A stretch of 64,000 bases of DNA from Basidiobolus meristosporus CBS 931.73 (GCA_002104905.1 MCFE01000090.1:112537-176536), one strand, 5' to 3'; shown: positions 1-64,000, numbered from the stretch's first letter. Translations and numbers: made by a program. The notes: a model not told the origin generated them from the letters alone.

Positions 1-1215
1 TGGCAGGTAGATGAAATGGAATCTCTGAGTGTACCAACTACCTATTAGGATGTGAAAGTTATCATCCTGAATAGCCTGACAGACAAGCTTCAGGGCCTTG
101 TATCAGCCCTAGAGTCCAGAACTGAAGATTTGACCTTAAATTATGCATATGGAAGGCTTCTGGATGAAGAATTAAAAAATCAAGCGCCAATAAGAAGGAA
201 GAAGAAAATGCTTCAATAAGCAATGATAACCAACAAAGGAGGTACCCAGGACCCTACAAAGGCAACAGCAACCTGTTTTGTAACTACTGCAAAAGCAAAG
301 GACACACATCAGACTAGTGTCTCAAAAAGAGAGATAACCAGCAAAAGAAGCCTGAATATGGAAATGCTGCAACAACTGACAATAGACCATTCATATCTGT
401 ACTAAATATGACCACAAACAAGGATTCTCAGATTTGGTATATTGACTGTGGAGCATCTCAACACTTTACACACCAAAAAGAACTTTTTACCCAATATCAA
501 GAAATTCCAATTAGGAAGGCTTTCATGGGTGACAATAGAACACTGATGCAGTGGGAGAAGGAACTATCCAAGTAAGCCTAAGAAGCAGTAAAGGAAGCCA
601 TACACAGACCTTTAAAGAAGTACTTTATGTACCAGAAATAGCCAAAAACCCACTATCTGTAAGCAAGGTCACAACAGAAGGACTCAGCTTCAGCATTGAC
701 AATTGTGGATGCAAGATCACTGATCAAAATGGTGCCCATATTGCTTTGGGTATCAGAGATCAGAATCTATACAAGTTGAATTATATGCCATTATGTTTGG
801 AGGCCAATATAAATAACTTAAATGAAGAAACACCAATGCTTGGGCACAGGAGATTTGGGCACATCAATTTTGATTATATGCGCAAAATGATCAAAGATCA
901 GCTAATTTCTGGAGTAAAAGTTCATCCCCCAGCTAATTTGGAGCACTGTGAAGCCTGCATATATGGGAAACAAGCCAGACAACTGTTCAAGAGCTCTGGG
1001 TTAATCAATGCTAAGAGAAAATTTGATATAATTCTCTCAGACCTGTGTGGACCTATGCAAAATTTATCCCTAGGTGGGATGAAGTATTAAGTCACTTTTA
1101 TTGATAATTATACAAGATACATATGAGTCTACTTCATGGTGAGAAAGGAAGAAGCTCTGTCTAAGTTCAGGGAGCTTAAAGCCATGGTGGAGAGAGAAAC
1201 TGGTGAAAAAATCAA
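1..1215 (+). mobile_element. Ty1/copia retrotransposon, outer copy, left half (gag end, Zn knuckle, protease, GAG-pre-integrase, integrase start); degenerate
   Basis: CNYCKSKGHTSDQC knuckle, WYIDCGASQH protease motif, HRRFGHINF and CEAC integrase Zn motif; stops and frameshifts; breaks off at ...gaaaaaatcaa (1215). Confidence 0.9.
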
Positions 1216-2266
1216 ATTGCTAATTCAATGCTCAAGAGCAAAAACAGCAAAGAATGCCTGGAAGGCATTAGAAGATGCCTGCTAATCATGTGCAGCTGCT
1301 AAGAAAATGTATCTGAGACAAAATTCTTACTACAAAGATGCTGCCAGGAGAAGAAATGAAAAATCTAATTAACAGAATTACCCTGCTGGTAGATGAGATG
1401 GAATCTGTGGGTGTACCAACTACTGATGAGGATGTGATAGTTACCATCCTGAATAGCCTGACAGACAAGCTTCAGGGCCTTGTATCAGCCCTAGAGTCCA
1501 GAACTGAAGATTTGACCTTAAATTACACATATGGAAGGCTTCTGGATGAAGAATTAAAAAATCAAGCGCCAATAAGAAGGAAGAAGAAAATGCTTCAATA
1601 AGCAATGATAACCAACAAAGGATGTACCCAAGACCCTACAAAGGCAACAGCAACCTGTTTTGTAACTACTGCAAAAGCAAAGGACACACATCAGACCGTT
1701 GTCTCAAAAAGAAAGATAATCAGAAAAAGAAGCCTGAATATGGAAATGCTGCAACAACTGAAGATAGACTATTCATATCTGCACTAAATATGACCACAAA
1801 CAAGGATTCTCAGATGTGGTATATTGACTCTGGAGCATCTCAGCACTTTACACACCAAAAAGAACTTTTTACCCAATATCAAGAAATTCCAATTAAGAAG
1901 GCTTTCATGGGTGACAATAGAACACTTGATGCAGTGGGAGAAGGAACTATCCAAGTAAACCTTAGAAGCAGTGAAGGAAGCCATACACTGACCTTTAAAG
2001 AAGTACTCTATGTACCAGAAATAGCAAAGAACCTACTCTCTGTAAGCAAGGCCACAGCAGAAGGACTCAGTTTCAGCTTTGACAATTCTGGATGCAGGAT
2101 CACTGATCAAAATGGTGCTCATATTGCTTTGGGCATCAGAGATCAGAATCTATACAAGTTGACTTATATTCCATCATATCTGGAAGCCAATATAAGTAAC
2201 TTAAATGAAGAAACACCAATGCTTTGGCACAGGAGATTTGGGCACATCAATTTTGATTATTTGCGC

Positions 2267-3070
2267 TGTGGTAGGGTTAACATACCTCCCACAGACAAGT
2301 TTATTCATACAGTCATTGTGATATACTTAACCATATTTTATTTTATCAGTATTATCCCATTCTTCTTTTGCCCATATTATCAGTATTATCCCCATATGAT
2401 GTTTACCCTGATTAGTTATTAGCATTAGTTATCCCAGATGTTATTCAGCTTTGTGATCAGTATATGTATCTACATAAGGCAAGTACCCGCGTCAGTACCC
2501 ATGGCACATGACCTAGGTCTGTGTTACCATCCCTACCATTCCAATACCATATACGGTATTTCTATGTTGCACAGGTTTCAGACTACTGATTCCTGATTGG
2601 TTGAATGTGCTGTGCCTATTAGAATCTTCCAGGACATTCTTGGCATATTTTTAGCTCATAGTGATGTCATCAAGAATTCCACTGATACCTAGAATCTTCT
2701 AGAACCTTGTCATTAGTAATCACTTGGCAATCAGGAAAAGTAATTAAGGGAAAGCAATCCCTCATCAATAAATCATCCCTTCTATCAGTAACACTTCTCC
2801 CTTATTGATTAGCAGTTTATCACTGCACCTGCCTTCAACAGTACATCTCAGACCTGCCATCAAGGAGCTTTTCAGGGTAGTGCACAAGACACACAGAGGC
2901 CTTTGGAGACACTTGGAGCACCTAGGAAGCTAGAGAAGCAGGAGCTTTTACCATAGTGACATATTGACAAAGACACCAGCAGTTTAGACACAGAGGTTAT
3001 TGCACCCATCAGACACCTCACACACCTTGAGTTGTGTAGCTTCTCCCAGGAGTACCTCTACACCACCACA
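2267..3070. mobile_element. 804-bp solo LTR of an unrelated family inserted in the inner copia
   Basis: TGTGGT...ACCACA inverted termini; 4-bp target duplication GCGC (2263-2266, 3071-3074); removing it restores the sequence seen at 871-895. Confidence 0.85.
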
Positions 3071-3245
3071 GCGCAAAATGATCAAAGATCAGCTAATTTC
3101 TGGAGTGAGAATTGATCCCCCAGCTAATTTGGAGCACTGTGAAGCCTGAATATACGGGAAACAAGCCAGACAACTGTTCAAGAGCTCTGGGTTAATCAAA
3201 ACTAAGAAAAAATTAGATCTAATTCACTCAGATCTTTGTGGACCT

Positions 3246-5735
3246 ATGCAATATTTATCCTTAGGCGGGATGAAGTATTTAATCACTTTTATTGTTGATT
3301 ATACAAGATACACATGGGTCTACTCTATGGAGAGAAAGGAAGAAGCTCTGTCTAAGCTCAGGGAGTTTAATGCCATGGTGGAGAGAGAAACTGGTGAAAA
3401 AATCAAGAAAATACACTCTGACAATGGTGGAGAATATACCTCAAAACTCTTCATCCACTTCTGCAAAATTCATGGGATAAAGCAAGAGACTACTGTACCA
3501 TACTCCCCACAGCAAAATGGAGTAGCAGAACAAGCTAACAGATCAATAATTGATATGGCAAGATCTATGATCCATGATCAAAAATTATCCTATGATTTTT
3601 GGGCGGAATCAGTTGCCACTGCTGTATACCTTAAAAATAGGAGTTATAACAGAATACTTTGTGATTCTACTCCATTTGAAGCATGGTATGGATACAGACC
3701 AAGTGCAGAACATCTAAGAATATTTGGGTGTACAGCATATGCCAAAAAACTGGCCGGAAATCAGTCAAAATTTGAGCCAAAAAGTGTAAAATGCATATTT
3801 TTGGGCTATTGCAATGAGAGTAAGGCATACAGACTCTACAAAACCAAAGCAAAGAAGCTGATTAAGTCCAGGGATGTGTTGCTTGATGAAAATTTAAAAT
3901 TTGACAAAAAATGACATCAGATGATGACAAAAATTTGATCTCAAGTCCACCAATTGTCAGGATTGAATCAGAGCAAAACAATGAAAATTTTTTCACTCCA
4001 GAGGACTCTACAACCATGGTTCAGCCAGAATTGGTGCCCAGGAATATCCCAGAAGTGACTGTTCCAGTATCAAATGCCCGGAGATCCAATTGGACAAGAA
4101 ATAGCCTAAATTACTATATCAACAATGGTACAAACTTAGCCTATGCCTATTCAGTCCATATTGATGAACCCCAGACTGTAAAAGAGGCCCTAAATAGCCC
4201 TCAGACAAAGTTTTGGAGATCTGCAATGACTGAGCAATATCAGGCCATGATGGAAAATCAAACTTGGGACTTAATCAAATTACCAATCAACTGAAAATCA
4301 ATTGGATGCAGATGGGTCTTCAAGACAAAATACAAGGCTGATGGTACAACTGAAAGATACAAAGCAAGACTTGTGGCCAAAGGATACTCTCAAGCAAAAG
4401 GACTTGACTATACTGAGACCTTTGCACCGGTAGCCAGGTTTAATTCCATCAGACTAATATTGGCTATTGCAGCCAAATATAAGTTTTTTATTCATCAAAT
4501 GGATGTAAAAACTGCATTTTTGAATGGAGAACTTGATGAGGACGTGTATATGAACCAGCCTGATGGGTTTGTTGACCAAGATAACCCAAATTTGGTCTGC
4601 AAGCTTAAAAAGTCACTATATGGTCTCAAACAATCACCAAGAGCCTGGAATTGCAAGATAGAATCTTATTTGGAATCTTTGAGTTTCAAAAGGAGTAATG
4701 CTGACTATAGTATATACTATAAGCCAGAGAGAGTAAATCTAGTTCTATTAGCTCTATATGTGGATGATATTATTATAGCCGCCTATAACCTAGAAACATT
4801 GGAAGAGACTAAATCCAACCTATCAAAGGAGCTCATGATGCCCAATCTAGGAGAACTCAGTTACTACTTAGGGATTAAGTTCTCCATAGACAGAAGTACC
4901 CAGACTATTACACTAAGCCAATTCAAGTACATTCAAGATATACTCAAGAAGTACCAAATAGAAGACTGTAAACTGGCAGCTACCCCAATGGAGACAAACC
5001 TTAACTTGGTCAAAACTCAACCAAATGAAGAGAGATTGATGCCATCTGAAAGCCCTGACTTTCCTTATCAATCTATGGCCGGCAGTCTGATGTATATCAT
5101 GCTTTGAACACGTCCATATATCTCATATTCAGTGGGAGTTGTCAGCCAACTTAATCAGAACTATGGATCTGATTATTGCAGCAGTTAAGCGGATTTTTAG
5201 ATACCTAAAAGGAGCTGCCAATATCTGCTTAAGATACACTTATAAGGATTCAGAGCAGGATCTTGTGGGATACTCTGATGCTGATTGGGGACAAAATTTA
5301 GAAGACATAAGATCCACCTCAGGATACACCTTTCTTTACTGTAAAGGAGCAATTTCATGGAATTCAAGAAAGCAACCAACTGTAGCACTTTCTACTACAG
5401 AGGCAGAGTATATGGCAGCCTGTGAAGCCACAAAAAAAGCAATGTGGTTAAGAAAACCCTTTACAGACTTAGGCCTATGTCAAAAAACACCTATTACTTT
5501 ATTTCAAGATAATCAAGGATGTATACAATTAGGTAGAAATCCAACTTTTCATTCTAGAACCAAGCACATAGATATTAGACATCATTTCATACATGAAGCT
5601 ATAGAGAATAACTTAGTAAGCTTAGTTTACTGTCCCACAGATGAAATGATTGCAGACATATTTACTAAACCATTAGCTAGAGACAACTTTGAATATCTTA
5701 TGTCAAAATTAGGACTAGTCAGTATGAACATTTAG
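3246..5735 (+). pseudogene. copia pol remnant (integrase-RT-RNase H) split by frameshifts and stops
   Basis: ORFs 3246-3914, 3911-4294, 4373-5107, 5139-5735 carry consecutive copia motifs. Confidence 0.9.
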
Positions 5736-5746
5736 CTGAGTGGGAG

Positions 5747-6093
5747 TGTTTTAAAAATTCTTATTCCCACCTAAATATTTGCCTAACTTAGTCACTTAGA
5801 TCATTACCCTCAAATCCTAGAGAATACTGACCAGATTCCTTGTTGGGATTTACTTGGAATATTTTCACCAAAATACCAGGTACCCAGAACATGAAAATAT
5901 GAAAGTTGTCCAATCAGCCCCAAACTTTGACACATGTTCTTGGGACCTTCCTTAACCTACTCTACGTGTTTGTAATACCAAGACCAGGTAAAAGTATAAA
6001 TACTACTTTTACATTCAATAAATCATTAAGTGAAAACCACAAAATCTACTTGTCCTCCCAATCACTTCCAATATCTCCAAGACTCTTACAACA
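5747..6093 (+). repeat. 3' LTR of inner copia (347 bp)
   Basis: Follows PPT gctgagtgggag; TGTT...AACA ends; similar to 8267-8598 and 9088-9419. Confidence 0.9.
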
Positions 6094-8598
6094 GAATATA
6101 CCTCAAAACTCTTCATCCACTTCTGCAAAATTCATGGGATAAAGTAAGAGACCACTGTACCATACTCTCCACAGCAAAATGGAGTAGCAGAATGTGCTAG
6201 CAGATCAATAACTGATATGGCAAGATCTATGATCCATGATCAAAAATTATCCTATGATATTTGGGTGAAATCAATTGCTATTGGTGTATATCTTAAAAAT
6301 AGGAGTTATAGGAGAATACTTTGTGATTCTACTCCATTTGAAGCATGGTATGGGTACAGACCAAGTACAGAGCATCTAAGAATATTTGGGTGTACAGCAT
6401 ATGCCAAGAAACTGCCCAGATATCAATCAAAATTTTCACAAAAAATGACATCAGATGATGACAAAAATCTGATCTCAAGTCCACCCATTGTCAGGATTAA
6501 ATCAGAGCAAGACAATGAAACTTTTTTTACTCCAGAGAACTCTACAACTGCTGTTCAGCCAGAATCAGTGCCCAGGAATATCCCAGAAGTGATCATTATA
6601 GTATCAAATGCCTGGAGAACAAATCACACAAGAAATAGCCCAAATTACTATATCAACAATGGTACAAACTTAGCCTATGCCTATTCAGTCCATATTGATG
6701 AGCCCCAGACTGTAAAAGAGGCCCTAAATAGCCCTCAAAGAAAGTTTTGGAGATCTGCAATGACTGAGCAATATCAGGCCCTGATGGAAAATCAAACTTG
6801 GGACTTAATCAAATTACCAATCAATTGGATGCAGATGGGTCTTCAAGACAAAATACAAGGCTGATGGTACAATTGAAAGATACAAAGCAAGACTTGTGGC
6901 CAAAGGATACTCTCAAACAAGAGGACTTGACTATACTGACACCTTTGCACTGGCAGCCAGGTTTAATTCCATCAGATTGATATTGGCTATTGCAGCCAAA
7001 TATAAGTTTTTATTCATCAAATGGATGTAAAACTGAATTTTTGAATGGAGAACTTGATGAGGATGCGTACATGGACCAGCCTGATGGTTTGGTTGACCAA
7101 GATAACCTCCATTTAGTCTGCAAGCTTAAAAAGTCACAATATGGTCTCAAGCAATCACTGAGAGCCTGGAGTTGCAAGACAGATTCTTATTTGGAATCTT
7201 TGAGTTTCAAAAGGAGTAATGCTGACTCTAGTATATACTATAAGCCAGAGAGAGCAAATCCAGTTCTATTAGCTCTATATGTGGATGATCTTATTATAGC
7301 CACCAATAACCTAGAAACATTGGAAGAGACTAAATCCAACCTATCAAGGGAGTTCATGATGCCCAATCTAGGAGAACTCAGTTACTACTTAGGGATTAAG
7401 TTCTCCATAGACAGAAGTACCCAGACTATTACCCTAAGCCAATCCAAGTATATTCAAGATATACTCAAGAAGTACCAAATAGAAGACTGTAAACTGGCAG
7501 CTACCCCAATGGAGACAAACCTTAACTTGGTCAAAACTCAACCAAATGAAGAGAGATTGATGCCCCCTGAGAGCCCTGACTTTCCTTATCAGTATATGGT
7601 CAGCAATCTGATCTATATCAAGCTTGGGACATGTCCAGATATCTCATATTCAGTGGGAGTTGTCAGCCAACTTAATCAGAACTATGGATCTGATCATGGC
7701 AGCAGTTAAGCGGATTTTTAGATACCTAAAAGGAGCTGCCAATATCTGCTTAAGATACACTTATAAGGATTCAGAACAGGATCTTGTGGGATACTCTGAT
7801 GCTGATTGGGGACAAAATTTAGAAGACATAAGATCCACCTCAGGATACACCTTTCTTTACTGTAAAGGAGTAATTTCACGGAATTCAAGAAAGCAACCAA
7901 CCATAGCACTTTCTACCACAGAGGCAGAGTACATGGCAGCCTTTGAAGCTATAAAAGAAGCAATGTGCTCAAAAAAGCTTTTATAGATTTAGGCCTATGT
8001 CAAAAAATACTTATTACTTTATTTCAACACAATCAAGGATGTATACAACCAGGTAGAAATCCAATATTTCATGCTAGAACTAAGCACACATATATTAGAC
8101 ATCATCTCATATGTGAAGCTATAGAGAATAACTTAGTTAGCTTAGTCTACTGTCCTACAGATGAAATGATTGCAGACATATTTACCAAACCATTAGCTAG
8201 AGACAAGTTTGAATATCTTAGGTCACAATTAGGACCAGTCAGTATGAGCATTTAGCTGAGTGGGAGTGTTATAAAGACTTGTGATTCCACCTAAATACTC
8301 ACCTAACTTAGTCACTTAGATCATTACCTTCAAATCCTCAAGAATACTGATCAAATTCCTTGTTGGGATTTACTTAGAATATTTACCCAGAACATGAAAA
8401 TTCTCAAAGTTGCCCAAACAGCCCCAGACTTTGCACACATGTTTTTGGGACCTCCCTTAACCTAATCTGTGTGTTTGTAATGCCAAGACAATGTAAAAGT
8501 ATAAATACTACTCTTACATTCAATAAATTATTAAGTGAAAACCACATAATCTACTTGTCCTCCCAATCACTTCCAATATCTCCAAGACTCTTACAACA
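6094..8598 (+). mobile_element. Ty1/copia outer copy, right half (integrase end, RT, RNase H, 3' LTR); degenerate
   Basis: Resumes at gaatatacctcaaaac, 25 nt downstream in element coordinates of where 1-1215 stops; paralogous to 3432-6093. Confidence 0.88.
8267..8598 (+). repeat. 3' LTR of outer copia (332 bp)
   Basis: PPT gctgagtgggag then TGTTAT...ACAACA; homologous to 5747-6093. Confidence 0.9.
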
Positions 8599-8764
8599 TA
8601 TGTAACATATCCACAACAGAAAACCCTCAGATTAAATCCAAGAAAAGAGCTTTGGAGAGATACTATCATACTTGAGGGCCATGTACTTAGTGACCAGCTT
8701 AATAAAGAATCTAGTATTGCTACAAACTTTGCAATGCTTTTAACTGCCAAAGACATCACAGATT

Positions 8765-9019
8765 GTGCAACTTCTCACCAACTTTTATCAGTTGAGTCAC
8801 AAGTCTTGCTTTTATCATAGAGCCAAGCACATTGCCACAAATTACCATTTTTTCAGAGTGGATATAGAGTATAAACAGGTTGGCCTTGCTTGTTGCCATA
8901 TTCTTGAAGTGATGGCAGATTTGCCTATAAAACACTATCAAAGTCAATTTGGATATCCTGAACCACTAATAGGATCAGTTAATACAAATAGAGTCAAGTG
9001 GAAGTGCTCTAAGGATTGA
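8765..9019 (+). pseudogene. highly decayed copia RNase H fragment
   Basis: FYHRAKHIATNYHFFR...EVMADL resembles the FHSRTKHIDIRHHF...EMIADI RNase H segment. Confidence 0.6.
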
Positions 9020-9087
9020 GCTTGAGCTGAGAAACTGCCACTAACTGAGACACTTCAGACATTATTATTAATTTTAACCCATGTTCT

Positions 9088-9419
9088 TGTTTTAAGAGTT
9101 TTGGACATATTGGAAGTGATTGGGAGGACAAGTAGATTATGTGGTTTTCACTTAATGATTTATTGAATGTACAGGTAGTATTTATACTTTTACATGGTCT
9201 TGGCATAGCAAACACGTAGAATAGGTCAAGGAAGGTCCCAAGAACATGTGTGCAAAGTTTGGGGCTGTTTGGACAACTTTGAGAATTTTCATGTTCTGGG
9301 TAAATATTCTAAGTAAATCATGACAAAGAATTTGGTCAGTATTCTCTAGGATATGAAGGTAATGATCTAAGAGACTAAGTCAGGTGCATATTTAGGTGGA
9401 ATTCCGAATTTTTACAACA
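9088..9419 (-). mobile_element. solo LTR of the same copia family, inverted
   Basis: Reverse complement of the 8267-8598 LTR; perfect 5-bp TSD GTTCT at 9083-9087 and 9420-9424. Confidence 0.92.
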
Positions 9420-9544
9420 GTTCTTTGGTGGAATTCTTAAAGCCATCTAAAAGACCCTATACTTTGCACATATGCTCTTTGACACCCTGCAAGCACATCC
9501 TACATGCTCACTGTACCAAGACCTTGGATATTCATGAATATTAC

Positions 9545-9847
9545 TGTTGTATGAGTTTTTGGAGATATTGGAAGTGATTTAGAGAACAAGGAGTTTATAT
9601 GCTTTTCACTTAATAAATCATTAAGTGAATAAGTAGTATTTATACTTTTCCATGGTTTTGGCAAAAAAACCACATAGGATATGTTTAGGAAGGTCCCAAG
9701 AGTTCGTGTACAAAGCTTGGGGCTGTTTGGACAACTTTGAGATATTTGATGTTTGGTGTACCTGATAATTTCGTGAAAATCTTCAAAGTAAACCCAACAA
9801 GGAATTTGGCGAGAGTTCCTCAAGACTTGTAGACAAAAGATACAACA
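9545..9847 (-). repeat. older, partly deleted inverted LTR of the same family
   Basis: Similar to the LTR reverse complement with TGT...ACA ends; no matching TSD. Confidence 0.7.
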
Positions 9848-10044
9848 GTCACTTACATTCAATAAATTAAAAAAGTGAAAAACACATAACAACTACCCAA
9901 TACCAGTCACGTTAAATACTCCAACGTTTATTGAGAACAACGAAGGCAAAACTAATGGAGCATAATGATATGACGATGAAGCTATCTCGCTACCGAGTAA
10001 GGGTCTAGGTGGTACCTAGTTGGTGGGATGTTTGAGGGGATGAG

Positions 10045-12953
10045 TTAAGGCTGGGCTGGGGAGATGCTTTCGTAGCTCCACAAGCGAGCACGACAATCTC
10101 CGGATGCGGTAGCGAACAGGCCACCCACCGGACTCAAATTGATGGAGATCACTGGTGATCGAAGGGCTGATTAGTGATGCGTCTTACTGTTGGGCGAATG
10201 AACCGGTTGGTTACCTGAATTTTTGTGTCCCTGAAGCATGAACTGAGTGTGTGCGGTGTTCGGATCCCAGAATTGAACCCCGCGATCCTTGGACCCGGAT
10301 ACTATCCAGTTCCCGCATGGGGAGCATGCCACGGACAAAACGAAGTCCTAACAAAGATCCGTTTTCGGTTCAGCAACTCCTCGGCCCATTGGTCAAAAGC
10401 CGGGGACATACCTTGTGTCCAACGAAAGTGGTCCTGCATGGGTTGGGCTTCTGTCCCATGTTGTTGGCATTCTTACTGCTGAGGATATCCCAGAGTTTGA
10501 TCGTCTTGTCCAAAGATCCGGAGATGAGGGACTTTCCTAGAGATGGACATGAGATTGCCGCTCGTCAACAACACACAACACTTCCGTGGGACCAACCGTC
10601 TGGTGTGAACGCGATAGAATAGACGCTATCCTTGTGGCCCTCGAGTTTCTCCAAGAGCTGTCCGGTCTGGACATCCCACACTCTGACCATCTTATCCAAC
10701 GATCCTGCGGCCACTAGACGCCCATCTGGGCTGAACGCAACTGAAGTGACTCCGGCTTCCTTGGGGCCGTTCTCTTCGATCATAAGAGTATATACACACT
10801 TGCCGCTATCCATGTCCCAGATCCTAGCGGTCCTATCCCCAGATCCCGACACGACCAGACGGCCGTCTCGAGAGAAATCGAGGGAGTAGATGTCCTGCTC
10901 GTGGCCTTGGAAAAGATTGCGGATCCTTCTCCTGGCGATGTCCCAGATCTGAAAGTGTCAAGGTCAAGGTCAGTACGAGCGCTCGTTGTCGATGTATAGG
11001 GGACTCCACCCACCCGGATCTGCTTGTCCTCAGCCCCGGTGGCCAGGAACTTTCCGTCGGGACTAAAGCAAACCGCTCTGATGTAAAGGTCCCCATCTCT
11101 GTTGGCCGCCTCGTCCTGCAAAACACTGGAAGGACACGTGAGTCACGGGAAATCGCTCGGACGGAAAACTCCAAAGTTACCAAATCTTGCTTCCGTTCTG
11201 GACGTCGTAGATCTGTGCACTTCTGTTACACCCGGTGGCCAGATACTTGCCATCGTTGCTAAAGCGGACGCAGCAGACGACACTAAAGATGCGTGAGCCA
11301 TGAGAAGGTAAGGCATTGAACTCGCGCCGGAGCGATCCGAACTGTACCTGCTATGGTCCAACGTGTGGGCTAGATCGACATTCAGCTGGCGGGGAACTCG
11401 GGGGTTGAAGCTGTGGAGAGGCAACTTTAGGTCGCTGGCGATCTCTGGGCAATCCTAAAGGTGACTTACATGGCAAACCAATCCGACCCTTCACGCTTGA
11501 GTCCAGATGGGAGATTCTCGAGATCTACGTCGTTGAAGCTGCCATTAGCAGAGCCAGGGCCCTTGGCGGAGGGGGCCCGAACAGGTCCGGCGACAGCAGA
11601 CTGCTGGGGTGGGAGACCGCCGTTGCTTGGCTTGCGATTCATGCCTTGGGGACTAGCGCCGGGGTAGGGGGGCCCGTTCTGAGGAGGTCCTTGCTGAGAG
11701 TCCGGCTGCACACCCATCGGTGGTTGAGAAGTAAGCGGCCCTTGGTGTCCCATCTAGTATAAAGAATGAAGGTTAGTCGGCGAATATGATTGCTGAGAAT
11801 TCCCGTAACACCCACCGGATGATTTTGCGGACTACCTTGCATATAACCTACGTATGTGGTAGAAAACACGCAAACGTGTGAGTTTTATTATATATAATAT
11901 ATTAACGATTATATAAGCTACCCATCGGAGGCTGGCCGGGTCCTTGTCCCATCATCCCAGGCAACTGGTTGGGCGGTTGGCCTGGCACCGGAGGTGAGGA
12001 TGTTGGGACAGAGCCGTACATGGACGGCTGTTGCATCGGAGGCTGTGACTGTCCAGCCATGTGATGCGGAGGAGCATCCGAGTCCCCTCGCAGCCTTTTG
12101 TTGGGCGGCTGGTGGCCACCTTGTGGTGGTGGGCCTTGTTGTGGTGTGCCGGGAGGGCCACCGCTGGAGTAAGCGGATAGCCCTGGAGGACCAGATCCCG
12201 GACCTGGATATCCTGGATGTTGTGGTTGTGGCTGTTGATTTGGATCCATCATCTGAGGTGGTGCCGCTAGAGAATTGGGACCGTTTTGTGCACCGCTCAT
12301 GATTCCGCTAAATAGGTTGGATGGGCCATGGCCGATGTTGGGAGGTGCCGGTTTGTGAGTTTGATGTGGTGTACCGCCGCTTTGAGGGTGGGAACCGCGT
12401 GCCTCCAGCTCGCGACGAAGCCTCAATATCTCCTCTTCGTATCTGGAAACATGGAGAAGTGTAAGTATACCAGCGTAGAGTGGACATAGAACGTAGCATA
12501 GAGGTGGGCAAGCTCTTACTGTTGTTTTATCTTCTGGTGGGTTCTCTCAAGTTCATACAGATTCTGCTGGAAGCCGGTCATCTCGTTTAGCTGTGCAGAA
12601 ACTAAAAGGGGTATGAACGTTAGTCGTTCATCTCAAGAATTGACATTCGACGAAGTTGGGTGGCGAGCCCAGAGCCATGGGGAAACAGGGAGGCTTTCAA
12701 ACGAGGGAACGCTCCACGTGACCTGATAATTCAGTACCAGGATATCGCGTAGTTTAGATGGAACCACCTGTCAACCTGTCCGGCACATAAAAGAAAACTT
12801 ACTCTTGTGCTCAAACTCGTCACGTTGCATCTTAAACATGGACACATCTTGATTGACCTGTTCAAACTCGACTTTCAAAGCATCTAGAAGTTCGGGAATT
12901 CTACTGCCGGCCCCGGCAGGAACCATGGGACGATGATTATAGATGTTTGACAT
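10045..12953 (-). CDS. TUP1: Tup1 general transcriptional corepressor (Tup_N coiled coil, Q/P-rich linker, WD40 propeller); multi-exon
   Basis: [16 protein letters not shown]-domain; [65 protein letters not shown]; GT-AG introns traced. Confidence 0.95.
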
Positions 12954-13448
12954 CTCCGCGACTACTTGCGTAAACTGACTGTCAAATGGGGATGACTCTT
13001 GTACTTCGAAACGCAAATTTGGTTGGGTCGAAGTTGGAAAAAAATAGACGGCCGAGTTTTTCTTTCAAAGATGGGATATCACAGAGATTAAGCAAGCGAG
13101 AGGAATCTTGTGTAGATATATGATCATTCCTTTTAATGAGTGAATTTTCAACCGCCATAGGTTATTAAGGGGGAAAGATCAAGAACCCTCCTCACTTCGC
13201 TTGGTATATTTTTGGTTTACGCTTTTTATCACATAACCTTGGCCCTTACGAGATTGTCCACAAATTTTCACCGGGATTCCCCATATTTGGAAATCGGGAA
13301 AATAATATCGGTTGTGGTTTCGGTTGTGGTTTCATTTTGGATTGTACTAGCCCTTCATCAAATATTCTCAGTAAAATAACCACCTGATGCTGGAGTTGTG
13401 CGTTGTGCGTTGTGCGTTGTGGGAAATCGATGGTTGCTTAATGGTAGC

Positions 13449-13520
13449 GGCTCAATGGTCTAGTAGTATGATTCCTCGTTCGGGTCGAGGTGGTCCCGGG
13501 TTCAATTCCCGGTTGAGCCC
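13449..13520 (+). tRNA. tRNA-Pro (anticodon CGG), intronless
   Basis: Acceptor GGCTCAA/TTGAGCC, anticodon stem CCTCG/CGAGG with loop TTCGGGT, T arm CCGGG-TTCAATT-CCCGG; T5 Pol III terminator at 13531-13535. Confidence 0.97.
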
Positions 13521-13711
13521 GAAGATTGAATTTTTGCATCTGCCCGGTGTTAAGGAGCAGGCCTTGCGTCAATCTGAAGACAATGAAAGGGCAAAGCAAA
13601 AGACGAGGCAGTGATGTATAGGAGGGAGGATGGAAACAGTTCTCCGAGCATGTTTAATGTGAAATTATGTATACATAAGTAGTGTAATCCTGACGATCCA
13701 AAAGTTTCCAG

Positions 13712-14354
13712 TTATGCGGTGGGCTTGGTTTTCTTGACCTTCTTTCTCTCCTTCTTCTTCAAGGCGTCCATCTGCACCTTCATGATGTTGCCATACGAAT
13801 CGAGGAATTTCTCGTAATCGGCCGGTTGTACCTAGAATCAACATACCCAGCTAAATAGTTGAACAGTCGGGGATTCGTGGGGGGAATACTTAAGTACCAG
13901 GGTACTGATCTTGGCATTTCCACAGCTGGCTCGGACCAGAGTGGAGTATTCGGTCTCGTCGGTCACTTCGACTGTACTTCCCTTCTTTTTGACGTCGTGA
14001 TCAACTACGAAAACAGAGCCAGCAATCAATCAACTTAGTGGACGACAAAGATTCCCACGTAAGTAAAAAGGCCTACATCTTTTCATGTTCAAGTACACGG
14101 TTCCTGAGGTTTTGGACTTTTCAAAGAAACGGGTGACTTGTGTGAGAAACTAGAAAAAGATTAGCACGAGAAAGGAACAAAGTGTGCTCAAAATACGGAG
14201 AGAACTGCAACAACAAAGGGATGAATGAATAGTGTATATACCGAATCGTTGTCGACAAGCATCTTTTTGTGTGGGTCGGTCTCTAATTCTGCTCGAAGCT
14301 AGGTAGAAATGAAATAATTCCAACGAGAGCAACCTTATCGTGGTGCATCGCCAT
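13712..14354 (-). CDS. SRP14: signal recognition particle 14 kDa subunit; multi-exon, start codon tentative
   Basis: FLTQVTRFFEKSKTSGTVYLNMKR; YSTLVRASCGNAKISTL; FLDSYGNIMKVQMDALKKKERKK. Confidence 0.85.
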
Positions 14355-15184
14355 CAGCTTTTTGTGGCATGAACCTTGATTAACCGGGATAAATACGGAT
14401 TTAACTTGATTGATTTTGGACACTTTGAATAGTCTAATCAGCATGGCTATTCAGGTTACATGGATTAGTCGACCTCCTTCAGAACACACACGGCACATCC
14501 ACATAACCCAATTGGTTGTCGTTGATAACAAACACAGAGGTGCTTTGTTTTGATGGACACTTGCCGTATTACTATTTTAATCAACAACACTAAGCATCTA
14601 TCGAGTCTGGTTAGTGGCTTCCCAAGCATGAATGTTGTGGATGATTACGACATCATCTAGATACCCCAAATATTCAGGGGACTCGAAGGATATTAAGTAC
14701 GTCAATGCTATGGCCGGTGGAAATCCCCAGGATCAACGATTGTTATTTTACGTAATAAAAACAAGATTGCTACGATGACGGATTTTGAGCGATATTTTTG
14801 ATGAGCCATGAGCTTGATATTTACTCCTGGTGATAAAGGTCGAATCAGGGCCGCCCACGCTGATATAAAATTTCTTGGATAGATTTCACCCGCTGGGTCA
14901 GATTTGTTTAAACTACTCCAAGTGCATATTACGTTGGCTCGAAAGATTATTTCCCCTGCCAACCTTAACAATTTTCGTTAGTAGCCGTGGCGAGCCTGAA
15001 CGTCACATTTCATTCTCCAACCTCACCTAGACTACTTTCGAGTTTGACTTAGAAATCAAGGTATTTTATCTTCTTCCCGTTAATCTAGTTGTTGCGTGCT
15101 GGCCAGGGCGCTGGTATATAAGTAAGTGTCTGGAAACAAACTAATCTTCATCCATCGTTCCTAGTGAATTTTCCTTGTGACAAA

Positions 15185-18100
15185 ATGTCCAACGCGCCTC
15201 CCAATAATTTTCCTCCACCACCAGGTCAAACTCGGTCTCCAAGACCACCTATGTCTGGCCCACCTTCTAATTACCCACCTCCTGGCCAGAGTCAATCTCC
15301 AAGACCTCCGACGGCTGGCTCTCCACGTCCCCCTATGGGTCAACCCCAACGCTCACCTGTGATGGGTGGAGCAAGGCCACCTATGAACGGGCCACGTCCA
15401 TCATCTCCTTTTCCTCCTCAGGCTAAACCGGGCCCTCCATCTGCCTACTCACCAATGCCACCAAACTCCCAACCATATGGTCAAGCTGGATCTCCACCTC
15501 CCAATATGAGACCCCCTCCTCAAGGGGCAGCTTCCCCATCTTTTAATCATCAAAATCCGGCTGCCAACATGCAACCAAGACCTGGATCTCCTGGTCCGCA
15601 AGCTCAGATGGCCCCAAGACCTATGTCACCACCTCTTCCTCAGGCTCAACAACCTGGCCCTGGTCAGCCAGGTTTGATGCAGAGACAATTTGTCCCACCT
15701 GTTAGCGGAAGATCTCCTGTGATGCAGGGTGCTCCCGTCCCCTCACCTCGTCCGCCTATGCACAGCCCCAACGCAGTGCCACTGATGAACCCCCAACAGC
15801 CCATTCAATCTCCACAGCTCAACAGTTTTGCGCCTGTCCAGCCTGATGCTGCCGCCCCTCCCGGCTCACCACCGGCTAACGCAAGTAGCCCAGGACAGCG
15901 TAGGAGAATGTATCCTGAGCAGATAGCAACTGCCTATACTCAAGGCGACGCCAACCAGCAGACCAACTATCCTGGCCCAGCATCTGGCCAATCCGATCCT
16001 GTTCCTGGAGCCCAAGGCTCGCAGTTCTTTGTGCCTGGCCTCCAAGGACAAACCTCCCCAGTGATGGGTTACAGCCAGCCCCAAACTCCTGGATACGCCG
16101 GCGGACAGGCCTACGGACAGCAGTTCAACAATATGCAGAATCAGTTTAATAGCATGGCACTTGGTGGTCAAAACCAGCTCTTCCACACGCCCCTGATAGG
16201 CACCCCACTTAATCCAGCCGAATTGGACTTACCGCCTCCCGCCATTAATCTGCCCCAAGGCGCCGCCGTTACCGCATCCCCCAAGACTCTGTGCGATCCC
16301 TCTCTTAAGCGTTGTACCTTCAACGCCATCCCCCAAAACTCCAACATATTGAAGAAAAGCAAGATCCCCTTCGGTTTGATCTTGACCCCATTCAAGCTGG
16401 ATAAGCAGAACCCCGATGACATCCCAATCTCTCACGAGATCATCCGTTGCCGTCGTTGCCGTACGTACTTGAATCCGTTCATTCAATTTGTGGATGGTGG
16501 TCGTCGTTGGAAGTGTAACATGTGCTTCTTCACCAACGATGTTCCAAGCACATTCGATTACGACATTCAAAGCCAGCAGCCCATCGATCGTTTCCAGCGA
16601 CCAGAACTGACCCATTCGGTGGTCGAATACATCGCCCCTGCCGAGTATATGGTTCGCGCCCCACAGCCTCCCGTTTACCTGTTCTTGATTGACGTGTCGC
16701 ACACCGCCGTTCAGTCCGGAATGGTTGCCACCGCTGCCAGAACCATCTTGGAATCTTTAGACCGTATCCCTAACGAGGACAAAAGAGCCAAGATTGGTTT
16801 TATCACCTATGACAGTGCCCTTCACTTCTACAATCTGAACAGTGAGCTCTCTGAACCCCAGATGCTCGTGGTGTCTGATTTAGAAGATCCATTCATCCCT
16901 ATGCCCAACGATTTGTTGGTGAACCTCAACGAGGGACGTCCCATTGTGGAGTCCTTGCTTTCCCGTCTTGGCGAAATGTTCAAGAGTACCCATAACGTTA
17001 GCAGTGTTCTCGCGCCTGCTCTCCAGGCTGGTCTCAAGCTCATCTCCGCCATCGGTGGAAAGATCATTGTGTTGCAGAACACCTTGCCTACCGATAAGGA
17101 GGGTGGTCTAACTGCCCGTGAGGATGTGAAGCTTCTCGGAACACCCAAGGAGTCGAACCTCCTACAGCCAGCATCCCAGTTCTACAAGCCATTCGCTGTT
17201 GACTGTTCTCGCGCCCAAGTGTGCGTGGATACTTTCATATTCGGCACCCAGTATATTGATTTCGCTACCTTGAGCGGTGCCTCTCGCTTCTCCGCCGGTC
17301 AGTCATACTTCTATCCTGGCTTCAACGCCGGAAAGTCCGAGGATGCCGTCAAGTTTGCCAACGAGTTCTCCGAGTTCCTGTCATGTCCAGCTGGACTTGA
17401 AGCTGTTTTGAGAGTCCGTGCTTCCAAGGGATTGAGAATGACCGCGTATCACGGAAACTTCTTCTTAAGATCGATGGATCTTCTTGCCCTTCCCAACGTC
17501 ACCCCCAACCACACCTACAGCGTGGAGGTCACCATCGACGAGCCGATCGAAACCTCTGTTGCTTGCTTCCAGACCGCCTTGCTGCATACTAGCTGCAACG
17601 GAGAGAGACGCATCAGAGTGTTGACTCTAGGCTTGCCGGTAGCCAACAATATCTCCGAAGTCTTCAAATCCGCTGATCAGGTCGCCATTGCCACTCTTTT
17701 AGCAAGAAAGGCTGTGGAGAGATCGTTGAGCACGAAGCTGGAGGATGCTAGAGACGCGTTGATCAACAAATGTATCGACATTCTCGGTATCTACAAGACC
17801 GAGCTGACGTCGGTTGGAACCGGCGCCTCTCCACAGCTTCAAGTATGCCACAACTTGAAGATGCTCCCGTTGTTGGTGCAAGCACTCATCAAGCATGTGT
17901 CTCTTCGTGGTGGTTCCCAGACGCCCAGTGATGTGCGTTCATTCGCCATGAGCCTTGTTAATACTATGCCAGCGGAGCTATTGATGAGATACATTCACCC
18001 CAGATTCTACGCCCTTCATAACATGCCACCTGAGGTCGCGGTCCCCACAGATGATGGCTCCGCCGTCATGATGCCACAGCCGCTGCCATTGAGCAGCGAG

Positions 18101-18478
18101 AGATTGGAGCGCAACGGGTTGTTCTTGTTGGAGAGTGGACAGCACATATTCTTCTGGGTCGCCAAGGAGGTGTCCCCTCAGCTTTGCCAAGAATTGTTCG
18201 ATGTTCCATCGTACGATGCTATCCGACCTGGCCGCACCACCCTTCCCATCCTTGATACTAACTTCTCCTCCCGAGTTCAACTTATCATCTCCAAGATCAG
18301 AGAGGCAAACAGATATATCTACTACCCACAAGTCTATGTTGTGAAAGAGGAGAGTGACCCGTCCCTACGACTCTGGTTCCTTTCCCACTTGATCGAGGAC
18401 CGTGCCAACAATGTTATGAGCTATCAGCAGTTCTTGAACCACCTGAAAGACAAAGTGAACACCGGCACTTTCAAATAA
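15185..18478 (+). CDS. SEC24: COPII coat subunit Sec24, single exon
   Basis: Pro-rich N-terminus, RCRRCRTYLNPF...WKCNMC zinc finger, YLFLIDVS trunk domain, gelsolin-like C-terminus. Confidence 0.96.
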   Translation: MSNAPPNNFPPPPGQTRSPRPPMSGPPSNYPPPGQSQSPRPPTAGSPRPPMGQPQRSPVMGGARPPMNGPRPSSPFPPQAKPGPPSAYSPMPPNSQPYGQAGSPPPNMRPPPQGAASPSFNHQNPAANMQPRPGSPGPQAQMAPRPMSPPLPQAQQPGPGQPGLMQRQFVPPVSGRSPVMQGAPVPSPRPPMHSPNAVPLMNPQQPIQSPQLNSFAPVQPDAAAPPGSPPANASSPGQRRRMYPEQIATAYTQGDANQQTNYPGPASGQSDPVPGAQGSQFFVPGLQGQTSPVMGYSQPQTPGYAGGQAYGQQFNNMQNQFNSMALGGQNQLFHTPLIGTPLNPAELDLPPPAINLPQGAAVTASPKTLCDPSLKRCTFNAIPQNSNILKKSKIPFGLILTPFKLDKQNPDDIPISHEIIRCRRCRTYLNPFIQFVDGGRRWKCNMCFFTNDVPSTFDYDIQSQQPIDRFQRPELTHSVVEYIAPAEYMVRAPQPPVYLFLIDVSHTAVQSGMVATAARTILESLDRIPNEDKRAKIGFITYDSALHFYNLNSELSEPQMLVVSDLEDPFIPMPNDLLVNLNEGRPIVESLLSRLGEMFKSTHNVSSVLAPALQAGLKLISAIGGKIIVLQNTLPTDKEGGLTAREDVKLLGTPKESNLLQPASQFYKPFAVDCSRAQVCVDTFIFGTQYIDFATLSGASRFSAGQSYFYPGFNAGKSEDAVKFANEFSEFLSCPAGLEAVLRVRASKGLRMTAYHGNFFLRSMDLLALPNVTPNHTYSVEVTIDEPIETSVACFQTALLHTSCNGERRIRVLTLGLPVANNISEVFKSADQVAIATLLARKAVERSLSTKLEDARDALINKCIDILGIYKTELTSVGTGASPQLQVCHNLKMLPLLVQALIKHVSLRGGSQTPSDVRSFAMSLVNTMPAELLMRYIHPRFYALHNMPPEVAVPTDDGSAVMMPQPLPLSSERLERNGLFLLESGQHIFFWVAKEVSPQLCQELFDVPSYDAIRPGRTTLPILDTNFSSRVQLIISKIREANRYIYYPQVYVVKEESDPSLRLWFLSHLIEDRANNVMSYQQFLNHLKDKVNTGTFK

Positions 18479-19187
18479 GTGGTCCCAACGAAGCCCTCCC
18501 CCCATTTTCGGAATACCTTCAGTATGATTCTTTATTTTTACCCTCAGTTTCGTTATCAATTGTTTGCTTGTTCTCTTAACTTCAGTGCGCCGCTCAAACA
18601 ATACCATCCTTTACCGCTTGTACGTTATATGAAATAATTTTCCATTCTATTTAACTTTCTGAAATCGAGTGCTCTTCCACTAAATCGAGGAATTCCGGTA
18701 CGAAATCAAGCAGAAAGTAATTGATTTCATTTTTTTTTTGAGACGACGCTGTGTAGAATTGGGATTCTCTTGTGAGGAGGGAATGGAGTTCGATTCTTAT
18801 TATGTGCTGTTTGGTCGTGAAAATTCAAATAAACCGTGATTATTAGATCCTGCATCTGCTGGTTGCCATGGTAGGGGTGGTATAGCTGGCCGTGGTCCAT
18901 GCCGACCATCCCACCCAACGCATAGAAGCCCATTGGCTTCGTTGAGATCTCACATGATCCAGAGGGTTGAGGGAACACAGCGCCTGGTTTGCTCGGCTGA
19001 GTCACTTTGGGTCAACCTATATAGATCATCACGTATTTGGGTTGATGGGTAATTTAGGATGGTAATCGAGCAAGCCGAAGGTATTTTCATGCGTAGGGGA
19101 CCCTTTAAGGAGGGGCTGGTGGAGATTTGGTAGTAGTATTAAAAGTGCCAGTGGCTTCGATCTTTCTTCCAGTTGGTTCTTGTTGAA

Positions 19188-20177
19188 ATGCTTTTTAGAA
19201 GCTTAGCCGTCACCACCAGGCAGAAGGGGATCCAGGCGTTGGTAAGTTCTTGCTATTTTCCCGTTGTGTCTGTATCGGTGTGCTGACGTTCTCTCAGAGG
19301 TCTGTCCAGCCTCGCACCTATCTACCGGCTGGCCAGTGCTTTTATTCCTCTTCCTCTTCCTCTTCGTCCAAACGTCAACCGCGCAGTAAGAAGCTACCTC
19401 CGTTACCCACTATACCAACCTTGACCCCTGAAGAGGCAGTCACCAACATCATCTACAACACTCCTACACCCCCCTCCGACCCACCTACCCGACACACCCT
19501 CAACTGCCTGGTACAGAACGAGCCGGGAGTTCTCTCCAGAGTCTCGGGGATTCTGGCCGCTAGAAACTTCAACATCGACTCCCTGGTCGTCGCCAAAACC
19601 GAAGTCAGAGACCTCTCCAGAATGACCATCGTCCTGAGAGGGCAGAACCAAAATATCGAGCAGGCGAAGAAGCAGCTGGAGGATTTGGTGCCTGTTTGGG
19701 CGGTTTTGGATTATTCTAACACCCGGATTGTTGAACGAGAGCTTTTATTGGTCAAGGTGTCCATCTTCGGGCCCGACCACGAACAGGCTATCTTTGAGGA
19801 TGACACTCACAGCCATGTAAGTGGAACAGAGCAATCCTTATGCCTTGACCCGTACTAACCCATCCAAACAGACTGACATGACCCCAGGCGATATCCTTCT
19901 CACTACCCACAAACACCTCCAGGCCATCCAAGAGCTAACCAAGCTGTTCCAAGGGCAGATAGTGGATGTTAGCAACGAGAGCGTGATCGTTCAGCTGTGC
20001 GCCAAGAACTCCCGTATCGACGCATTCATGAAGCTCCTGAAACCGTTCGGAATTCTGGAAGCAGCAAGAAGCGGTATCATGGCTATGCCCAGAGCCCTGC
20101 ATCTCCACCCCGAGGAGGAAACCGAGGTGGTCGAAGAGGCCACCAAGGTGGATGCCACCTTGCTTCCCCCCGGTTAG
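19188..20177 (+). CDS. ILV6: acetohydroxyacid synthase regulatory (small) subunit, mitochondrial; 2 introns
   Basis: HTLNCLVQNEPGVLSRVSGILAARNFNIDSLVV ACT domain; ERELLLVKVSI; PFGILEAARSG; presequence-like N-terminus. Confidence 0.95.
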
Positions 20178-20994
20178 CCAGACGCACACATAATGTATTA
20201 TTAGTTTTGACATGTAATGCAGCAGTTCAATCCACCAACCACCATACAAAGCCAGCAATAAAAATCCTTGTTTGTGACCAAGTTGAGCGCTCCCCACATC
20301 GAACCCCAATCTTTTCTTGCTTCGGGCCAATTTTGGTAAGCAGATTGATTCAAGGCCACGCGCAATATCTTGCATCTCCTACCTTGTATGGCTACTACCC
20401 GCTGTACCGTAAAGTTAAGCATGTATGGAATGGAAAGAACGGAGATCGTGGGAAACTATCCTTAATTCGTGAGTCAAGCTTACTCATCATCATACCGTTA
20501 TTCAAGGTGACTCACGTTCCTGGTAATTACCTCGGGTAAAGCACCCGATTAGGCAATCCTGATGTTTCTCCTTCATGTGAGCCAAAACCTTCTGGGGAAC
20601 TACGGCTCGACTTGGGTGTAACCTGGCGGTTGACCGCACTTTACTCATCTCGCCGATAACACAGATAAACGATGAAGGGTGGCTGTATATTTGAATTGGG
20701 GCTGGCTCTTGGTTGGCTCATATGAGATCCTCCAAGTGCTGCGATTGTGCAATCGTCCACACGAATCAGGATGACTCATATATTCCTTGAATAATGGATC
20801 AATACAAACGTCGGTGCTCACGTCGGCAGCTGGTACGGTGCTGAACGTCGCAAATGATCAGGTATCTCAAAAAACAAGCCACTATAAATGTATTCCGCCG
20901 CACACCATCAGCTTACATTAACTGGCAGTGCCCACTTTTTTCACTGGGATACCGTAAATATCTACCTTTCCCAACCTTCCAACCCTCGCAGAAC

Positions 20995-23026
20995 ATGCTA
21001 TCCTCAAGGTTCACCTCACAAATGCGCCAGCGCGCGCCCATGCTCCTGAATTGCTCCAAAAGATACATACCCGCTACTCTATACCAAGGATTGAATCGTT
21101 TCAAAAGCACCGCCAGGTTAGTGAGGTTTAGCTTGATTGACTTGATTCGAAAATTCACCCTCTGTTCATAGCGCGCGCCCCTTACAGGAGCCTTCTGCCA
21201 CCACCACCACCCCTTTGGCCAGCCCACACCCCGAGCCACTGAAGACCCCCGAACAATCAGGAATTCACGAGAACTCTTTTGTTGGGATGTCCGGAGGCGA
21301 GATCTTCCACGAGATGATGCTTCGTCATGAAGTCGAGCACATTTTTGGTTATCCCGGCGGTGCGATTCTTCCCGTCTTCGATGCCATCCACGACTCTAAG
21401 CATTTCCAATTCATCCTGCCCAGACATGAGCAGGGTGCCGGCCATATGGCTGAGGGTTATGCCAGAGCCACCGGTAAACCGGGTGTTGTGCTTGTAACCT
21501 CCGGCCCAGGTGCCACCAACGTCATCACACCTATGCAGGATGCTCTCTCCGATGGGTTGCCATTGGTGGTGTTCTGCGGGCAAGTGCCAACCTCAGCTAT
21601 CGGTACGGACGCCTTCCAGGAGGCTGATGTTGTGGGCATTTCTAGATCTTGCACCAAGTGGAATGTGATGGTAAAAGACATCAACGAGCTCCCACGTCGT
21701 ATCAACGAAGCCTTTGAGATCGCCACTTCCGGTCGTCCCGGCCCTGTCTTGGTTGATCTACCCAAGGACGTCACCGCAGCGATCCTAACCAAACCCATCA
21801 CCGACAAGCCATCCCTTCCTACCCGGCCTTGGAACCTGCATTACGATTCGGAAAAGATCAACAACTCCATCAAGAAGGCCGCCGATATGGTGAACCGCGC
21901 CAAGACCCCGGTCATCTACGCTGGGGCCGGTTTGTTAAACCACCCAGATGGATCCACCCTCCTGAGAAAGCTTGCCCAGGATGGAAACATTCCAGTCACC
22001 ACCACCCTGCAGGGACTGGGCCTGTACGATGAGTTGGACGAGAAGAGCTTGCACATGCTTGGAATGCATGGCTCCGCTTACGCCAACCTTGCCATACAGT
22101 CTGCCGATGTCGTGATCGCCCTTGGTGCCCGGTTCGATGATCGAGTGACCCTCAACCTGAAGAAGTTCGCTCCAGTAGCCCAGCAGGCAGCACTCGAAGG
22201 CCGGGGTGGCTTCATTCATTTCGAGATCATGCCCAAGAACATCAACAAGGTGGTGCAAGTGACCGAAGCGATCGAGGGGGATGTCACCGAGAATCTCGGT
22301 AAGATGCTTCCCATGATTCAACATGTCAACCGTGATGCGTGGTTCAGCAAGATCAAGACATGGAAACAGAAATATCCTTTTGTGTACCCCAACGATGCAC
22401 CCGAAGGCAAGATGAAGCCTCAGGCAGTTCTTGAAGAGCTCAACCGTCAACTTGAAAACGTCAAAGAAAAGACCATCATCACCACCGGCGTGGGCCAGCA
22501 TCAGATGTGGGCTGCACAGTATCTGCGCTGGAGACACCCCAGAACCTTCATTACCTCTGGTGGGTTGGGTACCATGGGCTTCGGACTTCCCTCCGCCATT
22601 GGCGCCAAGGTAGCCAAGCCCGATCACATCGTCATTGACATCGACGGAGACGCCTCCTTCTCTATGACAGGCATGGAACTTGCCACCGCCGCACAATACA
22701 ACATCGGAGTCAAGGTTCTCATCCTGAACAACGACTTCCAAGGCATGGTGAAACAATGGCAGGACCTCTTCTACGAGGAGAGGTACTCGGGCACCGTCAT
22801 GCACAACCCAGACTTCGTGAAACTCGCGGAGGCCATGGGCTGCCGAGGCATGCGCTGTAACAACATGGAGGACTTACCGAGCAAGATCAAGGAGTTCTTA
22901 GAGTGCCCGGAGCCGGTGGTGTTTGACGCTCGTGTAGATAAAGCCGAGCATGTATACCCCATGGTTCCCGCCGGTAGAGCTCTCCACGAGATGGTTTTGG
23001 ACAAATCACTTATTCTGGACGAGTAA
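20995..23026 (+). CDS. ILV2: acetohydroxyacid synthase catalytic (large) subunit, mitochondrial; 1 intron (21117-21170)
   Basis: FGYPGGAILPVFD, RHEQGAGHMAEGYAR, SGRPGPVLVDLPKD, TSGGLGTMGFGLP, DIDGDASF TPP motif. Confidence 0.97.
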
Positions 23027-23461
23027 ATTATATTCCAATCATTGAATCCCGACCATCACCAACATACCCACTCATCCACCCACTCATCCCAACCACATAT
23101 ATTGCCCTTTCATCACTTCTCGTATATACACGCGAATATAGTCCACCTAATAAAGCTTATACATATATATCACATCAATAGGCTGTACATTCCATCGCCA
23201 CATGACAAAGCGGGCAATAGCCATCATTTGAGATGGCCGAGTGATGAGCAACTATCATGAGTTTGGCCAAATGAGCAATAACCATTAATCAAGGAATCCA
23301 TTTCATCCCAAACCACTACACTATCAAGCGTACTCGCGCGATTGCTATTCACAAATGAACCTCGTCTTTATTTGTGGGAAATGGATAAAGCAGGGAAATA
23401 AATTCGATGTGAGGTTAAATGGTTAAGAAATGCCAAGAAGAGGGGTCTATCGTGTGGAGAG

Positions 23462-23725
23462 TTACTCGCGCTCGTGAGCACCAGCCTTGGAGTTGAGGTA
23501 CTCGTGGCGGGCCACACCCCAGCTGTAGACGGTGTAGAAGATGATGGCACCGGGAGCGATCCAGGGGATCTGAGCGACGAAACGGTTGTAGGTCTTGAAG
23601 AGGCCGTTCTTCAGGACACCGGCGAATGCGCGTTGTTCGTAGGGAGAAAGGGAGTATGAAATGATACCACGTTGAGTGGGACCACCAAGGTGACCCCAGT
23701 TACCCATCCATTTACCACCGCCCAT
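23462..23725 (-). CDS. QCR8: cytochrome bc1 complex subunit 8
   Basis: WMGNWGHLGGPTQRGIISYSLSPYEQ and YLNSKAG match the QCR8 signature. Confidence 0.93.
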   Translation of the reverse strand: MGGGKWMGNWGHLGGPTQRGIISYSLSPYEQRAFAGVLKNGLFKTYNRFVAQIPWIAPGAIIFYTVYSWGVARHEYLNSKAGAHERE

Positions 23726-24204
23726 TGTTCAATAGAAATTCTTCGAAAGGTTAACGACAAAGCAAAGGAGGAGGGAGGCTGGACAGGAGAGCACTTACCG
23801 AAATAGCAAACGATAGAAAGAAAACGCTGGCTCCCTTCGGAAGAGAATGAATTTACGTATCGCTAGTGCCCCAAGAGAATTTGCATTTTTGGCCTACTTC
23901 CCCAATCATAGAGACCCTCCTTTTTCCCCACATCAAATCCCCTTCATGGGTTCTGTTTGGCCAGCTGATTGATCCCAACGAGGGTGTACGATCCCCACCC
24001 CTTTCGCCCACCTCATCCATCGCTAAACAAGAGTTAAACGCCAACCGAATGATTCAGTGGGATCTGGTGAAGGAGTTAAACACTGCTTATGTGGGATCTG
24101 GTGAGATGGTGGATGAGTGTGTGAAAAAAATAAACCCTCTCGAAGAATTCGCTCCCACCGTGTCTCTATCATCTCTTCGTTTTACTAAGTTTTGGTTTAG
24201 AAAG

Positions 24205-24859
24205 ATGTCCCTTCAAAGAGTGACCTGCCTTCGCTCGGCCCTTCCCCACGTGCAGCTGGCGAAGCGTGCCTTCACCACCAGCCGAATCCAACTCGACGCC
24301 TCGAAAACCCCTTCGGAGACCCTGAGCGAGGAGGATCTTTCGTGGGAGGATTATTTCAAGCTGAGACGTAGTAGACGTATCAGGGAAAGAATCTCCTCCA
24401 TCCCCACCACCATCGCCGGTGTCGGTTTGAGTAGTGCTTATTTCGCCTCCCTCGAAGTGGACCCCACCTTGACCTACTTCGGCATGGATCCTTTGCTCGT
24501 TTACGGGGCCGGCGTGGTTGCCTCCGGCTTCGGAGGTTTTCTGGTGGGCCCGTTGTTCGGCAACGGCCTGTGGAGTTTGTTCAACCGTAACCTAGCCAAC
24601 AAGATCAACATCGTAAGTTGCCCCGCCTCTTGTTCTCCCTTTCGCGCGGAAGGACACTAACCGAATTCATTAGAGGGATAGACAGTTCTACGAGCGCATC
24701 AAGAAGCATCGTTCCGACCCTTCCTTGAACTCGTTCAGAAACCCAGTCCCTGACTTCTACGGAGAGAAGATCAAATCCGTCAGCGACTATCGCTCCTGGT
24801 TGCGTAAACAAAGAGAGCACCGACGTAAGGCCACCTTCTTCTTAGGAAAGGAGGAGTAA
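24205..24859 (+). CDS. PAM17: mitochondrial import motor subunit Pam17; 1 intron
   Basis: LSWEDYFKLRR, FGMDP, two TM segments, NPVPDFYGEKIKSVSDYRSWLR. Confidence 0.9.
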
Positions 24860-25143
24860 AGTCTTCAACAGGCCACTCTTCACTAGCACCAGTACCAGTA
24901 CCAGTACCAGCACCAACACCAGCACTTATCATCCACGTTTCCTCCAAAATCCATCGTCACCTCTGAGCCTGTTTTGTTTCGCATGCATTCAGTAAATTTG
25001 GATTCATCTTGTCTCCTGGGTGGTTTGGCAGTGTGGGGTTTATTGTAGTTTTGGAATGTTAATTACAGATCTGGTGATGGGTTCTCCGGGACGGGAGGTA
25101 AATTTGGCTATCTAGGCTCCTCTCCTGGATGGGTTTGCGATGG

Positions 25144-26577
25144 TTATTGCAGATCTGGCGATGGGTTGGCCTTGTCCTCCAGGACATCCTTGAGTGATGT
25201 GGTGGCCGACCCTCTGGGTTTCGGCTTGGGCTGAGTTGGGTCAGGCTTCCAGCCAATCTATAGACGCCGGTGAGTGGATATTGTTTGAGGCGTGCGGATC
25301 AAGCCAACTTACCATGTAAAGAATCTGGAAGGTGGCCGGGATGGTACCGTCTGGGTTCCCGTACAGCTCTACAATGCCAATAGGGGTTAATCAGCGAGTT
25401 GGTCGGGTCTCAGGGATTGTCAAGGTACCTTTGTAGATGGCATGTGAGGCAAGGAGGGTGTCTCTGTGTAGATAGCCTCGGCTGTTGATGACGGCATTGG
25501 ATTCTCCCATGGCTTGAAGGTCGCTCATAAGCTCTGCTGGGCTTGGGTAGTTCACTACTATCTCATCGACATCGACCGTTGTTAGGTTGAACCCTGCACG
25601 AGAGAGTAGACTCCCAAGATCACGTGAATCTTGGGGCAGTTAGTTATGTGGCCAGGAAGAGCAGGAGGAAATGCGGACCAACCGGCCATTGGCGAAACAT
25701 GTGGCGAGATACCGCCCTCTCGTTCTAGCTCGGCGAGTTGTAGTGAGGTTCTGTCGACAACGTAGTCCTTGTGAGAAGAGTCGATGTGGATTCTAAATAT
25801 CCAGCTAACAGAGCCTACCTTAGCTCGTAAATGGTATCTCCACCGAACATCGCGCCGATAAACACTCCGTCTGGCTTCAGGGCGCGACGGATCTGGATTA
25901 ATGCACCAGGTAGATCGTTAACCCAATGAAGGGACAGACTGCTAACCACCGCCTCGAGAGAATCTTCTTCAAAAGGTAATGCCTCTTCATCAACCACCTT
26001 ACGCTCCACCTCCACTAAAGACCTCCGGTTAATCACCACACTCACCCACCAGCTCATGTCAACGGCACTTACCATCGTATTTGATGGCTGCATCTCTATG
26101 AAGCATATTCTCTATAAACATACTGCTGATGAACACCCACCGCAAGATACATTCCAAGGCCGTACTGTCCAGAAAATACCTGAAAGTTCACACTGGATCA
26201 CTTTGCTTACGATATCTTCGTCCAAGTGTTTCACGACGTGCCCGCAGCCGGAGCCCACGTCCACGACGGTGTGAAAGCGTTTTTTGATGTCCTTGAAAAA
26301 GTTGGGGACTCAGTTCATGTCCGGTAAGTAGAAAGGAAAATGCTCTCGCAGCGAGAAGACTCACAAGTAACCGATCGACAACCCTCGCAGCAATCTCATC
26401 TTTCAAGTAGTCTACCTCGCGACTTTTGGTCACGTTCAATGCGGCCCTGTCCCTTTGGATCTGCTTGACCTTCCTATCAAACACCGTGGCGACACTATAC
26501 TCGGTGGAGTACGCAGCCCGTTGAATAGAGTTCAGGAGGTTCCTCTTCAAATTAGGGGTGAGGTATCTTGCAAACAT
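25144..26577 (-). CDS. NDUFAF5: complex I assembly factor NDUFAF5-like SAM-dependent enzyme; multi-exon
   Basis: [37 protein letters not shown]...[34 protein letters not shown]. Confidence 0.9.
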
Positions 26578-27126
26578 GTCGAAAGCGATAAGGTAAATCC
26601 TCGCCACTAACCCTCACCCGTGAACCTTGTCTCGATGAAGAAATTTTAGTTTGTGGGGTATCGTCTGGCCGAGGGATCGAGGGATCTAGGGATCGCCTCA
26701 TCAAAATCACCGCGAATATTCCCTTCTCTCCTATTACATGACGATCACTGATCGACGCTGATGGATTCTTGGTGATTTGCATCTATGTTGCTTGGACGGT
26801 TGCCATGCAGGTTGCCATGCATGGGGATGAGAGCTCCACACCAGTTAACAATTGGCAGCTCCACAAAGTTGGCATCAACCTTGTGTCGACTGAACAATGG
26901 TTGATTCAGGGGACCTTCAGTCAAATGCAAAGGGGTGTAAACAAAGGAGAGGATGTCTAATCCCTCACAAATTTGCTTGGCTATGGCTCAACTGCATGTT
27001 TCGTGCACTTGGTTCGATAGGATTCATCTGCAGTCAACCCGGGGATCACGTGAAGGGGACGAGAGCGACGATATATAACCAAGCTCTCTGGGCAATTACT
27101 GCGTGTTCTCGGTCAGATCACGCAAG

Positions 27127-28004
27127 ATGAGCTCCACTCCCGACGAGATTATTACTCCGTTACCGTTGCTTTACCAGTCCTTCATTTCCATGGCAATCAC
27201 CTCGATGGTGACTGCCGTGTTCTTGAGCAATGCATACTACTCTGCTCAGATGCTGTTTGCCAGCTACAACAAACCCATTTTTCAGCTGTGCTTCATCCAG
27301 TCCATCCTCGGGGCAATCACCAATCTGGTGCTCGTGGTCAGCTTCTTCTACTTCGATGCTGGGTGTACATTCCGGGTCTTCTTTGCGGCAACCTTGAATC
27401 TGATCTCGACCACTTGTATCGATCTCATCATGCTACACAAAGCCTACTACTGCCAAAGCCGATCCAAGTGGATCTTGGGTATAGGTGTGGCTGCTCAGAC
27501 TGCAAGATTCATTGCTGGCGGAGTCAACATCGGATTCACCAGGGTGTTTGTGACCTCGCTCTATGGCTGTGGTAGTCTCATCAATATTGCAACCGCCATC
27601 ACGGTGATCACCACCGAGTTTGCCCTAAACTTGTTCCTCTCCATTTGCTTCATTTCTTCGGTGTATGGACGCTGGAAAATCGTCAAGACTCGACTACACT
27701 CGGCATTGCTCACCGATGGGCTCATATACTTCTTATCCACCTCCATTACCAGTGTAACCATTGTTATCCTGGTACTCTGCCAGGTCCTTGGGGAAAACTC
27801 CGCCATCTTATTCAACATCAGTTGTAAGTATCTATGCCCAACGCCTGCCCCGTCACCAGCCATACTAACATCATCACTGTAGGGGCGGTCGCATCAAAAT
27901 TAATGGTCGAGCAACTAAGGCACGCCAGCCATGTTGGCAGAGAGATTGTGAAGGGCACTAATTCCCGTAACCCCCAGGAAAAATCCTCAGCGAATCTTGC
28001 CTAA
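27127..28004 (+). CDS. uncharacterised seven-transmembrane (GPCR-like) protein; intron 27824-27882
   Basis: Seven hydrophobic segments by eye, polar C-tail after splicing; Cys before TM3 and in the second outer loop. Confidence 0.65.
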
Positions 28005-28113
28005 AAGCACTTCTGCTCCCGTCTACCATCCGTGAATTTTTCCCCTTTATTCTTGTCTACCAAATCACATTAATAATGTACATATGAAATAAAGACAGTC
28101 ACTCCGGTCATTG

Positions 28114-31100
28114 CTAAAACCCGCCGAATATATGGTATCGCATCAATTGCACCTCATTGGTCGACGCCTTGACTGTTTGAGTGGCTGCCTGGAAATCCTC
28201 TTGACTCACGGTGATCTGTTTGACTGGCCCGTCAGTATGCTGGGATAAGCCATTGTTTGCAACGACGTACCTGTGTGTCGGCGCCACCAGTGCGGAGCCG
28301 TTTCAACGCATGAATTCCAGCCTGTCTAACCACAGCTGACAAGTCAGCACCGGTGTAGTTGTTGGTCATTCCTGCCAGCTCTTCGATAGAAACCCCCTCG
28401 GCCAATGGGAACTTGCGCAGCTGGATGTTCAGAATGTTGGCACGCTCCTCGCGGGTGGGTGGCGGTACATATACAAGACGGTCAAGTCGACCTGCCCAAG
28501 TAGTTAGGGAGTGGACGTCACGATATTCATAGGATTACTGAGCATGTACCAGGTCGCAGAATACTCTTGTCTATGGTTTCAGGATGATTCGTGGCAGCCA
28601 GGATAACCACCCCGCTATCCCCGGAGTTCAATTCATCCAGCTCCAAGAGCAATTGTGAGATAAGCTAACATCAGGTGTCGAAGGAATTAGGCTTGTTCCA
28701 CAATGAATCGTCGATGGAAATGGCATACCTTCTTGCCAAGGTTTCCTGCCGATTCGCGATTTCCGAATAATGCCTCCAGTTCATCGAGAAAAACTATGCA
28801 TGGGCTGCATCGCTTTGCCACTCGAAAGATGTTTGCCAACGCCTTCTCCGATTCTCCGATCTCGCTTTTGATCAGATCCGGTATCAGCACCGGTAAGAAG
28901 TTGGCTGATGACTCGGTAGCCACGGCTTTGGCGAGCAGAGTTTTACCGGTGCCTGGTGGTCCATACCTTTGTCGGCAAGTTAGAATGCCCTCACACACAC
29001 GACGACCATTCCTACTTACAATAAGATCCCTCGAGATGGGCGCACTCCTAGTCGCCGAAACGCATCAGCATGTTTGTATAGCCAGATGACAGACTCCTCC
29101 AGGGTGCTCTGCGAAGCTTCAGCTTAGCAACATCCAGCAATTGTGTGTACATGCTGACACCCACCTTGACACGATCGAGTCCACCGACATCTGACCAATG
29201 AACAGCCTCAATCTTGCGAATAGTACTATGCTCGCGTAGTGCATTGATTTTGATGATATCCATCAAAGGACAAATCTCGCTCGCTTCGAGAGCATGACCT
29301 AGTGGTGAAGATCCTCAGTCTCTTGAGGAAATGGCTTTGAACAGCTACAACTAGTACCTTGGGGAAATTTGCTCCGAGCCAAACTGCATAGTAGCTCGAC
29401 ATCCACCGCAATGTATCCGTGGCACTTATCGGACACCGCTTTCAGAGCGACGTCCGAGATGTTCAACCCTTTCGAACACGCCTTGAATATATTCAAACGT
29501 TGCTCAGGTGTTGGGATGTCCAACAATACCTCATCCTGAGGGTGTGGGTGCGAGTGTTAGAACAATCGAAGGGAAGCCCAACAATTCTCAGGAGCTCACC
29601 TGGAAACGCTTCCGCAGAGTATGGTCGATGTCAGCTACAGATTCTGCTGCTCCGATCTAGAATGTCTGGTGTTAGCGCATCTCGCCCACAACGAGCGAAC
29701 CGTCTTGTAGCTTACGAGTAATACTCTATGCTCTTTGGACTGTAATTCATCCAATATATCTAGCAGATGATGGTTTAGTGACTCGCTAGACTCTGCATTT
29801 GCGAATAGCGTCTCGATGTTATCCAGTATCACTGTGGATTTGGGGAATCAATTTAGTAGCCGAATGAATCTGGATCCGGTCACGAAGCCCTTACGAGTGG
29901 ATGGCGCCATCTTCACGGCCATTTCGAAGTACTCGCGTATCCCTCTGCCAAATTTCCCGGGGTATTTCGTAGACAAGTCACCTAGATTAACGGTGATGAT
30001 CTACTCGTGGAAATGATGAGTGCCAAGCTCGCGCAGGTTGGGTCCAAAACTTACGTTCGCGTGGTAGTATCTCGACATGCTCTCTATCAAGTAAGTTTTG
30101 CCTTTGAAATCTCACATCAGCCTCAACTCGACTCGCAACGTAAAACGTGTAACCTACCGATCCCAGACGCACCAACCAATAAGAAGTTGTTGGGTACCAA
30201 TACTCCGTAATGTTCGCAAGAAGCTCGACTCTCGAAAGCCAAGGAAAAAAGCTGTTGCATCCTGGTGGACTTTGTTAGCTGTCGGGTGGGTAGTACACAG
30301 CGGCTTGGGCCCACCTTTTTCCTTCGTCTCCATAACAACTGATCAAGCTTCCTATCCCCTGATGCTGCTCAACAAAGCTCCCTTGCACAAGCGTTTCCGA
30401 TGTTATCAGCTTGGTGTGCTGATCAACAGACCCCCAGACATCATTTGATCCGCTAGACTCGCATCGAAATCCATGAAGCTTCCCATTCCTTAGCTGTACC
30501 TGGATTATAGACCCATTGCGTAGAATGGCCCGTGATATCTGCTGAAGAATACGTATTTGAAGTTAAGGCTGAATCGAGGGCATATCTGTGTACTGTCGTT
30601 GGTATCAGCATAAAGGATATTGTAGGAACTTGGAAGGAGCTTAAAATTTGAAAGTGGTGTTTCAGGAATCATCTGAATCTTCTCCCAACGAAGTAGAGTG
30701 CTTAGCGATAGCAAAGTTACTTCCACCTACTCAGACGTGACAAGGTGTTAATGCCTAGAGTTGTAGCCTTAGGCTTGCTATCAGAGCTTACCTCCTCTTC
30801 TTCCTCCAAACCAAACTCCACAAGCTGGTCATTCGTTAACCAGAGTGTAGGCCCCTCTATCTTGACATCTTTAACGACACGACTTTTCATTGGTGACCAC
30901 TCCGGCCCAGAGTTTTTATCTATGTAACTATCTGACCATAACTCAAACGGCTCCGTAATTTCTTCGGGGCCCTTGTGTATTACGCCACGCACATCAAGAT
31001 TACCCGAGTGCGTGTCTAAGGCGATCAGCCCGGGGCCGTTTACGTAGATTACAGACCTCCCTTCGGAGCTTAGGGAAGTCTTGTTCGAGTGTTTCTTCGT

Positions 31101-31115
31101 TTTGAAATGCACCAT
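28114..31115 (-). CDS. type II (double) AAA+ ATPase, CDC48/AFG2-like; many introns, start tentative
   Basis: D1 Walker A GASGIG|KT across an intron; D2 [37 protein letters not shown]...LRPGRLDR. Confidence 0.85.
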
Positions 31116-31467
31116 AAAGAACAAGCGCCAACAATACCATCATTGTCTAGTCTTATACACTAAGGAAAAAAATCTACACAAACTATGATTAAAATCCCTA
31201 CAAGCCTAACCCAACAGTCTAAATCGACTTCTCCCCTAACCCGCTCCTGACTCATTCATCCAATTCCGCAGCCAGCACCCCTTAACCTGACAAGAAGGTG
31301 GCATACTATATACAGAATCCAGTTCATTAACGCAGAGATTTGAAAAAAAATCATGAGATTTAGTCATGAATTTGAGAATGCTTAAAGAAAGCATGGGAAT
31401 ATTATCAAGTTCATCTCCATCTCTGCTTATCTTCTAGGGAAAACCCTCTCGCGATTCCTGACCGAAG

Positions 31468-33251
31468 ATGATTCCCGACATCCCAGGGCGTCCAGTAGAA
31501 ACCGAACTAGAGCAAGAACTTCGCCAAGAGGTCGGCAATTTACTGAATGCGAATGCCAAGAGGTACTTGATTCTTCCAACCTACAAAATCATTGCCACCC
31601 ACAACTTCCAAAATTCCTGGGTCGCCGTGCTCCTTTTACTTATCAGCGTATTCACGCTTTTTTATTTTTAGATTTCCAGGTATCCGTATACCCCCCACCC
31701 AACTTTAGAGTCGCACTTCCGATTGCTCATCTTGTATTTCAACGAAAATATACATAGGCGCCCAACCAATTAGTTTTGGACTTGAGCACATGCACGTGTT
31801 GGAATCTGAGGAGTGAGTGAAAGACTGTGACAAGAATAGATAACTCCTCGAGCTGGCGACTAATCCACCCACCCTTGTTTACTAGCTACTTCGTCTGTGA
31901 AAAATCAGATGGCGTCAGATGCTTGATATACATGCGAGTCAACTCCAAAAAGATCCCCGAAACCTATCTTGTATGAAAGTAACATTACTCACCTCTTCTA
32001 TATGATGCGATGACTCACGAAGAGAAATCCCATAAGATTGATAGAAAGAACAAGTACAACATAGTTCGTGAATTGACATTTCCCATTCCCGACGACAAAA
32101 GCTTCAAAAAATTCCACCACCAAACCATCATTGACGGAGAGATCATACACGACAAAGAAGATGATGGCAAGGTTCGACCCAACGAAACTTCTCCTTACGA
32201 AGAGTAGACTAGACAATAACCTTGGGACTTTTATAGATCACCCCCAGATTCCTGGCATTCGACTTGCTGGCCATCGCCGGAATTTCAGTTATCGAGAAAC
32301 CGTTCACCAAGCGCTTGGGGGTCGGTAAACTGTTTTTTCGGGCGCGGCACTGAGTACACATGTTAACCAAAGCTGTATTTAGTATTTGAGAGATCATGTG
32401 TGTGGCCCGTTCAATGCGATGATCAAAAAAAACCCAGATCTAGCCAAGTTTTTGCCATTCACGTAAGCCCATGGACGCACATCCTCTTTATGAAGAAATA
32501 CTAACGACGGGTGTAGTGTCGAAGCAAAGAAGATGGAGCTTTCGTATGGGTTGGAGATGATTATTAAGCAAGAGATGCCTCGACTCAAGCATGAAAGCGA
32601 CGGTTTGATCTTTACCGCAGTGAATGCCGGCTACCATATTGGAACATGCTCAACGATGTAAGACGCACTCCCGTTCTCGTCCCTCTTACTAGCAGCGATG
32701 TACCTAACAATGTTTGCAAAGGCTCAAGTGGAAACCGCCCAATGAAAACTCAATCGACTTCAAGTTAGTCGTGGAGTCTCAAGGAAAAGGCAAGCCCAAC
32801 TTCAACCTACATGTTTGGAAAGGTGGCCGCGAATATGATTATTTTGCACAGCTGGGACTTACGGATGATGAGTGGATAAGGTATGTGTCAAGTGGAGTAC
32901 ACCATTGACCCTTCATGGACTTATGAAATTGTAGGTTCCGCAACAACCGGACAAAGCTGGATGGTAGAATAGTAGAGGTCACGTACGATCTTAATCACTG
33001 CCCGCCCTACAAGTGGAAGTTCTTCCGATTCAGAGATGACAAGTTGCACGGGAATCACATCTCAGTTGTGGACAAGATAGTCAAAAGCATCGACGATGGA
33101 GTAGAGAGCGAAGCGGTAACTTGATGCTGTTAACACTAGTTGGGATTCCTTTGCTTACAAGTTGTGGATATTCATGTAGCTGATCGAGCATTGTCCCGCC
33201 ATACGTTCCGCATGGAAAGCACGTCACGAGAGAGCAAACAAATACAATTAG
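31468..33251 (+). CDS. CEG1: mRNA guanylyltransferase (capping enzyme alpha subunit); multi-exon including an 8-nt microexon
   Basis: RFPGAQPISF, YFVCEKSDG (KxDG), TIIDGEII, HESDGLIF, KWKPPNENSIDF, FRFRDDKLHGNH. Confidence 0.93.
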
Positions 33252-33898
33252 ATAGTTACGTAATAACAAACATCAGTAATAAACCCTTGTGAGGTTATTT
33301 GTAAATTATGAGATTTGCGCTCGAATCCAACCATCCGGTAGAAATCATTTTGTTATTCACGCTGATTCTCACCGGGTAGGATTATAATTCCAGTCCATAA
33401 ATTTAGCTTCATCCTTCCCTGATTTGGATCACACAAATAGTGAGCAAATCCAGAACTTCTGGGAATGAGATTCAATTTGGCTCGCAATAGTCATTCGAAA
33501 GGAAAATTTTTAATCGGAATAACCTATGATCTCGAAGTGCATGCCAAATCTCAACTTTTCTGCAGACATCCAACTTCGATTTCCCCAATCGAATCAGGCT
33601 TAAAGTAAAAATAACAAACAGTGGATCAAATCAAAACCTTCGGCAAATGAGACACATACCATATGGGGCAGTTATGGTACGTGATTGCTTAATGAACGCT
33701 TCACTATTGGCCAAAGAAGATATATCATTTCTTTTCCAAATGTAGGGAAGATGCGGTTTCTACGCGTGGAAAAGAAATTTCCACCGGTTAAAAGAATCTT
33801 CCAAGGATTCCCAAGTGCTCTTTAACAGTTGGCGTCGCTTATAAAGTGAGAGCGCAGAACAGGAAGTAGGCATTAATTCTGATACCTTCTACTTCATT

Positions 33899-34471
33899 AT
33901 GATCTCTGGAAAACTCCTTCTCGTTAGCGCTCTTGTGGCTACTGCCATGGCTGCCACCACTGCTGACCATGCCGATGCTCGTATCAAATGTACCAAGGAG
34001 CATAACTGTGGTACCGACATCAACTGTATCGCTAGATGCTACAATGTTCCTAACCCCAGCAAAGAAGATATCGAGAGTACCGACGCTTGCTTTGCTGATT
34101 GCAAATCCCATGATAACATTGCTGTACTTACCCAGTGCCGCCAAGCGTGCGTTAACGAACACTTCCAACCTACTGGTGCCCCTACCGCTAACCCTACTAC
34201 CACCAGCACCTCTGCCAAACATACTGAAACTTCAGTTTCCAAAACCGAGAGTGATTCCAAGTCCTCTTCCGCTACCACCTCTGTCAGCACCTCTGCTAGC
34301 AGCAGCCACAGCAGCAGCCATAGCTCTAGCAGCGATTCATCTACCCACTCCGAGACTCCTTCTCCCAAGCCTGAAGACAAGGATCACAAGAACTCTGCCT
34401 CTTCCCAAGCACCCCTTCTTTCGGTGATTTCCGTCGCGGCAGTTTTCGCAGCAGTGTCCACCTTCTTGTAA
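33899..34471 (+). CDS. secreted, probably GPI-anchored Cys-rich and Ser/Thr-rich cell-surface protein
   Basis: Signal peptide, 8-Cys domain with VPNPS, S/T linker, NSAS then hydrophobic C-terminus. Confidence 0.8.
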   Translation: MISGKLLLVSALVATAMAATTADHADARIKCTKEHNCGTDINCIARCYNVPNPSKEDIESTDACFADCKSHDNIAVLTQCRQACVNEHFQPTGAPTANPTTTSTSAKHTETSVSKTESDSKSSSATTSVSTSASSSHSSSHSSSSDSSTHSETPSPKPEDKDHKNSASSQAPLLSVISVAAVFAAVSTFL

Positions 34472-34726
34472 ATTTGAATCCCGGGTCACCATTGAAATAT
34501 CCATATATATTATGTTCATATCTATTGTACCGAAATAAATCAAGTATTTAAGGAAATGTTTATTGGTTTCAATCAATGAGATAAGACTTCCTTGGATATG
34601 TGTGGCATGTGGGCAAATAGAGGGATAAGTGGTGCTGAATTATACAATATGCGATGGATTAGGAAGCTAATTGAGGAGAGGGTATGGGGTAACAAAGACT
34701 TCAAAATTTCTTTTCACACAGATCGT

Positions 34727-36177
34727 CTAAAGAACGTTGTAAGAGTGTAGGACCCGTACAGGTGCTGGGCTGGAGCTTGGGCTGGTGGACATCTTGGTCA
34801 CATCGCCGAGCCCCTTGGTGGCAACCAAATACTTGAGGCCGTCCAAAGGACTGGCGAACATTCCACGCGACAGCACGCTAGGGGTCTTCTTTGGCGGGAA
34901 CAGACCGGTGGGCTTAAGTTTGGGAGTTTCTGGCACTGGGGACGCTGGAACCGGAGTCACCGGGGTTGCAGGCAGCGAGAGATCAGACATCTTGGGCGGT
35001 GCCCGGAGCTGCTCAATAATGCTCAGTTCATTCTTAAATGGCAATGGGGATGCTTCAAGTCGGGATTCGCTCAAGGAATGGATGGTGCTTTGGGCATCAT
35101 CCAAAAGTAAGGCATACTCGTCGATCAGTGAGGTCATCTTGGATTCCAAATGCGACTGGCGCTTGTCAAGTGAAGTGATGGATTCTTGCATACCGTTGTG
35201 ATCTTGGGAAATCTAGATGAATCACATGGTTAGCGACGAAACATTGACGCCTGGCAAAGTCTTGGTCGCTTACAGTAATAATCTGGTCTTGAACGAGTCT
35301 TAACTCGTTGCCAAGTTCGATGTTTTGCTGCTGCTGAAGTTGGACAACTTGCTCGACTTCATCTTGGAAGTTGAACACGCTTTCCTTGGTTAGCTCCAAA
35401 TCCTGTTCGATATAATCTAGAATCAAAGATTAGGCTCTGGTCCGCACGAGTTTTGTCCGATAGGGGCACCTACCTAGTCTCTTGTTGAAAGCGGTGGAGG
35501 TAACCTTTGCGTCGCCAATTTGATGCTGCATGGAGCTCATTTCACCAACAACGTTGTCTACCTCTGAACGAAATTGCATAAATTCTTCCCGAATGGCCTT
35601 CAGTTCTCGATGCATATCCCGATTGGTTTTGTTGAGCGATTTGATTCTGTCCTCACTCTCGGATAGTTTGGCAGATAAGAGTCCGTTCTCAGAAACCTGG
35701 TTCATGAGTAGCACCTTCTCCATCTGTTCCTCTGTGTGTTCAGTGCTGTGACTTTGTGAAAACAATTGCAGTTTCGCCTCCAGCTCCTCGTTTTTCTTGG
35801 CAATAGCAAAGCCTAGAGTGGCGGCCAAGTGAAGCTCTTTCTCTTTTTCGATGACCATTTGTTTCAGTTGGTTGATGTCGCATATGTTGTTAACCTGATC
35901 CACCAAACTGGCCAGTACAAATTCTAGAGTGCAAGAAAAAGTTAAGAGGCGTCGACCGTCAGTTTAGGTTCTAGAATGAAAGGGGCGGGGATCAAGAAAA
36001 ATAGACTTACCAGAGTCGAAGTATTCACAGTCATCAAGTAAAGGGTCAAGGGTAGTATCCTTTACGGTGGACACAATTGGTATGGGCGCCTGCAAATATG
36101 AACGGAATCAACGATACACTCTCAAGGGGTGTAGAAAGGGGCAAGGAAGTTACCTGGGTAATGATTTTGGTGTTCAT
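34727..36177 (-). CDS. coiled-coil protein with HAP1_N/TRAK-like CC1 box; multi-exon
   Basis: EKEKELHLAATLGFAIAKKNEEL followed by long heptad-rich segments and a Pro/Ser-rich tail; GT-AG introns restore one frame. Confidence 0.7.
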
Positions 36178-36973
36178 GTTGTATTAGAGAGTTTCAGATA
36201 CAAAGGAGGTGAAGGGAGAAGGGGGAGGTAAGGTGGAACGCAGGGAAGCTATATTGGCAGTCAGTTGGAGAGAGAAGAGTTGTTAGACTTAAAAAAAACG
36301 GGACTATTAAGTCTTGCGAAGGCTTTTATTCGGTGCGGGTGTGAGGGGGTGAGGAAGAGGCAATATTGAAGTTGGGGAATCAGTGTAACAGATAATAACA
36401 TGGCGTCGCTCAGTTTTAGTTAAACAATTAACGGTTTGGATGAGTGAATCCTATTCAAAGCAGTCCTTAAAAACAAATAGAACGTCGTAAACAATTAACA
36501 TATAAGGTATTTAATCTAATTACGGAACCCTACCTGTCTTTCGCTAGAAAAACCTGCTAGGTCGGGAGTGCTCGGATTATTGAAACCATGCAGTCAATCA
36601 AGCACATGAGTATAGTTCAGGAACTTCATTCCTATCACCGCAGTCTTTGCTACCATGGGAATGGGAATGTGATGGCCGAGACCTTCGTCCGTTGCTTGGA
36701 ATTTCTCCGCGATGAGTTATTGGATTGTGATTAGGGTGCTGGTTAGACTATGCTTACTGCATAAAGGTATCGGCTAGCATATATGCATGTAGAGGTTAAT
36801 ATTTGTAACATGCACTCCTACACTACGCCTAATTTACACAGCTTCAATTCCTGCTTAAATTTATGAAAATCATTAGCCGGCTTTCTCAGATATGCTTAAC
36901 TCAAGTTTAACTAATTCATTTTTAACGACTCCAATACGTCTAAACCTCACCAACTGACAAGTTTGTTACGAAT

Positions 36974-38631
36974 ATGGAGGAATCAACCGTTAGTAAGCTC
37001 AGCGTCGGTAGCCAAGAGCTAGTGAAGAAGGTTGATAGTATACCAAAAAAGCGCCCACAAGAGGTTCTCGATGAGGATACATATACAGAAACCATTAGCT
37101 ATCTAGTCGAGCGAGATTTCTTTCCGAATTTGTCAAAAATCAAGAAGCAAAATGAATTAATCGACTCGTTAGACACCGCGGATATCAAACGAATCAGTAC
37201 TGTCACAAGGTCTATAAAGCAAGGGAACTATTTAGACACCCCTAGAAGATCTACTACAGAGCAAGCAACATTCCCTTCTAAGGAAGATCTCGAGGATCGG
37301 AAGTTTTCCCATCTAAAGAATATATCGTTGGATGATTTTCAAGCCAGATTCACTTCTGAGGATAACGCCTCTTTTCTGGATTTGTTGGAGAAAAATAACG
37401 AGGAAAAACGGCAGAAGTATAAGTATCTGTATCAAAAAGAAGCCCCTACTCTGTCCATTGAGGATCAAAAAAGAAAACAGATAGAATCCGGCCCTAGTAC
37501 CGGTTCTGTAGAAAGTTGGAAGTACAAGGTTAGGCTACTGGGACTAGAAAGCTGGCGAATTGCGTACTGATGCTTGGACTCTTATGATATAGACCAAAAA
37601 CTCCTTGATGTACTACCCTGAAGGATATCCTTTATTTTCGATGGAAAGCTTGACGTGCCATCAAAGTGACTTATTCCTATTTTCTTAACTCCAAATCACG
37701 TCTCATGAAAGCGAAAAACTAGAAGAGCGGGGCGAACCCAAAGCTATTGCACATAAGAATACGCGCTTTGAAACAAATAGCTCGGTAAGCAAGGACTGGG
37801 ATTAATATTTGGCGCGTTGCTGATATTTACTTGCGCCAATTACCAGGAACCTTCGTTTTCGCGAAATACCGACCGAAGCATTGCCTCAGGTAGAATTATA
37901 TCGATGTTATGATCTTGCGCAAGCGACTAATACAGTACTTCGTAGATTTAACTACCGAAAGTGGTAGTGACTCGCCAAAAGTCAGGGGGTATGGCTTTGT
38001 TACTCCCTCGCCACGACCTGAGGAGCTAGGGATTTTCCCATGGGATTTAGAGGATACCAAGCCAGAGAGTAGTAAGTGGATCATTGAATAACATCTGATT
38101 TCTTGATTTGGGGTATTGATGATCATATGGAAGGAACGCCTGTGTTCAAGTTACCGCCGACCCCCCGTCGAGAGCTAATTGCAATGAAACTGAGTGAGAG
38201 GGCCTCACGTAACCACCGGAAACAAGCCCAAGCATCGCCCAGATTGGGTGGATTCAAAACACCAAATAGGTATGTATTCACGGATTCACAATCCAGCCTC
38301 ACACTAACGCCACTTTAAAGAATGGCGAGCCCCAGCTTATCAATGAGGTCGCAAATGCTTTCGCCCGCCGCTCAAAAGCTGTTGAAGAACAAGCTGCATA
38401 TCGACTCTTCGTTCAACAACCGTCGCGAATCATACGGCGGATTAACGCCAAAGCTCAACAGTAAGAAGTTGCATTGTAATGCTTCGTCTTGTGAAGCTCG
38501 CTAACTTCATTTCCATAGGCTCGAAGTCGACGATCAGAGCAAATGTGACTACACCCAGACGAGCTGAAGCAATCACGCCGCAAAGGGCTTCCATCACCGA
38601 TGATTTGCTTGAGTTTAAAAAGGCAGCTTGA
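36974..38631 (+). CDS. ESS2: splicing factor ESS2/DGCR14 (Es2 family); multi-exon
   Basis: VLDEDTYTETISYLVERDFFPNL, SLDDFQARFTSEDNASF, GYGFVTPSP, FKLPPTPRRE, ASITDDLL. Confidence 0.9.
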
Positions 38632-39599
38632 GAGCGGATCAATCACTTGTATTTTTACCAGTAGTCTGTTTTATCACTAGCACCAATAAATATGTACCAT
38701 ATAAAGTAATGAAGCCGTTGAGAATCATCAGAATAATCAACAACGAGGAAGCATGCCCCTGAAATTACTGGAATCTAGGAAAGGTTTGTATCAGCATTCT
38801 AAGAGAGATGTCGAACGTCCAATCTGTACTCCACTATCTAGAAGGTCTAGCGAATGACGTCTTGATTGAAGATTCGTCTTCACATGGCAATCGATCTCGA
38901 TTTCATTGGGTTTAGCACCAAGGGGTTCGTATCGAAGTAAGGGGTGTGCTACAGATAGAACGTGGTGATGGTGCTAGTACATGATAGATAGTGATCGGTG
39001 TATACGAAGAAGAGAATCAACGAATATCATCATGTGCAAGCGTAGGCGTTATCAATGAGTGCTATCATGTGCAAACGTCGGCTGTCAATGAGTGGTATCA
39101 TTTGCTAATCTCACGGGCTGAGCATGATAGGAGCTGGCTTAAGATACGCTACTAATGATAAGAACGTAGTGGCAATGACAAGAATCAAGTGGCAATGATA
39201 GGAGCCACGATGCGTTGCGTGAGATTAGATTGGCAAATATAATGACAATCTGGGTGCGCATTTTGCATCTGTGTAGAGTCATTGGCCCTTCGATGAATCG
39301 AAAGTAAGTTCATTATCTGGTACATGTTGTGTCTCCAAATAATCAGGGGATCGCGGAAAGTTTATGAAAGACTCTCAGTCATTAGGGGATCGTGGAAAGA
39401 TTATGGAAATTGTCATCATGGAGCACCTACTTCAGACTTGATTGGCTCACCTTCCCCTGATACTGCTTAATATCTCTATAAAATCGATGCCCTTGAGCGA
39501 ACAACTATAAATTCTCAGCGTTCCCTCTGGAACGGCCAACTCATTCGCCTTGACTGGAGTCCGTCATTCTTTTCTTTTGGCCTTTTTACTCTGATAAAC

Positions 39600-42500
39600 A
39601 TGTCCTTGAATTACGAGACTACTGTTGACGAACTCTCGGGTGATCTAGCAAACATTCATTTTGAATGTGAAAATCCATGTCTTGATGTTACCAAATGCAA
39701 GGCTCAAATTCGTGCGGCTGACAAGGAGAGAGCCATCTCACTGCTCCAAAGATTGACCGAATGCAGGGACTCGGAGAAACTGGCCCAAATTGTTGAAGAA
39801 GTGGCTGCTTTTGTTGACAACGTTGGGGTTGTCGAGGCAGTCGTCACCTTTGGAATGATTGACCTTCTGAAGGTAGCCGCCCAAAATAAAAAATCCCCCG
39901 TTGATCGTGAGGGTGCTCTGTTAGTTTACGCTGCTCTGGCCAAACGCCTTGGCCATTCGATCGAGCCTTACCTCGTCTCTGAACTACCAATTATTCTTGG
40001 CGGGTTCTCCGACAAATCTACTACTGTGCGCGAGGCAGCCAGAATAGCAGGTACTGCGCTAATGGCGCTGCCATGCGAGCATGCCGTCCCAGCACTGTTG
40101 CCAGTGCTTTTTGATGCGCTAGAAAATGGAAAATGGCAAACGAAGCTCGGAAGTCTGGCTCTTATCAGTGAGCTCTCTCGAGGTTCACCTGAACAGGTCC
40201 AAGCTTGCCTTCCCGATATTATTCCACGCGTTTCCGAAATAATGTGGGATACAAAGCCTGAAGTTCAGGCTGCCGCTAAGGCAACCATGAGAAGTGTGTG
40301 CGATGTCGTGGGAAATCCCGATATCGAGCCTTCTCTGGATTCTCTAATTGGCTGTATTGCCGCTCCTGAAAATGTTCCAGAATGTATTCACCAGTTAGCC
40401 GCAACAACATTTGTCACCCAGGTCGAGGCCCCAGCACTTGCCATCATGACTCCCCTTCTCACTAGAGGCTTAGCTGAACGGAACCCCGCGGTTCAGCGTC
40501 AAACTGCAGTAATCATCGAGAATATGTGTAAATTGGTGGAGAATCCAGCTGATGCAGCCCAGTTTTTACCAAAACTTCTCCCCGGACTTGACAGGATTAT
40601 CGAGATCGGCGCTAACCCGGAGTTACGTAGTGTAGCCGAACGGGCACGCTCTACCCTAGTCCGTGTTGGTGGCGCAAATGCTGACATTTTGGAGCCTTTA
40701 CTCGACACGACAGAAGCCACTGAAGTCTTGAAGATTCTGAACAAGGAGATCACCGATGTCTCCTCCTCTATCCTCGAAACATCACAGATCGCCCTCCATT
40801 ACATTGCCACTATGTGTGCAGGCCTTGTAAACAGACGCAGCTTCGAGGTTGTGGATTGGGATATTTGTATCGTTCCTTATCTTGCTCCATTGATTTCGCA
40901 AAAGAATGCCGATATAGTCTGTGCCAATACCTTGAAATTCTATGTCGAGCGGGATGAGAAGCGTTCCAAAGATGCGGCAGCGGCTGCAGAGGATGAGGAG
41001 GGCGAGGAGCTTTGCGATTGCGAATTCTCGCTGGCATATGGTGGCATGATTCTACTGAATAACACCCGGCTAAAGTTGCGCCGTGGACAGCGTTATGGCC
41101 TTTGCGGTCCCAATGGTGTGGGGAAATCCACGCTCATGCGATCCATAGCTGAAGGAAAGCTGAACGGATTCCCATCACCGGACGAGCTTAAAACAGTGTT
41201 CGTGGAGCACAATCTGCAAGCTGAGGAGGCAGAACTAGGGGTGCGTGAATTCATAGCGAAGGATCAGAATCTCTCTCATGTTTCTGAAGAAGAAATCAAA
41301 ACCATGCTGCTAAGTGTTGGTTTCACTGAGGACATGCAAATCATGGCGGTTTCGTCCCTTTCTGGAGGCTGGAAGATGAAATTGGAATTGGCACGTGCGA
41401 TGTTAATGCAAGCGGATATACTGCTTCTCGACGAGCCTACCAATCATTTGGATGTTGCCAACGTTGCGTGGCTGGTGAATTATCTCAACAGTCTCTCCAG
41501 CGTTACCAGCATCATAGTCTCTCATGATTCCGGCTTCCTGGATAGTGTGTGCACAAACATCATACACTATGAAAGTCGAAAATTAAAGAATTACAAGGGG
41601 AATCTCTCGGAGTTTGTGAAGCATTATCCAGAGGCCAAATCGTATTATCAATTGGCGAGCGTCACCCACAAATTCAAACTACCCGTGCCTGGTATATTGG
41701 ACGGCGTCAAATCGAAAGGCAAGGCTATCCTGAAGATGACAAACATTGGCTACACCTATCCAGGTGCCAGTAGAGTAGCTTTAAGGGATATATCCGTGCA
41801 GTGCTCTCTAAATTCTCGCGTTGCTGTGATCGGGCCTAATGGTGCTGGTAAGTCCACCATGATCAAGGTCCTAACGGGGGAAATTGTTCCTGACTGCGGC
41901 GAAATTAAGAAGCACCCTAACCTGCGGGTCGCCTACGTAGCTCAGCATGCCTTCCATCATGTTGAGCAGCATCTCGATATCACACCGAACGAATACATCC
42001 GCTGGCGCTACCAAAACGGTGAGGATCGAGAGTCGTTGGTGAAAGCCGATCGTCAAATTACCGACGAAGAGCTGAAACAAATGAACACTATCGTCTTGTG
42101 GGAAGGGGAAAAGCTCAAAGTAGAGGGTTTGTACGGACGTCGCAAGGCAGGCCGTTCTTCAGAGTACGAGGTTCAATGGGTCGGCAAGAGCCATCAAGAA
42201 AATGGCTGGGTACCTCGTGAGGACTTGGAAAAATGGGGATTCAAAAAAATGTTGGATGCATACGATGCCAAGGAGGCCGCTCTTGCCGGCGCCTGGACTA
42301 GGCAGCTGACCGCGAAGGAAGTGGAAAAGCATTTGGGGGATCTTGGGTTGGATGCAGAATTCGCTACTCACAGTCGAATCCGTGGATTATCAGGTGGTCA
42401 GAAAGTAAAGGTGGTGATTGCGGCAGCAATGTGGCTGAATCCACACCTGCTTGTCTTGGATGAGCCTACCAACTACCTGGATCGCGATTCTCTGGGTGCC

Positions 42501-42821
42501 TTGGCAGAAGCCATTAAGGATTTCGAGGGAGGGGTCGTGATGATTTCCCATCATACTGAATTCACTGAATCCCTATGCACCGAAACTTGGAAGGTTGATG
42601 CCGGTACCGTAACTCTGGAAGGAAACGACTATACTTCCAATTCTGCCGAGAAAATTCAAGCCCGTGATGAAGCGGAGACTAAAATCGATGCTTTTGGAAA
42701 CGTATCCAAAGTCTCCTCCCAGAAGAAGCTCACCCGAAAGGAGCTCAAACAAAAGCAAAAGCGGAGGGCCCAAAGAATTGCCAATGGGGAAGAAGTAAGC
42801 AGCGATGAAGACATCGCATAA
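39600..42821 (+). CDS. YEF3: translation elongation factor 3 family ABC ATPase, single exon
   Basis: HEAT repeats, two ABC domains (GPNGVGKS/LSGGWKMK/LLLDEPTNHLD; GPNGAGKS/LSGGQKVK/LVLDEPTNYLD), chromodomain insert, basic tail ending SSDED. Confidence 0.93.
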   Translation: MSLNYETTVDELSGDLANIHFECENPCLDVTKCKAQIRAADKERAISLLQRLTECRDSEKLAQIVEEVAAFVDNVGVVEAVVTFGMIDLLKVAAQNKKSPVDREGALLVYAALAKRLGHSIEPYLVSELPIILGGFSDKSTTVREAARIAGTALMALPCEHAVPALLPVLFDALENGKWQTKLGSLALISELSRGSPEQVQACLPDIIPRVSEIMWDTKPEVQAAAKATMRSVCDVVGNPDIEPSLDSLIGCIAAPENVPECIHQLAATTFVTQVEAPALAIMTPLLTRGLAERNPAVQRQTAVIIENMCKLVENPADAAQFLPKLLPGLDRIIEIGANPELRSVAERARSTLVRVGGANADILEPLLDTTEATEVLKILNKEITDVSSSILETSQIALHYIATMCAGLVNRRSFEVVDWDICIVPYLAPLISQKNADIVCANTLKFYVERDEKRSKDAAAAAEDEEGEELCDCEFSLAYGGMILLNNTRLKLRRGQRYGLCGPNGVGKSTLMRSIAEGKLNGFPSPDELKTVFVEHNLQAEEAELGVREFIAKDQNLSHVSEEEIKTMLLSVGFTEDMQIMAVSSLSGGWKMKLELARAMLMQADILLLDEPTNHLDVANVAWLVNYLNSLSSVTSIIVSHDSGFLDSVCTNIIHYESRKLKNYKGNLSEFVKHYPEAKSYYQLASVTHKFKLPVPGILDGVKSKGKAILKMTNIGYTYPGASRVALRDISVQCSLNSRVAVIGPNGAGKSTMIKVLTGEIVPDCGEIKKHPNLRVAYVAQHAFHHVEQHLDITPNEYIRWRYQNGEDRESLVKADRQITDEELKQMNTIVLWEGEKLKVEGLYGRRKAGRSSEYEVQWVGKSHQENGWVPREDLEKWGFKKMLDAYDAKEAALAGAWTRQLTAKEVEKHLGDLGLDAEFATHSRIRGLSGGQKVKVVIAAAMWLNPHLLVLDEPTNYLDRDSLGALAEAIKDFEGGVVMISHHTEFTESLCTETWKVDAGTVTLEGNDYTSNSAEKIQARDEAETKIDAFGNVSKVSSQKKLTRKELKQKQKRRAQRIANGEEVSSDEDIA

Positions 42822-42840
42822 GAGAGATATCATAGACCAT

Positions 42841-42898
42841 CACCTATTAACATTGTACGGAATAAATATCACCTATTAACGCTGTACGGAATAAATAT
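42841..42898 (+). repeat. 29-bp tandem duplication carrying two AATAAA signals in the eEF3 3' UTR
   Basis: cacctattaac(at/gc)tgtacggaataaatat x2. Confidence 0.8.
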
Positions 42899-43226
42899 AT
42901 CTTATCGTTGTAAAAGGTCAGGTTGATCCACTCAGACCTTCTAAGCAAGATTTGTGACGTAATTTCGATGGAGGTGTCCCTGTTTCCTATCAACATAGTA
43001 GGATTCTCCCGATGTCTATTCGAACCCTTCCAATCTAAGCATAAATGAACGGTCGCTTGCCAAGAAAGTTAGTGGCGATTATATTTGCTGAATTCCAGAC
43101 AATATCTGATTCAAACCTGCAAGAATGGATGGCAAGTATTCCACGAGTCAAAATAGCCACCGAAGTATCATTAGCATGACAGTACTAAGATATATAGTGC
43201 TATCATTAGCCACTCAAGCGTGTAAT

Positions 43227-43781
43227 ATGGATAGTCACATTGTCCTCCTCATAATCTGCAGCGTCTTCCTTGGGATATTGTGCGTTCCCGCCGCCATCCG
43301 ATATGCCCGTAGTCGATGGGCTGTAAATCTCCTATTGCTAATCATCGGCTCTATTCTAGGGATCGTCGGCGCCATTCTAACAAGGAATCAGCCTAACACC
43401 GGTCTAATTCTTCGAGAGGTCTCTTATGGCCTATTTCTTGCCATCGCAGTTATATTGCTAATAATCACAGTGAGCTACACCTTCTACACCCCATATAAGC
43501 GCGTCAACTCATCACTATGGATCGCTGGATTCTGTAGCGCGCTCATTCTAGTGAAGTCGATCTCCAGACTAGTAAATCTCTTAACCACTGGTACTCCCTC
43601 ATCCACCAACGATCCAGTGGAGGGCCTCAGAATGCTTACTTCATACATGAACGACTTCCCAGCATTTATCATATGCGATCCATTGATGGAATGGCTGACA
43701 ACAAATGTTCTGTTAAGCGTTAATCTGAAGGAGCACTTTGTGCATCCGGTTGAAAAAGCCGATATTCTTCAGCAGGTATGA
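43227..43781 (+). CDS. uncharacterised multi-pass membrane protein (possibly a truncated RTA1-like gene)
   Basis: 4-5 hydrophobic segments; family assignment is only a resemblance. Confidence 0.45.
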   Translation: MDSHIVLLIICSVFLGILCVPAAIRYARSRWAVNLLLLIIGSILGIVGAILTRNQPNTGLILREVSYGLFLAIAVILLIITVSYTFYTPYKRVNSSLWIAGFCSALILVKSISRLVNLLTTGTPSSTNDPVEGLRMLTSYMNDFPAFIICDPLMEWLTTNVLLSVNLKEHFVHPVEKADILQQV

Positions 43782-44281
43782 GATGTGAGCCCCTTAATGA
43801 TCATAGGTCAGATTGGACAAGCCTAACGTAAATTACCTAAGTGAAATTTTCCACAGTAAACGTGCCACAATATTGCCATTTATAATCAAAATGCTGTGGA
43901 TCTGTAGGTTTGAGGGTATAAATTTGGGTCAAGAAGCCTATGATGCCCGAGTGTATTGCCAACCGAAGATTTTATTACGCTGGAACATTGTTTACTCAGA
44001 TTCTCCAAATGCCTGATTGAGAAAATATTGTGAGGTGAGACATGAACCGAGTATAATATGATGAAGATCACTTCGAACACTGGTCTCTTGCTTGTGTATA
44101 TAGCCTGCTCCTGGCCATTCCCGACTCTATGGAACGAGTCCTTGCTGCCTATATGGCTATATGCAAAGAGGAGAGTAATGAAGGTGGTCTCAGCATCTCT
44201 TCCCCAGAACACAGTATAAATACGTGCACTTTGGTTGTTGGATATCATCAACTACTACTTCTGGATAAGTACACTCCAAAA

Positions 44282-44977
44282 ATGAACTCATTCCTTTGCC
44301 TGCTGGTTCTCGCGCTCTGCCTCACTGCGACTGTGGTGGATACCCTGCCATTGCACAACGTTAGTCGACCTAGTCCTGATTTTGCAGCAGCTGTCAATGC
44401 AGCTAAAGCTCACACACTCATGAAGAAGGACAAATACTCGCATGGGAGTGGTACGAATAACTATGATAATGGGAAAGACTACAACAACGGCAGCAAAAGT
44501 TACAGCAATGGAAACGGAAATAGCAAGAGCAATGGGGACGAGAGTAGCTCTGGTATCGGTAGCTCAGGTAGCAATAGAAGCAGTAGTAGCGGTAGCAATA
44601 GCCAGAGCACTACCTCCTCCAAGGGTACACTGCAATTCCGGTTCAACAATGGGCAGTGCACTGACTGGGCCGATGCTCGCTACGCACAGCTGACAGGCCA
44701 TCACGTAGCATGGTCGGGTGATGCACTAACCTGGACCTCCTCCGCCAGAAACACTGCTGGCTGGGCAGTTTCGAGTCAGCCCAAAGCCCCCTCCATCATT
44801 GTCATCCAGCCTGGGAATCAAGGTGTCGGCAGTGATGGCCACGTTGCAGTGGTTGAGAGGATTGAATCTGATGGTGAGGTGTACACCAGCAACTACAATT
44901 ACAACGGAGGCCCCTATGTCAAAACCTATGTGACCTTCAAGACAGGCAATGGGGTTAGCTTCATTTGGCATGACTGA
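44282..44977 (+). CDS. secreted CHAP-domain amidase/peptidase, type A copy 1
   Basis: Signal peptide, N/S/G-rich linker, GQCTDW catalytic Cys, GHVAVVE catalytic His; TATAAATA at 44215. Confidence 0.9.
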   Translation: MNSFLCLLVLALCLTATVVDTLPLHNVSRPSPDFAAAVNAAKAHTLMKKDKYSHGSGTNNYDNGKDYNNGSKSYSNGNGNSKSNGDESSSGIGSSGSNRSSSSGSNSQSTTSSKGTLQFRFNNGQCTDWADARYAQLTGHHVAWSGDALTWTSSARNTAGWAVSSQPKAPSIIVIQPGNQGVGSDGHVAVVERIESDGEVYTSNYNYNGGPYVKTYVTFKTGNGVSFIWHD

Positions 44978-45734
44978 TTCATCACTTTGCTTAATTTGGC
45001 ACAACCGACTGAACGGGTATTTCATTAGCTGGCTAATAAAGTACAGATATGGTTCAAAGCAACTTGGATCTAGATCGAACGGGGATTGGCTAATGAATGG
45101 TGGCTGTACAGTTCTTTCAGTCATACTCGACAATTACGAAAGGGTTGCTTACCCCATGATCAATGGTTTCAATATTCCCTAAGCGTAACATTCGCATCTA
45201 GTAGTAGGCTCGGAGAAACCATAGATCCGGTATAAAGGCCACCGTCCAGATTTAACGACACGCTTGTTTGCAAGGATTACTCCTTAAGGGGATATCGGTA
45301 TATATTTTCTGCATACCAGATACACCACTAATTCAACGTCAAAGCTATTTGGAATGGTTTCCTCCATGTGATTAGCGGATAGAGATGTCCGTTCACAGAT
45401 TGTCTACTACTGGAGTTGCGCACAATTTGTACCATATCCCTTGAAATAAAAGTGACTTCGTATTCATCTTCAATCATGACAGGCCTGTTCAATATAGTAG
45501 TAGTGAGTCAGCTTCGAAAACTGAAGGTCGTCAGTTCACCCGCGGCGCTTGATAATATATTCTGTTTATAGTGCAGTTAATATTCATCAGTGATATATGA
45601 ACTGCTTAAAAGGCCATACAAATATAGCTACTAATCGCAAAATAGAATCTTGCGGAAAAACGTGATGGAATGGTGCATCACTTATTTATTTATTGGGGTA
45701 TTTTCTATTGGGTATCTGAGCTGGACCTCTTCTC

Positions 45735-46280
45735 CTATTCATACCAGATGAAGGACACTCCTTCGCCAGGCCAGAAGTTAACATATGTGGTGATGTAGGG
45801 ACCGCCGCGTCCATTCTCAACATAGTTCCAATTGCTGGTGTAAACACTTCCGTCGTCATTGATGCTCTCGACGACCGCGACATGGCCATAGGAGTCGCAA
45901 CCCTGATATCCAGGCTGGATGGCAATGATCGAAGGAACTCGTGGCTCGCTGGAGACAACCCAGCCTTCGGTGTTTTCAGCGCTTGCTGGCCACGTCTTGG
46001 CATTCCCCCACCACTGAGTGTGATGACAGGTGAGCTGGTAATAACGAGCATCTGCCCAATCGGTGCATTGACCATTATCGAAGCGAAATTGCAGTGAGCA
46101 TGCATTGTAGAGCTCGGATAGACCAGCGAGCTGAGCATGTGATCCAGATGTCTCGGTAGCGTTTGATGAGCCTGAGGTGGTGCTTGGTGTGGTCGAGGTG
46201 GGAAGCGCTTGGACAGCCAGACTTAGAAGACCAACGGCAGCGACAACAGCACCCGAAAGAAAGGAAGAGATTTTGACCAT
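45735..46280 (-). CDS. secreted CHAP-domain amidase/peptidase, type B copy 1
   Basis: Signal peptide MVKISSFL...VQA, S/T linker, GQCTDW, YGHVAVVE. Confidence 0.9.
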   Translation of the reverse strand: MVKISSFLSGAVVAAVGLLSLAVQALPTSTTPSTTSGSSNATETSGSHAQLAGLSELYNACSLQFRFDNGQCTDWADARYYQLTCHHTQWWGNAKTWPASAENTEGWVVSSEPRVPSIIAIQPGYQGCDSYGHVAVVESINDDGSVYTSNWNYVENGRGGPYITTYVNFWPGEGVSFIWYE

Positions 46281-47546
46281 ATTGTACTATTGAGTGTTTT
46301 GAACGTGCTGAATTCATGTCACGAAGCTCGTAATATATAGCTGAGGAGATCCGAGGAAGGTCGATCCAACGAATAACAGATCACATCGCGCTCACTATTC
46401 CAGGCTAGGATTTAACTGGGCTATCCATAACAAGTGGCATTTGGAATTCGATTCCTACCATCGAGTTAAAGCTCAGTAAGAAATTTCCAAAACCCCCAAT
46501 CCAATCAATCTGGATCTTGCTTACCTTTGCAGATCGAATTGTACTTCAAGTTATTCACCATATATGGAGACCGCAAGTTGGTCACAGATTGGTTTAGTAA
46601 TCCTCGATGAAGTTTGACTACTGCCATGTTTGGTCATGGAAGTCAATTTGGCACGCCCCTAGATCTACATTTCCGATTAGGGATTAGTCTATCATCTCAG
46701 TGCGCAGAGTCAGTTTTTTGCTTTAGTTTTAGAAGATCAGGAAGGTTTCTTGTTAGTAGAGTGTCCAATTCTCGAAGATTCAAGGACCCCGCCTACCGTA
46801 GTGCGAACACGGAATATCGAATTCAAGTCTAGACTCTGTCAATATAGGCCTACGTAGATCGTGAAATATCAGATCCTGAGATTATTGACTTTCATCTAAA
46901 ATAGGTGCGGAGATGGCGGATTTTTTTGATCGGTTACTTTCGTTTTATCACTATCTTTATCCAATTGTTTTGTGTTGAAAAAGCTTTGATAGAATCCTCT
47001 ATGTTTGAACCATATGTTTGTATCGGTTTCGGAACAAGTGTGATTCCATGTACTACATTCCATTGCTGGCTAATGTATACGTTGACCCATACGGTAGACA
47101 CGATTTGGAGCAGCCACGAAACTACAATTGTTACAGAGTAAACCCGTAATATCAAACCATAATACAAGCACTACGTCTTTACCCTCTAAAGTGTATGCAT
47201 CTTTCACTCGTATAATATTAAGGCTAGAGGGGCCTTTGTTGCAAACTCCATAATTCCTGCTGCTAAGAGTAAGTAAATATCCGATATCTATAACTAGTCT
47301 CCTAAATGCAAAGACTGAGTTAATCAGGTTGATGTAAATATGGCAACAATCACAAATAATCATTACGACTAGCTAGTGCTATATGCATCTCCGAGCAACA
47401 ATGCTACTTGTCAATGTTATAGTATTTCAGTCAAGCGCGATAAACGCATATCAGGCAGGTCACACTGGAAAACGAGATAGAGTGGTGTTTTACTTATTTA
47501 TTTATTGGGGTATTTTCTATTGGGTATCTGAGCTGGACCTCTTCTC

Positions 47547-48092
47547 CTATTCATACCAGATGAAGGAGACTCCTTCGCCAGGCCAGAAGTTAACATATGT
47601 GGTGATGTAGGGACCGCCGCGTCCATTCTCAACGTAGTTCCAGTTGCTGGTGTAGACACTTCCGTCGTCATTGATGCTCTCGACGACCGCGACATGGCCA
47701 TAGGAGTCGCAACCCTGATATCCAGGCTGGATGACAATGATCGAAGGAACTCGTGGCTCGCTGGAGACAACCCAGCCTTCGGTGTTTTCAGCGCTTGCTG
47801 GCCACGTCTTGGCATTCCCCCACCACTGAGTGTGATGACAGGTGAGCTGGTAATAACGAGCATCTGCCCAATCGGTGCATTGGCCGTTATCGAAGCGAAA
47901 TTGCAGTGAGCATGCATTGTAGAGCTCGGATAGACCAGCGAGCTGAGCATGTGATCCAGATGCCTCGGTAGCGTTTGATGAGCCTGAGGTGGTGCTTGGA
48001 GTGGTCGAGGTGGGAAGCGCTTGGACAGCCAGACTTAGAAGACCAACGGCAGCGACAACAGCGCCCGAAAGAAAGGAAGAGATTTTGACCAT
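47547..48092 (-). CDS. secreted CHAP-domain amidase/peptidase, type B copy 2
   Basis: 181 aa, near-identical to 45735-46280. Confidence 0.9.
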   Translation of the reverse strand: MVKISSFLSGAVVAAVGLLSLAVQALPTSTTPSTTSGSSNATEASGSHAQLAGLSELYNACSLQFRFDNGQCTDWADARYYQLTCHHTQWWGNAKTWPASAENTEGWVVSSEPRVPSIIVIQPGYQGCDSYGHVAVVESINDDGSVYTSNWNYVENGRGGPYITTYVNFWPGEGVSFIWYE

Positions 48093-49412
48093 ATTGTACT
48101 ATTGAGTGTTGTGAACGTGTTGAATCCATGGCACAAAGCTCGTAATAAATAGCTGAGGAGATCTGAGAAAGGTCAATCCAACAAGCAACAAGTCACAGTC
48201 CGCTTACTATTCTGGGCCAGGATTTAACGGAGCTATCCATAACAAGTGGCATTTGGAATTCGATTCCTACCATCGAGTTGAAGCCGAGTAGAAAATTTCT
48301 CAAACCATTAATCCAGTAGATTTGTATCTTACCTTCCAAAATGAAGCATATATCAAGGATGCTGCCATATATGAAAATTCATCTAGTTATAGAATGTCCT
48401 TATTCCTAATTTACTACCACATTAGGCTTGGAAGGCACGTGCTTATATTTCCGATTTCGATTCAGGATCGCTCCAAGTAGTCCACAGTCGTTGAGATTCT
48501 TGATTATGGTACTAATTGTGCTTTTTCTTGACGGAACATTGTAGGAACCTCGCGATGTCTGGATATGTTACACTCTAAAAAGTGCTTTTTTCTCAGTAAT
48601 CAGTTGAAGTCTAGACCCTACCAACATGGTGCTTCGAATTCAGGCTTCAAAGATCCACCCATAGCGTATTTTTAGAGTCAAAAGTCTCGGGTTTTGTTAA
48701 CGAAAGATCGTTAACCTGTAGATTTGGGGGACCGATGCAATGTCATCTTGGTCTTCTGAAGACTCTGCTACTTACCTTCATTCAAATACATTCGTATATC
48801 GGGTAATTAAAATTGGGCCCCTAAGGGTAGCTGATCAATTTATGTAGCAATTCTCCAAACGCCAAAATCTGAAAACAAAAAAGTCGTATTGGTATAAGAA
48901 GAGTCAGAATCAACGAATGCAAGATGCATCACTAAGAGTAGGATTGGGAGGAAGTGGTGGAACCAGCAATGGGAGTATTGATTAGAAGAACAGTTCTAAT
49001 GTGATGGTTGGGGAATAGGGGTAAGGATCTGGAAGCTTATATTAATGTGGGGTGTGTGACGTCCTGAGTAGACTGCTATCAGAAGCGATATTATTACACT
49101 GGAACATTGTTTACTCAGATGCCCTATACGCCTGATGAGAGATTATTGAGAAATGAGACATGAGCTGAGTATGATATGGCGAAAATCTATTTTCATCATA
49201 TGGCACGCTAACTCTGGACTCTTGCCCATGTATGTTGATTGCTCTTCATTCCCGACTCTATGGAACGAGTCCTTGCTGCCTATATGGCTATATGCAAAGA
49301 GAAGAGTAATGAAGGTGGTCTCCGCATCCCTTACCCAGAACACAGTATAAATACGTGCACTTTGGTTGTTGGATATCATCAACTACTACTTCTGGATAAG
49401 TACACTCCAAAA

Positions 49413-50108
49413 ATGAACTCATTCCTTTGCCTGCTGGTCCTCGCACTCTGCCTCACTGCAAATGTGGTGGATACCCTGCCATTGCACGACGTCAGTCGAC
49501 CTAGTCTGGGTCTTGCAGGAGCTGTCGATGCAGCTAAAGCGCACACACTCATGAAGAAGGACAAATACTCGCATGGGAGTGGTACGAATAACTATGGTAA
49601 TGGGAAAGACTACTACAACGGCAGCAAAAGTTACAGCAATGGAAACGGAAATAGCAAGAGCAATGGGGACGAGAATAGCTCTGGTATCGGTAGTTCAGGT
49701 AGCAATGGAAGCAGTAGTAGCGGTAGCAATAGCCAGAGCACTACCTCCTCCAAGGGTACACTGCAATTCCGGTTCAACAATGGGCAGTGCACTGACTGGG
49801 CCGATGCTCGCTACGCACAGCTGTCAGGCCATCATGTAGCATGGTCGGGTGATGCACTAACCTGGACCTCCTCCGCCAGAAATGCTGCTGGCTGGACGGT
49901 TTCGAATCAGCCCAAAGTCCCCTCCATCATTGTCATCCAGCCTGGGAATCAAGGTGTCGGCAGTGATGGCCACGTTGCAGTGGTTGAAAGGATTGAATCT
50001 GATGGTGAGGTGTACACCAGCAACTACAATTACAACGGAGGCCCCTATGTCAAAACCTATGTGACCTTCAAGACAGGCAATGGGGTTAGCTTCATTTGGC
50101 ATGACTGA
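49413..50108 (+). CDS. secreted CHAP-domain amidase/peptidase, type A copy 2
   Basis: Near-identical to 44282-44977; catalytic Cys and His intact. Confidence 0.9.
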   Translation: MNSFLCLLVLALCLTANVVDTLPLHDVSRPSLGLAGAVDAAKAHTLMKKDKYSHGSGTNNYGNGKDYYNGSKSYSNGNGNSKSNGDENSSGIGSSGSNGSSSSGSNSQSTTSSKGTLQFRFNNGQCTDWADARYAQLSGHHVAWSGDALTWTSSARNAAGWTVSNQPKVPSIIVIQPGNQGVGSDGHVAVVERIESDGEVYTSNYNYNGGPYVKTYVTFKTGNGVSFIWHD

Positions 50109-50884
50109 TTCATCACTTTGCTTTATTTGGCACAACCGACTGAACGGGTATTTCATTAGCTGGCTAATAAAGTACAGATATGGTTCAAAGCAACTTGGAT
50201 CTAGATCGAACGGGGATTGGCTAATGAATGGTGGCTGTACAGTTCTTTCAGTCATACTTGACAATTACGAAAGGGTTGCTTACCCCATGATCAATGGTTT
50301 CAATATTCCCTAAGCGTAACATCCGCATCTAGTAGTAGGCTCGGAGAAACCATAGATCCGGTATAAAGGCCACCGTCCAGATTTAACGACACGCTTGTTT
50401 GCAAGGATTACTCCTTAAGGGGATATCGGTATATATTTTCTGCATACCAGATACACCACTAATTCAACGTCAAAGCTATTTGGAAATGGTTTCCTCCATG
50501 TGATTAGCGGATAGAGATGTCGTTCACAGATTGTCTACTACTGGAGTTGCGCACAATTTGTACCATATCCCTTGAAATAAAAGTGACTTCGTATTCACCT
50601 TCAATCATGACAGGCCTGTTCAATATAGTAGTAGTGAGTCAGCTTCGAAAACTGAAGGTCGTCAGTTCACCCGCGGCGCTTGATAATATATTCTGTTTAT
50701 AGTGCAGTTAATATTCATCAGTGATATACGTGCATCGAATACTTAAGAGCTGCTTAAAAGGCCATACAAATATAGCTACTAATCGCTAAAATAGAATCTT
50801 GCTGGAAAAACGTGATGGAATGGTACTTCACTTATTTATTTATTGGGGTATTTTCTATTGGGTATCTGAGCTGGACCTCTTCTC

Positions 50885-51430
50885 CTATTCATACCAGATG
50901 AAGGACACTCCTTCGCCAGGCCAGAAGTTAACATATGTGGTGATGTAGGGACCGCCGCGTCCATTCTCAACGTAGTTCCAGTTGCTGGTGTAGACACTTC
51001 CGTCGTCGTTGATGCTCTCGACGACTGCGACGTGGCCATAGGAGTCGCAACCCTGATATCCAGGCTGGATGGCAATGATCGAAGGAACTCGTGGCTCGCT
51101 GGAGACAACCCAGCCTTCGGTGTTTTCAGCGCTTGCTGGCCACGTCTTGGCATTCCCCCACCACTGAGTGTGATGACAGGTGAGCTGGTAATAACGAGCA
51201 TCTGCCCAATCGGTGCATTGGCCGTTATCGAAGCGAAATTGCAGTGAGCATGCATTGTAGAGCTCGGATAGACCAGCGAGCTGAGCATGTGATCCAGATG
51301 TCTCGGTAGCGTTTGATGAGCCTGAGGTGGTGCTTGGAGTGGTCGAGGTGGGAAGCGCTTGGACAGTCAGACTTAGAAGACCAACGGCAGCGACAACAGC
51401 GCCCGAAAGAAAGGAAGAGATTTTGACCAT
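50885..51430 (-). CDS. secreted CHAP-domain amidase/peptidase, type B copy 3
   Basis: 181 aa, intact. Confidence 0.9.
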   Translation of the reverse strand: MVKISSFLSGAVVAAVGLLSLTVQALPTSTTPSTTSGSSNATETSGSHAQLAGLSELYNACSLQFRFDNGQCTDWADARYYQLTCHHTQWWGNAKTWPASAENTEGWVVSSEPRVPSIIAIQPGYQGCDSYGHVAVVESINDDGSVYTSNWNYVENGRGGPYITTYVNFWPGEGVSFIWYE

Positions 51431-52665
51431 ATTGTACTATTGAGTTGTTGTGAACGTGTTGAATCCATGGCACAAAGCTCGTAATATATAGCTGAGGAGA
51501 TCTGAGGAAGGTCAATCCAACAAATACCAGATCACAACGCGCCCACTATTCTAGGCCAGGATTTAACGGGGCTAACCATAACTAGTGGCCTATAGGAATT
51601 CAATTCCTACCATCGAGTTGAAGTTGAGATAGGAAATTTCCAAAATCCCCAGTCAAATCAATCTGGATCTTGCTTACTTCAAGTTATCCACCAGATATGG
51701 AAACCACAAGTTTGTCACAGATTGGTGCAGAAATCCTCGATGAAGATTGACTACTGCCCTATTTGGTCATGGAAGTCAATTTGGCACGCCCCTAGATCTT
51801 CATTTCCGATTAGGGATTAGTCTTTCATCTCAGCGCGCAGTATCAGTTGTTTGCTTTTCGTTATAGAAGATCAGGAAGGTCCCTTGTTAGTAGGGTGACC
51901 AATTCCCGGTGATCGAAGGACCCCACCCACCATAGTGTAAACACGGAATATCGAACTCAAGTCTAGACTCTGTCAATATAGGCCTATGTAGATCTGAATA
52001 TCTGAGATCTGTCATCTAAAATGGGTGCGGAGATGGCGGATTTTTTTGATCGGTTACTTTCGTTTTATCATTATCTTTATCCAATTGTTGTGTGTTGATA
52101 GAGCTTTGATAGGATTCTCCATGCTTGAGCCATATGTGTATTGCGGTTTCGGAACAAGTGTGATTTCATCTATTACATTCTATTGTTGGTTAATGTGTGT
52201 GTTGACCCATACGGTAGTAATGATTTGGAGCAGCCACGAAACTGCAATTGTTACAGAGTAAACCCGTAATATCAAACCATAATATAAGCACTACGTCTTT
52301 ACCCTCTAAAGTGTATACATCTTCTACTCGTATATGTTAAGGCTAGAGGGGCCTTTGTTGTAGACTCCATAATTCCTGCTGCTAAAAGTAAGTAAACATT
52401 AGATATCTATAACGCATCTCTTACATGCGAAGACCGAGTTAATTAACTTGAAGTAAATCTGGTGATAAACACAAATAATAATTACGACTAGCCAGTACTA
52501 TATGCATCTCCGAGCAACAATCCTACTTCTCAATGTTATGATACTTCAGTCAAGCGTGATAAACGCATAGAAGGTAGGTCACACTGGAAAACGAGATAGA
52601 GTGATGTTTCACTTATTTATTTATTGGGGTATTTTCTATTGGGTATCTGAGCTGGACCTCTTCTC

Positions 52666-53211
52666 CTATTCATACCAGATGAAGGACACTCCTTCGCCAG
52701 GCCAGAAGTTAACATATGTGGTGATGTAGGGACCGCCGCGTCCATTCTCAACGTAGTTCCAGTTGCTGGTGTAGACACTTCCGTCGTCGTTGATGCTCTC
52801 GACGACCGCGACATGGCCATAGGAGTCGCAACCCTGATATCCAGGCTGGATGGCAATGATCGAAGGAACTCGTGGCTCGCTGGAGACAACCCAGCCTTCG
52901 GTGTTTTCAGCGCTTGCTGGCCACGTCTTGGCATTCCCCCACCACTGAGTGTGATGACAGGTGAGCTGGTAATAACGAGCATCTGCCCAATCGGTGCATT
53001 GGCCGTTATCGAAGCGAAATTGCAGTGAGCATGCATTGTAGAGCTCGGATAGACCAGCGAGCTGAGCATGTGATCCAGATGCCTCGGTAGCGTTTGATGA
53101 GCCTGAGGTGGTGCTTGGAGTGGTCGAGGTGGGAAGCGCTTGGACAGCCAGACTTAGAAGACCAACGGCAGCGACAACAGCGCCCGAAAGAAAGGAAGAG
53201 ATTTTGACCAT
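52666..53211 (-). CDS. secreted CHAP-domain amidase/peptidase, type B copy 4
   Basis: 181 aa, intact. Confidence 0.9.
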   Translation of the reverse strand: MVKISSFLSGAVVAAVGLLSLAVQALPTSTTPSTTSGSSNATEASGSHAQLAGLSELYNACSLQFRFDNGQCTDWADARYYQLTCHHTQWWGNAKTWPASAENTEGWVVSSEPRVPSIIAIQPGYQGCDSYGHVAVVESINDDGSVYTSNWNYVENGRGGPYITTYVNFWPGEGVSFIWYE

Positions 53212-54941
53212 GTTGTACTATTGAGTTGTTGTGAACGTGTTGAATCCATGGCACAAACCTCGCAATATATAGCTGAGGAGATCTGAGGAAGGCTAACCCA
53301 GCAAACAACAGATCGTAGTCCGCTAACTATTCCAGGCCAGGATTTAACGGGGATAACCATAACCAGTGGCCTTAGGAATTCTATTGCTATCATCCAGTTA
53401 AAGTTGGGCCAACGATTCCTACAGTTCTCAATCGATTCGATGTGGATCTGGCTCACCTTCGCTTATTGGATAGTACATCTGAACACCATATATGGTGGAG
53501 TACATGGTTCTGTATTTTATAATGGAGATATTCAGCCGCCATATTTAGTCATGGTAGTCGATTTGGCACGTCCTTAGATCTGCACTTGCAATTAGGGATG
53601 ATCTCAGTCAGAGGTATATCTGATCTTCTATAAAGAAAGCGAATAATTGTTACTGCGCACCAAGTGATTGTCTAATTCTCAGTACTGCAGTGTAATCACA
53701 TATTAATGAGTTCAAGTCCAGACTGTGTGAGCGTAAGCGTATGTGAAACGTTCATTATAAGCCAATAAGAGGAGCTTAGCTGATAATTTCAACATGCTAC
53801 ATCACTTGTTTCATCATCTCAGCCATTTATTTTGGATCGACAAAGCTTTGATAAGATTCGCCTCACTTGAGCCATGCGCTTCTTGCTGTTGCTGAATCCA
53901 CACAGCTTTATGCATCATATTTCATTGTTGGCTGATGTCCATCTTGACAGGTGAGCTATTTATACTTTTTAGCGATTACATATCCAATATTTTTACAAGA
54001 TAAAACTAAAGTACAATGATTATATCTGTTGATGGGTGCTCGTTGTTTGATCATCATGGCTAAAGAATACTGAAAACAAACAAAGATAGAAAATATTACC
54101 AAGATGTAGGTGCTGTAGCCAAGCCTGCAAAAGGCAAGCAAAGGCCTGAAAAGGTTAGAATCTGTTTGCAAAAACAGCACACAATCAATGAATGCTCTAG
54201 AAAGAGAAGAAGGTACTCCTGAGTTCTACAGTTGGCTCTGTTGGTGTAAGTAACATTTTCACACACCCTATAAGAGAAAAAATATACTTCAAATCTTGAC
54301 ATACTCAATGGCTAATATATATCATTGTTATTGCTGTATCCAAGAGAAAAGTGTAATAAACTCTTGAATTAGTTAACTGAACCTAAGTGATGACTAAGTG
54401 CAGAATCTTAGAATTGTGAAGGGTGACAGAAATATTAGCAGAGAAGTTCTGGTCTAAAATTGGTTTTGTATATAGTTGAGTTGGGCTATAAAGGCAGCAG
54501 AGTTGGCTTGCTATATAGGCTAGGCTTGGTGTTCTTGGGAATACTGGATGTGCTAGGCTTGGGTGAAAACTAGAACAGAATTGTGGAATTCTTGATTTTG
54601 CTGAGCACATTAATTTGTGAGCACACACTAAACCAAAAGGTTCAGTAAACTTTATTTATACTTTTCTGATTGAGTAGACATTAGTAAGTGCCAAGAGATT
54701 GGACTAATTGAAATCTGTTAGGGTGTTGATAGGTGCATAAGATAAATGAAAAATTGCATCATTAATTGGCTGATGTCTTGGCAACTGCTAAGTGGTTGGA
54801 TAAATCTCAGATGACTAATCACTTGGAAAGGCTTAGCAGATCAGTTAAGGACATCATGACCTCATGAAAATTGATCAGGTATAACAGCTAATACAGACTG
54901 TGAGAAGTGATAAATTAAACCATTACAGGGATTAGTTATGT

Positions 54942-56100
54942 TTAGGTTAGGGATATACAGGGGAGACAGTCACCAATGGATGATATTTTATTTCAGTTGA
55001 AACAAAAAAGCCAGTGCTACTGTTGTAGCTTTGATACAAGAGTGTGTAGCTGAGGGGAATTTGTAGGCAAGTTAATAAGGAGAGATCATAGTTCTTCAGT
55101 ACTTAAGACACTGTTCTGTGGGAAGGGGGTAGCAAGAGGGGTAAGAATAATTTGTGAACAACATTGATAAGGGGAATGTGACAAGGATTGATACTCATCA
55201 TCAAGGGAGTGTGCTGTTTCAGATATTGCTGCTAAAGGTCTGTCAAGTACTTCAGGTAGGCCAGCTTGGGTTTCTCTGACTGCAAAATATAATGAGCAAA
55301 CTTCTTGACTTCAGGATACCCAAGTATTGCTTTCCTACAGGAGCCAGGTGTAGTGTGGTGGGTTCTCTTCCAGGCCTTAATCAGTGGATTGTTGCAGTGG
55401 TGAAGTCTGAGATATAATCTGGTTCTAAGGTAGTGAAGTCTGATCTTATAGGGCATAAGCCCAAAAGCACCAAGAATAGCATGTCTGTAGGGGCATTCAG
55501 GCAAATGAGGCACCAAGGTGGTAATAGCACCATACTGCAAACTTGTCAAGCTTAGTGCAGTCTCTAGAAGTAAGAGAGAGAAGTGGTAAGCCAAATTCCA
55601 GGACAGGGAAGACAAACTGCTTGAGTAGAAGGATGGCAGCTGGGAGCAGAAGTTGTAGGAGGTGTAACACCCAGTAGCTTGTGGGGTGCCTGTCTTGCCA
55701 GGATAATTCTCTTCTTCAGGTGTGCTCCAGAGTCTAGTCCAGTAGGAAGGAAAGGAAAGCCAAGATATGTAGCAGAAACCTGAGCAGGTAGAGTGGCAGT
55801 TGTCTCAAGTTGATAGGACAGCCCAAAGGTACTGTCTTTGCAATGGAAAGCTGGAGATTACTCTTCTGCAGATACTGGTGGATGGTCTGGGAGTCTTGTT
55901 GCACATTGGAGGAGAATATTCTGATGTCATCAGCAAAGAGAGTAACCAGGCAGTCAGCTGAGAGATCTTGGAAAGTCAATCAGGAAGATGGCAAGCAGAA
56001 TAGGACCAAGCACAGAGCCTTGAACCACTCCATTAGGAACTGAGAACACAGATGATTGCTCACTTTGGTGCAGAACTTTTGCTTGTGGATCCAGAAACAG
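54942..56100 (-). mobile_element. non-LTR retroelement family X, copy 1; 5'-truncated within RT, degenerate
   Basis: ttaggttaggg at left (3') end; GVPNGVVQGSVLGP and LFADD in broken frames; C-terminus ...LVSKLQQ* at 55017. Confidence 0.85.
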
Positions 56101-56934
56101 AGGGGGGGAGACAGTCACCAACAGGTGAAATCTTTATTTCAGTTGAAACAAACAAGCCAGTGCTACTGTTGTAGCTTTGATACAAGAGTGTGTAGCTGAG
56201 GGGAATTTACAGGTAAGTTAATAAGAAGTGATGATAGTACTTCAGTGCTCAAGACACTGTTCAGTGAGAAGGGGTGTAGCATGTGAGGTAAGAATGACTT
56301 GTGAACAACATTAATGAGGGGAATGTGATAAGGATTGATACTCATCATCAAGGGAGTGTGCTGCTGCAGATATTGCTGCCAAAGGTCTGTCAAGTATTTC
56401 AGGTAGGCCAGCTTGGGTTGTTCTGACTGCAGCATATAATGAGCAAACTTCTTGACTTCAGGATCTCCAAGTATAGTTCTCCAGCAGGAGCCAGGTGTAG
56501 TGTGGTGTGTTCTCTTCCAGGCCTTAATCAGAGGGTTGTTGCAGTGGTGAAGTCTGAGACATAATCTGGTTCTAAGGTAGAGAAGTCTGATCTTATAGGG
56601 CATAAACCCAAAAGCACCAAGAATAGCATGTCTGTAGGGGCATTCAGGCAAATGAGGCACCAAGGAGGTAATGCACCATACTGCAAACTTGTCAAGCTTA
56701 GTGCAGTCTCTAGAAGTAAGAGTGAGAAGTGGTAAGCCAAATTCCAGGAAAGGGAAGGCTAACTGCTTGAGTAGAGAGAGGCAGCTGGGAGCAGAAGTTT
56801 TAGGAGTTGTAACAACCAGTAGCTTGCGGAGTGCCTGTCTTGCCAGGATAATTCTCTTCTTCAGGTGTGCTCCAGAGTCTAGTCCAGTAGGAAGGAAAGG
56901 AAAGCCAAGATATGTAGCAGAAGCCTGAGCAGGT
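56101..56934 (-). mobile_element. non-LTR retroelement family X, copy 2; 5'-truncated
   Basis: Same 3' terminus (ggggagacagtcaccaacaggtgaaatctttattt) and RT C-terminal region as X1 and X3. Confidence 0.85.
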
Positions 56935-57903
56935 AGGGTGTAGGAGTTATAGTAAGGGCTAGGAAATGGTTAGAAGAGCAGGGGGTCTGGGGGACGCAGT
57001 CCCCTGAAGAATAAAAAAGCAGGGGGTTTGGGGGATGCAATCCCCCATACTGCTCCCATACTCTTTAAATTCCCTTTGGATTACTTTTCTCTCATCTTGG
57101 TTCTGGTCCCTTAGGGTTACAATTCCTCCTCCTAACCCTTATCACCCTAACCATAAATATTTTTACCCAACAATTGGCACATTGTCTGCTCATATAATGG
57201 GCATGTCTGGGCCAATATTTATCTCCCTATACTGTCCATATGCTCTGTATAATTCTTGATGACTATTTAATTAATAAATTGTTACTTTTAATGTATATCT
57301 GATAATTAATGGGAATCATCCCAAACTGGCCACAATCCCATATTTTGATAAGCTTCAGGCACCATAAATTGCGTGGCCCTAATATGATAAAAAAATTCAT
57401 GGCCAATACAAATTTTCTGTAACCCAATTGCTTTTACCAAATATAAAGTGTATCCCAAAGTTCAATATATATTATGGCTATGATAGAAACTTTATTTGAC
57501 ACCATTGCAACTACTACTTGTGTTCTATGCGCACATGTATCCTGCGGGAATTGTAAAACTTGGCCACATGGTACAAAAGTGCTTTTATTTTTCATCATGA
57601 TAGTTTTACATGAGTTCCTAACGCACTTTGAAAGTACGCAGTAGCCATACCCCAACAGGTTTTAAGGATGTCCACTAGCTACGTCTACTTGTGTCTAACA
57701 AGAGCCAGCAATCATCAGCCGCGCAATACTGAAATGCTTTTATTTTTCATCATGCTAGTTTTGTATGAATCCCTAACGCACTTTCATAGTGCGCGGTAAC
57801 CATACCCCAACAGGTTTAGGGGAGGGAAAGTCACCAAGTTGGTGAAATCTTTATTTGAGTTAAGAACTAATCTAAGTACAAATAAAGAAGCCAATTAAGA
57901 GGT

Positions 57904-60753
57904 CTAGAACCTCTCTGATAAGTAATCTAATTTATGTTTTGTTTCATCTCTAATGTTTGTTTCAATAAAGTAAAGCTCATCAGGGGTAAATATAAAATTC
58001 AGGGGTTTTGGGGGAAGTACAAATTGTAGATGTTTCTGATCAATATAATCCAAGACTGGAACCCAGCCTGGGATTAGGTGTAGTAGGAAAGGTGTGTGGA
58101 CTTGTAAGTAGCTCTGCCACATAGATCTTAGATGGTCCTGAGCTAGTAGTCTTGGTTTCTCAGCTTTTTGAAGTCTTGAAGCAAGCTCTGTTACTACAGC
58201 AGAGCCAACCAGGGTGTGCCAGCAAGAAGATTTCAGGGAGGAGTTAGATTGAAGCCATTGTTTGATGGAGGGGTTATGTGATTTCTGAAGTTTGACTAGG
58301 AAGGAAGCCTGGAGATAGATCATTCGGATTTGGTATGGGTAGAACCCAAAGGCTCCATTAGTTGCATGGATATAGGGAGATACTGGAAGATAAGGTACCA
58401 AGGATCTGATACACTGATGGAGAAATTTATCCAGGCGGTGAAGTTCTCTGGAGGTTAGGGGTATAATGTGGAGACCAAATTCAAGTACTGGCAGTACATA
58501 CTGCTTCAGGAGTATAGGGATCTTTTGAATTGGAGTGTCTGGAGTGACTACTACCAGAAGCTTTTTGAGAGCCTGTTGGGCAAGATGGATCCTATTATTC
58601 AGGTGGAGCTTTGAGTCAATCCCATGTTGACAAAACGGCAGACCTAGATATATTGCAGTTTGTTGTGGCAGAATGCTAGTGTTCTGTATAGTTGTAGTGC
58701 ATCCAATTGGGACTGTCTTGGAAATTGAGAGTGAGAGGTTGTTGGCAGCCAAGTACTTCTCAATGATGGCAGTGTCTGCTATGGGATTAGGAGTAGCAAT
58801 CTTGATATCATCCGCATAGAGAGTTAGTAGTGGATAGGGAGAGTCTGGTGAGGGGCCTTTTGGAAATAAAGGAAAGTCATGTAGGAATATCACAAATAGT
58901 AAGGGACCTAGAACAGATCCTTGGACTACTCCATTTGGAACCTCATAAGTCTCTGATGTGCAACTTGGATGCAAAATTTTGGCTGAGTTCTCACAAAATA
59001 GAGAACGTACAAGAAGGGTCATTGGTAGTGTGGTAACTGCTAATAGCTTTCTCCAAAGCAGAGCTCTGTCCACAGAGTCAAAGGCTTTAGTAATGTCAAA
59101 CAGAATGGTTGGCAATGAGAATTGAAGTGAATGATCATGGCTTAGCACTACAGCCATATCCAAGGAGAGTTTGGGCAAGAAGCCAAGCTGAGAAGGATGG
59201 AATGGATATAGTTGAGATTGCAAGGATCTTGCTATTATAAGCTCAAAGATTTTCCGGCAGGTTGGTAGGAGTGAAACTGGCCGGTAAGAACCTGGGAGTG
59301 AGTGTTTCCCCTTCCCTTTGTATAAGGGTATTACATTTGCCTGTGACCAGGCCTTTGGGGTAGTCAATTGTTGGGCACAGATAGAGTAGAATGGGAGAAG
59401 TAAGTGACTCATTTTGGAGTAGCACACCCGGAGTAGATTGTAGGTAATCAAGTCATGTCCAGGTGCAGTATTTGCAGGAAGCTTCTTTAAAATTTTCTCC
59501 AGAAGCTTTGCTGAAACCACAATTGGAGATGTTGGACTGCTGGATATGTTACCAGTATGGTAGAAAGGAGGAGTGGGATGCACAGTTGAATCAAAGAATA
59601 TAGGGGCCAGTTTGTCTGGTGATGGTATACTCCTTGCTTGGGGTCTCATGGCTTTGTATACTCTTGATATGGACCTTGTGGTGGCATTCATATTTACTAA
59701 GGGCAAGGTATCCATGATATGAGCCCATAATCTAGTATGCTCAGTGATCTGTAGTGACTTGGAGTAGGAGATTGCGCTTTCCAGGAGGTTCTGTGTTTTT
59801 GGGTTAGGGAAACATAGGTAGCTGGAATTTAAGGCAGAAATGATGGATTTCCATTTAAGTTGGTTTGCAGATGGCTTTTGGTAGGACTTGGTGGGCAGGG
59901 CTAGACAGCCAGTGATTATGATGAAATGCTGGTAAAATAGCCATAATGCATTTATATCATCACAAATCCATGCAGGTAAGCTGGGAAATGCATATTCTGT
60001 AAGCAAGGATAGGTAGTTGGCAAAGTCCTGTGTCTGTGATACTGAAGCTTTGGCTGGCAGGATTGTAAATGGCTGAAGAAGGGTGCCAATTGGTAGGGTT
60101 TTTCTGGCAGAAATGATAATATGTATTGGCTTGTGATCAGATTTCTCTAGTGAACCACAGCTGATATCCTCTGGAATGCTTGTAACCTGGTGGATGTACT
60201 GTAAGGCAGCTGGAGTAGCTGTTACCCAGTCAACACAATGTTGAGCTTGCTGAGTGTTTACAGTGACCAGATGATTTTGTCGGAGGAACTTTGTAAATTG
60301 CTCCTCTCAGGTTCTAAGTCTGGATGAAATAGTGGTGATATTTTCAGGGTGGGGGATATTTATATCTCCCACTACCATACAAGGGATTGATGAGCTGTTG
60401 ATGAATTCTGATGTGGCCAAGAAAATTGCCAGTGTTATGGAGTTAGACAGAGATGGAGGGAGATAGATAATAATGGCTACTATAGTTGGAAGTGTTAGAG
60501 CATAGCAGTAATACTCATAGATGATGGATACATTTGCTGAGGGTGCAAGCTGAGAAGATGAAAGAGCAACAAGTGCCATTGAGTGAGCTGGAAATTTTGG
60601 GTGAGCAGATGAATATGCATTCAGTCTAGAGGGAAGTTTTGGCAACTTAACATCAATTAGTAGGAGCAAGGAATATTCCTTTTTCGGCAAGTTTTCTAAT
60701 TCAGCTACAGTTGGAGTGATGGAGTTGCAATTGAGTAAGAGTATGTTCTGTAG
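57904..60753 (-). CDS. family Y ORF2: APE endonuclease + LINE-type RT, with one in-frame TGA at 60307-60309
   Basis: ILLLNCNS, CMVVGDIN, SDHKP (APE); YRPVSLL, FDITKAFDSV, GVVQGSVLGPLLF, LYADD, YLGLPF (RT); no RNase H or C-terminal Zn finger seen. Confidence 0.88.
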
Positions 60754-61830
60754 TCAGGCAGACTCTGAGGTTGCCCGTTCCTGCTGAAACTCTTGCACTG
60801 CCCTTTGTAAATTTCCAGAATTATTCCACAACTCTTCAAATGGAGCTTGCGTAATGTCTTTCAGGATTCTAATTGCTTCCTCTTTCAAGAAGTAGGCCAC
60901 ATCATAGGTTGGAGCCTGTTTCTTAATGGCAGCAAAGAAAGCCATAATTGCCATGTGAGCTGGCGGCTTGTTGAATATTCCTGGCTCAGTGTCCATTGAC
61001 TCTGGTGGAATGATTGTGAATTTGGTAGGCACCCAGTTTAGATTTTTTGCCAGATACTTAGTCAATGCAGTGGAGAAGTTTCTGTCTACAATCATTTCTA
61101 GGATCTTTCCTCTTCTCCAAGCTAGGTTAACAATTTTTGAAGTGTCAATATTTAGAGAGCGGAATGTATGTCTGATGTTTGATATAGTAGTCCATGGAAC
61201 ATTGGCAAAGTATAGCAAGGACCAATTCTGGAGCTGAGGTAAGTTTGCTGGAGGCTTATAGGTAGACTTCCTGGCAGGTTGTGTGGTAGGCTTTAGTGTT
61301 TCCAAGGTAGCAAGTTGTGGTTGAGACTTTTTGGAATTACGTATGACTTTGGAAAGAATTCTGCCAGCAACTGTGTCAGGAATGTTAGTACTCATTGATG
61401 GTGCAGGGCCTGGCTCCTGGTACTGCTTTTGTAGAATACTTGAGTATGTCTCTTTTTGTTTTCCTTTATCCAATGTGCTATGCCTTGGAATGGGATTTTG
61501 GGGAATAGAGACTTCAGGTATCAACTCTGGGGTCTGGTGATTGTCCAACATTGTTGCTTGAGCTTCCAGCTTTTCCTCTAAGATTTGAACTCTCTGCTTA
61601 AGCTCATCATTTGACGCTATAAGTGTGCATTGTTTGGAGCCAGGTCAGGTGTTGAGTTATGAAGGCAGGTTGAGCAGCATTCTAACTCCTTTGTTTGGTC
61701 ATCCAACTTTTCTTCTAAGGTTTGAACCCTCAATTTGAGTGCACCATTTGAGGTTAGAAGCTCCAAGTTATCAGCCTGCAACTTCTTTAGATCCTGAATA
61801 TCTCAAATATCTGTGCCTGCAAGTCTTTAG
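60754..61830 (-). CDS. family Y ORF1: coiled coil + probable RRM-like domain; frameshifted near its 5' end
   Basis: Repeated helix L(L/I)xSNxxLKxRVQxLEEKL; WSLLYFANVP...SKIVNL...LEMIVD alternating beta/alpha pattern; fold is inferred. Confidence 0.7.
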
Positions 61831-61842
61831 CAGTGATATTTC

Positions 61843-61860
61843 TTAGGGTTAGGGTTAGGG
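61843..61860 (+). repeat. (TTAGGG)3 telomeric repeat at the Y/Z1 junction
   Basis: ttagggttagggttaggg read directly. Confidence 0.95.
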
Positions 61861-62377
61861 GAGGGAAAGTCACCAAGGTAGGTGAAATCTTTATTTGATT
61901 TCAGACAAGTCTAACTACAAATAAAGAAGTCAGCTGGGAATAGAAGATTCCCAAAGTAAACACTAAGTTGAATATGAATAAATCTAAGCTAAAGTTAAGG
62001 CAGTATCCCAGAGTACACTGGAGTTCAGGTTCATGGGGGAGTGAAGTAGATAAGCTTGAGAGATATAATAATCTTTGAGGAAGTGGGTAACAGCAGGTGA
62101 AGGGGAGTTTTTGATAAGTGAAGTGAATCTTGAGAGCAGAGATTCCTCTAATGAGAAGGTCTTGTAAACTGGAGAATCAGGAAACTCTTTGAAGGCATGG
62201 TCAGTAGGTTCCCAGTAAAACTGGTCAGAGACATTTTGAGAGAACTCTTTAGCAATACTTTTGTCAAGTACTACCTCCAGAGTGTGATTGTTGATAAATC
62301 TCATGTTAACAATCTTGGATAAATTGTAACCTTGTTGCTTGAGATACATCCTATGCTCAGATATAGGAATGAACTCC
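61861..62377 (-). mobile_element. family Z copy 1: ORF1-only element, 5'-truncated
   Basis: ORF1-homologous frame stops at 61984 and is followed by a ~125-bp 3' UTR with AATAAA and the shared stem-loop; no pol sequence. Confidence 0.8.
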
Positions 62378-62389
62378 TTAGGGTTAGGG
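62378..62389 (+). repeat. (TTAGGG)2 at the Z1/X3 junction
   Basis: ttagggttaggg read directly. Confidence 0.95.
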
Positions 62390-63362
62390 GGGGAGACAGT
62401 CACCAACAGGTGAAATCTTTATTTCAGTTGAAACAAAGAAGCCAGCGCTACTGTTGTAGCTTTGATACAAGAGTGTGTAGCTGAGGGGAATTTGTAGGTA
62501 AGTTAATAAGAAGTGATGATAGTTCTTCAGTGCTCAAGACACTGTTCAGTGGCAAGGGGGGTAGCAAGAGGGGTAAGAATGACTTGTGAACAACATTAAT
62601 GAGGGGAATGTGATAAGGATTGATATTCATCATAAAGGGAGTGTGCTGCAGCAGATATTGCTGCCAAAGGTCTGTCAAGTACTTCAGGTAGGCCAGCTTG
62701 GGTTTTTCGGACTGCAGAATAAATTCAGCAAACTTCGTGACTTCAGGATCTCCAAGTATAGTTCTCCAGCAGGAGCCAGGTGTTGTGTGGTGTGTTCTCT
62801 TCCAGGCCTTAATCAGTGGGTTGTTGCAGTTGTGAAGTCTGAGGTATAATCTGGTTCTAAGGTAGAGAAGTCTGATCTTATAGGGCATAAACCCAAAAGC
62901 ACCAAGAATAGCATGTCTGTAGGGGCATTCAGGCAAATGAGGCACCAAGGAGGTAATGCACCATACTGCAAAGTTGTCAAGCTTAGTGCAGTCTCTAGAA
63001 GTAAGAGAGGGAAGTGGTAAGCCAAATTCCAGGACAGGGAAGACAAACTGCTTGAGTAGAAGGAGGCAGCTGGGAGCTGAAGTTGTAGGAGGAGTAACAG
63101 CCAGTAGCTTGTGGAGTGCCTGTCTTGCCAGGATAATTCTCTTCTTCAGGTGTGCTCCTGAGTCTAGTCCAGTAGGAAGGAAAGGAAAGCCAAGATATGT
63201 AGCAGAAACCTGAGCAGGTAGAGTGGAGTTCTCCAAGCTGATGGGAGAGCCCAAAGGTACTGTCTTTGCAATGGAAAGCTGGAGATTATTCTTCTGCAGA
63301 TACTGGTGAATGGTCTGGGAGTCTTGTTGCACATTGGAGGAGGATATTCTGATGTCATCAGC
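62390..63362 (-). mobile_element. non-LTR retroelement family X, copy 3; 5'-truncated just after the FADD motif, remaining frame open (62448-63332)
   Basis: ATYLGFPF...KQFVFPVLEFG RT thumb region; paralogous to X1 and X2. Confidence 0.9.
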
Positions 63363-64000
63363 TTAGGGGAGGGAAAGTCACCAAAGTAGGTGAAATCTTT
63401 ATTTGATTTCAGACAAGTCTAACTACAAATAAAGAAGCCAGCTGGGAATAGAAGATTCCCAAAGTAAACACTAAGTTGAATATGAATAAATCTAAGCTAA
63501 AGTTAAGGCAGTATCCCAGAGTACACTGGAGTTCAGGTTCATGGGGGAGTGAAGTAGATAAGCTTGAGAGATATAATAATCTTTGAGGAAGTGGATAACA
63601 GCAGGTGAAGGGGAGTTTTTGATAAGTGAAGTGAGTCTTGAGATCAGAGATTCCTCTAATGAGAAGGTCTTGTAAACTGGAGAATCAGGAAACTCTTTGA
63701 AGGCATGGTCAGTAGGTTCCCAGTAAAACTGGTCAGAGACATTTTGAGAGAATTGTTTAGCAATACTTTTGTCAAGTACTACCTCCAGAGTGTGATGGTT
63801 GATAAATCTCATGTTGACAATCTTGGATAAGTTGTAACCTTGTTGCTTGAGATACATCCTATGCTCAGATATAGGAATAAACTCTACATTGGCAAAGTAG
63901 CAGACAGCCCAGTCAGTAGCAGGAGGCAAATCAGAAGTGGCAGGAAACTTTCTTTTAGTCTTGGGAGGAGCAGCAGGATGTCTTGAGGAAGCAGGAACAG
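63363..64000 (-). mobile_element. family Z copy 2 (ORF1-only) preceded by one TTAGGG (63363-63368); runs off the window
   Basis: Near-identical to Z1; frame open from the window edge to the stop at 63492 (WAVCYFANVEF...LWDTALTLA*). Confidence 0.82.

Follow-up and report, generated by a model that had tools for sequence, protein, structure and literature searches.

A duplicated array of candidate secreted CHAP-domain hydrolases of Ktedonobacteria type in the fungus Basidiobolus meristosporus

[quoted passage not shown] We consider it likely that these are functional copies of a secreted fungal family that descends from a Ktedonobacteria-type CHAP hydrolase and acts on bacterial peptidoglycan. 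A fuller account is possible but distinctly more doubtful: a single ancient transfer to the ancestor of Basidiobolus and the Entomophthorales would have provided an extracellular antibacterial arsenal, since kept and re-expanded, for use against bacteria in vertebrate guts, insect bodies and cadavers. CHAP enzymes normally cut bacterial cell walls, and fungi have no peptidoglycan. The only existing label of the family is an automatic one ('Peptidase C51 domain-containing'), and our literature search found no paper pairing CHAP with these fungi. The family is new in these fungi as a case; an acquired bacterial wall hydrolase is not surprising in kind.

The array and its proteins

The array consists of six intact, stop-free ORFs, two of type A (231 aa) and four of type B (181 aa). 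They occur in the order A> <B <B, which is present twice as a direct segmental duplication of approximately 5.13 kb. Type B is itself doubled within the unit, with a spacing of approximately 1.8 kb. The features, with positions counted from the first nucleotide of the window, are:

39600..42821, + strand: EF3, translation elongation factor 3, with HEAT repeats and two ABC domains (HEAT_EF3_N 1.9e-53, ABC_tran 7.7e-46)
44116..49246, no strand: first copy of the duplicated unit [A> <B <B], approximately 5.13 kb (direct-repeat families D1-D12, spacing 5119-5134 nt)
44282..44977, + strand: A1, type-A CHAP gene, 231 aa (ORF; PF05257 E 1.1e-15; hydrophobic N-terminus)
45735..46280, - strand: B1, type-B CHAP gene, 181 aa (ORF; PF05257 E 8.6e-17)
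47547..48092, - strand: B2, type-B CHAP gene, 181 aa (ORF; PF05257 E 1.8e-17)
49247..53600 (right end approximate), no strand: second copy of the duplicated unit (direct repeats; L081 11521-12552 aligns to 53599)
49413..50108, + strand: A2, type-A CHAP gene, 231 aa (ORF; PF05257 E 4.4e-16)
50885..51430, - strand: B3, type-B CHAP gene, 181 aa (ORF; PF05257; identical to database protein P0001)
52666..53211, - strand: B4, type-B CHAP gene, 181 aa (ORF; PF05257; 3 nt differences from B2)

The first-pass annotation, made from the sequence alone, had described six intact, intronless ORFs of two types in this twofold arrangement. Both points are confirmed by the exact, stop-free ORF positions and the direct repeats, and the public annotation of the scaffold models all six genes with a single exon. 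The public model of A1 begins at an internal methionine (Met47, giving 185 aa) and leaves out the signal segment.

Profile search, which had been proposed as a check, places all six proteins in the CHAP family (PF05257; MEROPS C51), with scores of 58-64 bits against a gathering cut-off of 26 (E 1e-15 to 2e-17). Each retains the GQCTDW and GHVAVVE motifs, as had been claimed from first reading. The cysteine and histidine of these motifs (Cys72 and His133) align with the catalytic pair of the solved CHAP structures 2k3a and 5t1q, and a profile of the family matches 2k3a with both residues aligned (E 3e-23). Among 46 Basidiobolus rows of the alignment, Cys and His are each conserved in 45, and Asn/Asp150 and Asn152 in all 46; the same catalytic pattern is found in 15 rows of the Entomophthorales group and 112 of Ktedonobacteria. 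Position 150 is Asn (Asp in seven paralogues), where 2k3a has Glu, a change shared by the Ktedonobacteria homologues. The third relay block reads TSNWNY instead of the SEMNY of the 2k3a alignment, with Asn152 invariant.

B2 was the copy taken for structure modelling and for the searches. In its AlphaFold model the domain, with a pLDDT of approximately 90, is predicted to adopt the papain-like alpha+beta CHAP fold, and the linker of type B (residues 19-57, pLDDT <50) is disordered. The best Foldseek matches of the model are staphylococcal and phage CHAP peptidoglycan hydrolases (5t1q, 9eum, PcsB, LysK), and every one of the 22 PDB matches with E <= 1e-3 is listed as a CHAP enzyme or a CHAP-bearing assembly. 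The fungal proteins share fold and Cys/His active site with these enzymes (2k3a, 5t1q, 9eum, PcsB 4cgk and LysK 4csh; profile E 3e-23 to 5e-3, Foldseek E 1e-7 to 1e-4), but identity is just 17-30% and the third relay residue differs, as described above. In addition, many of the staphylococcal and phage proteins carry SH3b, LysM or amidase partners, whereas a Pfam scan of the six array proteins found no recognisable cell-wall-binding domain beside CHAP.

Each array protein opens with a hydrophobic, signal-like segment (Kyte-Doolittle 15-residue mean 2.3-2.8) followed by a low-complexity linker, and is predicted from this to be secreted. In A1 the linker is rich in N, G and S and leads to a CHAP domain at residues ~121-206; in B1 it is rich in S and T, and the domain occupies residues ~68-150 and continues to the C-terminus. 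In most fungal members of the family the N-terminus is hydrophobic and contains a (Q/E)ALP motif that recurs among them. In the 12 bacterial homologues that were examined, a membrane segment lies internally instead, at residues ~55-138. The hydrophilic N-terminal region and internal anchor of the Ktedonobacteria type are absent from the fungal proteins, which carry the hydrophobic N-terminal segment in their place. The comparison thus favours the earlier suggestion that a bacterial gene was refitted at its N-terminus. By exchange of the bacterial cytoplasmic N-terminus and anchor for a signal peptide of eukaryotic kind, followed by a disordered linker that is probably glycosylated, a tethered bacterial enzyme would have become a free, secreted one.

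Possible function and known counterparts

As fungi contain no peptidoglycan, the target would have to be bacteria. With the relay Cys72-His133-Asn150-Asn152 retained, the enzymes may work outside the hypha, cutting amide or peptide bonds in peptidoglycan, and the family, judged from its sequences, probably serves to kill or digest bacteria. The fungus could use it to kill competitors or to obtain nutrients from bacteria in gut, dung, soil and cadaver habitats.

The enzymes could also be secreted and active without serving to kill, either salvaging nitrogen and carbon from dead walls and muropeptides or acting on an amide substrate other than peptidoglycan. The lack of a wall-binding module in the Pfam scan is in keeping with such a role, as is the extension of CHAP chemistry to other amides (glutathionylspermidine amidase is among the weaker Foldseek matches of the B2 model). 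Moreover, proteins of the donor type carry a membrane anchor and resemble housekeeping autolysins more than weapons, and Basidiobolus lives as a saprobe on dung and gut contents (PMC7466969). On the other hand, the solved structures closest in sequence and fold all belong to peptidoglycan hydrolases, several of which (for example, the CHAP domain of LysK) lyse cells from outside, and the large lineage-specific expansions and fast turnover at scaffold ends recall, by analogy, effector-type families. Feeding and killing are also compatible with each other. We regard a purely non-killing role as unlikely, though far from negligible.

Use of the family against bacteria would have counterparts elsewhere. 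Bacterial wall hydrolases have been captured by other eukaryotes, including Dae (tick Dae2), the NlpC/P60 proteins of Trichomonas and GH25 lysozymes. These share the concept of capture, a secretion signal and use against bacteria, but differ in enzyme family and donor. To our knowledge, only a handful of cases are known in which captured wall hydrolases are turned on bacteria. We rejected descent from Tae, that is, a Dae-like origin: Foldseek matches to the Tae/Tse1 type VI effectors are weak (E ~1e-2) and it is among Ktedonobacteria CHAP proteins that the nearest relatives are found. The oomycete Saprolegnia parasitica has a secreted, duplicated CHAP family of seven genes attributed to bacterial transfer (PMC3681718). 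This family is likewise eukaryotic, but it belongs to another kingdom and its donor is not given. No Saprolegnia protein was found among the relatives of the Basidiobolus family, so the oomycete presumably acquired a different CHAP subfamily on its own.

If the proposal is correct, early-diverging fungi join these cases with a large CHAP family that is actively duplicating and whose donor group, the Ktedonobacteria, is unusual. The family would be common to a gut-associated saprobe and to the behaviour-manipulating insect pathogens Entomophthora and Massospora. Interaction of Basidiobolus with gut bacteria has been raised in the literature with no tie to CHAP genes (PMC10964425, PMC12400927), and the family offers a testable molecular candidate for it. 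Small lytic enzymes with a single domain might also be drawn from the family.

Bacterial relatives and transfer into fungi

The first-pass annotation had pointed to a likeness to the soil group Ktedonobacteria, and database searches bear this out. Among 185,579 prokaryotic species genomes, all of the 76 best loci belong to Ktedonobacteria or Chloroflexota (50-61% domain identity), as do all named prokaryotic matches. In an exhaustive HMMER search yielding 1074 representatives, names were looked up for 20 of the best 150; the representatives at 147 bits or more are all Basidiobolus, and Ktedonobacteria-type proteins follow at 126 bits or less. By sequence, the CHAP domain is closer kin to Ktedonobacteria than to other bacterial CHAP groups. 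The Ktedonobacteria relatives (Thermogemmatispora, Ktedonobacter, Dictyobacter, Tengunoibacter and Thermosporothrix) are annotated 'CHAP domain-containing protein' or 'surface antigen'. It is their C-terminal domain that is 50-61% identical to the fungal one, and the two share PSIIV, GHVAVVE, TSN.N and GV.F.W blocks together with the catalytic residues. The bacterial genes are also often multi-copy (two to five CHAP ORFs within approximately 6 kb at 22 of the 76 loci). However, the bacterial proteins are longer (260-345 aa, with hydrophilic N-terminus and internal anchor) than the fungal ones (180-230 aa, with signal-like segment and linker). The source would accordingly be a bacterial CHAP cell-wall hydrolase of a kind now found almost only in Ktedonobacteria (Chloroflexota).

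A phage source was considered as well. The PHROGs search gave only weak, lysis-type matches, and nothing close was found in 50,697 phage records (best approximately 35% identity) or in the 2.9 million contigs of IMG/VR (mostly 27-40%, with a maximum of 48% over short pieces). With all matches this distant, a phage source gains no support, nor is it contradicted.

In the word-index, profile and exhaustive searches the only eukaryotes named as carrying the family are B. meristosporus and B. ranarum, together with Entomophthora muscae and Massospora cicadina. The first-pass reading of the array as an acquisition stands as regards the bacterial-type CHAP domain, the linkage to fungal genes and the Ktedonobacteria kin, and must be widened beyond Basidiobolus. 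It had also named a broad, vertical distribution in fungi as evidence against acquisition; three genera among the named matches are far from such a distribution. Approximately 5% of B. meristosporus genes were flagged earlier as bacterial-transfer candidates (PMC7466969), and Tabima et al. 2020 gave 806 HGT candidates.

We infer both the direction and the number of transfers from sequence, using a tree built on 124 alignment columns. In the best tree the fungal rows form one group (supports 99/93) in which Basidiobolus (100/96) and the Entomophthorales group (100/95) are reciprocally monophyletic. Types A and B fall into two Basidiobolus subclades, each with sequences of both B. meristosporus and B. 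ranarum, in line with the proposed split into two types. Since the fungal rows group together, E. muscae and M. cicadina included, the transfer is probably older than the genus Basidiobolus, and the recipient would most likely have been a fungus ancestral to both Basidiobolus and the Entomophthorales. The nesting of the fungi within a bacterial clade, also predicted, is seen in the best tree (supports 93/88 and 95/91), but a tree with the bacterial rows as one clade and the fungi as their sister is not rejected (AU test, p 0.32). The same is true of attachment of the far outgroup at the Entomophthorales branch (p 0.45) and of pairing the Entomophthorales group with a metagenomic clade rather than with Basidiobolus (delta lnL 3.6, p 0.47). 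With all three AU tests non-significant, the root and the order inside the fungal group are not fixed. This metagenomic clade, in which the CHAP domain is N-terminal, is the sister of the fungal clade in the careful tree; the genes around one member are short, point the same way and have no Pfam matches.

Basidiobolus and the Entomophthorales might instead have obtained the gene in separate events from donors closely related to each other, or it might have passed from one fungus to the other. The last of the AU results is compatible with separate acquisition, and current NCBI taxonomy places the two lineages in different phyla. Furthermore, no Conidiobolus or other zygomycete appears among the matches listed in any search, so that a single old transfer needs losses as well. 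What makes this alternative unlikely in our view is the union of the fungal rows in the best tree, the motif GQCT(D/E)W(A/V)D common to the fungi where the Ktedonobacteria shown have GQCTYWAN, and the signal-plus-linker architecture of both lineages. An ancient eukaryotic or fungal gene, inherited vertically with near-total loss, or a transfer from fungus to bacterium, is highly improbable. The unfixed root of the subfamily (p 0.32 and 0.45) leaves some room for it, but only three fungal genera are named as holders, compared with no fewer than 196 stretches spread over Ktedonobacteria genomes from many genera and with metagenomic relatives in the hundreds. Bacteria and phages are also the carriers of the wider CHAP superfamily, and 50-61% identity between fungi and Ktedonobacteria is too high for a prokaryote-eukaryote split.

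Genomic setting and turnover of the array

The fungal anchor gene EF3, on the same scaffold of the public assembly, lies 1.5 kb upstream of the array. The scaffold also carries flanking genes for Sec24, Pam17 and acetolactate synthase (Pfam), and the physical linkage to fungal genes that had been presumed is upheld. Downstream, a retroelement array reaches the scaffold end. In B. ranarum the gene for the closest B-type protein is found not next to EF3 but at the end of a contig, with an MFS transporter gene and a P450 gene as neighbours. The array does sit in a repeat-rich scaffold end, and the other CHAP array of the scaffold stops at a scaffold break, but we reject bacterial contamination or chimeric assembly, whose probability is practically nil, given the contiguity with EF3, the long AT-rich spacers and fungal-like GC3, the eukaryote-type N-terminus of the proteins, the presence of the family in B. 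ranarum, E. muscae and M. cicadina, each assembled independently, and of a member beside an F-box/LRR gene on a metagenome contig, and the absence of any Ktedonobacteria sequence more than 61% identical. Both GC and GC3 of the CHAP genes match those of the neighbouring fungal genes. GC is similar in the Ktedonobacteria homologues too, and composition consequently says nothing about transfer.

The family is large in these fungi, with at least 27 copies in B. meristosporus, approximately 21 counted in B. ranarum and at least 13 in E. muscae. It would have diversified, and would be turning over as segments duplicate locally and copies decay in the repeat-rich regions of scaffold ends; the doubling of [A> <B <B] as a 5.1-kb block in the window would be the latest round. 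The amplification postulated at first reading is evident in the direct repeats and in the spacers of the two units, which are 98.9% identical between A and B and 89% between the two B genes; the segmental duplication is recent. A2 differs from A1 at 27 nt; 16 codons differ non-synonymously, most of them in the linker (dN/dS 0.40). Among the B copies dN/dS is 0.03-0.31, with mostly synonymous changes (0.03-0.07 for B1 compared with the other B genes). The B copies are under purifying selection, which argues indirectly for use, and A1 and A2 are under weaker constraint. A query for sequencing runs over positions 44100-48400 listed none of RNA.

At the opposite end of the scaffold, the second CHAP array comprises four genes, of which one is intact, one is N-terminally truncated and two are frameshifted. 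It is 94.7% identical to the array of the window over 4.7 kb, and its decay points to birth-and-death turnover.

The six genes and their setting

All six ORFs for secreted-type CHAP proteins that the first-pass annotation had recognised between 44282 and 53211 were found. They are of two types, A and B:

44282-44977, plus strand: A1, 231-aa ORF
45735-46280, minus strand: B1, 181-aa ORF
47547-48092, minus strand: B2, 181-aa ORF
49413-50108, plus strand: A2, 231-aa ORF
50885-51430, minus strand: B3, 181-aa ORF
52666-53211, minus strand: B4, 181-aa ORF

The proposed domain assignment holds: all six proteins score 58-64 bits against PF05257 (cut-off 26), and a Pfam search identified no domain besides CHAP in any of them. 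The array is a direct repeat of a ~5.13-kb unit (A> <B <B), within which B is in turn duplicated with a spacing of ~1.8 kb. The spacers between the genes are ~0.8-1.3 kb long with 40% GC.

An exact protein sequence match places the window at 112,537-176,536 of MCFE01000090.1 (GCA_002104905.1), the final 64 kb of the scaffold. The genes upstream of the array are clearly fungal: translation elongation factor 3 (EF3; 39600-42821), Sec24, Pam17 and acetolactate synthase. The GC content of the CHAP genes (0.51-0.54; GC3 0.53-0.57) lies inside the range of these neighbours. With such neighbours and such a composition, contamination is untenable as the source of the array. The array stops 1.7 kb short of a retroelement array with TTAGGG joints (54942-64000, that is, from ~54.9 kb to the scaffold end), which includes:

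57904-60006, minus strand: 700-aa ORF with an RVT_1 domain
61843-61860 and 62378-62389: TTAGGG repeats

Being this close to an array that continues up to the scaffold end, the CHAP array may be subtelomeric.

The public gene model for A1 (44420-44977, 185 aa) starts at an internal Met and leaves out the signal-like segment. The annotated start codon is probably wrong because the 231-aa ORF (44282-44977) is uninterrupted and agrees with the A2 gene model. On the same strand as each B gene, another reading frame holds an overlapping ORF of 150 aa (45686-46138, 47498-47950, 50836-51288 and 52617-53069, minus strand); these ORFs are most simply a by-product of B conservation and not separate genes. 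Between EF3 and A1, where the public assembly has a 184-aa gene, lies a 218-aa ORF (43125-43781, plus strand) that matches nothing in Pfam and encodes several hydrophobic segments. The first 10 kb of the window (1-10000) is AT-rich (GC 0.35-0.39 compared with ~0.5 in the following 20 kb) with a strongly positive AT skew, and several plus-strand ORFs of 215-266 aa occur at 1622-7709.

Fold, catalytic residues and N-terminus

Among solved structures, the best hit of the family profile is the CHAP domain 2k3a (E 3e-23); 5t1q, 9eum, PcsB and LysK come next, and the catalytic Cys and His align with those of solved CHAP domains. In the AlphaFold model of B, residues 60-181 have a pLDDT of ~90 and residues 19-57 are disordered. 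In Foldseek, the top matches of this model are without exception peptidoglycan hydrolases of the CHAP type, from staphylococci, streptococci or phages that infect them. The relay residue differs: it is Glu in 2k3a (block SEMNY) but Asn in the fungal family (block TSNWNY), where the Asn after the relay position is invariant. Nearly all of the domains compared (46 from Basidiobolus, 15 from the Entomophthorales group and 112 from Ktedonobacteria) conserve these four positions, that is, Cys, His and the two Asn. Besides the catalytic Cys, B proteins carry three cysteines (residues 61, 86 and 128) that might be disulfide-bonded once the protein is secreted; type A has no such extra cysteines.

Most fungal members have a hydrophobic N-terminal segment that closes with a recurring (Q/E)ALP motif, and because of these two features the proteins are predicted to be secreted, with cleavage expected at (Q/E)A|LP. 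In contrast, the N-terminal region of the 12 Ktedonobacteria homologues examined is hydrophilic, and their membrane segment lies internally (residues ~55-138). One subfamily of Basidiobolus paralogues (proteins P0014, P0015, P0018 and P0034) has an additional Cys-rich module (CP.GNGLYCG) between signal segment and linker, which might be a binding module.

Relatives and probable direction of transfer

A word-index search with B returns first ~40 proteins from B. meristosporus and B. ranarum and then 'surface antigen' proteins of Ktedonobacteria and soil metagenomes, with 50-61% identity over the domain. The resemblance to Ktedonobacteria that had initially been proposed was right: a scan of 185,579 prokaryotic species (one genome per species) gave 196 related stretches, and the best 76 loci all belong to Ktedonobacteria or Chloroflexota. 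Two to five CHAP ORFs lie within ~6 kb at 22 of the 76 Ktedonobacteria loci (for example, L042, L010 and L036), and one metagenomic relative (P0136, locus L077, 4001-5638) is a Ser/Thr-kinase-CHAP fusion. Because the transfer claim depends on absence elsewhere, an exhaustive HMMER search (E <= 1e-3) was also run. Among its 1074 representatives, Basidiobolus takes the first twelve places, with 147 bits or more, and the best score thereafter is 126 bits.

In a first tree, the rows nearest to Basidiobolus are non-bacterial: Entomophthora muscae, Massospora cicadina and two unnamed sequences. One of the latter comes from a metagenome contig that also carries a further CHAP gene as well as an F-box/LRR gene, and this contig therefore looks eukaryotic. 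Further searches identified at least 13 CHAP-family genes in E. muscae, including a tandem trio, and two in M. cicadina. The matches named in all searches include no eukaryote other than these two species and Basidiobolus.

The phylogeny was then computed with IQ-TREE (LG+C20 PMSF, 107 rows, 124 columns). The fungi form a single group (support 99/93), which includes Basidiobolus (100/96) and the Entomophthorales group (100/95), and they join a metagenomic clade with the CHAP domain at the N-terminus (P0110, P0111 and relatives; 95/91). Types A and B are two distinct Basidiobolus subclades of 17 and 29 rows. Since both Basidiobolus species occur in each, the A/B split is older than the separation of B. 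meristosporus and B. ranarum.

When rooted on distant CHAP proteins, the best tree places the fungi and the N-terminal-CHAP clade within a Ktedonobacteria grade, but AU tests on the 124-column alignment do not reject all bacterial rows as one clade (p 0.32), the outgroup joining at the Entomophthorales branch (p 0.45) or the Entomophthorales group and the N-terminal-CHAP clade as a pair (p 0.47). As the short alignment leaves these alternatives unrejected, a bacteria-to-fungi direction is suggested mainly by distribution: members from Ktedonobacteria and metagenomes number in the hundreds, whereas the fungal ones come from three genera. One single old transfer is favoured but not proven.

The domestication of a bacterial cell-wall hydrolase family by early-diverging fungi is real and well supported, and resembles known cases in kind. 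A secreted CHAP family of the oomycete Saprolegnia parasitica has been ascribed to bacterial transfer (PMC3681718). Our literature search found no paper tying CHAP to Basidiobolus, Entomophthora, Massospora or Zoopagomycota. Neither CHAP nor peptidoglycan is mentioned in the main text of the Basidiobolus horizontal transfer study, which lists 806 candidates (PMC7466969), or in the E. muscae genome paper (PMC11105155).

Selection, probable function and local duplication

The B copies differ by 3-11 nt, mostly synonymous, and their Nei-Gojobori dN/dS of 0.03-0.31 indicates purifying selection. Codons 22, 44 and 120 are among the B sites with copy-specific SNPs. A1 and A2 differ by 27 nt (dN/dS 0.40), with 16 non-synonymous codon differences mainly in the linker. 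Several observations lead us to infer that the proteins would cleave peptidoglycan extracellularly: the active site is intact, the fold and the nearest characterised relatives point the same way, the N-terminus is signal-like, purifying selection is indicated, and fungi themselves have no peptidoglycan. The sequence data do not discriminate between killing bacteria and feeding on them.

Two further arrays were identified near scaffold ends:

L081 9658-16541 (the opposite end of MCFE01000090.1, its first ~6.9 kb, reversed): second array, A> <B <B A>
L087 5284-8658 (MCFE01000074.1, 5-9 kb from the scaffold start): third array, three co-oriented 179-aa CHAP genes adjoining a trypsin-family gene

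The second array is interrupted by the scaffold end, so that the assembly break falls within it. It is 94.7% identical to window 45654-50318 across 4.7 kb, and retains one intact B (13414-13959), together with one B and one A that are frameshifted and a remaining A ORF without the signal region. Proteins of the third array are 74% identical to type B. Intact, duplicated and decayed arrays by scaffold ends thus suggest that the family evolves through local duplication and decay, preferentially close to such ends.
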